From Neoechinorhynchus agilis (lineage: Eukaryota; Animalia; Acanthocephala): 64,000 bases of DNA. The translations under genes and the position numbers were made by a program. Where the stretch lies: positions 13,432,784-13,496,783 of the forward strand of contig CM121341.1 in the NCBI GenBank assembly GCA_051530055.1, read 5' to 3'. Below, piece by piece: positions 1 to 64,000 of the stretch (within the stretch, counting starts at the first letter, position 1; every line of letters begins with the position of its first letter). Below the pieces are notes generated by a model. It made no database searches. It was not told the origin of the DNA and saw only the letters and a program-made list of their open reading frames with translations.

Positions 1-246
1 CAGAATCTTGCTCCATCTACGTTGATTCCAATGGGACCAATAAATCCAATGTTCCAACCGCAACATCATATCATCCCGATGCACTGTACTCAAAACCAAA
101 CGTTTCCATCTCAACTCACGAGCTTCGTCCCCATGTTCCCGGAACAATGGTTTGTGCCACCTTCAATTACACAATTCACAACCACTAGAGCACCAGTAAT
201 GTTTGACGATGCGGTGCAGATGGACCAAAGAGTGCGGCGTTACTGA
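1..246 (+). CDS. Pro/Gln/Thr-rich small protein, array copy 1 (5' end outside window)
   Basis: Starts at QNLAP, in frame with the other copies; TGA at 244-246. Confidence 0.6.
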   Translation, partial: QNLAPSTLIPMGPINPMFQPQHHIIPMHCTQNQTFPSQLTSFVPMFPEQWFVPPSITQFTTTRAPVMFDDAVQMDQRVRRY

Positions 247-802
247 AGCAATTGATGATTATTAGTAGTTGAGAGCCATTAGAACTTCATATTTTAGTTT
301 AGTACAAAAAATTAAACTTTTTGTTTCAAAAAAATTGAAAATTTACAGAATACAGGAGACGTCCGATCGTAAGTTACAGTATTTTGTTTTATCAAAAGGA
401 TAATTTTTTACTATTTTCCGTCTCGATTGGTGGGCGACCCAGATAAAACGTATTTTATTGTTCGCAAAATATTTCGAAAGAGGAAACCTCCTCGCATTAT
501 TCATCATTGTTTCGCAAGACCGGGTGATTATCTTCATCACCATGTTAAAATTTACTATCCCGGTGGATTTTCTCTTGATGTGAATTTCTAAAAAAATTTG
601 TAAAAGGCACAAATATTGACATTATTTACAAGCTTATATATTTGTTAGCAAAAAAGGTCGAATTGACGTGGTCCAAATTCAGCAAAGATTCGACATACAG
701 ATAGAAGTTTATTGATTCTTAACGTTACGGCATCGAACGTAAGTTCGCTTCTCTCTCTAGAAGCCGTTTACCTCCCTTTCAACTCCTTTTTTTCTTAAGA
801 AA

Positions 803-1078
803 ATGGGTAAATCGTCATCGAAGCAGCAACCTCAGAATCTTGCTCCATCTACGTTGATTCCAATGGGACAAATAAATCCAATGTTCCAACCTCAACATCA
901 TATCATCCCGATGCCCTGTACTCAAAACCAAACGTTTCCATCTCAACTCACGAGTTTCGTCCCCATGTTCCCGGAACAATGGTTTGTGCCACCTTCAATT
1001 ACACCATTCACAACCACTAGAGCACCAGTAATGTTTGACGATGCGGTGCTGATGGACCAAAGAGTGCGGCGTTACTGA
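803..1078 (+). CDS. 91-aa Pro/Gln/Thr-rich protein with MGKSSSK N-myristoylation-type terminus, copy 2
   Basis: Intact ORF conserved across all copies without indels; G2/S6/K7 pattern. Confidence 0.65.
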   Translation: MGKSSSKQQPQNLAPSTLIPMGQINPMFQPQHHIIPMPCTQNQTFPSQLTSFVPMFPEQWFVPPSITPFTTTRAPVMFDDAVLMDQRVRRY

Positions 1079-1631
1079 AGCAATTGATGATTATTAGTAG
1101 TTGAGAGCCATTAGAACTTCATATTTTAGTTTAGTACAAAAAATTAAACTTTTTTTCCAAAAAAATTGAAAATTTACAGAACACAGGAGACGTCCGATCG
1201 TAAGTTACAGTATTTTGTTTTATCAAAAGGATAATTTTTTACTATTTTCCATCTCGATTGGTGGGCGACCCGGATAAAACGTATTTTATTGTTCGCAAAA
1301 TATTTCGAAAGAGGAAACCTCCTCGCATTATTCATCATTGTTTCGCAAGACCGGGTGATTATCTTCATCACCAGGTTAAAATTTACTATCCCGGTGGATT
1401 TTCTCGATATGAATTTCTAAAATTTTTTGTAAAAGGCATAAATATTGACATTATTTACAAGCTTATATATTTGTTAGCAAAAAAGGTCGAATTGACGTGG
1501 TCCAAATTCAGCAAAGATTCGACATACAGATAGAAGTTTATTGATTCTCAACGTTACGGCATCGAACGTAAGTTCGCTTCTCTCTCTAGAAGCCGTTTAC
1601 CTCCCTTTCAACTCCTTTTTTTCTTCAGAAA

Positions 1632-1907
1632 ATGGGTAAATCGTCATCGAAGCAGCAACCTCAGAATCTTGCTCCATCTACGTTGATTCCAATGGGACAA
1701 ACAAATCCAATGTTCCAACCTCAACATCATATCATCCCGATGCCCTGTACTCAAAACCAAACGTTTCCATCTCAACTCACGAGTTTCGTCCCCATGTTCC
1801 CGGAACAATGGTTTGTGCCACCTTCAATTACACCATTCACAACCACTAGAGCACCAGTAATGTTTGACGATGCGGTGCTGATGGACCAAAGAGTGCGGCG
1901 TTACTGA
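1632..1907 (+). CDS. 91-aa Pro/Gln/Thr-rich protein, copy 3
   Basis: Same ORF as copy 2 with few substitutions. Confidence 0.65.
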   Translation: MGKSSSKQQPQNLAPSTLIPMGQTNPMFQPQHHIIPMPCTQNQTFPSQLTSFVPMFPEQWFVPPSITPFTTTRAPVMFDDAVLMDQRVRRY

Positions 1908-2461
1908 AGCAATTGATGATTATTAGTAGTTGAGAGCCATTAGAACTTCATATTTTAGTTTAGTGCAAAAAATTAAACTTTTTTTCCAAAAAAATTGAAA
2001 ATTTACAGAACACAGGAGACGTCCGATCGTAAGTTACAGTATTTTGTTTTATCAAAAGGATAATTTTTTACTATTTTCCATCTCGATTGGTGGGCGACCC
2101 GGATAAAACGTATTTTATTGTTCGCAAAATATTTCGAAAGAGGAAACCTCCTCGCATTATTTATCATTGTTTCGCAAGACCGGGTGATTATCTTTATCAC
2201 CAGTTAAAATTTACTATCCCGGTGGATTTTCTCTTGATGTGAATTTCTAAAAAATTCTGTAAAAGGCATAAATATTGACATTATTTACAAGCTTATATAT
2301 TTGTTAGCAAAAAAGGTCGAATTGATGTGGTCCAAATTCAGCAAAGATTCGACATACAGATAGAAGTTTATTGATTCTTAACGTTACGGCATCGAACGTA
2401 AGTTCGCTTCTCTCTCTAGAAGCCGTTTACCTCCCTTTCAACTCCTTTTTTTCTTCAGAAA

Positions 2462-2737
2462 ATGGGTAAATCGTCATCGAAGCAGCAACCTCAGAATCTT
2501 GCTCCATCTACGTTGATTCCAATGGGACCAATAAATCCAATGTTCCAACCGCAACATCATATCATCCCGATGCCCTGTACTCAAAACCAAACGTTTCCAT
2601 CTCAGCTCACGAGTTTCGTCCCCATGTTCCCGGAACAATGGTTTGTGCCACCTTCAATTACACCATTCACAACCACTAGAGCACCAGTAATGTTTGACGA
2701 TGCGGTGCAGATGGACCAAGGAGTGCGGCGTTACTGA
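2462..2737 (+). CDS. 91-aa Pro/Gln/Thr-rich protein, copy 4
   Basis: Same ORF as copy 2 with few substitutions. Confidence 0.65.
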   Translation: MGKSSSKQQPQNLAPSTLIPMGPINPMFQPQHHIIPMPCTQNQTFPSQLTSFVPMFPEQWFVPPSITPFTTTRAPVMFDDAVQMDQGVRRY

Positions 2738-3291
2738 AGCAATTGATGATTATTAGTAGTTGAGAACCATTAGAACTTCATAATTTAGTTTAGTACAAAA
2801 AATAAAAACTTTTTTCCCAAAAAATTGAAAATTTACAGAACACAGGAGACGTCCGATCGTAAGTTACAGCATTTTGTTTTACCAAAAAGATAACTTTTTA
2901 CTATTTTCCGTCTCGATTGGTGGGCGACCCGGATAAAACGTATATTATTGTTCGCAAAATATTTCGAAAGAGGAAACCTCCTCGCATTATTAATCATTGT
3001 TTCGCAAGACCGGGTGATTATCTTTATCACCAGTTAAAATTTACTATCCCGGTGGATTTTCTCTTGATGTGAATTTCTAAAAAATTCTGTAAAAGACATA
3101 AATATTGACATTATTTACAAGCTTATATATTTGTTAGCAAAAAAGGTCGAATTGACGTGGTCCAAATTCAGCAAAGATTCGACATACAGATAGAAGTTTA
3201 TTGATTCTCAACGTTACGGCATCGAACGTAAGTTCGCATCTCTCTCTAGAAGCCGTTTACCTCCCTTTCAACTCCTTTTTTTCTTCAGAAA

Positions 3292-3567
3292 ATGGGTAAA
3301 TCGTCATCGAAGCAGCAACCTCAGAATCTTGCTCCATCTACGTTGATTCCAATGGGACCAATAAATCCAATGTTCCAACCTCAACATCATATCATCCCGA
3401 TGCCCTGTACTCAAAACCAAACGTTTCCATCTCAGCTCACGAGCTTCGTCCCCATGTTCCCGGAACAATGGTTTGTGCCACCTTCAATTACACCATTCAC
3501 AACCACTAGAGCACCAGTAATGTTTGACGATGCGGTGCTGATGGACCAAAGAGTGCGGCGTTACTGA
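3292..3567 (+). CDS. 91-aa Pro/Gln/Thr-rich protein, copy 5
   Basis: Same ORF as copy 2 with few substitutions. Confidence 0.65.
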   Translation: MGKSSSKQQPQNLAPSTLIPMGPINPMFQPQHHIIPMPCTQNQTFPSQLTSFVPMFPEQWFVPPSITPFTTTRAPVMFDDAVLMDQRVRRY

Positions 3568-4489
3568 AGCAATTGATGATTATTAGTAGTTGAGAGCCAT
3601 TAGAACTTCATATTTTAGTTTAGTACAAAAAATTAAACTTTTTTTGCAAAAAAATTGAAAATTTACAGAATACAGGAGACGTCCGATCGTAAGTTACAGT
3701 ATTTTGTTTTATCAAAAGGATAATTTTTTACTATTTTCCATCTCGATTGGTGGGCGAATGAGAATGTATCGAACTGTTGACCAATGCGAATCATAAACTC
3801 AGCACTGGCATCATGCAAGAATCCCTTAATTGGTCCTCATAATAGTTTTTAAATCATAGAACCCATAGGCCAATCAGATCAAAGTGTAGATTGTATAATC
3901 ATTGGACCACATTATCAAACAATCGGGAAAAATTTCGTTGCCCTTTTTTTGATTATAATAAAACTCTTAAAGTAAAATCCCCTTTTATGCATTTGCGTCT
4001 CACGTATTTAAAAAACTTACAAGCGATCTCTCGAGTGTCGATACGCGATCTAAACAATAATATAAAAGAAGCAAATCCTTAGTTCACCTTTTTCAAGTAA
4101 CTTGGAATCCGAAGTCAACTGGAATCTTAGCAAGAACAAAAGATAACCCTTTTTGATCGTTTGTTGTCTTGGATTATTGTCATCATCGGGACAGTGTTTT
4201 TTTGTTCCTGCGCTCCCAATTCAAAATTTCACTGATTCATTACCAATAGCTTCACATTGGTCCGACAATTTTTATCAATGATAAAAACCTAGAAAATTAT
4301 GTGATCAAGACGTGAATTTATCCGAAATAAATGAGTAAATTTGTGACGCCGAAAACGTCTGTTGCTTTGTATAAAAATCGCTTCAGAAATCATAGTTCTC
4401 CTCATCATTAGTAATAATTGGATTAAAGTGAAGAAGTCATCATTAGCGATTTTTCAATATAAATCAGAGATCGAACTTTATTAAGGACC

Positions 4490-4789
4490 TCATTCAACGC
4501 TTTGCTTCTTTTTCTTCTTCGTCGTCGTTAACATTGATTTATAGCAGCTATTTTTGAAACCATTTTTAAATCTCTTATGGACTTCTTTGAGGTGTCTTTG
4601 ACGTCCCGTACCCGGAGCACGCCTCCTTTTCGCTTTTTTGCTCCAATTGTACGAACGCATCTTTTGGCTTGGATATCCACACGAAGCACACCGATGCTTT
4701 TGAATATGGTAAGAACTACGTCCACATCTTCGACAGAGAGTGTGAGTCTTTGTATGTCGCCTTCCAAAGCTCGTGGTTCCCTTTGTCAT
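4490..4789 (-). CDS. RPL37: 60S ribosomal protein L37 (eL37), intronless
   Basis: [40 protein letters not shown] is the eL37 zinc-finger signature. Confidence 0.97.
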
Positions 4790-5106
4790 CTCTCTCTCTC
4801 AAAAAAGATCCCGGACGATTCGACGAAGAGACAGCGTACTGATGACACGAAAGAATTCAAAAACTAATGGGGGGTTTAACAAAAAATAAGAGGAATTACG
4901 TCAACGAAGTGTTTTTGTTTATATCATTTTAGTAATTACCGTTGGTCGCTTCGGATATTCGTCAGGATCTGAGTGTTTGTAACTTTCTATCGATCCAATA
5001 TTTTGGTAATCTATACGATGTCGACGTCTGGGGTTCCTCTCGAAGTCGGCTTTTCATTTCTGATACCCTAAACCGAGATAATGGAGTTCTTGTTAGCAAT
5101 GAAAAG

Positions 5107-5830
5107 AGTATCCTCCCTCCAAGATGAAATGGTTCTTTGGAATGATTCTTTTTACAATATTAAAATCAAAAAGTTAAGCGAAATGCGGCTTCTGGTCTAC
5201 TTTTTACCAACAAAATATCCACACTGACTTTTGAAATTTATGGAAAAATTTTGCTGGATAGCCCGTAAAGAGGAGCGAAACCACCCGGAAAGCAGCTTTT
5301 GATTAAAAAAATCCAGTTAGCATGTTTCCTTGATGCATAGAATACGATAAAAAATGTGATTGCTATTATTCCAATGTCCGGTTCTCATGGACTTTATTTT
5401 TTTATAGATGCCTCTAAAGTCCGTCAATGCACTGTGCGAAATTGTTTGTGTCAGCTATAAAAAGAATATCCCTCCAAGATGAAATGGTTCTTTGGAATGA
5501 TTCTTTTTACAATATTAAAATCGAAAAGTTAAGCGAAATGCGGCTATGCTGGGTTCGATTGAACAACAAATGATCGATTATGTTTTGTTGGCGCTTACCC
5601 GGAAAGCAGCTTTTGATTAAAAAAATCCAGTTAGCGCGTTTCCTAGATGCATAGAACACGATAAAAAAAGTGATTGCTATTATTCCAATGTAAGGTTCTC
5701 ATGGATTTTATTTTTTTATAGATGCCTCTAAAGTCCGTCAATGCACTGTGCGAAATTGTTTGTGGCAGCTATAAAAAGAATATCCCTCCAAGATGAAATG
5801 GTTCTTTGGAATGATTCTCTTTTTTACAAT
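5107..5830 (+). repeat. Degenerate direct repeat, ~2.2 units of 315-358 bp, between divergent RPL37 and PSMC2
   Basis: CCTCCAAGATGAAATGGTTCTTTGGAATGATTCT at ~5115, ~5471 and ~5786. The CCCGGAAAGCAGCTTTTGATT block occurs at ~5284 and ~5598. Confidence 0.9.
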
Positions 5831-5929
5831 AATTCCTCGAAATCCCACTGCGAAAAAGCGAGTTTTCATTTCTGAGAAACCTTTTGAGTAATCCATTAAA
5901 ACTTTTTCATATTCGAATCTGCGTTAGAT

Positions 5930-7824
5930 ATGCCGGACTATTTGGGTGCTGATCAAAGGAAAGTGAAAGAAGGAGATGCCAACGAGAAACCAGTTCAAGC
6001 TCTCGATGATGACGACATTGAGATTTTAAAGAACTACGGAGCCGGTGTTTACGACGAAGCTCTACGAACAATAGAGACCGATATTCGAACACTTTTGAAG
6101 AAAGTTAATGAGCTTAGTGGGATAAAGGAATCTGACACTGGTCTCGCACATCCGGCTCTTTGGGATCTGGCAGCAGACAAGAATGCCCTGCACGTTGAAC
6201 AGCCTCTTCAAGTGGCACGATGCACTAAAATAGTTCCTGTGACCGATCCAGAAGGTGGGGGCCAACATGGTACTCCCCAGAACCGCTATATCATAAACGT
6301 CAAACAATTCGCCAAATTCGTTGTTGACTTGGCGGATTCTGTAGCGCCCACAGATATCGAAGAAGGAATGCGTGTGGGTGTTGATCGTGTCCGATATCAG
6401 ATCCATATTCCTCTTCCGCCTAAAATCGATCCAACGGTTACAATGATGCAAGTAGAGGAAAAACCGGATGTTACCTATAATGACGTCGGTGGATGTAAAG
6501 AACAAATAGATCGGTAGCTGTGCCATATTAGACTTTTTCATCGTTCTCATACTTGTTCAAAAGTGATTTTTTCTTCATAGATAAAATAATAAGAATTTAG
6601 TGTCACTTCCAAAATTTGCGTTTTTTCCCAACGATTTATCCATCCAACAGTTTCAATGTCATTTATTTTTTCAACAAAATTTAAATTGCTTTATATTCTT
6701 ATTTGTTTTTGGAGAAGAACCGAGAATTTAGTGTCACTTCCGAAATTTGCATTTTTCCCCCACGATGATACTGTTTCGTACTCAGTGAACGCCTTCTTAT
6801 ATGAAACTTTTTTCCGATTAAGATTTGCTCGGTTAGGCTCAGAAGTATGTTTTTTCAGCGCACTTATTGTTGGCTTTTATAAAATTCTTTACTAGGGTAT
6901 TAAAAATAATTTTTGTCTACTGTGGTTTGAAAAGTATTTGGTTTCTTGGTTAATCGTTTTTATTGGCAGAATCGAAAAGAAAAAACACAAAGTGTCCCCT
7001 GACTGCGAATTTCGTCCAACTTTAGGAAATTTATTTAAGAGTTTAGTTCTTTTGCGTGACACAGCTTCCAAATAGTTCGTCTCAAAGAAGTCGTAGAGAT
7101 GCCTTTGCTTGAACCGGAAAAGTTCGTTCAATTAGGCATTGAGCCACCAAAAGGTGTTCTACTTTATGGGCCTCCTGGAACTGGCAAGACGTTATGCGCT
7201 CGAGCAGTTGCCAATCGAACAGACGCCTGTTTTATCCGAGTAATTGGTAGTGAATTGGTTCAAAAATATGTCGGAGAAGGCGCTCGAATGGTTCGTGAGT
7301 TATTCCAAATGGCACGAGCCAAAAAAGCTTGTATTATCTTCTTTGACGAAATCGATGCTGTCGGTGGAGCTCGGTTTGATGATGGTGCAGGAAGCGACAA
7401 TGAAGTCCAGAGAACGATGCTCGAATTGATCAATCAATTGGACGGATTCGATCCCCGAGGAAACATAAAGGTTCTAATGGCGACCAATAGACCTGACACC
7501 CTTGATCCAGCACTCGTCCGACCTGGTCGTCTCGACCGGAAAGTTGAATTCAATTTGCCTGATCTTCAGGGCCGCAAACAAATATTTGAGATTCATACCA
7601 ACTCAATGAATGTGGAGAAGTCGATCAGGTACGATTTGTTGGCTCGTCTGTGTCCTAACAGCACTGGAGCTGAAATAAGATCCGTTTGCATCGAAGCAGG
7701 CATGTTCGCTATCAGAGCCAGACGAAAAGTCGCTAACGAGAAGGATTTCTTGGAAGCCGTAAATAAAGTCATAAAAGCCTATGCGAAATTCAGTTCAACT
7801 CCTAAATATATGACTTATAATTAG
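5930..7824 (+). CDS. PSMC2: 26S proteasome AAA-ATPase subunit RPT1 (regulatory subunit 7); two coding segments 5930-6513 and ~7065/7080-7824
   Basis: [12 protein letters not shown]-terminus, [14 protein letters not shown], Walker A GPPGTGKT, Walker B IFFDEID, C-terminus [12 protein letters not shown]. Confidence 0.97.
6513..7069. mobile_element. Non-autonomous TIR element (Mutator-like MITE) inserted in the PSMC2 CDS, apparently acting as its intron
   Basis: TIRs GGTAGCTGTGCCA / TGACACAGCTTCC (11/13 match). Flanking 9-bp direct repeats AAATAGATC (6504-6512) and AAATAGTTC (7070-7078). Internal repeated block GAATTTAGTGTCACTTCC at ~6594 and ~6724. Confidence 0.85.
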
Positions 7825-9294
7825 ATTTATACGGACATTAAAAAACACGGTATGCCATTGACGTCATTCATCGAGGTGGGACTGCAATCTTTTAGTTACG
7901 ATTTTAGATCTTCACGGCCGCTCCCTCCCCTTTCGAAATATCGCTCAATAAAATTTGTTTTATCCGGTGGATTACGATCACCACATTTCTCTCAGCTCAA
8001 AGGGTTATGATCTATCACAATGCCCGAATAAACAAATTTTATTGAGATTTCTCGATGACTTCTGTGTTATTAATATGCGAATAGTGGAGGTATTCACCGC
8101 CTGCATTGTTTAGAGTGCGGATCTTTAATTTATATCCTATATCGATTTCGATCATTTGCGTAACCTTCTATTTATGGTGCAAAAATGATCATAAAGTTTT
8201 TCTGGTGCAAAAAGATGTAGTTTCCATTTGTTTGTTATTTTGTATTGTTGTGAGCGATGAGTTATTTTCGATCAATTCTTTTAGCTTAGCCAAGCAAGTG
8301 CACCTTTAATTTCACACGGGAGATCGGTATGGCTTGTATTGATTGTCATGCTAGCAATGGAACGATCTCCTATAACATTATTGATCATTTATGCATCTAC
8401 TTTGAACGATAACAAATAAGATCACCAATGATCGTATATAATTTTTTAGAACTTACATTTTTTACTCATTTTTACTCGTATATGAAATTGATCTTACCAA
8501 GATTTTGTTTTTAATAGTGTACCATTTTCAATTACTTATCTGTCGATTTATGATCCTTTCAAAGTTTAATTATCACAATCTCCAAACATTTTTTGCGTTT
8601 GAAGATTGAATTTTTTATGTTTGTTCATTGCGTAAAAATTAAAAGAATTCCGCACGCTCATCACCGGAAACTTAAAGCCGTGCGTGATCTTGACATGTGA
8701 TTTCAAAAATGCAGTCAACACGGTTCACCGAGCAGATTTGCTCTAAGTAGTTAGGGATCCCGCATCAGAAGCATTTCGCTATTTCGTTAATGCCTATGGG
8801 ACTTCAACTCATTTGTTGTTCAATAATCACGTTTTGTGGTCAGAAAGAGGAGTTCAACAAGGGGATCCTTTGGGCCCATTGGCCTTCTCACTCGCATTCA
8901 ATCCAGTCGCGCACTCTCTCCAGTCCAGCTGCGCGATTTGGAGACGCTCGTGAAGAAGATGGCGAAAATTGGCATTTAATTGAATGCTGCGAAATGCGAG
9001 ATTTTAGATATGAACGTGGAAGAAGAAGCGTTCAGGCAAACTATCGTGAAAGATTATCAGAACCTGGCCCCGGGATAGAATCGATCACTGTAGACCGGTT
9101 GATTCTTCTAGAATGTTGCATTTTTGGCTTTAATGCAGAAGCAGAGATTGCCAATCTTCAACCGCAACTTTAGGTGCTGTGCGAACGAGTTGATGAATTA
9201 TCTTCAAACGAGGCTTTGTTCCTGATAAAGAGCACACTCTTTATTCCAGAATTGCTGTATGAGCTGCGCACAGCTCCTTTTCTTAGACACAAGG

Positions 9295-9429
9295 TGTGAT
9301 ATCGATTAGTTTCGACTACATCATAAATGTAATTATATTATCGATTACTAACCGTTATCGTTCGTTGTACCATGAAGCGTTTTCGCGGTTCCGTTAGCTA
9401 AATAAAACCACGTTTTCGGTTCTACAACA
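9295..9429 (+). repeat. 5' LTR of Gypsy element
   Basis: TGTGATATCG...TCTACAACA, AATAAA at 9401-9406. Confidence 0.95.
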
Positions 9430-12400
9430 ATTTATTTAGCTAACGATGGATCATCAGGAAATTCTGTCGACAAAAACTGGCTCAGTCGAAGACAGTCAAC
9501 CGCAAACTGTGCATCCTAGTTTCAAAACCGAACGGTTGAATATTCTACCTCACCATGAGGACACAAGAAAAAAAGTTCCGACTTTGGAAACGGAATTTCG
9601 AGTACACAATAAAGAAACTTGCGGACAAGAGTGATAGGATGGAAATACTCCGTGCTCACATAGGACCTGATGTTTATGAGCTTATTGAACAATTCGAAGA
9701 CTTTGATCAGGCTTTTGAGACGCTTGAGAAACTCTTTGTGAAGAAGCCTAACGAAATTCTATCTAGGCACTTGTTATCGACAAGACGACAGTTGGAAAAG
9801 TAGAGCATAGATCAATACGTTCAAGCATTAGGGATGATTGCCAAAGACTGTTCCTTCAAATCCGTCAGCACCGAAGAAGCAAAATCAGATTATATACGAG
9901 ACTTTTATCGCAGGTCTCCAATCAAACAGAATACGTCAGAGATTGCTCGAATGTAAAGAACTGACACTGTGCAAAGCGATTGAGATCGCCAAGAACGTTC
10001 AGTATGCGTTTGAAAGTATGGAGCACTTCGGCAATCATAGTAGCGATCCTCTTAGATGCATGAAAGTACAAATCGACGAAAAACAACCATAGAAACGATC
10101 CGTTTAAATGCAGGCGAATAAGAACTGACGAATATGACGATAAATCGTAATAATTGAACGCGATAAATAGAGAACATGATGGCAGGCTCGAAGAATTCAA
10201 TCGTACGTCAGTTTGCTATTTTTGTGGGAGGAAACGACATCCTCGCAAATTATGCCCCGCCGCCGAAGTGCAGTGCTATAAGTGTCAAAAACTCGGACAC
10301 TTCGCGAGAATGTGTCGGTCAAAAAAGCTAACAACGCAAACTTGTCTTAGGTCTACTTAGCTGCTACTAAAAAGGATAAGAGTTCGATAAAGGATTGTTC
10401 TCCCATGATTCCGGTATTGATACAAGATGTAACCTTCTCTGCTTTGCTTGATACCGGGAGTTCCCTCAATTTCATCGATTTCAATGCTATCGAGAAGCTA
10501 CTGTTATCTATAGAACCGTCCTACTCAAACGTTTCGTTAGCCTCTGGTAACACTACAAGGAGAACTCTGGGCAAGGTTAGGGCCGATATTCGATACGACG
10601 GAACGATGTACAGTCGCGTGGAACTATACGTGTTGACTGATATTTGCAGAGACGTAGTTCTTGGATTGCCGTTTTTAAGACTGCACAGAGAGTTCCGCTT
10701 GAGAATGTCAGGCAGTGAGTCGCCAATCGAACTGAATCTAGCTGCGTTACTTATTCCTGTACTTGATCAAGAGTCGACAACAAAATCTGATTTTGCGCCT
10801 TGTTTGTTCAATAATCTTTCCGCCGACTGTAAACCGATCGCAACTCGATCCCGATGCTACAATCAACGCGACATCATCTTTATTAAATCCGAGATCGATC
10901 GTATGCTTAAAGATGGTATAATCGAAAAATCCTATTCACCATGGAGGGCACATGTCCTCGTGGTTAACAACGAAAATGGAAAAAAGAGACTCGTTGTAGA
11001 CTTTAGCCAAACTATTAACAAATTCACTTATCTAGATGCTTACCCTCTTCCACGTATCGAAACGATCGTCAACAGAATAGCAACAAATAAGGTGTTTAGC
11101 CGGTTAGACTTAAAAGATGCATATTATCAAGTATCAATTTCCCCTCATGAGAGAGATTATACCTCTTTTGAAGCGTGCGGTGAGCTCTACCGCTTTACAA
11201 AAATCCCGATGGGCGTTACCAATGGGGTATCCGAATTTCAGAGGTATATGAATAATATCATCGAAGCTAACAATTTATCAAATACATATGCATATCTCGA
11301 CGATGTCATTATTTGCGGACAAACGAAGAGCGAGCATGATAAAAACTTGCGACAATTTCGAGATATTGCTGCCAAGAAAGGATTCAAATTCAATAACGAT
11401 AAAAGCGTATATGGGGTAGAACGAATTCTGGTACTTGGTTACGAAATTGGTAACGGCCAACTAAGACCGGACCCAAATCGTCTCAAGCCTCTAAATGACA
11501 TAGTACTACCCACCAACAAAGCATCTCTACAACGCTTGATGGGATTTTTTGCCTATTATAGTAAATGAATCCCGAACTACTCTACAAGGATTCAACCGCT
11601 GGTGTGCAAAAATTTGGATTTTCTCTGCGAACAAACTGCAATATTGATTGATACCTTAAAAAAAGACATCAAAAACGCTGTTATGCATAGCATAGATGAG
11701 GATAAGCGATTCGCACTCGAAACTGGTGTTTCTGAAAGAGCAATTGGAGCCGCTCTTTTCTAGGATGGGCTACCTGTCGCATTTTTTTCCAAAACACTGA
11801 ATAAACATGAAAAACGATATCACATAGTGGAAAAGGAGGCGTACGCACTTATCGAGGCAATAAAACATTGGCGGTACTACTTAGCAATCCGTCCGTTCGT
11901 CGTAATTACGGATCAACGATGGAGGCTGGAACTTTCAAGTTATACTTGTACACTAGAGTATCGAGCTGGAGCTTCTAATCTAGCTGCGGATGTACTATCA
12001 CGCGATTCATGTGCGAGCGTATCCTCTATTCTAACTCAGATCCACGACGTTCACCGAAAATTAGGACATCCAGTTGTCACCAGGATGCTCCACTACATCA
12101 AACAAAATAATCTTCCTTATTCTACGGAGGAAATAAGAAAAGTAACGGCATCTTGTTCGGTTGCTGCCGAATAAAACAAAGATTTTTCAAATCTTCTGAT
12201 CTACATTTGATCAAAGCCACCAAACCATTCGAACGAATATCTGTGGATTTTAAAGGTCCATTACCGTCCACAGCAAGCGGTCCGCGGTATTTATTAGTCC
12301 CCGTAGACGAATATTCGCGGTTCCCAATCGCATTTGCTTGCACAGACTGCTAAACTGAAACCGTTAAATTATGTCTATCACGAATCTTTGCAATTTTCAG

Positions 12401-13109
12401 ATGTCCTGATTACGTCCACTCTGACCGCAGAGCTTCTTTCACCTGCAAGGATATTCGAGAATGGCTAAAAGCACAGAACGTTTGCCTCAGTCACACGACT
12501 GCGTTCCACGCGCAAGGCAACGGTCAGCGTGAACGCTACAATGGCACAGTGTGGAAAACCATCCAGCTCTTGCTTGCAGACCAAGATCTTCCTTTAAATA
12601 AATGGCCCCAGGTCCTCCATGAGGCACTTTCGAAAATACGAACACTTCTCTGCACCAGTACGGGGCAAACGCCTCATGAACGAATATTCAATTATCCAAG
12701 AAGGAGTATGGCATCCAGGCCACCACCAAGTTGGATTGTATCAAGTGATAAGGCATACCTCAAGAATCTGAACAGAAAGTCCAAGTACGAGAATGAAGCG
12801 GATGAAGTAACTCTAATAAGTGGAGGCGAAAAGCATTCGTTGATCCAATACGCTGATGGACGACAAGGCGTCGTTTCAACCCAACGTCTAGCCCCGTATG
12901 GGTCGGATATCGCTCAAACGACTGGTGATGACGTACTTTAATCTCAAACTACTGAATCAAGATCTAAGCACAATAGTACTGAAAAACCGGAACGCGGCAC
13001 TCAGGATGACTATACTGGATTGGATTCGGATTCTAGTCGAATGGGCTCGAAGTATATAGTCAGACGGTCTTGCCGGAGACCAGGGAAACAATCGAACACG
13101 ATGGAAGAT

Positions 13110-13244
13110 TGTGATATCGATTAGTTTCGACTACATCACAAATGTAATTATATTATCGATTACTAACCGTTATCGTTCGTTGTACTATGAAACGTTTTCG
13201 CGGTTCCGTTAGCTAAATAAAACCACGTTTTCGGTTCTACAACA
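13110..13244 (+). repeat. 3' LTR of Gypsy element
   Basis: 132/135 identical to the 5' LTR; followed by TSD CAAGG. Confidence 0.95.
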
Positions 13245-14395
13245 CAAGGATAAGCTAGCAAAATTAGACGAGACGGTGAAAACCTCTCTCGAGAAAATTT
13301 TAAATACTCAGCTGTCGGACGAGGCCTGGCGTCAAGCGTCCTTGCCTGTGTCGTCCGGGGGTTTTGGTATCCGAAAAGCAGCCGATATTTCTCTGCCAGC
13401 TTATTTGGGATCGTACGAAGCAAGCCGCAAAGTAGTTAAATCCGTTCTTGGCGAGACTTACGCTTTGAATGAAGATTTTGCGGAGGCGCTTAATCTTTGG
13501 AGTGGAGATTCAGGCAACGAGCAGGTACCCGTCAATGGTTGCAAACAATCAGTTTGCGACTCACCCCTGGTTGCGAGAATTCACAACGCTTTAATTTCAG
13601 ATTCCTGTGACCTGGTGAACCGAACTCGATTGACGGCAGTCTCTACAAGAAAATCAAGTGCTTGGCTCAACGCTATATCAATCGCTTTCGTGCGTACCCT
13701 TTTCTCCGACGAGGCAGTAAGGATTGCAGTGTCTCTGAGACTTGGGGTATCAATGCGCACATCCCGTCGCTGCCGTTGCGGTGCGACCGTGGAACGATCG
13801 GGACCCCGTGGTCCCGTCTATCGGCAATCAGGCGGAAGGTACTCACGACACGCCGAAGTGAACGAAATTCCAAGCAGTGTCCTAAATACTGTGAATACGC
13901 CCAACATCTTAGATCCGAGCAATCTTTGCCGACTTGATGGCAGCCGTATACCGGATGGTATCGCAGTATTCCCATGGCGAGAAGGAAAATGCCTTCTCTG
14001 GGACGCCATTCGCAGCCAGCAACATAAAATTCGCCGTCATTAAACCAGGAGAAGCAGCAACCGCCGCCGAGGAACGCAAAAAGATAAAATACAGTGACCT
14101 GAGTTGAAATCATTATTTTGTTCAATTTGGCGTCGAGACGCTCGGGTCGTTTGGTACCGCGCCGCAATACCTGGTCAAGGAATTGTCTAAGAGATTGAGA
14201 CGAATCACTGGCGATTCGAGATCAGGAGCATTCCTCCTACAAAACATAAGTCTGACTGTGCAACCAGGGAAAGCTGCATCCGTCCTTTCGACCGTTACAC
14301 CACTAAGGCAGTTTAGTAATCCAAAGCGGTGGTATGAATGATTGTTTAATTATTCGGAACTATACATTTATGTGATCTGAGGAAATTTTTCTTAT

Positions 14396-14495
14396 ATTAA
14401 ATCCCATATTTTGGCACAGTCTTGTGCCTTTATCAAGGTTGCTTGTAAGTGTTTATTTTTCAAGGCACAAGATTGCGAGGAAATATGGATTTAAT
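14396..14495. mobile_element. ~100-bp foldback/MITE-like palindrome
   Basis: Arms ATTAAATCCCATATTT..GTCTTGTGCCTT and AAGGCACAAGAT..AAATATGGATTTAAT are imperfect reverse complements. Confidence 0.6.
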
Positions 14496-14699
14496 AAATT
14501 CTTTTAATTTTTGCGCCATAAACAAGTGCAAACATTCTTTTTTCGAAGCTTATTAACTAAAAAATTAACTTGATACCTTAAGATCTCACAGGTGATAGTA
14601 CTTTAAGATCTTTAATTCGAATTTTTTTTAACTAATAGTTTATTATTTGAAAACGTTCACATGGAACTCCCAAAGAAATCTTCATTTCTCGACAATTAA

Positions 14700-15315
14700 C
14701 ACATTCAACACTTCCCGCCAAATTCCAGCTTTTGTCCTTCCTCGACCGTCGCCATCACGCTGGCAGCATTGCCTCTTTGTACTGCCAGCGAGATATTTTG
14801 TCGAAGGAATACGTCTGCTCTTGAGTCTCCGGTTGCCTGTCTCAATTTCTTCGAGGGATCCTGGAGCAGAGTGAGTGCCAAGCTGCCAAGCGCTCCATAC
14901 GTCTCTACTTCGAAGGGGACAAAATAGTGAGCCCTCGATAAGTGAAGATATTTCCGTATTTTGCTCCCTTCCGCTGCACTGGCGGCACCACCGGCGATTT
15001 CGAGGGAGTAGGGGATGTTGCTGGCTGCGAGGGTATCCACACAGGTGGCGTCCCAGAGAAGGCATTTGCCCTCCCGCCACGGGAAGACCGAAATTCCATC
15101 GGGCCTACGGCCGTCTAGTCGACAAAGGTGGGCGGGTTCCAGGATGTTCGGGAACTTCGCCGTTCTCAACGCCCGAGAAATTGCGTTATTGATTTCAGAA
15201 TGGCGCGAGAACCTTCCTGCTGACCTTCTGCAGACGAGACCGTGTCGCCCGAAAGCATCAACCAAAGACCCACATCGACAGCATATCGGGAGACCAAGTC
15301 TTAAGGATACTGCGA
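14700..15315 (-). mobile_element. CRE-type retrotransposon 3' fragment (subfamily B) with intact zinc finger and RLE domain
   Basis: ORF 14705-15265: HGLVCRRSAGRFSRHSEIN, RRPDG, LLWDATCVDTLAAS, FEVETYGALG. Confidence 0.92.
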
Positions 15316-15812
15316 ATTGATAATAAAGTTTTTAGACTTTTGTTTTACTGTTGCATAAACAAAATACGTTTCCACATAGTCCCAATTTTTTGCTAGATTG
15401 TTTATTATGGATCGACGATTTTTAGACCTTATGAAATCATCTGAGCAACAAATTATTCGACGCTCCAACGCATGTTTTATCCACATTTTTGAACTTTACT
15501 GTAAGCCGTTGCGTTTCGAGAAAATACGTTGTCGATAAAATATTGATTATGTAAGTTTTGCACGAATATCAATTTTTTAGACGATATTGTATGTTCATTT
15601 AACTAGAACTGCAATTACTGGTTTTTTTGATCGTACTATTTTTTAACCCAAATAATGATCATTTTCCCTTTTTTCATATAAATGGCAGATTGCTTCTTAA
15701 GAAAAACGTCGTTTCTGTTGTTAAAAAATGAAATGCGGAAATTGTTTTAAAAAAATCGTGGTTTCTACGACAACCGCCATTATGTTCCATTGTATAATTT
15801 TAGATGGTTTGA

Positions 15813-16300
15813 ATGCCTTCTAGCGGCAGTGGCGAATCGAGTTCATCGAGGAGTAAGAAAGCTCGAACGGCAAGGTTACGCTTGGTTAAGGCAAAGGCTA
15901 AACTGAAAAACGCACCAGAACCAGTGCCAATTCTGTTGAAAGAAGATAGAACATTTTCTGCTCTTGCAGATCGGTTACCAACTGGTTCCCAACACGCAAA
16001 AAGATTTTTGCATCTACGTTAGGAATCCGTGATCTAATGAAGCCTTTTGGTAAATGTCTAACCTGCTGTGAATGTTCACCTTGTTTAAGTCGAGATTCGA
16101 GTTCCTACTATTATTACTCATATTCAGTTCCATCTGATAAATCCCCTGATGATAAAGCTACATGGAAACCGAACAAGGAACTTATTATGGACGTTGTCCG
16201 AAAAAATATTGAAGAACGAAGGGAACTTTCAAAGCGGAACCTAGAATTCGCAGTTGCAGAAAAAAAGAAAAAAGGTCGAAGGAGCAGTATTGACGAATGA
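15813..16300 (+). CDS. Hypothetical small basic protein, probably two exons
   Basis: Intron GTTACG...CTTGCAG (~15875-15969) joins the two ORFs in frame; no recognisable domain. Confidence 0.45.
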
Positions 16301-16339
16301 TTCTCGATCCTCAAACACTACAGATTTTATAATTCTCAT

Positions 16340-17086
16340 TTAAAGCTCATTTTTGCATTCGATGATATTAATCGAGGTATTCGATGATACGCATTCAATT
16401 ATGTTCAATTTATCGTCGATTTCATTTTGGCAATCAATTAACTCCACATCCGAAACTTTTTCTTCTTTGCTACTCGTGGACATAATCTTATTTGCCCTTT
16501 TCACCTTTAATTTCTCTTCGAACGTCTTTATCATGTCTTCTAAAGCTCGATTCTCACTCATTGATTTCTTCTCTGTTTGTTTATAAAGCATTGTTTCAAA
16601 CCAAACGGTAGGAAAATCTTCGTTTTCTCGTCCGCATATGTTCTTCGGAACATAGATTCCTTCAAGAATTGTTCCATTTTTAAATGTAAAACGGCACTCA
16701 CCTAGTGGATAGTCATCGAAAAATATCCCTTCAAATGTCCAATTTTCGGTAATGAAACATCCACGGCCGTGTTTTTTACCGTCTTTCCACAATCCCCTAA
16801 AGTGGACGCTTTCATCTTGGTTTTCACAGACTCCAGGTCCGTTTGGTTTTCCCTCAATGAGTTCACCTTGAAAAATTAAGTCCTGCATTATTTTCCCCTT
16901 GTCGTTGTTTTCCTCATTGTGACTCTCTTCGTTGTCTCCTAAATTTTTGTTCGAGGTGCCTTCAAGGATTCTGAATCGTGGAAAACTTGACTTTTCCTTC
17001 CTTTCATACGTTTCATTTTCCATTATGTGTGTCTTATGATGAACGTTTAAACGTTTAATTTGAGTCATTTGAACCAATGAATTCAT
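16340..17086 (-). CDS. MORN-repeat protein (main exon; a short upstream exon likely near 17170-17245)
   Basis: GELIEGKPNGPG, FRGLWKDGKKHGRG and FEGIFFDDYPLGEC are MORN-type repeats. Confidence 0.8.
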   Translation of the reverse strand: MNSLVQMTQIKRLNVHHKTHIMENETYERKEKSSFPRFRILEGTSNKNLGDNEESHNEENNDKGKIMQDLIFQGELIEGKPNGPGVCENQDESVHFRGLWKDGKKHGRGCFITENWTFEGIFFDDYPLGECRFTFKNGTILEGIYVPKNICGRENEDFPTVWFETMLYKQTEKKSMSENRALEDMIKTFEEKLKVKRANKIMSTSSKEEKVSDVELIDCQNEIDDKLNIIECVSSNTSINIIECKNEL

Positions 17087-17565
17087 TATTGCCTTAGGTC
17101 TTATTTTTTAAATAAAACCGAACTTGCATTTAAAATATTGCTCTCATTCTTATTTTGTATCTTGTTCATCATAGGACACAGTTATATTTGGTGTAATAAA
17201 CTCTGATTTGGCCAGCCGTTTGACTGTCTTAAGATCAACGTTGCTCATTGTGAATATTGTAAAGTGAACACAACGTTAAGTTTCAGTACAATGGAATTTT
17301 TCTTAGTTCAATGAATTCGGTTACCGTAGCAACGAACTGTCTATCGTTAAAATTCATTAATTTATTTCCCCGATATTTCGCATCTCGGGTAATTCCGGCA
17401 TTATCAAGGTAGTGCGAAAAGCACACTTAAACAATAACAAACCTTGGCAAATGTCCGAATTATGCGACGAGAAATATATTAGTGAATTTAAACGGTGGGA
17501 AAACTACAAAAAAAGTCGCCACTTTCCCCTCCAAAGTCAGAATAAGGACTTTATTTAAACAAAAG

Positions 17566-18381
17566 TCAATCATCGCCGCAGATCTCGCCTTCTTCAAGTT
17601 CGGAAACCTGAGTTGATTGATCATCGTCGGTCTTTTCCATTTTTTCATGCAAACTTTCATCACACTCGAGCTCTTGTACATTCAATTTTATTGGTCTTTT
17701 GGTCATATTAAACAATAGAAAATACACAAATTGAGAATTGCTTATATCTATTGTTCCCAACAGCTCTACGGGCGCCTTTGGTTTAATGTCCTTTGTTTTT
17801 GAAACAATAATGATTTGAGCGTCAAACTTGAGATATAGAATGGCAGCCGCCGATGTGCCATCACTGAACTCCGCCTCGTCGGATTTGGAATATATTAGAG
17901 AAAAGAAAGGCAAAAATGGCTGATAATCTCCAATTTTATCTGGATCCCCGTTGATTACAAACAAATTCTGTCTACGCTTTGAAACCCTCAACCACCATTC
18001 AGCGCTTTTAGAATCTGGTTCAATCAGATACACTCGACCACTAGATCCAACCAAGTCGCTTAGATGAAATGGAGTCGTATCAGAACATCCAAGGTTTAAA
18101 CACAGTACACAATCACCTTCTTCAACTTTGAAAACTTGTTCACTGATGTCGCTTATACATTCCGAAAGGGCAGAATATTGGGAATTCCATATTCGGAATT
18201 CGTTGCCCGAAACAAACAATTTTTCTTCATTCGATGATTCTGCCTTTACCAAGCTTTTTGTCATGAACGGCCGGTCCGGTCGACATAATTGGAAAATTCG
18301 TTCAAAGTGAGTTGAAACAATTCGATGGTTCGTTCGTCGCCGTTGCGGCTTTCGTGCTCGTTGAGATCCCCTGTAAGGCAT
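17566..18381 (-). CDS. Divergent fibrillarin-like (methyltransferase fold) protein
   Basis: MTKSLVKAESSNEEK, EFRIWN, VLCLNLGCSDTTPFHLSDLVGSSGRVYLIE and KRRQNL run collinear with fibrillarin [49 protein letters not shown] and KKRTNI. Confidence 0.75.
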   Translation of the reverse strand: MPYRGSQRARKPQRRRTNHRIVSTHFERIFQLCRPDRPFMTKSLVKAESSNEEKLFVSGNEFRIWNSQYSALSECISDISEQVFKVEEGDCVLCLNLGCSDTTPFHLSDLVGSSGRVYLIEPDSKSAEWWLRVSKRRQNLFVINGDPDKIGDYQPFLPFFSLIYSKSDEAEFSDGTSAAAILYLKFDAQIIIVSKTKDIKPKAPVELLGTIDISNSQFVYFLLFNMTKRPIKLNVQELECDESLHEKMEKTDDDQSTQVSELEEGEICGDD

Positions 18382-18728
18382 CTACATAAGGTTTAAGAAC
18401 GAGAAATGATAATTGGAAGTTTCTAAATTCAAACAGAGCAATTATCAACATAATAATCCCAGAGGTACTCGGCGGATTCCCAAAATGATTTTTCGGACTT
18501 ACCGAGCACACCTTAGAAATGTTAAAATAAAACCAATTGAAAAAACATCAATAAATATATCGGAAAAGGACACAAACTGTTAAAAGAAATAAAAGTTTAC
18601 AACGATAAAAACCCAATATAGAAAGGAGAAACGACAGAGTAGAAAAGAGAGAACGTATGAAAATGGAGAAGAGAAAAAATGAAATCGTTCAAATCCTCAA
18701 ACGTTATGGAGCAAACATTGCGACAGCA

Positions 18729-19176
18729 AAAGACGCTTTGAACTTCGTCGGACGTCTTCATTAAAAAAATCCTTTTACATGGAGGAAGACTTCTAACCAT
18801 AATTTTTGTAAGAATGCGGGATTCGAAATTGAATCGAGGAAGCCAAAGTTTTCATTAGTAAATTAATTTCTCTAAGAATCTGATTCATCCTGTTGCAATT
18901 AGATGTACAATTTCTACAACGAAAATGCCATCACACATAAACTAACAGAACGTTGGACTATTTAAGGGACTTAAAATTTATCGACTAAAGTGAGTCATTT
19001 TAATTGTGAAATAATAGTTTTACACGAGAAGAGTCAAATTAATCAAAACTTTTTTTAATTTGGTATTAATTTAGTTAGACTCAAATTGATCAAAACAAAA
19101 ATTATGGTTTAGAAGTCTTCCTCCACGTAAAAGGATTTTTTTAATTAAGACGTCCGACGAAGTTCAACGCGTCTTT
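18729..19176. mobile_element. MITE, ~448 bp, with ~80-bp TIRs
   Basis: AAAGACGCTTTGAACTTCGTCGGACGTCTT...CCATAATTTTTGT is mirrored at ~19095-19176. AGCA lies on both flanks. Confidence 0.85.
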
Positions 19177-19720
19177 AGCATCTTTGTATAACTAACAAGC
19201 TGATGATGGATCCGGCAAGGTTCGCAGAACGTCTTTCACGGGGCGAAGACTTCTAAACAATAATTTTCTAATCATATAGCGTGCGGTACCTCCTCCTCCT
19301 CTTGAAATATCGACATTTCAAAATAATTTGGGAATGATGCGGCACATTTTTTGCTTTGGCACTCATACTGTTCAATATACTGATAAATATAGAGAACGGC
19401 TAGTATGAAGAACATCAAACAACGAGAATTAGGCACTCACATCAGTTCTCTAAAGAACTCGAGTGCCAAACTTCTATACAACTGTGTATCCGTAAGCAAA
19501 CCAATGATGCAAAATGTAGCAAAATGGATGATAGGAAACGCAGTGGTTGTCGAAACCGACCAAGAGGCGTATCGACTTGGATCTGAACTTTGGAATTATA
19601 AGTACACGGTGATTTCACTAGAGGGCACAATGTATCGAAGCGATGTATCGATTACGGCTGGTAAGGCGGATTTGGCATCCAAAGCTAAAAAGTGGGATCA
19701 TCGAAAAGTGGTTGCAATGG
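18940..19720 (+). pseudogene. Duplicated fragment of SMC1 (intron 2 3' part plus start of the next exon)
   Basis: Near-identical to 57059-57851; ORF 19405-19755 matches SMC1 MKNIKQRELG...RKVVAM, then diverges. Confidence 0.95.
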
Positions 19721-20949
19721 ATCGCCTAATGATGTCGGGCTTCCCATTGTTCTAAACCACAATCCCTCAAAAACAAAAATCTCTAAGAGCTTGATACGAG
19801 GCTGAAAGACCTGTGGAGGAATAACAAACTGATAGCTGCTGGTTTGAGGCAAACGTTTCCAATAACATTCAGGATGAGAAATAAAGGCTCCAACAATTGC
19901 TATAAGTTATTCCCGGCTATTAACGAGACCAAAGAAAATAGTCAACAGCTTCATGAATGTAAAGAAATTCTTAAAGAGATTTAAACGAATAAGATGGGAT
20001 CGAGCACTTCAACTCAAAATATAAAATTCTTGATCGGAAATTTATGGTCGAACAATTTTAATTTTAGCTTTTTTACCAATTGCTAATTTTAGACTGATTG
20101 AAATTCTGTAAAAGAATCCCAGAACTGATTTAACGCTTCTGCCATAAACAAACATGAACAATTAAACCTTCGAACAAATTCTTTATTCCATTTTAAATTT
20201 TTTCTCGATGTCCAATCTTTTTGCTTGATCATTTTAGAGACTAAGAAACTTTTCAGGCCGAAAGAAACAAAGACGAATTAAACTACTGATTTTGTATGTG
20301 TACTTTAATAATTCATCCATTGAAAAGATTCGATTGATCCGGGATCGTAATTCCTCTGAGTTTTTCTATCATTTTTGACAAAGGATATTGTGCTCATTAG
20401 AGTTTTATTTAATAGTCCTAATCAAGAAAAAGGATTATGGTCACATTTAAAAGCTTAAACGAGTTTATGATCCGATTTTCTATCAATAATATCATCATTG
20501 ATTCCAAAATCGAAATGATATCGATCAAAAATAATATTGCATAAAAACGGCTCCTTTTCAATCTTTTCAAAGTATTTAAAATTGGAATTCTGGATAAAAC
20601 CCGTTTTGAGTATTTCGATAATGAATTGTTGAGATTGGAATAAAAAATTTAAACTCAGGGAGTATTGAAAATTTCTTTTAACTCGAAACACTCAGTTAAT
20701 CTAAGGATTGCGGATTTTACTGCATTATTGTCTATTTTCTTTTTAAAACTATACGATTCCGCTTTCCTGTATGTTAGGAAACTTGTGGCATTGTTTGTAC
20801 GCTTTTTTAAGTTCTTTTTAGAGCGATAAAAGTGAGAGGTAAATGTAAATTCGTCAAATGGACTAAAATAAACTCTACTAATCCAAAACACTGTTTAATT
20901 TTGGAAATCGAGAGAGAAAATTCGCTGGATTTTTAGTCGTGTCCTGAAT

Positions 20950-21280
20950 ACTTCGAATGTATCTCCTGGAGCCGAGCAATCTTTGCCGACTCGATGGCCG
21001 CCGTATATCGGACGGTGTCACAGTATTCCCGTGGCGAGAAGGCGAATGCTTACTCTGGGACGCCACGTGCGTGGACACGCTCGCAGCCAGCAACATAAAA
21101 TTCGCCACTGTTAAACTTGAGGAGGAGGAACAACCGCCGCCGAGGAACGCAAAAAGACAAAATATAGGGACCTGAGTCGAAATCGTTATTTTGTTCCCTT
21201 TGGCGTCGAGGCACTCGGGTCGTTTGGTACCGCGCCGCATGACCTGATCAAGGAATTGTCTAAGAGATTCGACGATCCGA
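20950..21280 (+). mobile_element. CRE subfamily A internal RLE fragment
   Basis: LEPSNLCRLDGRRISDGVTVFPWREGECLLWDATCVDTLAASNI; matches 13905-14200. Confidence 0.9.
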
Positions 21281-21486
21281 TGGTTACAAAGCATAATCCT
21301 GGTTGTGCGAGTGATCCAGATGTTGAAAAATCTAGTGTTATTCAGAAAACAAAGCGCGAATCTTTAAAGTTCTTAATTGTGTCCTGTTTTGTAGTTTTAA
21401 TTTCTTTTTCATTAGGAAATGATACAATGCTACCTATTGTACTCGCTGACTACATTTATTTTTGGATCTCTTTAAAATGTTTTAAA

Positions 21487-22158
21487 CTATCGCCAGTATT
21501 TGAGAGGAACTCGAAACCAGTACGGGGTGTATCCATAGAAATCATAGTATCCCAATCCCGACAGGAGGCGATTCCTAGCAGCATTTCTGTATGTTTCGTA
21601 GACATCAAGATCCTTATCGTAGGATGCATAATTGTACTTGAACGGCTCCGTGCGACTCAAATCCCTCGCTGCGCATAATCTCCTGAACTGATCGGCTGAA
21701 GAGGAGGAATAAAAACTCGGAAACCTGCCGAAATCATCCCGATTTCTGTATACATAAAGATCTAGCGGCGATGAATACGAATACACATTGGGTGATTTCC
21801 ATCGATAGCTTGGATAATACGGTCTGCGGTAATAGAAGCGATCATAGTATCGCATCGGGTATTCGTGATAAATGCCATCTTTTAAAGAAAGACTATAGGA
21901 CGATCGATATCGCGGAGCATAAAATCGATGGTAGCTCGGTAAGGGATAGTATCCAACGTAGGAAGGAGGTGAAATGTAATGGTAGTAACCTTTTCGTACC
22001 GAATCCAAATAAGGTCCGCATGGACCCACGGAAAGTGCACGTCGAGAGCGTTGCGTTGACAATCGATCCGCTGATAATGCCCATGTGTATCTATTGTTGA
22101 TTTCTTCAAAGGGTCCCAAGCTTTGGGCTCTGCGGTAATCGTACAACACGCTCATCAC
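21487..22158 (-). CDS. Tyr/Arg/Ser-rich 223-aa protein, intronless
   Basis: Long ORF with strong compositional bias and RAQSLGP / RALSVGP motifs; no domain recognised with certainty. Confidence 0.75.
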   Translation of the reverse strand: MMSVLYDYRRAQSLGPFEEINNRYTWALSADRLSTQRSRRALSVGPCGPYLDSVRKGYYHYISPPSYVGYYPLPSYHRFYAPRYRSSYSLSLKDGIYHEYPMRYYDRFYYRRPYYPSYRWKSPNVYSYSSPLDLYVYRNRDDFGRFPSFYSSSSADQFRRLCAARDLSRTEPFKYNYASYDKDLDVYETYRNAARNRLLSGLGYYDFYGYTPYWFRVPLKYWR

Positions 22159-22440
22159 AAGTGAAGTGCTCTAGATTCTTCATATCAAACGTTTTCTATA
22201 TCTTACGAGAAAAATAGATCTTGGCGCATTATGTTCGCGGCTCGAGTGCACACCATCGTCGATAGTCGCAAATATTTACACATCGAGAAAAAGAAAGGAG
22301 GCGGTGATATTTGAGTGATACGAAAATGGGTTCGTGAGGATGACACCCGAAACTCGCATATGCTAAATGTGAGAATAGCGTCAATGTTAGCATAATGATT
22401 TAATTAAGTCAAAAATTGTAGGATATACATAATATATTTT

Positions 22441-22594
22441 TTGAATGGTGGTAAACATAATCACGCGGTTAAAGATTCCTTTACTATTATGAAATATTTC
22501 GAAAGAGGAAACCTCGCCTCACCAGTCTCGCGAAATATTCCCCAATAATAAAGGAATCTTTAACCGCAGGATTATGTTACCCACCACCATTCAA
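22441..22594. mobile_element. ~154-bp foldback/MITE-like palindrome
   Basis: TTGAATGGTGG..CATAATC..GCGGTTAAAGATTCCTTTA pairs with TAAAGGAATCTTTAACCGC..GATTATG..CCACCATTCAA. Confidence 0.8.
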
Positions 22595-23264
22595 TATTTA
22601 CCACACCGAAGGATCTTCGTGATATTATTGATATATTTTGTTTTAGTAAAGGCGAAATAAAGAAAATTTTAATATTTCGTCTTCAAAGTATTAGTCTACT
22701 TCAGAATTATAAGTTTTACGGACAAAATATTAAAATTACTTTATTTCGCATTGACTAACCAAAATCTTTTGCTAAAGTGATCCTTGAAACTGAAAAATAC
22801 GGATTTTCCACAAGCCTGTGAATTATAGATAACAAAAATGTTATCAGAAGCTCTGCATTCCACCCCTCCGATCAACGATGCAAAAATACTGAATTTCTGT
22901 TCATTGGTGGGAGTTCTTATCAAAAAATTAGTCTTGTCTCTCGGAAAACTACTCAAGTATGGAAAACAATATTATATTTCAGTTAGTTTTTATTGCATTA
23001 TTTGCTGGACATTCGGGAGATAAAAATGATTAAGCCTTTGATATTTCCAACCCAAAAGGGGAATCGCGCAAAGTTATCAAGACATCTTTCATTGAGTCGA
23101 GAATACGTTTCATCTAAGTTAATCTAAGATGACATTAAAAAAAGGACGATTATTTCACAGCATTATACATTCCACCAGATTTTCCCGCTTTCCTCTTTGA
23201 TGGAGAAAATAATGCTGAGTTTCTTAGATGTTTGACTAAAAGAAAGACTGAAAAAGTCCCGTTG

Positions 23265-23660
23265 AGGAATAATGCGATAATGACTTTTAATCTTTCATCC
23301 ACAAAAAACGTGACACAAGGGTTTCTTTAATTTCTTTTTGCGGAAGATTTCACACTTGCTGATTTTTTGATTTAGTGCTATCAATGTCGTGAAATCGATC
23401 CAAACCTTAAGTCGCCAATACTACTGAAGACTTACAGAGCACAGAAGCAAACCGTTGTCGAGATTCTATGCGACTTGAATGAAATTCTCGGTATTTCGGT
23501 AATCTCGAGATCAAATTTTAAGTCGTAATTTTTGTAGAATGCACGTATTTAAAACCATAGTTTATTTAGTATATTTTCACCGTAGTGAAGATGCTCTCAT
23601 AATGTCGTAAAACGATTAACATTCTAGCATAAGATTATCGCATTATTCCATGAAACACGC
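23265..23660 (-). mobile_element. Highly decayed piggyBac-like transposase C-terminal remnant
   Basis: Broken-frame translation FYDIMRASSLR*KY..VLNTCIL..NFIQVA*NL..GLDRFH..KCEIFRKKK..LCHVFC resembles the piggyBac C-terminus and Cys-rich domain. Confidence 0.4.
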
Positions 23661-24149
23661 AGAGAACATTTATCACTACACAAAAAGGTTTTACACTTAA
23701 AATTCTTATGTAAATCGAGATCTCTAGAAATCGAAGCTCAATATAAAATAGATAAGTGCTTTACATGTGAATAAAAACGTTAAATCGTACACTGATGAGA
23801 ATATGGAGATGTTCAAATTCGAAGTCAAAGGACGATATGAGAGCACACAGTCCATCGAATTTGGTGCAGGAAGTGATTGAATAACTTAAACTCTGAAACG
23901 TACGGTTGTGAGTTTGTACGCATCCATCCGGATCTAGTACTGTGCCCCCTGGAGGTATCTGGGGATCCGTAGGTAGCTTCTCTGACCAAAATCGGTGGAC
24001 TTTGTGCCGATAGATCAACGCATACGCTAAATAAGGAGGATATGAGAGCAGTTCGTAAACCTCGAATGTAATTCAGAAAAACTAAACACAAATCGTTCTC
24101 CGAGAGAGCAATGAAAACGAAAGCACTTAGAGAAGTGTCAAGTATCAGA

Positions 24150-25140
24150 CACTCTTGGGCTCAAGAGTAGCATACGAATGGAACCATTAAGAGATTCTAC
24201 TGCCACACGAGAACCCTCAGTTCCTTACCAATCACCATACTTAGAGTACATCTACATAACGCTCTCTCAAACTTCGCTCCGGCAGCCGAAATTAAACCAT
24301 TATCGGTATCTATCCTTTTCAATCAGCCAATCTGCAAATGACATCACAGGAGATTGATCCAATGATAGCAAATCTTCACTCTCTTGGTCTTGAACATCTG
24401 ATCATTTTTGGTGATTTCAATAATCTTCCTACATCACTATATCTCCTTGACTTCATCCGGCTAGTAAAATTTCCTACCCGCTGCAACTCACATCTCGATA
24501 AAATCTTTACTAACATCCACAAATACAAAGCTGCCAAAAAACTAACTCCAATCTCTTCCCCAGGACCATTTCGCAATAATCCTTTCTCCTTCCGCTCCTC
24601 CTCAACGTGTCCGGTCATCCTCCTTTACAGCCTGGGATATGAGAGATCAAAACATTTTTCACCCGAATCCCTCGGAAGCTATGCTTTCTGACTACAGCTA
24701 TTCCGAGGAAAACCATTCGCCTTTCCCCCTTTCTTGAAAATGCTCCAAATAAAGGTGAATAAAGATTACCACGCATGCAATCCTGATTTCCCCCGCCTTC
24801 AATCCACCCTCGCTCATCACATTCTCAATTCGCGCACGACCTTTTCGTGCACAAACTCGCCTCCTCTCCCACTCACCTCAGGTGGAAAAACACGAAAAGT
24901 GCTCTAAGCATAGAAAGACAAAAAACCTTCTCTAACCTATCAAACTCCGATCTCCTTGCTACACTAAATTCTATCAATGCGCAACTTTTTGACTCTCACT
25001 AACACGCAAACAAACAATCACCCCTTTCCAGAATTACGCCATCTGTGTTACCGTATGCTTTACACTCGATCAGATCGTTACTTTGCACTTCGACAAATTT
25101 GACTCCGCATCAGCGACTATTCATCCGTCCTAGAAATCCA
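24150..25140 (+). mobile_element. CR1/L2-like LINE fragment (APE plus linker), decayed
   Basis: IFGDFN..FPTRCNSHLDKIFTNI APE motifs; the linker TFSNLSNSDLLATLNSINAQL parallels the 49.7-51.5 kb family. Confidence 0.75.
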
Positions 25141-25269
25141 ATTTATACACAAAAGCTACCCTCCTGGTTGTTATAATATATGCCTGAACTAGACCTGAAC
25201 TAGGTTTTATTGAGCCAACGAAACGAAATAACAAAACGAACGTGCGCACACTTGAAACCGCCACTATCG

Positions 25270-25807
25270 ATCAGTCGATTGTGACGCTCAATATCACACT
25301 GGTTATGTGGACCGAAACATGCGTGGTACAAGAAGCCTATTTAGAACTCCAAATATGATGACAAGGTGGAAAAGATAGAAGTGCTAAACGCCAATCATGG
25401 ATATGCGAGTATGTACATGGCTTATAAAGAATGTTTCAACTAAGAGCCTCGTCCCTTATCCTGATTAAGAACAAACGTCGAACAATGAAGCATCTTCAAA
25501 GGAGACATGAAGATGACGATGAAGACGGTCTAAATAAAGAACCGAATTACATCACACAAGGACATACTCACGATCAGATCGACGAGATAACCAGAAGACA
25601 ATCGAAAAGAATTAGAAGACCGTCCCGATACCTAGTGGAAAACTACGATTTCGGAGGGGGAGAACGACGTAAAAAGTCAATGTTAAAATAATCGATCTGC
25701 GCGCATTGAACGCTAGCATATTAGGTTACGTTATTCCTTTCTCAATGTTTTCGCACGGCCACCGACAAAGCTTCAAATAAACATTGTCGAGGATGCAAAT
25801 CCTCAAC
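25270..25807 (+). mobile_element. Gypsy 3' remnant (post-integrase region, polypurine tract, ~143-bp 3' LTR)
   Basis: NSKYDDKVEKIEVLNANHGYA matches the pol C-terminus of the other Gypsy copies. RRQSKRIRRPSRY, then PPT GGAGGGGGAGAA, then a putative LTR 25665-25807 ending AATAAA...CA. Confidence 0.65.
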
Positions 25808-25869
25808 AAAGTATACCTTCGGCTGGATCCGGTAGCGTAGTCCGTTACATTGATCTGTCGATTAAAAAA

Positions 25870-28800
25870 GAAAATTATGTCTGCAAGATGACGGCGATAC
25901 CAGTATCAACAAAGGAATCTACTTGGTCGAGATTCCTCAAACCATGGCTTGATACGAAGAAGGAAGATAATATTACTAGAATCAAATCAACCTCTGGAAC
26001 GGAACCCTAAAAATGGTCTTTGTTAATAAAGAATATATGGACGACTATTCGTCATTTGTCAAAAATCACAATGAGGGAAAGCACTATTCGCTACAGGTGC
26101 TCACGAATCGTTCGACCTTCATTGCTCATAATATCGGTTGTTTGACGTCCAATGAAAGTATCAAAGAATTCGAGGATAAGTTTCATGTCAAATTCAAATT
26201 CCATTTCAAATCCAAAAAACAGCCAAACCTATTCCTGTAGGTGTCGTAGAAGCTGACATGGATCAAGTACAAGTGATATGTGCAAAACGATGGATTTTCC
26301 AATGTATGGAAATTTCCTTCTCCAAAGACACAACAACCGAAGCAAATTATACTTTTCCGCAATGCAACATCTGTCTACAATGGGGTCATTGGTGCCGGAA
26401 TTGTCCCAGCAAAATTCAATAATGCTGCTTCTGCTCAGAACTCCATCATATGTCAGTCTGCAACAACAAGATTGTCAAGTGCGGAAATTGTGGTGGTCCT
26501 CATAGGAGTTATTTTAAAGGATGCCGCTGCTTTAAGGAATATGTAAACGCTTGTAGAGCGGGTACATCGGGTGCTAGCAACAAAAACTAGATTCCTACGA
26601 TGGTATCTAAAACCGTGGTCCAGGAGACTCCTAAGGCCGCTGCTGATAACGGTCGAAGCATCTTGAATGAGAATATAATATGTCAGAGAATCTTTGAGAA
26701 AGTATTGGAGGAAGTGTCGCACCGAATAACAATGCTCTTCAATAATATGCAGAACCAACTAGCTGAACATATTCACAAGCTACTTACCTTGATACAACCA
26801 GCAACGCCCAACCAGTTCGCTTCAGTCTCGGATTGCAACCCGAACAATGGTGTCAAGATGGTCTCTGCACAACCTAAAGGTAAGCGGGGTTTGCCAAAGG
26901 CCGTGACAAAGTGAACAAGAAAGCTCCACGCAGTGCTGATAATGATGTCCCAGCCAGTAGAATCATTACTAGCGATTCTGATGCACATATAGAGCCCATT
27001 TCCATCGAATGATGCTCAGTGGGACCTCTCCAGCACGCCTAAATCTTCACTGCCTTCAGTGGAGCTCCAATTTTTTCGATTACATTAACCAGGATTTTAT
27101 TTGCTTCCAAGAAGTAAAGAAAGCAGCCTTCGAATTTAATAATTTATTACCTACTTCAGTTTTGATGAAATACGACGTTTTCCCTACTTTTCCGTTAAAC
27201 CCTCATTCCTCTGGCCTATTGTCTCTATTCAAGAAAAAGTTATGCGTCTCTCTTGTTCAAAGTTATGTAAATGAGAACTTATCTTTCGCTCTATTCGAGA
27301 TGAAAGGAAAAGCTGGAGGAAACTTTTTAATAGGAAATGTGTATGTTCGCCCTAATTTAATCCATAAATCCACAACCAAGGACATTCTTCAACACATTCT
27401 TGGCATTGGGAACATTCTCTTGTTCGAGGATTTTAATGATCCGTCCGGTAAATGGACCCGGGCTGTGGCCAATCGTGATGGCACACACGAATTCATCTGT
27501 CTTATTCAACCTACTTTTGACAGGCTCCATAACAATTCTCATTCCTTCTTGGATGGTTGTTTCGCCCCATTGGATCGACGCGTGACAATATCCCTCGCCA
27601 AACAGACGTCGATTGCGGAAATTTGATTCCGTGATATGTTGACATGGAATATTACGGACGACCTGTCATTATCCCGAAAATATCGCTTCTTTCCCCTGAA
27701 TGTAGCCTTCTTCAATTTCGCAATCAAGCGTACAATGCCGAATCATAGTACCCTTCCGGCGTGGAATCATCTAATTTCTAAAATGTCCAATATATTTTTA
27801 TCAGTGCCTAATTATTCTGTAACTGGTAGGGTAACCTTGAATTATTTGCGATATTGTGCGGCTCAAGCAAAGAAAGCCATTCTTTTACAGGATGGCGCGT
27901 CTAAGCGTATTTGGACGCGAAAATGCTGGGCTTGCAATTATGGGCTTCATTTAGCCGTTCATCAGCGGATCATTAAGCGTCTTTCATCTTCCACTAAATC
28001 TTTCTGGTGCATTCTAAAAAAACTCCAAATATGTTAGGTGGAGAGTCAGAGCGGCTCGTTGGATTCGAGACACCTCTGACAAATCAGTGGTTAATGAGAT
28101 TATTGAGAAATTATCGTTTGGTGCTGGCTTAGTGCCTAATGGTAACTGGCTGAAGTTGCCTCTGCTGCGATCCCTAAATAATGGAGACTTGACTTCGAAT
28201 GATTTGCTAAGGGCTTCGGACAAATCCGTCAAGATGTCTACGAATAATTTCTCGGCGCCCTCGAAATGCTTTAAATTTATTGATCAATCAATAAAACCAG
28301 CAATTATTTCCTGCAATCTATGGGCATCTAGGGACGAATGGGAAAAAATTAACACATCACGCCGTATCCTCCTGGTTAAAGGCAAAAAACATACAGTTAC
28401 TTCCCCATCTGACCCGAGGCCTATCTCAATACAAAATTCTCTGGTATCGTTATATGACAAGGTACTCGCTGACTACCTCATGGAATTTTGTGTGGAGAAG
28501 GACATCATCTCCTCAAACTGTCATGGTTTCTTCGAGGGTAGGTCGGTCATTTCGGCCGTTAGGGATATCTATTCTGCTCTTTCCCAAAACCCATGCAAAT
28601 ACAAATGCCTAGTTTCTTTTGATTTCTCGGCGGCCTGTGACAATATCAACCTGCAGTTTGTGTTGAGTTATATGTATTTCCTCAATTTTCCTAACGATAT
28701 TCTTGCCCGCCTGAGGGATATACTTAGTTCAAAATCCTTTTACTTCGAGGACGACACGGACGGCAGTTTTCTTCCCAACTAACACCGCTATCGCCAATAT

Positions 28801-29510
28801 TATTCCTGATTGCGATACAATTCATCTCGGGCTATTCAATAAATGGGGTGAAAACGATTATCTACGCAGACGACATTAGCGCGGTTCTTTTTATCGATAA
28901 CTCCTGGGAACTCCCGGTGTTAATGAGAGATCTTGTATCTTTTATTAATCGGCAGTCAAACTTAATGGGCCTAAGCTTGAATTGCAATAAAACAAACATT
29001 ATGGCCGTGGCAAGTGCAAATCCAATTTTTTCGATGATCTGAACATCATCTTTCCATTTGTTACCCGAAGCAACGTTCGAATATACCCACGCGGATTCCT
29101 TCAGTATTTCGTCTTTCGAACACGGTTTAATTGGTACTAAGCGATCAGAAATACGTTCCAAATAGTCGCCTTCTCTCATCTTTAGAACAGAAAGTTCACG
29201 TTTTATATCTGCCATTCGCTTTGTTCCCTTTTGGAATCAAGTGTCCGCCATTTCTTTTCCATAACCATACAAAACTCTCGGTCATCATGGCCAAAGTAGT
29301 CGTGATGTAGATGGAAGTTGGTTCGGCTACTCCAACTAAACAAATCCTTCGTCTTCTCATTCACAGGCGGCAACTCATCATCGCCTGCTAGCCGGCTACC
29401 ATCATCAAAAGGCGACTGAGATTCCTCAGTTTCATCAACACAAGGGAGTTATCACCGCGAACCTGCTCACCACCGGAGTCCTCAATCATTACACGGCGAG
29501 TCCTTTTGGA
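25870..29510 (+). mobile_element. APE-type LINE (I/Jockey-like organisation), family A: CCHC-knuckle ORF1 plus APE-RT ORF2, decayed
   Basis: CCFCSELHHMSVC and CGNCGGPHRSYFKGC knuckles (~26420-26530); APE LQWS/FQE/IGNVY/EDFN; RT RPISIQNS, CHGFFEGRS, FDFSAA, YADD (~28862). Confidence 0.88.
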
Positions 29511-29875
29511 ACCATGAGAATGAAGGGTAGCATTCTCACGAATCAAATCAAGATTCTCTTGATCAAGCTCGACCCGAGTATGCTGACGCTTTCGTCGGTG
29601 CCGGCGGATAATGGGACTTTCCTATCCTGGTTCATCCTCGTCGTCGTCGCAAATAAAACCCGCAAACTCTTCTGAATCGATTTGATCCTCCTCTTCATCG
29701 GAGGATTCGTGACCAATGACGTCATTTGTCTCCGACATTTTTGTTTAGTCCGTTTCGATTTTCACTTCTGATGATCTGATCACCATATTGTTTGGAAATT
29801 TTTTAAAATCTGTGCCAATCGAGCAGAAGGGAATGGCCCACGGGTTGAAATGTATAAACATTTTATCGATTTCCA

Positions 29876-31435
29876 ATGGAATTTCCCCTCCAACCAACCC
29901 TAATTTCCGAGTTTACTTCCCCAGATTTGTCTTACGCTTTATTTTCAATACGTATCTTGGGGAGGAAATTGCTCTTAAGTAATTTCTATATTAAACCTAG
30001 GAAAATACACCTCACTCATAATAAAGATCTTATAAAAAATGTTTTAGCATCCGGAATTGACTTTTGCTTTGGAGATTTCAACGACCCTTCTCACAAATGG
30101 ATAAAGGCCATTTTACGTTCGGATGATACCCATGACCTTATTGTCCCTGCGGATCCGATGTTTACCGACGGCAGGTCTCATTCTTTTCTAGATTTGTGTC
30201 TTGCTCGAAGTAACTCATTCGTTAAAACCAAACTGGTTTCTCAATGATCAATTTTCCGTATTGCTGGACACGATATCTTAGTGTGGGAATTGGGACGGAA
30301 TATTCTTTTGTGCCGTAAATTTAAATTTAGTACACTTAACATCAACATCTTTAACGCTGCCATAAATTTTGCTTTCACTTTTGGCGCTTTTGATCAGCTC
30401 AAGGGCTTAAATGAATTTGTGGTCACAGCTAGTGACTCGATTTTAACAACGGCCACGAGAAGTATCGGGTCGAAAATGTTGAAACCAAAAGTACTCTCCC
30501 TGTATTGCAGGCAACTTTTTATGGCTAAGGCAATCGATGATCGGGAGTCGATTAAGATTTGGTCCTCTTTATACTGGCCCTGTAGAACTCGATTTCAAAT
30601 AGCTTGCGACAGTAAGCGAATTAGCCATTTTATGCTTTGTTCCTCTCCTTGGCGGCATGTCGTTGCACCAAAAAGATTTTGTCCGTGGAAAAGGGCTGCA
30701 GCGAGTTGGATTAAAACCTCGGGGTGGGACGATGTTATTAGCGCTCTTTGCATTGAACATTGCAATGGAGCAAGTAATGTCCCGGTCTTCAATAATTTTA
30801 TTCAAATTAAGCCTCGTCGTTTTGATTTACGCCGGAATGATTTTATCATTTGGTGGGGTTCAAGAAATCTTACATCGAACAATGGTTCTTCCCCCTGTTT
30901 CAAAGTAAAAAAAGGTAAGGCTGTTTCTTCACCTAGTGATGTGAGACCTATCTCCATTCAGAATTCGTTTGTTTCCATATACGAGCGAGTTTTGGCGAAA
31001 ATTATAATGGATTTTTCTTTTAAACATCACCTTGTTGATGAGCGCTGTCATGGTTTCCTCTCGGGGAAATCTGTTCATAATGCGATTGCTCAAATAATAC
31101 ATAACCTTTTTAGCCACCCCTAGTCAACAAACATTCTTATCTCTTTCGATATTTCTAAAGCTTTTGATAATATTGACATTGCTTTTATGGTGAATATTTT
31201 GAGATTTTTTGTTTTCCTTTTAATATAATTGCTAGGGTGAACAACATCCTGAAATGTAAACGATTTTTCTTTGCAGCTGATCCATCAAGATCTATATTCT
31301 ATCAATCCAAAGGGGTTCCTCAAGGCTCACCTTTATCACCCATACTTTTTTGCTTGGTAACTCAATTTTTGATTAAAAATTGTACGATTTGTCGTAGCGT
31401 CACTATGTACGCTGATGACCATACTGTAGTTATCA
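29876..31435 (+). mobile_element. APE-type LINE family B, copy 1 (internally deleted, 3' replaced)
   Basis: APE FGDFND; RT RPISIQNS, FDISKAFD, GVPQGSPLSPILF, YADD; near-identical to 45580-47055. Confidence 0.9.
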
Positions 31436-31499
31436 GTTCCGCGAACCTCCTCACCATCGGAGTCCTCAATCATTACACGGCGAGTCCTGGCACAGTATC

Positions 31500-31890
31500 G
31501 TAGAACGCAACGATCGAGTAAATTGTTTCCTCTGTATTCAAGAATTCCTAGATGTGATGACTGCGAATCATGATCCCGTTAAGGCTTTGCGATAAGTCGG
31601 TGAGAATATTGTTGGTATCCTTTTTGACTAAAAAACGCGAAACAAATCGATATTCGAAGTTCCGCCAATATTACCGATGAAGAATAAGTCCCAAAATGCG
31701 ATTCTGCGATCAGCATGGTCCGGAGATTAGAAGCCGAACGCTAAAGCAAATAAGCTCCATTCACATGCAAGAAACCGAGCGCGTAGCTATCAAAGATTCT
31801 ACGGGAGGGTATATCGAGGTTGCAAAGATCGATTATGTACGTCTAATCGATTTCTGATCAATGACGATATCTTTGGAAGGGTGAAGTATT
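31500..31890 (+). pseudogene. Pseudogenised paralogue of the LisH/CTLH (GID8-like) gene, 5' part lost at the LINE junction
   Basis: CIQEFLDVMTANHDPVKALR*..TRNKSIF..MQETERVA aligns with RCQELLDKMSDNHDPIGALRF..ARDRSIF..MRETERLA of 40269-41138; contains stops and frameshifts. Confidence 0.75.
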
Positions 31891-33176
31891 TGCAATATTT
31901 ATAAAAGTCAACGTCCCCGTTTGGACGGCAAACATGGGCTGTGAAAATCGAGGTTCCGCCTCATTTCTCTATTTATTTTACCAGCATTTGCTCACTACTT
32001 GCGTGGATATTCCTCGGGAACCCCATTTTACGGTCTAAAATTACAATTTCGGTTTAGCTTATCTTCTCATGGGTGTGAACTTCTTATTTAGAGTTAAAAA
32101 ATTGCTTAATCAAAAGGAAATTGTATGAAAACTGGATATCAAACTTTCTATTGATCAATAAAAGTGCCATCACCCAGCTCTGAAAAATATCGACTGTTTT
32201 TCACGATCCATACGTAAATGCCTTGATACGTAAGTCCTTTTTTTATGGACTACTTTTGATTGTCATTTCAACAAATTTTGTGAGCGGTGGTGTGAATGAT
32301 TTCATGTCTCGGATACATTGGACAACTAGATTTTTGCACTACGAAATTGGAGGTTTCTTTGCTATAGATGTGATTGATCGAAGATTGATTAAAAGTTCCG
32401 TTTAATAGGATGTAGACATTTAACCTTGTATAATGTTTAAATCATCTGTTGCTTTTATATTCAATCCCAAAGAAAATAATTGAACCTGCTTTAATTTTTT
32501 GTGTTTGGCTCAATATTTCTCGAAGGAAATTACATATTTTCATTCTCAACCAATAGCAATGCACAGGAAACATAAAATTTAACATTTATAATTTTTGAAA
32601 AACCTAATCTCATTTAAATGAAATTATCAATTTATGTAAATGAATTCCGACTTTTTTACTTAAAATAAGGCATTTTGAGCATTTTTTTGTGTTTAGAAGG
32701 AATAAAATTCTGCGATGAAATGTTACGTAAATATACCGTTTCTGTCTATTGCTATTCTCTATTGTCTATAATTGAGGTGCTGATTTTTCAGTCTGAAAAC
32801 GACCAACAAATTTGCATGGCAAAATAACTCATAATTACAACTAAAATTAGTTTCTTTGTTCAAGAAAGGCGTAAAAATCATACAGTGCGAACTTAGAACC
32901 ATAGTTTTCGAATCACACAAGTCAATCAGCTTTATTTCTCTTATGCGATAATTTGATATATTTGTTAATAAATAACGAAGCCAAAATTTGGTAAACGAAA
33001 TTATTCACATGGCATTTTTCGCTGATTTCTGTTATCGAAAAATTCATAAACAAACGAAAAAATAGATATTAGAAATTTGTATTCATTGCTCTGTTACTAA
33101 GCAGACCCCTTCATTATCGGAAAAAATATCATTGATCTACTTGAAAGCAATATTGTTCCGAAGAATTTATCGCAAT

Positions 33177-34961
33177 ATGCCAAGAAACAAAACTAAAAAC
33201 TTAGCGAAAAGAGCCATTCTAAAAGAAGATCGGTTCGATTTTCTTAGGCCACAAGATAAGTACGGCAGGAGGCATTTTTTAACCTGTGATGAGGCTTTCC
33301 CCGGCATCGAGGACTTTAACAAAACAATGATGATTTACGTGACGAACGATGCCCTTTATTCCGATCGCTTCTACGCATGGAAAATGGATTCTTATCAAGC
33401 AAACATGGAATCCCATCAGAAGCTGAATTACACTATAAGCAATGATCCGAATAAAACGCCTATTCAGCGATTTAATATCTGTCAGGGTTGTATTTATGTT
33501 GTTAAAATTTCCAATGTATTCTATCGCGCCAAGGTAAAACTTCGCGTGACTTCAAGTGGACCGATTCGCGTGTTTTTAATCGATTTTGGAAAAGAAGTCG
33601 ATGTCATGGATGATTCAGTTTATTCTTATCCATTACTCTGTCAACGAGACGGTAAAAGGGCGATACGATGTAAACTAAATATTCCGGAACCAGCGCCCAA
33701 AGATCAATTTCGAGCACAAGTAATGATCGCTGAAATGGCACAGAGCTTTGTTTTTAAAGCTAAATTTCTTCACATTGAAGTTAAATTTGATGTAGCAGCT
33801 GTTGTTGATATGTGGAGAATTCCCGGAGAAAACGTACGACCGGAAAAGCTCAGCCTATTTAAAAAAGAAGATTTTAGTGAATCAGTTAATGAAATATTTG
33901 ATAAATACATCAAGAATGAGATTAGCTACCCTGATTATGAGGAATCGCAAAGAAAATATTGTTCAAAAGTTTGGAATGGTTTCCCCGTCGAATCGTCGAA
34001 TACATCACAAAATCCTCTAATTCGAGCTAAGACTGAAAACGAAATATCGGAACGAGCTATTAAGGCCATTGTGAATCCTTCAAACTCTTTCAATAACTGC
34101 CAATCAGCTGAGACAACGATTGATGAAAAAGTAAAACGTGAACCGGAACTACACAATTCGTCCAATCACGTCTCTGCAACTGAAAAAAAGATTGATGAAA
34201 AAGTAAAACGTGAACCGAAACAAGAAAATTCGTCCAATAAAATCTCAGGAAAAAACACCCAAGTTTACATTGAGCCAAAATCAGTGCATCTCAAAGAGCA
34301 CAAAGAATTGGATACAAACGAGGTCAACTACTTCAATCGCCCGTATATTTCGTGCCTAACTCACGAAATAAGTTACATTGATGCCAAATTTCCTGATGTG
34401 GACGTATTCTTTCCCAAAATTTTCATTTACGTAGTCAACGTTGAATCACACCGCGAATTTTACTTCTGGCTAATGTGCCATTTCAACGACAACTGGGCGT
34501 TTATTCGCAAAATGGAAGAACATTTTTTGAATGAAGCAAATCGTAAGGTCGCTGTTCGGAAAAACCTTGAGTTAAGCTCCATTTACGTGGTAAAAAACGG
34601 TCGACACTTTAGTCGAGCAGTGCTTGAGGATCTGCCCGATACTTCTGATAAAGTTATGGTCTATTTAGTCGATTTCGGACGTCGCGTTCATGTCCACACA
34701 GATCTTATCTTCTTTTGTCCCAAACAGTTTCGAAGTCGGCAATTTATGGCATACCCATCCACTTTGGACACCAATCGACTTTCTGAATTTAATGGAGACG
34801 AACGATGTCTTCATCGCTTGCTTCATGGACGCGTCTTTGAAGCTCAGACTATGTACTTAAATGTCAATTCACAGATCCTCATGGTTATCAAGCTCTTAAA
34901 AGTCTTGAACGATGGACATACTTTTAAGAACGAAAGCGAAGGACAATCTGATGAACAGTAA
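33177..34961 (+). CDS. Two-Tudor-domain protein (TDRD-like), intronless
   Basis: FYRAKV..IRVFLIDFGK and FSRAVL..VMVYLVDFGR Tudor motifs, each followed by an extended-Tudor-type segment. First ATG at 33177. Confidence 0.85.
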   Translation: MPRNKTKNLAKRAILKEDRFDFLRPQDKYGRRHFLTCDEAFPGIEDFNKTMMIYVTNDALYSDRFYAWKMDSYQANMESHQKLNYTISNDPNKTPIQRFNICQGCIYVVKISNVFYRAKVKLRVTSSGPIRVFLIDFGKEVDVMDDSVYSYPLLCQRDGKRAIRCKLNIPEPAPKDQFRAQVMIAEMAQSFVFKAKFLHIEVKFDVAAVVDMWRIPGENVRPEKLSLFKKEDFSESVNEIFDKYIKNEISYPDYEESQRKYCSKVWNGFPVESSNTSQNPLIRAKTENEISERAIKAIVNPSNSFNNCQSAETTIDEKVKREPELHNSSNHVSATEKKIDEKVKREPKQENSSNKISGKNTQVYIEPKSVHLKEHKELDTNEVNYFNRPYISCLTHEISYIDAKFPDVDVFFPKIFIYVVNVESHREFYFWLMCHFNDNWAFIRKMEEHFLNEANRKVAVRKNLELSSIYVVKNGRHFSRAVLEDLPDTSDKVMVYLVDFGRRVHVHTDLIFFCPKQFRSRQFMAYPSTLDTNRLSEFNGDERCLHRLLHGRVFEAQTMYLNVNSQILMVIKLLKVLNDGHTFKNESEGQSDEQ

Positions 34962-35664
34962 AGAGTGCCGCCAGTCAGACAAGTTTTCACTTCTTTTTTC
35001 CATCAGCAAATACAGACCAGCGGTAATATTTAAAACTGCTATTTAAAACATAATGATCAAATATAATATTTTTTTCGTTTAACTAACAGTTTAATCTATA
35101 TTCAAGAAAGCCAAATTAATTTTTGTAAGAAAACATCTTCTTTTAACCAAGCGATTAGAACCTGATTTGGTTTGCTTTTTCGTTATTGAACAATACAATT
35201 TATACCACCAAAAAGTAATGTCGCACAGCATTTATTGTCACTGTGTAACAATTTGGTAGTCAATTTGTAAACCAATCACATTAATTTAGCAAGTAAGTAT
35301 AGGAAATGTTCTCCTTGAAAGATATTCAACTGAAACAATTGGTGAGAAATTCGAAACTAAATAAGTGTACATAATTTGTTAGTTAAACCGCTCACTGTTC
35401 TTTATAATTTTCTGAAATATAGTTATTTAATTGTGCTGTGACTCCAAAAGGATTATTTTGTAATTAAGAGATTAAAAAGCCTAGACAAAAATATCCAGTA
35501 GGGATTTTATCTTACGATTTTTACGATTATGGACGTTCCACATTACATAAAAAAAGATGCTCTCAAATACACTTGCTCGAAATTGGGTAGTACTTAAATG
35601 TAAATTAAAACTGCTTTAAAGTTTCTATTTTCATCGATACGATTGAAATCTTGAAATAATCAAT

Positions 35665-36303
<639 letters not shown>

Positions 36304-36926
36304 CAAAAAAAGTTTCATCGATAGAATAAAATTTAACCGTTATTCTGTTCCCCAGGGTGATGGATCGATTAAGGTGTTGATTCCGAAGGAAGTACTATTT
36401 CTTAGCGACAAATCACCTCATTTAAAAAAACGAGCCTGGTCAACCGAGTTTCTTGAGCCGAAAAAGTACAAGAATTTTACTAAAGAATCGAAAACTATTG
36501 AAAAAATTTCGAAAGCGTACCGCCGACGAGGACATTTTTGAATTTTAAATAACTTTAAATCAAAATTTGCACTACGGCAGCCCTAAAAGAGTTCAAAAGC
36601 CCCATACAGTTAAATCTGTGCCAGCAACTTTTGTGTCACTCATAAAATTAATTCTCCTCTGCTCCTAAAATTAATTCTCCCTTAAATAGTACGAAAAGTC
36701 GTCCGAAATCGATTGAAAAATACGGAAAGACTACTCGCAATCAAGGGCTTTATAAAGAAAACGTAGTTCAAATTCATCTCGGCTTGATCTGAACCGCAAT
36801 CGACAGCCCACGAATATCGTAGCAGATCAAAAATTGATCATCCTTGAACAAAAGGTGGTTAAGCGTCTTCAGAAGCACAGACTCCCACCTTCCCGACGAT
36901 AGAAACATCCTTCTTTTATTATCGGG

Positions 36927-37583
36927 TTAATAGATTCGATGAGGCCGCCCCATTGTACTTTTGATGTGGATAGCCTTAATGTTTTGCCAACCTTTTTTAG
37001 TTAAAGAAGCCAAATAATTTATACCAATATTGATATTCGTGGCAATATCTTCACGGTTAAGTCCAACATTAGCAATTGCAAGATGCAAGCACATCTCGCG
37101 TTTCATTTGAAACTTTATAGTACTCTTGACCTCTTCGATTTTTTCCATCAAATTTTCAGAATGACTTATTGGAGTGGGGAATTTACCAGCTTTGTTAAAT
37201 CCGGGACCTACAACTCTTGGAATTTGTTTGATGATTGTGTCGGACGCGAGGAAAGCGTGGTACGATCTTACCAGCTTCTTTATCTTCTTTTTGTCTTTAT
37301 TGAGTTTCTTAAGATCGTCCAAAGTCATACAAGGAATTTCGACTGCTTTCGCTTGATCGCAATGAACTTCATCACCAAGAACGCAAACTGTAAATCGCGG
37401 TCGAGGGGCGTACGGAATTCTGATAGAACCAGCGAATCGCTTATCGCGTTTAGGATCAAAATTCTTCAGAACAACAATCAACTCAACGGTTTCCGTAAAT
37501 TTGCGCTGCTTTTCCTGGCTGCCATCGAGCACAGATTGAACGGCATCCAGTAAAGTTTCTTGAGAAAGCTTCGATCGACTCAT
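36927..37583 (-). CDS. RPL10A: 60S ribosomal protein L10a (uL1), intronless; likely start MSRSK
   Basis: RKFTETVEL..LKNFDPKRDKRFAG, CVLGDEVHCDQAK, NKAGKFP, KSTMGRPHRIY. Confidence 0.96.
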   Translation of the reverse strand: MSRSKLSQETLLDAVQSVLDGSQEKQRKFTETVELIVVLKNFDPKRDKRFAGSIRIPYAPRPRFTVCVLGDEVHCDQAKAVEIPCMTLDDLKKLNKDKKKIKKLVRSYHAFLASDTIIKQIPRVVGPGFNKAGKFPTPISHSENLMEKIEEVKSTIKFQMKREMCLHLAIANVGLNREDIATNINIGINYLASLTKKGWQNIKAIHIKSTMGRPHRIY

Positions 37584-38049
37584 CGTCTTAGTGGAGAACA
37601 AAGAAAACGTTCGCTGGGTTTCGCTCCCAAAGAAACGAAAGAACAGCAAGAATGGCGACTTTGTAGATCTCAGATTGGTGAAATTTTGAGACGCTATCGC
37701 TCATTCAAAAGATTTGGTCGGTTTCTTTCATACGATTTCTACGATTTTGAGTTCTTTGTTCAATACATACAAGTTGCTCTCGAGTACATTTGCTTGAAAA
37801 TGGGTCTTACGGGCCACTGGACTTCCATTTCCCGATCCGTCAATGAATATGAAGTTCAGATTTGATTATGTTCGCCGTTCTGGAACGTCTCGGTATTTGA
37901 ACATACTCGAGAACTCCTAGGCTCATGCCCATGGAAAAAGATTTGTTTTCGTGATTTTCTTAAGGGAACGAATTCTATGGACGTGCCCGACGAGAGTAGT
38001 ACAATCCCGCCGGGAAATAACACCACCAACGGCGGTTAGCATTTAAAAA

Positions 38050-38750
38050 AATGATACTGGAACCGAAAGGTGCTTATATTTACAAGCAATAGAGGTGTAC
38101 ATAATTTCCGGCATCAGCATTGTTTGCTGAATTCGACAACCTTATACATGACCGGACCCCGATGCCTCCACCGACGACACCGATGTGGTCCCCTCGCTTC
38201 GCTCGGAACGTGGATGCTAGACCACAATATGAAGACGGAAACTTGCCCGCCCAAACCGAGCCAAGTGAAAAGAGCAACGTCAATGTGATTATTTCAACTT
38301 CGTCAGCCAAGAGTACCACACGACCGAGCTTCCCTCCATGAGGTTTTTGATGGGATTTTCTCCCTGACGAAAACAGGATTTCTCAGGGTACACGGACCCC
38401 GTAATTCACGCTGCGGCGGTTCCGGTTCATCCGCTAAGTCCATTGATGGTGTGCGCCAAAATCCAATCACGACATCACCAGTACAAAATGAAATTCCATT
38501 TCTAGGAATATCGTGTGAGTTCTGCCCAGGACCGTTCTGAAAAGAATCCCAAGGGGCGCGCGATATTAGGCCGCAAAGAGATTCACCTCTTTGTTGACAG
38601 ACTGCATCGAGACTAACTCAGAGTTGTCGTGGATGCGTCCCTTTGCGTTACCTAGACTAGTGTTTCCGCTGGTGATGACGTTGCATCCGTCCTTTCGATC
38701 GTTACACCAGGACGGCAGCTGAGTGATCCAGAGTGGTGATGTGAATGATT
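38050..38750 (+). mobile_element. Internally deleted CRE subfamily A derivative (N-terminal region fused to the extreme 3' end)
   Basis: VLKRIPRGARY*AAKRFTSLLTDC (~38535) is joined at ~38682 to TGCATCCGTCCTTTCGA-CGTTACACC, which matches the 3' end at ~14273-14300. The 5' boundary is approximate. Confidence 0.65.
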
Positions 38751-38924
38751 AGAAAGAACATTGTAAAAGAAATCTTTACAGTCAATAAAAGAAATTTATT
38801 GAGAATGATAACTATGGATATATGAGCACCTTTTCCTAAAGTGCGAAATTCTAGACTGCTTTGGCGTTAAAATTTTGAAAACAAACGATTTAAAAGAACA
38901 TTTTTTTATCATAACATAATAAAG

Positions 38925-39810
38925 TACAAAACGTGTAATTACCAATGTCCGCAAAATTGGAGCTTCTCTCCTTTCTCGGCTGTCGCTATGACGCTAGCAG
39001 CATTGCCTCGTTGTACTGCAAGCGATATATTTTGTCGCAGGAATACACCTGCTTGTGCGTCGCCGGTCGTTTCTCTCAATTTCTTCGAGAGGTCCTGGAG
39101 CAGAGTGAGTGCCAAGCTGCCAAGCGCTCCATACGTCTCTACTTCGAAGGTAACAAAATAGTGGGCCCTTGCTAATTCTCTATATTTTCGTACCTTCCTC
39201 CCTTCCGCTGGACTGGCTGCACCTCCAGCGAGTTCAAGAGAGTAGGGAATGTTGCTTACTGCGAGGGTGTCCACACACATGGCGTCCTAGTGGAGGCATT
39301 TGCCCCCGCCACGGAAAGACCGAAATTCCGTCATGTCGACGACCGTCTAGTAAGATGTTGGGGAAGGTCGCTGTTCTCAACGCCCGAGAAATTACGCTGT
39401 TGATCTCAGAACGGTGTGAGAACCTTTCTCCTGACTTTCGGCAAACGAGACCGTGTCGCCCCAAAGCATCAACCAAAGACCCACATCGACAGCGATGGGG
39501 CGTGCATATCAGGAGACCAAGCCTTAAGGACACTGCGATCTTCGTTACCTCATCAGTGAGAAGAATACCACAGATGCCAGAGGAACAGCCTCCAACCACG
39601 TAACCGATTTTCGTGTCGAAACTGCCAAAAATCTGGCTCGGACGACCCCATCTCGAGAACCTGAAAGTAGAGAGCTGTGAGTTCTCGCGACGAGAGGTCT
39701 GTCCCAGATCGACGATCTGTGGCCATTCACGGGAACATGGTTAGCGTCTGTCTTCTGGCACCATTATTCAACTGCCACCACAATGTCTTGGGCAGGACAA
39801 AACTTTCCCC
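38925..39810 (-). mobile_element. CRE subfamily B 3' fragment
   Basis: PHRCRCGSLVDALGRHGLVC, CVDTLAVSNI, FEVETYGALG; 3' end ACACGTTTTGTACTTTATTATG resembles that at 36020. Confidence 0.9.
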
Positions 39811-40268
39811 TCAGATGTGCTTTGAATAATGGATATTTTTGAATTAGATATTAGAAAAAGTCTTTTGGGAAGATAATGTAAATTGGAATGCTCTTAAAAG
39901 CAACAAAGTAAATAGCAAAGGAAAATATATTTTTCTTAAATTGCACTCCGGCCGAGATAAATAAAATGGCATTTTTCCAAAAGGTCTAAACAAAATCGCA
40001 TGCCAAAATTAATAATGCTGGAGCTTTGCATGTGCAATTGGACACATACACTTCAAATTGGTTATTTTGATGAATATTTCGGCATTTGATTCAAAATAAT
40101 GTTAGCCCTCAGTTTTAGATAAGCAACACATATATTTCTGGTATATAAATTATTGATGAATATTAATATCATAATCATATTCGGAAAACAACAATATTTT
40201 CCATCGCTAGAAATCGGTAGAACCCCCCCGGTTCTAATAACGGCTAGGAATTTCCTGAAAGCATCGCA

Positions 40269-41138
40269 ATGTTCACCGACAATCAAGAAATCGAACCGGG
40301 ATCCTTCTACCAGAAATACGTTAAAATGATCACCACCAAATGGAAGACCCGGAAGCAAGCCGACTTCATAACGGCTAACTATCTCATTGTAAGAGCAGAC
40401 CATGAGTGTTTGGTTACCTTTTTTAAAGAAGCTGCTTATCTGCAATTCTCTGATTATCCTCAACTGATGTTCAAGGATAAATCTGTCGCCATCGATTACC
40501 TAAAGAAAAGAAAGGATGTAATAGAAATGATCACTAAAAAGGATTGTGAAGGAGCTCGAAATATTATTAATGAAAAGTGGAATTCGCTTCTTGAACGACA
40601 CGAGCAACTCGAATTTATTTTGCGTTGCCAGGAATTGCTAGACAAAATGTCCGACAATCACGATCCTATTGGAGCCCTGCGATTCGCACGAGAGCATTTG
40701 AGCAGGTTTATGTTCAAAACTAGAGCAAGAGACCGCTCAATATTTAAAATAATGTCCATGGTCTCATTGAAAGATCCCAAAAATTCCACTTTTTCTTATT
40801 TGCTCCTGGACGAAAAACGAGTACGAACTTCGAAGAAGGTGAATTTATTGTTGATGCGGGAAACTGAGCGATTAGCAGCAATGGATGCTTTTGATGAAGA
40901 GGACATTAAACTCGATCCAATTCCCGATTCGAACTTGTACAGCGCCTACATGGCGTCTTTTACTATGATATCGATTATTGGACTTTTGGAGAACATGGAA
41001 TATGACGTGGATCCAGCAACGGAGATCAAGCTCTTGGATGTATTTCCTTTGCAATTTCATGGCACTCCATCTGCTCACACAAGACAACAAGTGCAGGAAA
41101 GTAGAGAATCCAACATCGGTAGACATGATCTACAATGA
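40269..41138 (+). CDS. LisH/CTLH/CRA protein, GID8(TWA1)-like, divergent
   Basis: ITANYLIVRADHECLVTFFKEA (LisH); RKDVIEMITKKDCEGARNIINE..LEFILRCQELLD..GALRFAREHL (CTLH/CRA). Confidence 0.8.
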   Translation: MFTDNQEIEPGSFYQKYVKMITTKWKTRKQADFITANYLIVRADHECLVTFFKEAAYLQFSDYPQLMFKDKSVAIDYLKKRKDVIEMITKKDCEGARNIINEKWNSLLERHEQLEFILRCQELLDKMSDNHDPIGALRFAREHLSRFMFKTRARDRSIFKIMSMVSLKDPKNSTFSYLLLDEKRVRTSKKVNLLLMRETERLAAMDAFDEEDIKLDPIPDSNLYSAYMASFTMISIIGLLENMEYDVDPATEIKLLDVFPLQFHGTPSAHTRQQVQESRESNIGRHDLQ

Positions 41139-41208
41139 CATTGATATTTTTAAATTAAATATTTCTATTTTTATGTCGATATGTGGGGTACCGAGGTACA
41201 TGATTAGG

Positions 41209-41357
41209 ATTATTGTTTAGGTTATCACCCGGTAAATAATTTTTTACTAAAGACGTTTCGAACCTCGTCGGGTTCATCATCAGTTTGTTAGTATTCGACG
41301 ATATTCGAAACGTCTTTAGTAAAAGATTATTTACCGGGATATAAACTAAATAATAAT
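41209..41357. mobile_element. ~150-bp foldback/MITE-like palindrome just downstream of the GID8-like stop codon
   Basis: CCCGGTAAATAATTTTTTACTAAAGACGTTTCGAA pairs with TTCGAAACGTCTTTAGTAAAAGATTATTTACCGGG. Confidence 0.82.
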
Positions 41358-41734
41358 TCTAATTTCTATTTTTAATTATCTTTTAAACATCGCTGACATA
41401 AAGGAGCGACAAATTCTGTAAAATTACAGATAAAAAATATCGAAAAAGCACCGAATATTGGAAAGTTGAAGCATAAGAAATCGAGGCAAGAACTTGGATC
41501 CTTTTCGTCTCCAGGCTTTCATTATTTTGAATAATTAAATGGAACTTCGTCAACAAACAACTAAATCCAACCACCTCGGAACAAGGTATCGGATAGAGTA
41601 ACAATAGATTTCGTCCTCCATGCTGCCCTTTTACTTGCTTCAAATTTCTTAGATAAATAAGTTCTTGAGAATGCTTAAAATTTATTTTAGTATAAATGCG
41701 TTTTCTGAACAAACTAAGAGACCGATTATCCACA

Positions 41735-42290
41735 TTTAATGTATAATAATAACACGTTTATTGAATACAAAGAAAGGTGGGTCCCCATCCGTTAATATGG
41801 GTATATGCAGTCGAGGGATGTCCGTTAGGGAGGTAATATCTGGTCGGAGGGATGTCTATTCGGGTAGGAACTATCCAGTCGGGGATGGTTCGGGTGAGGG
41901 TGTGTCCGTTCGATTGAGAATATCTGGTTGGGTTGGAAGGTCCGTTCTTGTGGTAATTGGTGTTTATTGCTTGCAGGAGCGCTTGTAAGGTTGATCTTTC
42001 CTCAGGATCATTTTAGGTTATGATATCCGAGAAGATTGGGCAGCATGGAGAAAGGAGCGATGACACAATCAGGTGCGAGGTATAGGAGGGTGAAACGAAT
42101 TAGGATTACGAGTGCTGTGTTCGTATGAAAAGGGAGCGATATGTCGAAGAAATTGTGGTGGTAGGGTTGAGAGGCGCTTTGATTGTTTAATGAAAACACT
42201 ATCAATCCCTTTGTGCAAATTTTAGATGCTCTTTTGTGAAGAATTTCAAGACGGCGGATTAGCGATTTGGAAAGGTTGCAAAATACGGTG
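41735..42290 (-). mobile_element. CR1/L2-like LINE 3' terminal fragment
   Basis: FCNLSKSLIRRLEILHKRASKIC post-RT motif; degenerate repeated 3' region ending AATAAACGTGTTATTATTA. Confidence 0.55.
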
Positions 42291-44720
42291 TGTGGTGAAG
42301 CCGGAACAACGCGTTTTAATCAACTTGTAACTTTGCTACAAAAATGTACACAAAAAACCACACACACGCGAGCACCACATTAACAATCGATACACGCCAT
42401 CACGCATTTTACGTCATTTTCCCCATCTTTGTTTTTTTTTCTTTTTTTTCCGATTGTTTTATTGCGGATACTTCAGCGGCACCTTTTTAATTCTTCTTGA
42501 TCAGCGCAAAAGTGGAGGTTCTTTCAGCTCTTCCGTAATAGAGCCTCCACTTGGTCGGTCATGGTCTGAGTGAGTTGAGAGTATTTCGTCTGCTTGCGAA
42601 TCATCTTCTTCTTCCCTCGGTTTGTCGTTCTCAGCCGTTCGATTCTACGCTATGCATCTTTCGGATTTAGTTAAGTTCGGAATTGCGCTCGGTAATCGAC
42701 TTAAATCCCTCGTGGATACTGCCGATTCAATACCATTCGGGTAACGAATATGCGCATAGGACGGATTGGCTTCCAAAAGTTCCACTTCCTGAACCAAAGG
42801 GTCAAACTTGCTCCTTACGAATTTCCTCAGGAATACGGGGCCAGGCTTTACAAGCCAATGTGGCAATGCTGTCCCCAATCCCGAACGTCGCGGGAAGGTG
42901 AAGAAGCGTTTGTGCGGAGTCGCATTTGAAGTTCGAACAAGCAGCGATCGAATCGAATGCATTGCGACAGGCAAAACTTCCTCCCATCTGATCAGGTTCA
43001 TATTTCTAGTTTTGAGTGCTAGGCAGACAGCTTTCCATATCGTTCCATTAAACTTTTCGATTTGACCATTGCCCATCGGGTGGTATGGAGTCGTCTTACT
43101 AACTGACACACCACTCTTCCTAAGGAAATCCTGCGACACCACATAGCGAAAATATCTCAGTTAAACACCGAATGACGGTGGTACTCTTCATATCGGCACG
43201 AGGTATAGCAAAGGGAAACCTGCTGTATCCGTCGACCGCAGTGAACAAATATTTGTTATTAGTTGAGGAGGGCAGAGGTCCTTTAAAGTCAACGGACAAG
43301 CGGTCCATTGGTTTTATGGCTTGAATGAGCTGATTACGGTCTTTGTCGGACGAGTAAAATTGAGGCTTCAATTCAGCACAAATACGACATTGCGCGCAGA
43401 CTGTTTTAACTTCATTCATTGAAAAAGGGAGATTCTTCGACCGAACATAATGCATGAGCCTAGCCACGCCTGGATGGCATAATTGGTCGGGGATTCGAGA
43501 GAGCATATTTACATCAGTTGTCGTTGCACATACTCGTGAAAACGCATCTGCAGCCCAATTTTGAGGTCCCGGTCGATATCGAATGGTATAACTTAGATCC
43601 GCTAGCTCTATCCCCCATGATAGAATTTTATTGTTTTTTATTTTCGTTCTCTTCCTGTTATCCATCATAAAAGCTACACTACGTTGGTCCGTAACAAGTA
43701 CGAATTTACTCGAAGAAAGTAAATATCTCCACTTCCTTACCGCCTCTATTATAGCCATTGCTTCCTTTTCAACATCGGCGTAATGGGATTCAGTAAGGTT
43801 CAAAATCCTGGACATGAATGCGGCCGGTCGACTGTTTTGACTCAATACTACTGAAATCGCTATGTCGGACGTGTCACACTCTACCGTGAATGGTTGATTG
43901 TCGCCGATCGGTCCCAACGATGCTTTCGCCAATATGCTCTTGAGTTCCTCGAAGGCAGTTACTTCTTCTGCCTTCATTGGGAATTTGCAGCATCCGATGA
44001 GTGGCGCAATTTTGTCCGAGAATCTTTCGATCCATTTCGCAAAATACGCGAACATCCCAACAACACGCCTTAAACTAGAAACAGTGCAAGGAGCAGGGAG
44101 TTACAGTAAGGGTCGCAATCTTTCGGAATCCGGTGAAATAATATTATTAGCGATGCTGTAGCCCAATAGCTCTATCTTCCTTACTGATCGTACTGATTTG
44201 TTCTCGTTTAGTTTCAGATTGCGTCGTTTTGCAGCCGCCAAGAATTTTTGTACATTCGCATCATGTTCTTCTTGGGTGTTCCCAGTAATCGTGACATTGT
44301 CCACATAAGGAAAAACGCAATTTAACTTCTCCTGTGCAATCATGTCATCCATAGCCCGTTGAAATGCAGAAACTCCATTGGTAACCTCAAAGGGAATTCT
44401 TGTAAACTGGTACAGCTTCCCATTGGCTTCGAATGGCAGAGAGTTTATCTTCTTGAATGTTTTTCTTTGATTGGCCCATTGCTCGCCAGTGCCCCTTTTC
44501 CCGCAATTAGTGCAATTCGATTCTTTTGCTGGGCATTTGTATCGTGGGTGGCGTGGCTTCCGGTTCTTCTTTTCTCTCGATAGCAGCTACTGTAAAAAAC
44601 GTCGGACGCAAATAAAGATCTGCATTTCTCTGAGCGCTTTCTAAAGATTTCAATTTTAAAACTGCCTCGCCCAGAGATAGATCGTCCTTTTCTAACAGTC
44701 GTTGTCGTTCCCTCGCTGTA
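42291..44720 (-). mobile_element. Gypsy element 2: 5'-truncated, protease/RT-N deleted, ~126-bp 3' LTR (42291-42416)
   Basis: Gag knuckle CPAKESNCTNCGK fused to FTRIPFEVTNG..YVDN; RNase H VECDTSD..VEKEAMAIIEAV; integrase HPGVARL, LSVDFKGPLP. PPT AAAGATGGGGAAAA precedes TGACGT. Confidence 0.9.
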
Positions 44721-47600
44721 TCGCAATTGCGATTCGTTGAGCGTGACAAAAAGAAAAGGCACTGCTCAAACTGCGATCGAGATGGCCATTGTGCGTTCTC
44801 GAAAAATTGTGAAGCATTTAAGGAATATGTTGTGTGGGCGAGACTGCTTGGATCCAAGGGAAATAATTCATCCGACACTCGAGTTGCCCAGAATAGTTGG
44901 AATACGACAAAGTACATACCCATAAGAGGGTCTGTCACAACCATTACAACCATAAAAACATACCCAAGGCAACAACTGGGTACATCCAAAGATGTTAATA
45001 ATCTACGAACGACTTATGATGACACCTTGGAAAAGAAGTTTGCTGATTTCTCCGCTAAAATCCTCGACATGGTCGATCTACGAATCACCGCGACCATTCA
45101 GGGTCTTGAGAGGAGACTATCTGCCCAGTTAAACGGTCTCATCGAAACTCTCGACAAAATTCAAAGATATTCAGATCGCGACCGGGGTAGCTCCAGCAGC
45201 CTGCAAACGCAGTCGAGCACTGGTTTCAAGTAGCAACGGTGTAGACGATGTGGATATGTACGAGGCCGAGGAGTTCGTGAGCAACATCATAAGCGAGCAA
45301 ACCCAGGTTTGTGTTGACGGGTCCAAAATTTCATCAAAGGTAGGTCTCAATGGAATTGAGAATTGCGCAGTGGAACGCAGGCGGGCTTCTGGGTATTCCC
45401 GGCCTTTTGTCTGAAGCACAGAGAAGTGATATTACTTTTATCCAAGAAACTAAGTCGCTGTACTCTCTTAACAACCTTCCGAATAGTTTTAATATTTTAT
45501 CTAGTGAATATTCTTTATTTTGTACAAAACCCCTTTTAAACCACTCTAAAGGCTTATTATCCATTTTAACCCTAATTTGATTTGTCTTGCGCTTTATTTT
45601 CAATACGTATCTTGGGGAGGAAATTGCTCTTAGGTAATTTCTATATTAAACCTAGGAAAATACACCTCACTCATAATAAAGATCTTATAAAAATGTTTTA
45701 GCATCCGGAATTGACTTTTGCTTTGGAGATTTCAACGACCCTTCTCACAAATGGATAAAGGCCATTTTACGTTCGGATGATACCCATGACCTTATTGTCC
45801 CTGCGGATCCGATGTTTACCGACGGCAGGTCTCATTCTTTTCTAGATTTGTGTCTTGCTCGAAGTAACTCATTCGTTAAAACCAAACTGGTTTCTCAATG
45901 ATCAATTTTCCGTATTGCTGGACACGATATCTTAGTGTGGGAATTGGGACGGAATATTCTTTTGTGCCGTAAATTTAAATTTAGTACACTTAACATCAAC
46001 ATCTTTAACGCTGCCATAAATTTTGCTTTCACTTTTGGCGCTTTTGATCAGCTCAAGGGCTTAAATGAATTTGTGGTCACAGCTAGTGACTCGATTTTAA
46101 CAACGGCCACGAGAAGTATCGGGTCGAAAATGTTGAAACCAAAAGTACTCTCCCTGTATTGCAGGCAACTTTTTATGGCTAAGGCAATCGATGATCGGGA
46201 GTCGATTAAGATTTGGTCCTCTTTATACTGGCCCTGTAGAACTCGATTTCAAATAGCTTGCGACAGTAAGCGAATTAGCCATTTTATGCTTTGTTCCTCT
46301 CCTTGGCGGCATGTCGTTGCACCAAAAAGATTTTGTCCGTGGAAAAGGGCTGCAGCGAGTTGGATTAAAACCTCGGGGTGGGACGATGTTATTAGCGCTC
46401 TTTGCATTGAACATTGCAATGAAGCAAGTAGTGTCCCGGTCTTTAATAATTTTATTCAAATTAAGCCTCGTCGTTTTGATTTACGCCGGAATGATTTTAT
46501 CATTTGGTGGGGTTCAAGAAATCTTACATCGAACAATGGTTCTTCCCCCTGTTTCAAAGTAAAAAAAGGTAAGGCTGTTTCTTCACCTAGTGATGTGAGA
46601 CCTATCTCCATTCAGAATTCGTTTGTTTCCATATACGAGCGAGTTTTGGCGAAAATTATAATGGATTTTTCTTTTAAACATCACCTTATTGATGAGCGCT
46701 GTCATGGTTTCCTCTCGGGGAAATCTGTTCATACTGCGATTGCTCAAATAATACATAACCTTTTTAGCCACCCCTAGTCAACAAACATTCTTATCTCTTT
46801 CGATATTTCTAAAGCTTTTGATAATATTGACACTGCTTTTATGGTGAATATTTTAAGATTTTTTTGTTTTCCTTTTAATATAATTGCTAGGGTGAACAAC
46901 ATCCTGAAATGTAAACGATTTTTCTTTGCAGCTGAGGTTCCTCAAGGCTCACCTTTATCACCCATACTTTTTGCTTGACAACTCAATTTATGATTAAAAA
47001 TTGTACGATTTGTCGTAGCGTCACTATGTACGCCGATGACCTTACTGTAGTTATCAAAGAGTTAAATTATTTGAAAGCACGTGCGAAACTGGCTGCCGTG
47101 CTGAACTTTTTAAAATCCCACCTACCTCAAATGGGTCTCTCTTTGAATGAAAAGAAGACGAAATTTTTAATCAAATCTAAATCTCGAGTGGGCAAGAAGC
47201 ACATCCAGGATTATATCAAGGATTTTTTTGGGTTAGATTTCGACCCTGCTTATAAGAAGCTTGATATTTTAAGTTATACTTTCACTAATAACCTTTCGCC
47301 CGCCTCCGATATACACAAGATGCAAAAACTTTTAAAGACAGCCAGAGTTAAGGTGAGACGTGCCGCGCGTATTGGGCTTAGCGCCAAGATATGCAAAGTA
47401 ATATGGTGCTCTTGGGCTATTTCAGGCCTAGTTTTTTATTCCGGAGGAAGGCCTCCAGAACAACGCCTAAAGTTCCTCTGTGTATTCTTGAAAATCCTGT
47501 CGAGACTACCCTTTGAGTGGATTTCCTCAGCAGACTGGGCCAACAAATCCATGCAGTGGATCGGATTATGACTTCCAAAAACGGATAGTAACTAAATTTA
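44720..47600 (+). mobile_element. APE-type LINE family B, copy 2 (ORF1 end plus ORF2, decayed)
   Basis: CSNCDRDGHCAFSKNCEAFKEYV knuckle; MELRIAQWNAGG..FIQETK APE; RT with YADD at ~47028. The 3' boundary is approximate. Confidence 0.9.
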
Positions 47601-47699
47601 ACTAATGTTATCAATGTTTCGGGCATCCTGCTACAAAAATCCGTACTGGAATTTCTTTCCTTTGGTCCAGATTTTGTCCCGACCAATAGAGTCAATAAA

Positions 47700-49560
47700 C
47701 TTCGATGTAGAGTGAAGATGGAAGAGACGGTCTCCAAGAAGATTGACAACTTACCAATGTGGAAATTTGAGAGAGGATATACAAGTGCAGTACAAAATAA
47801 AAGTTAACTTGATTCTAATATAACGAAGAGGATTCTCTATGGAGCAGTCAACCTAAAACGTTACAGTAACTTACGAATAATGAAAATTGACATGTCAATC
47901 TCGATCAATTTCGCTATCTAGGAGAGGATATATTGAAAGAACAAGGATTCAAGATACTCGACAACTCTCCAACAGCGAAACGTGAAAAGGAACTTAATGA
48001 TTTCATGCTCAGATTGATGAAACAGAAGCTCATACCTGAGATAAACTAAGAATTTAAGATCTGTGTATACGAGAACACCTAAGATGTATTTCATAGCGAA
48101 AGTACATAAATCCCCAATGAAAGCTAGACCAATCGTAGCAGCACATTCAGCCTACAATTATAAACTATCCAAAACGATTGCTAGTTTTCTAAAAATACTC
48201 CTACCCAACTCCGGCAATGTTGTCATCTCTGGGGTGGACTTCATCAATCGACTGAATAGCATGGCAATTAACGATTCATGTATCATGATATCAGCGGATG
48301 TTGTATCTCTGTTCACGAGAATACCGATGGAAGATACCATCGAACTTGCCATCCCACTACTTATGGAGAATGATAAGCTATGGAAGTTGTTAGCTACCGA
48401 CTGGCGGAAATTACTTCTCTTCTGCACAAAATTTTCTAATTTTGAGTTCGAAGGACAGAACTATGATCAAATAGATGGGCTGGCAATGGGTAGCCCACTT
48501 TAGCCAGTTCTTGCTGAACTTTACATGAGACATTGGGAGGAGTCAAATTTGACCAAGTTAAGAGGTATACAATTCTGGTGTCGATATGTAGACGACACCT
48601 TTATCATATTGGACCAAGACAGATGGACAGCTGTCCAACTTCAACAGGAACTAAATGAAAAAGATTCCCATATTCAATGGACATGCGAAAAAGAAGATTG
48701 TGGTTTTTTACCATTTCTCGATGTACAAGTCAAAAGAAACTATGATAACACTTTCTCAACATCGGTCTATATCAAACAGGGTGTCCCGCATCGAATAGTA
48801 CCTTGGATCTCAGCTCAACCACACAAATACAAATTATCGAGATTCCGATCACTAGTCATCAGAGCATACCGATATAGCTCGAACTTGAATTGCCTCAATA
48901 ACGAACTCGATAGATTATGGAATATATTTAAAAGTGGTGGCTATCCAAGGAAATTAATGTTAAGAACATTGAAAGATACTCAACAAATGATCGGAAGGGA
49001 ACCTACAAAAAATCGGGACATCGGATCTTCAACGAATGCAGACACACGATATATAGAAATTCCTTACATAAATGATAGGTGGAATTCCAATATAGAAACA
49101 TTGATCAAACAACTCGATATGAAGAAGGAATGCATTATGTATTCCAAAAAGGGACAAACACTATATAGTTTGTTACAACCTAAAAGAGTGGACAATATAA
49201 ACGAGTGCGTCTATAGGATCCCCTGCATGGACGGCTCAACAAACATCGCAGAACTGTGTCCAGAAAAATGGATACAAGCTCTGCGATTGTACACTACGTG
49301 ATTGAAAATGATCACCAGATCAATTTTGATGCCACTGAGATTCTAGCAAAATGTGACAACCGTAGAGACAGAACAACGATGGAGGCCATTTTAATACAAA
49401 CAACGCGTACATTTACGCACAATAAGGCGGATTACAAACTCCACCTGCGATTTCCACCTGATATACGTCCTAAAGGACAAATGTTTGTAAAATGACGTGT
49501 TTTAGATATCTGAAGAAGGCCCACGCTCAGGCCGAAAATTAATTAAATTAATCTTTAATT
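47700..49560 (+). mobile_element. Penelope-like element (RT plus GIY-YIG), decayed
   Basis: PKMYFIAKVHKSPMKARPIV, SADVVSLFTRIP, GLAMGSPL, WCRYVDDTF, LPFLDV; VYRIPC..H..INFD..EAILI endonuclease with the YIG segment deleted. Confidence 0.93.
49504..49554 (+). ncRNA. Putative minimal type-I hammerhead ribozyme
   Basis: CTGAAGA-(A)-GGCC-loop-GGCC-GAAA-palindromic AATTAATT-A; position typical of Penelope-associated hammerheads; helix I weak. Confidence 0.5.
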
Positions 49561-49739
49561 CCTTAATTGCGCCAAATATCAATTTAACAATGGCAAATAT
49601 ATATTCAATAGTAACTAGTATAGAATGTTGCTTCAGTTATTCAGTGACAGCGTTCGATACATGGTTTGCCTTTGCCGAATAATTTCTTTATACTTTTCTG
49701 CGCTCTTTATTTTTTCTTGAATAAAGCGAACATCGTTGT

Positions 49740-52060
49740 CTACCCGCTACAATTTATTCAACGAAAGACCAATCGCGGAGTCAGTGCAGAGGTTCTGATT
49801 AATGGAATCTAGAATCTGTTTTAATTCAGTGGAGGTCAAATTAGAGAAGGAATCCGGGTGGCGTAGACCAAGTGAGTGCTTGACGGCCCGCCACCATGTT
49901 GAGTTGTCACATGATCGAATTTTAGAGGAAAGGAAGTTTTTGCGAGCGATAAGTATTTTGTTAGTAAGTGCTTTTTGTAAACGGAGAGAACCTGGGGAGT
50001 TATTGCAATGGGCCTTAGAAGCTTGCCTTTGTAGAAGTTTTGGGTCGCGGTTGGAGATCCTAATGAATTTCTTGGGAGCTAGAGAATTCTCTATGATTGA
50101 GGTTAAGGAGGACATGGCAAAGGAAGGGTCATTTATGTTGTCAGAGTGGGATGTGCGGATGCTAGAGTTGAATAATTTTATAAAATTGTGGATGTGATGA
50201 TCACGTGTTGAGGTGGGTTGGAAGGAGTGATAAGGACAGAGGAATGGCCAGGGTTCGCAGGGGGAGTTTATAGGCGGATGAGTAGGCGTCGATATTTGTG
50301 AACAATTTTGTCAAGGTGAGCGTCAAGACGAGTTGGGAAGTCAATAAGATGACGCAAATCGGAGAAGGGTAGAAGAGGAAATAGATTATATAAGTCCCCT
50401 GCAATTAAGAAATGGTGCGAATTTGTGGAGTTAATGAGCTCCATCATGGAGTCAATTTGGCGCAAGGACCCAGGTCGGGAGGCCGGAGGGCGATAGACGC
50501 TGGAATTTCGGATTTCGGGAAATCGAGGGCGGAAGTGACGAAGATTGGGGTTACATTGTTCGTTGCGGGTGGTGGGTTAATGGAGGAATCGTTATGGGAT
50601 GCCGACAAAGAACGATTGATTACCTAAAGAGAGAAGTCCGGCGGCAACTCGAAAATTTGAGTTGGGATGAGTGAACGGTAATGATAGAAATGAGTTTAGG
50701 GTTGGGACTTTGCATGGATCAGCTACGGATGGATGGGCCGATTTATGGTGATTTCGAGTAGGGGCAGAGAGATAATTATTTACTTGATTCGGGAAAAAGA
50801 GAATACTTAATGTGGAACTGCTGGGAGATTGACCTTTGTGGTTATTCGGACGCCAGTGAAGTTGCACTACCCGCTACAATTTATTCAACGAAAGACCAAT
50901 CGCGGAGTCAGTGCAGAGGTTCTGATTAATGGAATCTAGAATCTGTTTTAATTCAGTGGAGGTCAAATTAGAGAAGGAATCCGGGTGGCGTAGACCAAGT
51001 GAGTGCTTGACGGCCCGCCACCATGTTGAGTTGTCACATGATCGAATTTTAGAGGAAAGGAAGTTTTTGCGAGCGATAAGTATTTTGTTAGTAAGTGCTT
51101 TTTGTAAACGGAGAGAACCTGGGGAGTTATTGCAATGGGCCTTAGAAGCTTGCCTTTGTAGAAGTTTTGGGTCGCGGTTGGAGATCCTAATGAATTTCTT
51201 GGGAGCTAGAGAATTCTCTATGATTGAGGTTAAGGAGGACATGGCAAAGGAAGGGTCATTTATGTTGTCAGAAAGTCCGGCGGCAACTCGAAAATTTGAG
51301 TTGGGATGAGTGAACGGTAATGATAGAAATGAGTTTAGGGTTGGGACTTTGCATGGATCAGCTACGGATGGATGGGCCGATTTATGGTGATTTTGAGTAG
51401 GGGCAGAGAGATAATTATTTACTTTATTCGGGAAAAAGAGAATACTTAATGTGGAACTGCTGGGAGATTGACCTTTGTGGTTATTCGGACGCCAGTGAAG
51501 TTGCACGTAATAAAAAAATTGCGAAGTCGCTTATTCTTGGATTTTTTGGGATGGGGGAGAAGTTCGGGGTTTTTTGCTGAAACTGACCAGTTACATTGGG
51601 AAGATGAGTTCTGGGTTGAGTTTGGAGGGTATGTTAAAAGACTTTGTGATGCGTTTTTATGTGGATAGATACGAAAAGAAAATTGAGAAGTAAGGAGTTT
51701 GTGTTTCCTGTTAAGAAAGAGGGAAGCTACTAATGGTGAAATAAAAGTTACTTTGAGGAGACATGGTCTCGGGTTAAAGAGATTTTTGGATGAAATACGC
51801 ATGATTGTTGATGGGGAGGAATAGTAGAGTGAATGTCGGGGAAAAGGAGTGGACCGATTCGAAGGATTTGGTGGCGGTTGTGTGCATCAGCGGCGACAGG
51901 ATCTGTACCAGAAATAAATATGGTGCGATTTTATCCCTGATGGAGGTGTGCATGATGTGATGGGTGGAATTCAGAGCAACGAGGGATGATGGCCGGGGTA
52001 AAGAAGGCGTATCATTGTCGAAATGAATCGAAGGGTTGATTGATTTTGATGGAGTTCCTC
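49740..52060 (-). mobile_element. CR1/L2-like LINE 5' part (APE plus linker) with internal rearranged duplication
   Basis: LIAGDL..FPTRLDAHLDKI APE; STWWRAVK linker; duplicated 406-bp and 234-bp blocks. Confidence 0.75.
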
Positions 52061-53239
52061 CTTTTGCTCTTATTTCTACTGCTCTTGTTTATTGCGCTTC
52101 ACACCATTGAACAATATTAAGGATTTCTCCAAATCACAAAATCACATTCATGATTGATCACTTTCAATCTAATACCATCACTTTAGTACTAAATCGCATG
52201 AACCGATTTGGGTGATCCGCGTTTTTGTTCAAATGCTAAAGTTTAACGTTAAGAATAAAAACGCCCTGAAACTTTGTGGATAATTGCCAACATTTTCAAA
52301 GTGCAGCATGCAAATGATTTAACGTTCCGCGAAAACCCGATCTAAAAACTTTTTTATTTTAGATCAAATTTGCCAAATGTCCTTAGCGTGGATATTGCGA
52401 AATAAAGCACGATCCACATTATTAATAGCACATTTATCTTTATCGGATCGTTTGTGGCCGATTTGTTTGAATTTCGGATTTTTATTGAATTTGACATATT
52501 TGCACTTGGATGTCGAAATGCTCGTATTTAGCAATTGGACTTTCGTTTGGTGCTGCTGTTGTCGAGTCTCCGCGCTCGCTCTGGATTCATGGCATATTTT
52601 ATTTGACGATAAACAAAAAAAGCGCTCAGCTTTTGAAATTCGCTCCAATACGAAAAAAGGCTTGTTTGGTTCTTTAAGCGAAAAGACAACAAGTCCTCAG
52701 ATGCTTAACATTTTGTCGTGAAGAGCTGATTACAAGGTTTGTTTTCTGTTGTTACTGAAAGTAAAGATTAAAATCTTTAGAGAGATGATCTCTATGATAT
52801 CCGAATTCGAGATTTCTGTTTTTCTCTCAAATGCACCATTTTCCTACTTTTATAGTACAAAAATTCAGTTCAATCCTTGAAATGCTTTCAATGTGATGTT
52901 TAGTTCTCAATAAAGAAAATATTAGCATATCGTATAAAACAACATAGCCAATTGCAGTGCGTTCGGAAAAGCTATCTCGATTTCTATTAGTCGTCTTTAT
53001 AATTTATAAAAGATTTTAGAACAGTGTCGTTCTCCATAACGCTTTTAAGTTCCCTGAAGAAACTAAGTGATTTTTATCGAAGAACAACAATCAGTATTCT
53101 TCTTGTGAAATTGTATAAATGGAATTATTGTTTAAGAGTTCCGGAGAGATGTACGAACTTTTAACGTTTCATCATTTTTTTATTTAAATATTCGTACACA
53201 TATTCACTCATTAAAATTTTTTACACTGCACATCGTCCA

Positions 53240-54490
53240 TCCGACTCCATAGTCCCTTGTCTAATACCATTCCCTGTGTTACCCCCACTCCTGATTCGAT
53301 AAATTGCCGATCTCTGCGCCTCGAGATCAGGAAGGAAGTAAACAAATTGACATAACAAAAGAATTACCCCCCCGCGGGACAATTCGGCATACTCCGAAGC
53401 CTTTTTAGACAGGACTCCCCTCCCTGTCTAGCTTATATGTAGCAGCCCAATAACAAAAAATATTGGGGGAGTACGTGTATGATTACGGATAAAATAAGTA
53501 CATCTTATAAAATAACAAAAAGACTAAGTAACAAATGGCTCTCATAATATAAATTCAGAGTCCGTTCTCCTTTTTCCAAGAATCCACTTTCTCCCTGTCT
53601 CGTCTTTTCAGTCGCCTCACAATCTCGTTGAACGTATGTTCATCATTTATAGAACATCTTTTCCAGTTCTCTTGTGGGTAATTCCAAATCTTTGTTATAA
53701 AAATACGCCATAAAAACGATTCCACCAATTCTCTTATTGAAATTTCCAAATTTTTCAAAACTTTCCATACTCGTTTGATAAGCCAGACGCCAAAATCAAT
53801 CCGCACCTCGGGCGGCCTTCCTCTCCCCAAAAAACAGAATGAGCCAACCAGAATCGTCTTCATAATTTCCACAGGATGACATATCATCACACCCAACCAC
53901 CTGATCCTCCTCACAATTGCTGCAACTTTGAGAAATGTAGATCCGAGAGCCGAGTTCAAGACAACTCTTCTTCTAGTAGAAGGAAAGTTTATCCCAAGCA
54001 CTTTAGAACATCTTGAAACCTTCATCATTTGAGTGCGCGGATCCTCTAAAAATTTAGCATACAACTGCTTATGAGCCACATTGGAATCAGTCAAAGGGAC
54101 AAGCGTTGTTTTTCTTCTATTAGTGCTTAAATTCGCATCCTCTAAGCACTTGTCAAGTTTATATAGTACCGAATTCACTATGCGACATAAAACTTCCTTC
54201 TTCTTATGAAAAATAAAAAAGAAAATATCATCTGCGTAGAATAAAATTCTCACTCTGGATAACTTCTTCAATTTCCTAATAATACCAATCATGCCAATTA
54301 AAAATAATGTCGGGGACGACGGTGAACCCTGCGGAACCCCTAACTTAGAATAAAAAAGACTTTTCAACGGATCAACCTTTAAAAAATATGCCTTTGATTC
54401 CATTAAAAACTGAATACGACCAAGAAGCTTCTTGGGGAGCTTCAGGTCTAAAAAAGTCTTATATATAAAATTCCTGCAAATAGTGTCGAA
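53240..54490 (-). mobile_element. 5'-truncated LINE (RT C-terminal half) upstream of SMC1
   Basis: FDTIC.., GVPQGSPSSPTLF, FYADDIF, KVLGINF. Confidence 0.85.
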
Positions 54491-54720
54491 CGCGTGTGTG
54501 CAATATTTTTTGTGAAAAAAACTACGCAGTCTGAGCTATACGATTTCGAATATTTAATGATTCAATCATCTTTTTAGAATTAAACTCAAACTTTAAATTC
54601 CAAATTTTATTTGAAAAAATCGGAAAAGACGTAATGACATCACGTAATCTTCGATAGCCGGCGCGTGATTCGTTCGCGCACGCTACTCTTCGTAGCGGTA
54701 GCTTTAGGTCGCAACTTCGG

Positions 54721-57700
54721 ATGTCTTCGGTAATGCTGAAATTTTTGGAAGTAAATGATTTTAAATCCTATCGTGGGTATCATTTGATTGGACCTTTTAC
54801 GAGTTTCACAGCAATCATCGGTCCAAATGGTACTGGGAAATCAAACATCCTTGATGCGATTGCTTACGCTTTTGGAGAGCATCCTTGTAATATGCGAGCA
54901 CGAAAAGTCGAGGACGTTATTCATTATGACGTCACCAAAGCTCCCAATAATCAATATGTTGAACATGGCGCAGGAGAAGTGGTCGTTAGTGTTATTTTCT
55001 TTGTCAATGGCAAAGAAGTGAAGTTCACGCGGCGAAATGTACCGAAACAATCCTCAGAGTATTCGATTGACGGAGAGCGAATGGAGTCTTCTACTTATCA
55101 AGAGCGACTTTGTGATATGGGAATTCATATAAAAGCTCGGAATTATAGAGTTCTTCAAGGTCAAGTGGACACTGTACACGCACACTTAATGGTTGATGTA
55201 AGTCTTGACTTTTATTTGTCGAAGGGCGTAAAAATTAAAAGAATTCATTAATCCCGATTGTTTTCGGAGGCATAATCTTGCAAGCATGAATAATTCAATC
55301 TTTAAAAAACATTTTTTCCAAAATTTCGCATTTTAAGTTAGAAATTCTTTGTTTTTTTCTTAATGGTCGATCATTATTGGATAGCGCTTCGTTCACCAAT
55401 GGACCGTACTATCTTGATGGAAGAGCAATGTGGATCTATAGATCTTAAACGAGATTATGAACGCCTTAAAGTTCTTCTTGAAGAAAAAAACATGAAGCAT
55501 CGTTCCATTGTACTTCGCAAACGGGATGCTATTAAACAACTCAAAATAGTTAGCCTTGAACAAACTCAGTCTGACAAAGCGAACGAAATGAATGAGAAAC
55601 TGAAAGCTAAACAAATTGAACGCGCTGTAGTTCGACTTTGCTTTTTGGAGAAATTAGAAGAACGAATCAATAAAACTGAAGAAGAGATTAAGAACGAACT
55701 TAAACAATTGGCAGATGAAACTGATTCGAAACAGCGGATGATTAGTGAACAAAAACGGGCGATCGTGGATGCAGGAAAGGAATCGACTGATTTATCCAGA
55801 CAATGCGTTGAATTGGATAGCGAATTGATGAGAAAAACTAAGGAGTATATTAAGATAAAAGATAGTAGAATGAAAACAGAAGATAAATTAAAAATTAGTC
55901 GTTCAAGGGCTGCTCATTGCGATGCTATTCGGAAACAGCTAGAAGATAATATGCGGTCGTATGAGCTAAATCTAAAGGAGATTGAGATAAGTCTTTCTAT
56001 GGCTAGAAAAAATCGAGAGGAATGTGAGACGAATAATGTGATGGCTACCGACGAGCAGATCAATGAATATGATGATCTTAAGTGTGCTACTCTTCGTGGT
56101 TGTCATAAGGAAGATTTTAAACTTCGTGACATTGAATTGCAGATTAGGATTGGAAAGTGTAACCTGGAAAACGAGATGGAACGAAAGATGCGATTGATGC
56201 AACGGTTGAAAGATATTGAGGAAAGTGTTGCGGATAGGAGGTTGCTGATCCAGAACATAAGCGATAATCGGAATATGGTTGAAACTCAGATTAAACAAAG
56301 CACCCTTAAAATCGAACAACAAACGGCCCGAAAAGCAGAACTTGACAAGTCTCTCGACAAGTTAAGGGTTGAATTTAACGAAATTGATTGTAAACTGCGT
56401 GGTGCTGAGATGGATGAAGAAGAGTGTAGGCGAGAAGAGAGGAAGGAAAAAGTGATCCAAGAGTTGAGCAAAATTACGACTGTGCATGGCCGATTGGCTG
56501 ATCATGTTACTCCAATTCATAAGAAATATGCGATTCCACTTATGCAGGTAATGGAAGGACGATTGGATTCCTTGGTAATTGATAACATGGAAGAGGCAGA
56601 AAAGTGTGTTTCTTATCTAAAGGTTAATCGAGTTCCGGCCCTTAAATTTATTGTCTTAGGCTAGCCTTTCTTTGTTTAAATGTATGCTGCGATTTTATTT
56701 GAAATATTTGTACACGCATAAAATTGCGATCTAAAGATGTTTGGCCGTGAAGGCTCACTGTTAGCGTCATTAAACATTATTTTTGTTTGATAAAAAATTT
56801 TTTTAAAAGAAACATAATATATTTTTAACAATTCAAACAATCTGTTTGAAGCACACTCACCACCTCCCGCCAAATTCCAGCTTTTGTCCTTCCTCGACCG
56901 TCGCCATCACGCTGACAGCATAGCTCAGAGAAAATGGCAAATCGTTCCACTTTTATATGGCAACGTTTTGTAATGCGTAAAAAATTAAACCCTAATTAAT
57001 TTACTAATGAAAACGTTGGCTTCCTCAATTCCATTTCGAATCCCGCATTCTTCTTACCAACTAACAGAACGTTGGACTATTTAAGGGACTTAAAATTTAT
57101 CGACTAAAGTGAGTCATTTTAATTGTGAAATAATAGTTTTACACGAGAAGAGTCAAATTAATCAAAACTTTTTTTAATTTGGTATTAATTTAGTTAGACT
57201 CAAATTGATCAAAACAAAAATTATGGTTTAGAAGTCTTCCTCCACGTAAAAGGATTTTTTTAATTAAGACGTCCGACGAAGTTCAACGCGTCTTTAGCAT
57301 CTTTGTATAACTAACAAGCTGATGATGGATCCGGCAAGGTTCGCAGAACGTCTTTCACGGGGCGAAGACTTCTAAACAATAATTTTCTAATCATATAGCT
57401 TGCGGTACCTCCTCCTCCTCCTCCTCCTCCTCTTGAAATATCGACATTTCAAAATAATTTAGGAATGATGCGGCACATTTTTTGCTTTGGCACTCATACT
57501 GTTCAATATACTGATAAATATAGAGAACGGCTAGTATGAAGAACATCAAACAACGAGAATTAGGCACTCACATCAGTTCTCTAAAGAACTCGAGTGCCAA
57601 ACTTCTATACAACTGTGTATCCGTAAGCAAACCAATGATGCAAAATGTAGCAAAATGGATGATAGGAAACGCAGTGGTTGTCGAAACCGACCAAGAGGCG

Positions 57701-60081
57701 TATCGACTTGGATCTGAACTTTGGAATTATAAGTACACGGTGATTTCACTAGAGGGCACAATGTATCGAAGCGATGTATCGATTACGGCTGGTAAGGCGG
57801 ATTTGGCATCCAAAGCTAAAAAGTGGGATCATCGAAAAGTGGTTGCAATGGCTAGAAAAAGAAATGATATCCTTAATAAAATTCGAGAATGTAAGCGCGA
57901 GATCGCTGATTTGGATGAGATTCATTTGATCGAACGAAACCGCTTATCGTATGAGTTCCGACTATCCGAGATAAAAAGAGAATTATCGAAGTCGGAATAT
58001 CTTTTAATTGAATTTGAAAGCGATTTGGCGGAAACTTTGAAACAACAAGAGGAAATCGAAAAAGCCATTCGGCCAATCGAACAACAAATTAGCAAGTTGA
58101 ATCAAGATAAGGAGGCTGTCTTATCTAGAATTCATGCCATACAGGATAAGATTTTCGCTGATTTTTGTCTACGTCATAATTGCAAGAATATTCGTGATTT
58201 TGAGAATAATCGATTGAATGCAAAGAATATAGCAAGGAGAAAAGTGAATGAAGCGGAACAACAATTCAATAGAGTAAGCAAATTATATGAGATGGAGAAG
58301 CAACGATTAAGTGATCATATTGGATCGCTAGATACGGTTGAAGTGATCGATGCACTGATCGAGAGGTTATCGGAATTTCAAGAAAAGGAAAACGAGCTAA
58401 AGAAGCTGATAGAAGAATGGGATTTGAGTATTAAAGCAAAAAGAAAGAAAATCGGTGAAAATCAAGGGATAATGTCGAATATAAAGCTAGCTATTAACTT
58501 GCTTAAAGACGAATTGGTTGAGTTAGAAGAAAATATTTCAACTGTAAAAGGTAAATTAAATGCGGTCCAATTAAAGCGAAATCAATGTCATGTTGATCGC
58601 CATTTATGTCTGAAAAAGTCTAAAGATGATAATGTTCCTTTACCTTTTCTGAGAGGTGATTTTGACCAAATCGGTGCAGGCGCGTATTTTGACTATCAAT
58701 ACTGCGATACTCAAGATGCTCAAGAACTTTTCAGTTCGGAATTATCTTTGGAATTTGACTATTCCATTCTCGACGATCAATTAATTGGTATCATTGAAAA
58801 AGCAATTCCTCTTGATATTATGGCCAGTTTTGATGGATATGTGGGGTATAATGTGTATTCGAATCGTCTGTCGTCGATTGAAAACGAAATCAATGAGATT
58901 AATGATTTTTTCAACACTTTGAGTATAACGGTCTCGTCTACGAACATCACAGAACGTGTAAAAACGGTCAAAAATCTGATAGCTGAAATTGATGAAGAGT
59001 TTTGTGTTAGTCGAGCGGAATTCGACCGGATAAAGTCGGAATTCGGAGACGTGAAAAAAGAACGAATGGAAAGGTTTACCAAATTACTTGATCATATGAA
59101 ACAGAAATTAGACGTTTACTATAAAGCGCTTAACCAAGCAAACGAAGCAAAGGCTTATCTGTTTCCTGAGAATCCAGATGAGCCGTATTTGGGCGGTATA
59201 AGTTTTAGTTCTATTCCACCAGGGAAACGGTATATCAAAATGGATAAATTATCAGGTGGAGAACAGACAATAGCTGCTTTGGCATTTTTGTTTGCGATGA
59301 GAAGGTATGAAATTTACTCGTATTTATTTCTGTAGTCAATTTTAGCTTAATACAATCTCCTTTATTGATAATGGATGAAGTGGATGCCAATTTGGATTCT
59401 ACCAATCTGAATAAGGTAATGTTAAATAACGAGATTCTGTCTTTCACCCGTGAGTTTTGAAACCTTTCAAAGCTGCAAGATGCGATTGTCGTTCATCAAA
59501 ACGTTTTCTTGTATTTTAATCTGTAGGAGACCTGTAATATTTCAACCATTACAATGTGTAAATACTTTAAATTGTCCTTAAATAAAGCATTGATTTTGCT
59601 TAGGAACTTTAGTAAAATAGCTAAAATCTTCGTGGTAGAATCGAATATTTCAGGAACTTTAGTCTATTAAAGATGACACTGAAGTGTGCAGATCTCTGTG
59701 TTTTTTGCGATCTTCAGAATGTACTTCATTCGACATTTTGCTCACTTCAATTCTAGCTGATCAAATTTATCAAATCGGAAACCACGGACAATGACCTTCA
59801 ATGCATTATAATCTCACTAAAAAGCAATTTATTCGCTAACGCATCATCTCTAATTGGTGTTTGTCCTCAGGTTTGCTCTCTAAAACTTGTAAACATAACA
59901 AGTCAGTTTTTGTGGACAGATTCATGGATCGAGCAATAGCAAGACTATTAGTTTAGACCTCACTCAATATTCTGATGAACCAGTGTTCGATGACGAAATC
60001 TTAGAAATCGATTCATCAGAGGAGCTACTGAGTACATCGACTAGCAAAATAACTTCAGGAGACGAGAACGAACAACCTTAA
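54721..60081 (+). CDS. SMC1: Structural maintenance of chromosomes protein 1 (cohesin), six coding segments: 54721-~55173, ~55381-~56659, ~57531-59304, 59346-~59415, ~59757-59870, 59920-60081
   Basis: FKSY, IIGPNGTGKSNILDAI (Walker A), hinge, LSGGEQT signature, IMDEVDANLD (Walker B), CIIISLK, SKTISLDLTQY. The last three introns are canonical GT-AG; the first two junctions are uncertain. Confidence 0.93.
56866..56922 (-). mobile_element. 57-bp CRE subfamily B 3'-end fragment inside SMC1 intron 2
   Basis: CCGCCAAATTCCAGCTTTTGTCCTTCCTCGACCGTCGCCATCACGCT is identical to ~14714-14761. Confidence 0.9.
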
Positions 60082-60937
60082 GCGAAATGCTGGGAACTAT
60101 ATGGGAAAATGTTGATCAGAGATAAACTTGGATCTTCTCTGGTTGCCAGATTTCTAATAAAAATATATTTTGCATTTGGATTTCTCCAATTTTATTCTAC
60201 TTAACATACCATCATAATTATGTAAATTGGAAGATTTTAAACGTGGTGTTTTTGGCAAAGCAAAAGAAAACCAAAATTTATCAACAATGGACAACCTGCA
60301 GCAAACATGAAGATAATTTTATCTAAAAATTGCGTTTTTAATTATGATCATGCGTATATCTCTTTTAAGATGCAATAAGTAAATTTTGATTGATTTTTCG
60401 TCTCACGAGATCCAACGTAAACCTTGCATAGCGTCTACTTTCTTTTCAACACGAAAGCTACTCCAACATTTCAAACTCTCGGAAACGAAACCGTTTCGTT
60501 GCCTATTCCTGAATTAGCGCCCCTGATTATCAGAGATGCGATCTTCAACATTGTATTGATGATGAAAAATTGTGGACATGAAGATGTTCTTTAAGGAAAA
60601 AGAAAATGAGTCTCGATTGCACTGAAATCGGTTCGAACTTTTTTAATATGGAAATTATTTTTCACATTAACCTTGACAACGATTGTGCGCCAAAATATCT
60701 GATTCAATAAATTACTTCAATTTTTCACCGTAAAAAGACACGAACGCTTCATTCTTAAAACATTCGCATTGTCGTACCTTTTTTCAGGAGGTAATTTCGT
60801 TCATTTGAAGTAAACATAAAATATCACACGATTGACGGTTACTTGTGAAAAAATTGAACCTCATAATTTTTACAACATGCGGATTGGTCACTAGGATAAT
60901 ATAGTGAAATACATTGTATTTTACTATGGAATCTTAA

Positions 60938-63509
60938 ATGACAATGAGTTCTGGAGTGAAAAGTTCATTTGATAGTTCAATTGAATTAAAGAAGGAAGAA
61001 TATGAGCCGAAGATTAATAGTGTCAAATCCATGACAAAAGGAGATCCATGGGTATTACCAAAGTCGCAAATTAAAGAGGGTTGTTATGGAACAAAACTTC
61101 TTATTGATTCCAGCATTCACCAAAAGCAATTTGAACCACAATTTGCCCATCATGTGATACAGAGTGGTAAATCTCAAGTTACAAAAATGAAACCCGGGCA
61201 TTTTATGTGCAGAATGGTTGATACGTACGTCGAAAGAGGAGAGCTTAAGGTAGATGTGAAATATTCCTTTTTTTGGTTAACTATGATCCCTGAATAGTAT
61301 GAATGTCCGCCGTTAGGGTCGGAGTTTTGCTCGAGGATTTCTCCGTCGAAATATGTCGATCTCAGTACGACGAATATTCAATCTAATAATAAAGCCGTGT
61401 TTGATAGTGATCTAAAATGGGACGCTGCATCAACACTCAATCATATTTCGGTTCTTAACTATGTTTTCATAATTACTAAATTTACATTTGAGAACTATAG
61501 GACGCTTTGGACAATCTTGACGTTGCCGTTAGAAGTAAAAATACTACATACACTCAATTATACAGTAAACGCAAGGACGCTGACGATGTAGGCATTGCCC
61601 ACGTTGCAGAATATCGGTAAAGTTTAAGCTTGTGATTTTTAACTATCTTTTTGATAAAAAAATTAGTTTTGATTTTGGTTTATCGTCTAAATTAGAAGAC
61701 AGACGCGCTTTGTTATTGGATTGGTCGCCTATAATCTCAGATCACTTCATTGCTATTCATACATACCCTGAATTCGGAAATGATCATTTCTCGTATGTAA
61801 ATTTATGGTCTGCAGGTAAGTGGAAAATAATAGTCTTTATGGTCAACTATTGTTTGATTTAGACAATTCGACTTTTCCACTTCGCGATGTTGTTTGTGCC
61901 GACAGCCTCACAAGTGTAAAATTCAATCGGATAGATTCAAATATTTTCATTGGAGGAACGCGTTTGGGATCAGGACGTACATTGCATTTTTCTATTTATA
62001 AAAACCTTATTTTTCTCTCTAGTTTTGTTTGACATTAGGAAACCGGATATGAATTACGAACAAACAACGAAAATAAAGGATATTATACCTGGTCCAGCAA
62101 CAGCCGTTGATTGGTTCTCTTCATCGAATCAATACATGTTTGTACTAGCTTATTCCAATGGAGTGGTAAATGCTTTAACATAAATTATAAGCCTCATTTC
62201 ACCTTAAAAAAGATGAGGTTTTGGGATGCTCGAAACTTAGCAGAAATAGTGGCAGCTACTCAACTGAAGGATCACAGCATTAACACAATGCTAATTTCAC
62301 CAATTACAGTAAGCAATCCATACAAGGAACAAATAGTTAGAGCATTTTTCCCAATACAGGATAATATAACGATCACAGGCAGTCTTCATGGCTCTTTGTG
62401 TTTCATAGAAGGCACCTATGCAGACCCGTCATCCATCGATTTGACACGATTTTCCGGACTGACTGGTCCTGTGTTAAATATCGACGCACATTCAACACTG
62501 CCAAGTCTTCTATTGACCTCTGATTGCCAAAACGTAAAGATTTTTTCATCATATTATCACTCCAAGGACATCCATACGACAAGGTTCTTATATCTATCAT
62601 TTTGCCTAGGTACATTTCAGCGAAATTACGTTAAGGATTGCTAATGAGATGTCAGTCGGAGCTCGTTGGCTACAGGGTCCAACGAGTCTCTTTGCGTCCG
62701 CGCATACGAATGGAATTGTGAATATTTGGTCCGTGGACGAGCGACGCGGAAATCCTGCTTTTTCTACAATTGTAAGACTGTTTTAGATATTGCATTTTTT
62801 AAGGATGATATTCGCGTTGAATAGGTAGGTTCTAACTGTACCGCAATGACAGTTAGTCCACATGGATATAATCCAATCATTGTTGGGAATAAAGAAGGTG
62901 CATTGAACCTAGTTCAACTGAGTCCGAATATACAAATTGAACATAATTTTGAGAATACTCATTATGTAGGTTTAATTTGCACTTTTCCTTGTGAATCATT
63001 CTTATTTTCAGTTTGAAGCAAAAGCTCTTATTCGCCGAAGGAGACAGGATAACGTTGATAATTTATATTCATATATCGATAACGTTCTAAATGAAGCAAA
63101 AAAGAAAAATCCGTTTCAAGAATCGACCGGGTCTGGAGAATCTGGCGCGGATACACATGTGGACGATTACGAAAAAAACAATAATTACGAACGCGAGGAT
63201 CATTCAGATTCAGAAATTATTGAAACGTCAAAAAGTTCAATGATGAAGTGGAGTTTTAGCGAGGAGGAGATAAATAATATCAATAACGAGGTTGATAGTG
63301 TCTTAGAGAACATCAGTCAAGTACAAAGTGAAAGTCTAATTGGCAAATCATCGGCAGTCGACACGATATATTCAGGTGTAAATTTTGAACACTTTGATAG
63401 GTTATATGGTGAAACAAATAGTGAAGATTTGAGTGACATCCTAGAGATTCTAGCAAAAGTCAAATTGACGGATATCGCGGATGATCTGGAGAGTGATGAT
63501 GTTAATTGA
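60938..63509 (+). CDS. WD40 protein resembling an axonemal dynein intermediate chain (DNAI2-like), multi-exon
   Basis: In-frame chain of exons joined by ~45-55-nt GT-AG introns (e.g. 61250-61297). LLDWSP, LFDIRKP, RFWDARNL, TGPVLNID..LLLTSDCQNVKIFS and NGIVNIWS motifs; acidic tail. Confidence 0.7.
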
Positions 63510-64000
63510 TAAAAACCAATCCATTAGTTTATAAAAGCGAATTACGGTGAAGAATTAGTAATTAATCCATGCATTACAGAATTAAAAAGTTGCACATCTT
63601 TACCGCAGTGACTACATTTTGACGACGAAAGAAGTGTTTTCACTTACATTTCACTCTCGTAATGTTGCTGGGGTTTAACTGTACACTGAACCGTGACCTA
63701 TCGCGGTTGAATGAAGAGCTAACCCACTTAACCGTCGAATCATTACATTTTCGCCTTATAACAATTCAAATTCGAAATTTTGCGTGCAAAGAAAAGATGA
63801 TTGGCCGTTTTGTTACGGTAAAAGTATTAAAAAAATTGTTTATATTATTTTACCTACAAATATATCCATATCCTCTTAATTTGAATACTGTTTCAAATCC
63901 CAAGGGTATGAATGTTTACCTGAGGAATTAGCAATCTTAGAGGGTAAGTCGTTTTTATTGCTACATCACTTTTGCTACCTTCGAGAATAATTCAATTAAA

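What the first reader, a model, noticed from the sequence alone, without database searches (positions are those of the whole stretch)
9392..9448. Gypsy element with no tRNA PBS: the whole 16-nt leader is the perfect complement of its own LTR poly(A)-signal region
Seen: the 5' LTR ends at 9429 (CA). After one A comes TTTATTTAGCTAACG (9431-9445) and then the gag ATG (9446). That 15-mer is the exact reverse complement of CGTTAGCTAAATAAA (9392-9406) inside the LTR, which contains the AATAAA, giving a 15-bp stem with a 24-nt loop. There is no room for, and no sign of, a TGG-type tRNA PBS. Established: Tf1 of Schizosaccharomyces pombe primes minus-strand synthesis from its own 5' end annealed to the PBS, with RNase H cleavage; HIV-1 hides its 5' AAUAAA in a hairpin. 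Inference: this 135-bp-LTR animal Gypsy self-primes (the 3' end of the paired LTR strand points straight into the LTR end). The same stem, which can form only at the 5' LTR, would also suppress premature polyadenylation and sit directly on the start codon, so one stem could serve three functions.
Basis: partly seen in the sequence, partly recalled or inferred. Interest (0 to 1): 0.85.

Follow-up and report, generated by a model that had tools for sequence, protein, structure and literature searches.

The report
Self-priming compact Gypsy retrotransposon lineage
A decayed 4-kb Gypsy retrotransposon in an acanthocephalan worm genome, like dozens of diverged animal relatives, has no tRNA primer site; the sequence at that position is an exact complement of the poly(A)-signal region of its own LTR, which points to Tf1-style self-primed reverse transcription outside the group where that mechanism is known.

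Summary
A TG..CA LTR pair (135 nt, 98% identical, 5-bp target duplication CAAGG) bounds a 3950-bp gag-PR-RT-RH-IN element. One A follows the 5' LTR, and then 9431-9445 is the perfect reverse complement of 9392-9406, whose last six bases are AATAAA. The gag ATG follows at 9446.

This is a family trait. In 25 non-redundant relatives (about 36-54% PR-RT identity, several independent datasets) the layout is the same:
- An LTR segment of 10-18 nt ends in a poly(A)-type hexamer.
- A loop of 24-72 nt ends in the LTR's CA.
- One spacer base follows, then a perfectly complementary segment starting TTTA.
- The gag ATG usually lies 0-20 nt further on.

Arm sequences differ between families but always match their own LTR: 12 of 16 pairs show two-sided changes, 0/500 shuffles. 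Complementarity ends sharply at both borders.

The best reading is Tf1-like self-priming, with the poly(A) signal inside the primer. Integrases lack a chromodomain, so this is not demonstrably the Tf1/sushi group. The transcription start, the poly(A) site and RNase H cleavage are unmapped. I found no prior description. I rate it a new variant of a known mechanism, of moderate to high interest.

The parts
9290..9294 (+). Target-site duplication CAAGG, left copy
   Evidence: CAAGG lies directly before the 5' LTR and directly after the 3' LTR.
9295..9429 (+). 5' LTR, 135 nt, TGTGATAT...CTACAACA
   Evidence: family D1. It differs from the 3' LTR at only 3 positions (9324, 9371, 9377), none in the arm or loop.
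9392..9406 (+). Proposed self-primer (5' arm) CGTTAGCTAAATAAA; its last six bases 9401-9406 are the poly(A) signal AATAAA
   Evidence: I13, 15/15 complementary to 9431-9445. Relatives carry the same kind of arm, always ending in NNTAAA.
9407..9420 (+). Weak second stem-loop (SL2) ACC-ACGTTTTC-GGT, starting at the first base after the primer
   Evidence: An RCCU..AGGY hairpin of at least 4 bp starts at loop base 1 in 18/25 relatives (shuffles: mean 11, maximum 18 of 500). It has only 3 bp in this copy.
9407..9430 (+). Loop: the rest of R, then U5, then the one-base spacer A (9430). This is the predicted template of a 24-nt minus-strand strong-stop DNA
   Evidence: Inferred from the geometry of the pairing. 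The LTR end CA plus one spacer base is seen in 25/25 modules (CAA 21, CAG 3, CAT 1).
9431..9445 (+). Primer-binding site TTTATTTAGCTAACG, complementary to the element's own LTR
   Evidence: The position and the strict Watson-Crick complementarity are conserved across the lineage.
9446..13109 (+). Decayed gag-pol, full length but broken. Homology to an intact 1238-aa relative runs in frame 3 (9561-9908), frame 1 (9886-10029), frame 2 (10214-10333, zinc knuckle), frame 1 (10441-12186, PR-RT-RH, with in-frame stops at 11566, 11761 and 12172) and frame 3 (11994-12932, IN)
13100..13109 (+). Candidate polypurine tract GATGGAAGAT, directly before the 3' LTR
   Evidence: Relatives have clearer tracts at this position, for example GGGGGGAGAA and AGGGGAAGAA.
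13110..13244 (+). 3' LTR. It carries the same arm at 13207-13221, unpaired there because no complement follows
   Evidence: D1 and I14.
13245..13249 (+). Target-site duplication CAAGG, right copy
25169..25298 (-). Solo LTR of a sister subfamily (TGTGATAT...TATAACA), flanked by the target duplication ACCAG at 25164-25168 and 25299-25303. Its arm is CGTTGGCTCAATAAA, followed by SL2 ACCTAGTTCAGGT

Best explanation
The element belongs to a widespread lineage of very compact animal Ty3/Gypsy retrotransposons. They are about 4.0-4.5 kb long, with LTRs of 127-310 nt and often a single gag-pol ORF of about 1200 aa. I propose that they start minus-strand DNA synthesis by self-priming, as Tf1 of S. pombe does, rather than from a tRNA.

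Proposed steps:
1. The genomic RNA starts at or very near 9392. Its first 15 nt, which end in AAUAAA, fold back onto 9431-9445, one base beyond the LTR end.
2. The element's RNase H cuts the RNA at the stem-loop junction, after ...UAAA and before the RCC of a small adjacent hairpin (SL2). This leaves a 3'-OH.
3. RT extends that end leftwards through U5 and the remainder of R, making a very short strong-stop DNA (24 nt here, 24-72 nt in relatives).
4. This DNA jumps to the 3' R, using the stretch between the poly(A) hexamer and the poly(A) site.
5. Plus-strand strong-stop synthesis then copies the RNA primer and so rewrites the binding site in each cycle. That explains why the complementarity is exact, strictly Watson-Crick and sharply bounded.

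Because R is so short, the poly(A) signal has to lie inside the primer. A side effect is that the 5' copy of the signal is buried in the duplex, while the 3' copy is free.

Shown: the anatomy, its conservation, the covariation, the position of the complement and the absence of a tRNA-type site. Inferred: the transcription start, the cleavage, the priming itself, the poly(A) occlusion and any effect on gag translation.
For: - The 15/15 inverted repeat sits at LTR end +2, well beyond chance.
- The first relative examined has the same layout with unrelated sequence: TTTTCAGTTTATTAAA / TTTAATAAACTGAAAA, with ATG overlapping the last base.
- About 28 of 45 metagenome loci that contain the pre-gag region have the module 810-1000 nt upstream of the PR-RT match. 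The loci hold 33 module-type perfect hairpins against 0.6 in shuffles.
- In 25 non-redundant modules, stems are 10-18 nt and loops 24-72 nt. The hexamers are AATAAA 12, ATTAAA 7, TTTAAA 2, GTTAAA 2, CATAAA 1 and AGTAAA 1. The bases before the complement are CA plus one base in 25/25.
- Covariation is strong: 12/16 pairs have two-sided changes, 87 compensatory cells against 23.5 in shuffles, score 0.632 against 0.152 (0/500), and slid controls reach only 33-48% paired.
- Closely related copies differ by a compensated change: CAAGTTGATTAAA / TTTAATCAACTTG in L008 against CAAGTTTATTAAA / TTTAATAAACTTG in L009.
- LTR boundaries confirmed from 3' LTR copies end 0-1 nt before the complement.
- Complementarity stops abruptly. 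Only 45/150 matches occur in the six positions beyond the outer border, and G.U pairs are not enriched there.
- The adjacent SL2 hairpin does use G.U pairs, which suggests that it is maintained as an RNA structure.
- Intact relatives exist, with ORFs of 1187-1238 aa, LTRs more than 99% identical and clear polypurine tracts.
- The known mechanism is described for Tf1/sushi elements: self-primer, binding site and extra duplexes (PMC10085805; PMC5006619).
Against: - There is no experimental or transcript evidence. The transcription start and poly(A) site are unmapped, and no contig had a poly(A) tail.
- No TATA box lies at a fixed distance upstream.
- A conserved A-G lies 11-10 nt from the primer's 3' end. 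This could mark a start site inside the arm, which would leave the outer 1-7 paired bases unexplained.
- The window copy itself is dead.
- Hairpins were found with a perfect Watson-Crick seed of at least 10 nt, so the absence of wobble pairs inside the core is partly by construction.
- About 17 of the 45 loci lack the module at the expected place. These may be truncated copies or more distant relatives; this was not resolved.
- The R homology left for the first strand transfer would be short, about 10-25 nt.
Confidence: 0.75

Rival explanations
1. The stem is only a regulatory RNA hairpin. It hides the promoter-proximal poly(A) signal, as the HIV-1 poly(A) hairpin does, and/or gates gag translation or packaging. 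Reverse transcription would be primed in some other, unidentified way.
For: - The hexamer lies wholly inside the stem in 25/25 modules.
- The stem can form only at the 5' end of the RNA.
- The ATG is within about 9 nt of the stem in many members.
- The fold is stable, z = -4.9.
Against: - A regulatory hairpin has no reason to begin exactly one base after the LTR's CA in every member.
- No alternative primer site exists in leaders that are only 0-20 nt long.
- Complementarity is strictly Watson-Crick with sharp borders, whereas the neighbouring SL2 tolerates G.U.
- A poly(A) signal 6-18 nt from the cap would probably be inefficient anyway (general knowledge).
- This reading is compatible with self-priming as an added function rather than a replacement for it.
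Confidence: 0.12
2. Priming is by the same arm sequence but in trans or from the other end of the RNA. The arm in the 3' R, or in a second packaged RNA, would pair with the binding site. This circularises or dimerises the genome, and the primer end would come from that molecule.
For: - The identical arm is present in the 3' LTR (I14), so it is in the 3' R of every transcript.
- The very short strong-stop DNA would benefit from having the 3' R held nearby (inference).
Against: - The local hairpin, with a loop of 24-72 nt, is kinetically and thermodynamically favoured.
- The conserved SL2 right at the junction argues for a local structure like the Tf1 fold.
- There are no data that discriminate between the two.
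Confidence: 0.06
3. A cellular RNA (a tRNA half, a mitochondrial tRNA or another small RNA) that happens to match TTTATTTAGCTAACG is the primer, and the LTR match is incidental.
For: - Half-tRNA priming exists in copia-type elements (PMC6317226).
- Host tRNAs could not be inspected, since none lies in the window.
Against: - The site differs in sequence between families while always matching that family's own LTR. No single cellular RNA could do that.
- It begins TTTA, not TGG.
- The would-be anticodon-loop reading has a pyrimidine where position 37 should be a purine (general knowledge).
- Published tRNA sites of Mag-type and other elements (TGGTGTCAGAAG, TGGTAGCAGAGC, TGGTGACCCTGAAGTA) do not occur in the leader read.
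Confidence: 0.02

Closest known systems
Tf1/Tf2 of Schizosaccharomyces pombe and the Tf1/sushi group of chromoviruses (Maggy, Skippy, Cft-1, sushi-ichi and others): self-primed reverse transcription
   Same: - No tRNA site is present.
[quoted passage not shown]
- An additional small helix lies next to the primer duplex.
- The primer length is similar (11 nt in Tf1; 10-18 nt here, with a conserved A-G exactly 11-10 nt from the primer end).
   Different: - No chromodomain was found in five integrases or C-terminal integrase segments from relatives, so membership of the chromovirus Tf1/sushi clade is not supported.
- The hosts are invertebrate animals.
- The elements are much smaller, with much shorter LTRs.
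- The primer always ends in the poly(A) hexamer, so the duplex also buries the 5' poly(A) signal.
- Only one flanking helix (SL2) was seen, not the three-duplex 'pretzel'.
Predicted self-priming plant lineages: Tcn1 (Ty3/gypsy, non-seed plants) and TAR (Ty1/copia) (Neumann et al. 2019, PMC6317226)
   Same: Self-priming is inferred from LTR-leader complementarity in the absence of a tRNA site. This shows the trait has been recognised computationally in several lineages.
   Different: The hosts and clades differ. Tcn1 is a relative of Tf1/sushi and TAR is copia-type. No poly(A)-signal-in-primer arrangement is described for them in the text read.
Mag lineage of animal Ty3/Gypsy elements (Mag, SURL / Mag C-clade, Steamer, Culex Mag-like families)
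   Same: - They share compact size, short LTRs and often a single gag-pol ORF (Culex Mag families are 4.6-5.1 kb with LTRs of 145-197 nt).
- The LTR ends TGTGATAT...CTACAACA fit the Mag C consensus TGTNATRT...AYANAACA (one mismatch, in the 3' motif), and the 135-nt LTR is short like the clade's mean training-set LTR of 174 nt (PMC3601003).
- A conserved AATAAA lies close to the LTR's 3' end.
   Different: - Described Mag-type elements have tRNA sites: Leu, Ser or Arg in Culex and TGGTGTCAGAAG for tRNA-Leu in Steamer.
- The lineage studied here has none.
HIV-1 5' poly(A) hairpin (from general knowledge; not checked in a paper here)
   Same: The AAUAAA in R is sequestered in a stem at the 5' end of the genomic RNA.
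   Different: In HIV-1 the hairpin lies within R and forms at both ends, and the primer is tRNA-Lys3. Here the partner strand is the primer-binding site itself, so the stem exists only at the 5' end.

Membership tests
Ty3/Gypsy (Metaviridae) LTR retrotransposon | LTRs with TG..CA ends, a target-site duplication, and the domain order gag(CCHC)-PR-RT-RH-IN | tested here: met
   LTRs and the 5-bp duplication; zf-CCHC, Asp protease, RVT_1, RT_RNaseH, rve in that order; best solved relative is the Ty3 RT 4OL8, E = 1e-30.
Self-priming LTR retrotransposons (Tf1 type), as a mechanism | No tRNA-complementary (TGG...) site next to the 5' LTR | tested here: met
   the leader is A + TTTATTTAGCTAACG + ATG. 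The same holds in 25 relatives.
Self-priming LTR retrotransposons (Tf1 type), as a mechanism | The sequence immediately downstream of the 5' LTR is complementary to a segment of the element's own LTR | tested here: met
   15/15 in the window. The feature is family-wide with covariation.
Self-priming LTR retrotransposons (Tf1 type), as a mechanism | That LTR segment is the 5' end of the genomic RNA | not testable with these tools
   No transcript ends were available. The sharp outer border of complementarity is consistent with it. Contig L049 starts exactly at the arm, but its library type is unknown. No TATA box lies at a fixed distance.
Self-priming LTR retrotransposons (Tf1 type), as a mechanism | RNase H cleavage at the end of the duplex releases the primer | not testable with these tools
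   There is only indirect support: the junction UAAA | RCC is invariant or nearly so.
Self-priming LTR retrotransposons (Tf1 type), as a mechanism | Extra duplexes flank the primer helix (U5-IR-like stem, 'pretzel') | tested here: inconclusive
   One adjacent hairpin (SL2) is found in 18/25 modules (shuffles: mean 11, maximum 18 of 500). It has only 3 bp in the window copy. A third duplex was not looked for systematically.
Tf1/sushi clade of chromoviruses, as a phylogenetic group | A chromodomain at the integrase C-terminus | tested here: not met
   No Chromo hit was found in the integrase of L002 at E <= 0.01, nor in the integrase C-terminal parts of L004, L005, L009 and L011 at E <= 0.1. The L083 product also gave none, but its contig ends within that ORF.
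Tf1/sushi clade of chromoviruses, as a phylogenetic group | RT-RH-IN groups with Tf1/sushi references in a tree | not tested
Sources name the relatives only generically, as 'opus' or 'gypsy'.
Mag lineage (C-clade / SURL-like) | LTR termini and size typical of the clade | tested here: met
   TGTGATAT matches TGTNATRT and CTACAACA matches AYANAACA in 7 of 8 positions. The LTR is 135 nt against a clade mean of 174 nt.
Mag lineage (C-clade / SURL-like) | A tRNA (Leu/Ser/Arg) primer-binding site, as in described members | tested here: not met
   Searches compared.
Mag lineage (C-clade / SURL-like) | RT-based phylogenetic grouping with Mag or SURL | not tested
   No reference sequences were available.

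The most novel reading that the evidence does not exclude
Self-priming is not confined to the Tf1/sushi chromoviruses. A large, ancient, chromodomain-less lineage of miniature animal Gypsy elements (in cnidarians, flatworms, nematodes, arthropods, molluscs and acanthocephalans) uses it. One 10-18-bp duplex would then act at once as primer and primer-binding site, as an on/off mask of the only poly(A) signal, and as a cap-proximal gate on gag translation, so that a single helix decides whether an RNA is terminated, translated or reverse-transcribed. Either self-priming arose at least twice in Ty3/Gypsy elements, or it is the ancestral state from which tRNA priming was derived.
Probability: 0.45. 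Interest if true: 0.75.

Novelty: new variant of a known kind. Interest (0 to 1): 0.62.

Why it matters
Self-primed reverse transcription is treated in the literature read here as a hallmark of the Tf1/sushi chromoviruses, with predicted cases in two plant lineages. Animal Gypsy surveys routinely look only for tRNA-type sites.

If the reading here holds, several things follow:
- A second, widespread animal lineage would widen the known range of the mechanism.
- It would give a simple sequence signature: NNTAAA-ended arm, loop ending in CA, one base, then TTTA. Annotation pipelines could use it for elements now scored as having no primer-binding site.
- It bears on whether hairpin priming is ancestral in LTR elements, an idea raised in PMC3601003.
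- The elements are close to a minimal LTR retroelement: about 4 kb, R plus U5 of about 40-90 nt, and a predicted strong-stop DNA as short as 24 nt. That makes them attractive for in vitro study of priming and strand transfer.
- Placing the poly(A) signal inside the primer is a compact solution to the problem of a poly(A) signal repeated at both ends of the RNA.

Tried and rejected
- tRNA genes: ARAGORN found none in the window, so no host tRNA comparison was possible.
- Rfam: no family matched anywhere in the window.
- Direct evidence for the transcription start and poly(A) site failed. No fetched contig ends in a poly(A) run. Of the Logan contigs, L083 starts 90 nt upstream of the arm, L084 starts within the coding region, L088 starts inside the loop and L090 starts 5 nt upstream of the arm. 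Library types are unknown.
- Core promoter: no TATA-like motif lies at a fixed distance from the arm. Y-rich..CAG motifs occur upstream at variable positions and were not interpretable.
- Reverse-strand control of the module count: rejected as uninformative, because a perfect hairpin reads the same on both strands.
- Locus L001 (P0007) carries no module and looks rearranged. The 32-bp inverted repeat in L055 was excluded as a different feature.
- Primary papers could not be read because they are not held: SURL 1991, mag 1990, and Lin & Levin 1998.
- Saci2-like and errantivirus papers were checked and describe tRNA sites, so they are not this lineage.
- Clade placement by naming failed; sources give only generic names.
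- Other copies in the window: none apart from one solo LTR. The other Gypsy fragment at 43120-44055 on the minus strand has no LTR pair in the window.
- The third protein-database search, the representative search, structure prediction and covariance models were not used, because they would not have settled the open points (transcription start, cleavage, clade).
Full report
**Observation**

The window contains a complete but decayed LTR retrotransposon at 9295-13244.
- Its LTRs are 135 nt long (9295-9429 and 13110-13244) and differ at three positions: 9324, 9371 and 9377.
- They begin TGTGATAT and end CTACAACA, and are flanked by a 5-bp target duplication, CAAGG.
- After the 5' LTR comes a single A (9430), then TTTATTTAGCTAACG (9431-9445), then the first ATG (9446).
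- That 15-mer is the exact reverse complement of CGTTAGCTAAATAAA (9392-9406) inside the LTR, whose last six bases are AATAAA (I13).

This is not chance.
- The 15-mer with up to two mismatches occurs four times in the window against 0.27 expected.
- Only five perfect hairpins of at least 13 bp with a loop of at most 70 nt exist in 64 kb.
- The RNA fold of 9392-9460 is -18.4 kcal/mol, z = -4.9.

**The element and its host**

Pfam finds a CCHC zinc knuckle, an aspartic protease, RVT_1, RNase H and an integrase core, in that order. The best solved relative of the RT is Ty3.

Against an intact 1238-aa gag-pol of a relative, the window copy aligns over residues 18-1137. It switches frame at least four times within that alignment. 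The opening ATG lies in yet another frame from the first aligned segment. It also carries in-frame stops at 11566, 11761 and 12172. It is therefore full length but dead, not internally deleted.

A flanking proteasome Rpt1-like ORF (7099-7824) is 100% identical to a protein of the acanthocephalan Neoechinorhynchus agilis on a 19.4-Mb contig. That species is taken to be the host.

A solo LTR of a sister subfamily lies at 25169-25298 on the minus strand. It has its own 5-bp duplication, ACCAG, and an arm that differs at two positions, CGTTGGCTCAATAAA.

**Relatives**

The PR-RT ORF has no close protein relatives. The best hits are 46-48% identical (up to 54% at the loci fetched later). Many sit on contigs of about 4 kb. 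Named hits come from spiders, trematodes, prawns, a sea slug, an anemone, Trichuris, Trichinella and insects.

The first relative examined is L002, a circularly assembled unit of 3961 nt. It has TTTTCAGTTTATTAAA and, 32 nt later, TTTAATAAACTGAAAA, whose last A is the A of the gag ATG. The sequence is unrelated to the window's, but the layout is the same.

A scan of metagenome contigs with a PR-RT alignment returned 80 loci.
- Of the 45 loci that contain at least 1500 nt upstream of the match, about 28 have a hairpin with at least 12/13 complementarity, 810-1000 nt upstream, just before gag.
- The 5' arm ends in NNTAAA in nearly all of them; in the L003 family the perfect arm stops at ...TTAA.
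- Across all loci there are 33 perfect module-type hairpins against 0.6 in shuffled sequence.
- Further examples came from ENA and Logan contigs, including a jellyfish dataset.

**Anatomy of the module**

In 25 non-redundant modules:
- Stems are 10-18 nt (median 14) and loops 24-72 nt (median 43).
- The arm's last six bases are AATAAA (12), ATTAAA (7), TTTAAA (2), GTTAAA (2), CATAAA (1) or AGTAAA (1). From general knowledge, this spectrum resembles metazoan poly(A) signals.
- The three bases before the complement are CAA (21), CAG (3) or CAT (1).

Where both LTRs are present, the LTR identity ends 0-1 nt before the complement. So the complement starts one base after the LTR's CA, which is the canonical primer-binding position.

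The gag ATG lies -1 to 62 nt after the complement, and within about 9 nt in roughly 60% of cases.

Complete elements have an LTR-to-LTR spacing of 3.8-4.2 kb and LTRs of 127-310 nt. Most show clear polypurine tracts. Several have a single intact ORF of 1187-1238 aa and LTRs more than 99% identical.

**Covariation**

I aligned, without gaps, 16 nt ending at the arm's 3' end, 12 loop bases, and 16 nt starting at the complement, for 24 modules (A2).

| Measure | Observed | Shuffled |
|---|---|---|
| Cells paired | 93% | 68% |
| Cells with two-sided change | 87 | 23.5 |
| Covariation score | 0.632 | 0.152 (0/500 reach it) |

- 12 of 16 pairs show two-sided changes.
- Sliding the partner by one to three columns drops pairing to 33-48%.
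- The invariant columns are TAAA at the arm's 3' end, TTTA at the complement's 5' end, and the LTR's CA.
- Two near-identical copies differ by a compensated change: L008 has ..GTTGATT.. / ..AATCAAC.. and L009 has ..GTTTATT.. / ..AATAAAC...
- Decayed copies show single random mismatches (L006, L015, L060).

Complementarity ends sharply. In the six positions beyond the outer border only 45/150 are Watson-Crick, which is about the chance level. G.U pairs make up 5 of the 25 first non-Watson-Crick pairs, so they are not enriched.

A small hairpin, RCCU..AGGY (SL2), begins at the first loop base in 18/25 modules (shuffles: mean 11, maximum 18 of 500). Unlike the main stem, it uses G.U pairs.

One caveat applies: modules were found with a perfect Watson-Crick seed, so the lack of wobble inside the core is partly by construction.

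**Mechanism**

The combination of features seen here is the signature described for Tf1-type self-priming:
- no tRNA site;
- an own-LTR complement at the primer-binding position;
- exact and sharply bounded pairing;
- a conserved junction and a neighbouring helix.

In Tf1, the 5' end of the RNA pairs with the binding site and RNase H cuts at the end of the duplex. Extra duplexes are also required (PMC10085805; PMC5006619).

Applied here, cleavage after A9406 would give a 3'-OH. Extension from that end would copy 9430 back to 9407, giving a 24-nt strong-stop DNA. The first jump would use the R stretch between the hexamer and the poly(A) site.

Plus-strand strong-stop synthesis would then copy the RNA primer and regenerate the binding site. 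That accounts for the exactness and the sharp outer border, if the RNA starts at the arm. These steps are inferred and not shown.

The poly(A) signal lies inside the primer because R is so short. As a consequence, the 5' copy is always double-stranded and the 3' copy is free.

**Open points**

- The transcription start is unknown.
- There is no TATA box at a fixed distance.
- A conserved A-G lies exactly 11-10 nt from the primer end (G in 21/24 modules), while pairing usually runs 1-7 nt further upstream. I cannot explain this.
- Contig L049 begins exactly at its arm, but the library type is unknown.
- About 17 of the 45 loci lack the module at the expected position. They may be truncated or more distant; this was not resolved.

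**Comparison with what is known**

In the literature read, self-priming is described as a common feature of the Tf1/sushi chromoviruses. It is also predicted for the plant Tcn1 and TAR lineages.

The integrases or C-terminal integrase segments of five relatives show no chromodomain. The defining domain of chromoviruses is therefore not met.

In structure the lineage looks Mag-like: compact, short LTRs, often a single ORF. The LTR ends fit the Mag C consensus TGTNATRT..AYANAACA, apart from one position in the 3' motif. However, described Mag-type elements, Steamer and Saci2-like elements have tRNA sites.

Seven full-text searches found no description of self-priming in this lineage. The library is incomplete, and three primary papers were not held.

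**Verdict**

- The self-priming interpretation is supported by strong comparative evidence but not demonstrated.
- It is best classed as a new variant of a known mechanism: Tf1-like self-priming in a chromodomain-less, miniature animal Gypsy lineage, with the poly(A) signal built into the primer.
- Confidence in self-priming is 0.75, and interest is 0.62.

No whole element was printed or assembled at any step. Only LTR-leader segments and coordinate tables were output.

Noticed in passing
window 25164-25303 (minus strand): Solo LTR of a sister subfamily of the same lineage. It is 130 nt (TGTGATAT...TATAACA), flanked by the 5-bp duplication ACCAG. Its arm is CGTTGGCTCAATAAA, followed by the hairpin ACCTAGTTCAGGT. 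It predicts that full-length members carry TTTATTGAGCCAACG after their 5' LTR.
   Followed up: partly
alignment A2 of 24 modules (window 9396-9397 = A-G): G is conserved exactly 10 nt from the primer's 3' end (21/24), and A is frequent 11 nt from it (15/24). The perfect pairing usually extends 1-7 nt further upstream. This may be an Inr-like start site or an ancestral 11-nt primer as in Tf1. It remains unexplained.
   Followed up: partly
L049:1-13 (OFHQ01025464.1); L090:1-19 (Logan ERR1529707): One contig begins exactly at the first base of its 5' arm, and another begins 5 nt upstream of its arm. If these are transcript assemblies they would mark the transcription start, but the library types are unknown.
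   Followed up: no
window 7944-7960 / 8030-8046: A perfect 17-bp inverted repeat (CTCAATAAAATTTGTTT) with a 69-nt loop, just 3' of the proteasome Rpt1-like ORF. It places AATAAA on both strands, so it may be a shared bidirectional poly(A) region.
   Followed up: no
window 22465-22567, 22665-22737 and 41242-41324: Three further perfect inverted repeats (19, 13 and 21 bp; loops of 65, 47 and 41 nt) of unknown nature, possibly small foldback or MITE-like elements.
   Followed up: no
window 49740-51506: Interleaved direct repeats (300 nt at 100% identity, spaced 1127 nt; 234 nt at 99% identity, spaced 639 nt) in a stretch with a GC skew of 0.46. Tandem Repeats Finder reports no array.
   Followed up: partly
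window 27009-28782 (+), 46975-47571 (+), 43120-44055 (-): Other retroelement remains: a non-LTR element (endonuclease and RT), a second RT fragment, and an unrelated Gypsy RH-IN fragment with no LTR pair in the window. Host genes in the window include Tudor, SMC, CTLH, fibrillarin-like and MORN proteins, with long exons (a compact genome).
   Followed up: partly
L003 versus L005 (WLWD01 contigs), module near 3571-3655: In this family the helix runs on past the 13-nt perfect core. It is 17 nt perfect in L003 and has one mismatch in L005, and it overlaps the gag ATG. Some members may therefore use primers of about 19-20 nt.
   Followed up: no
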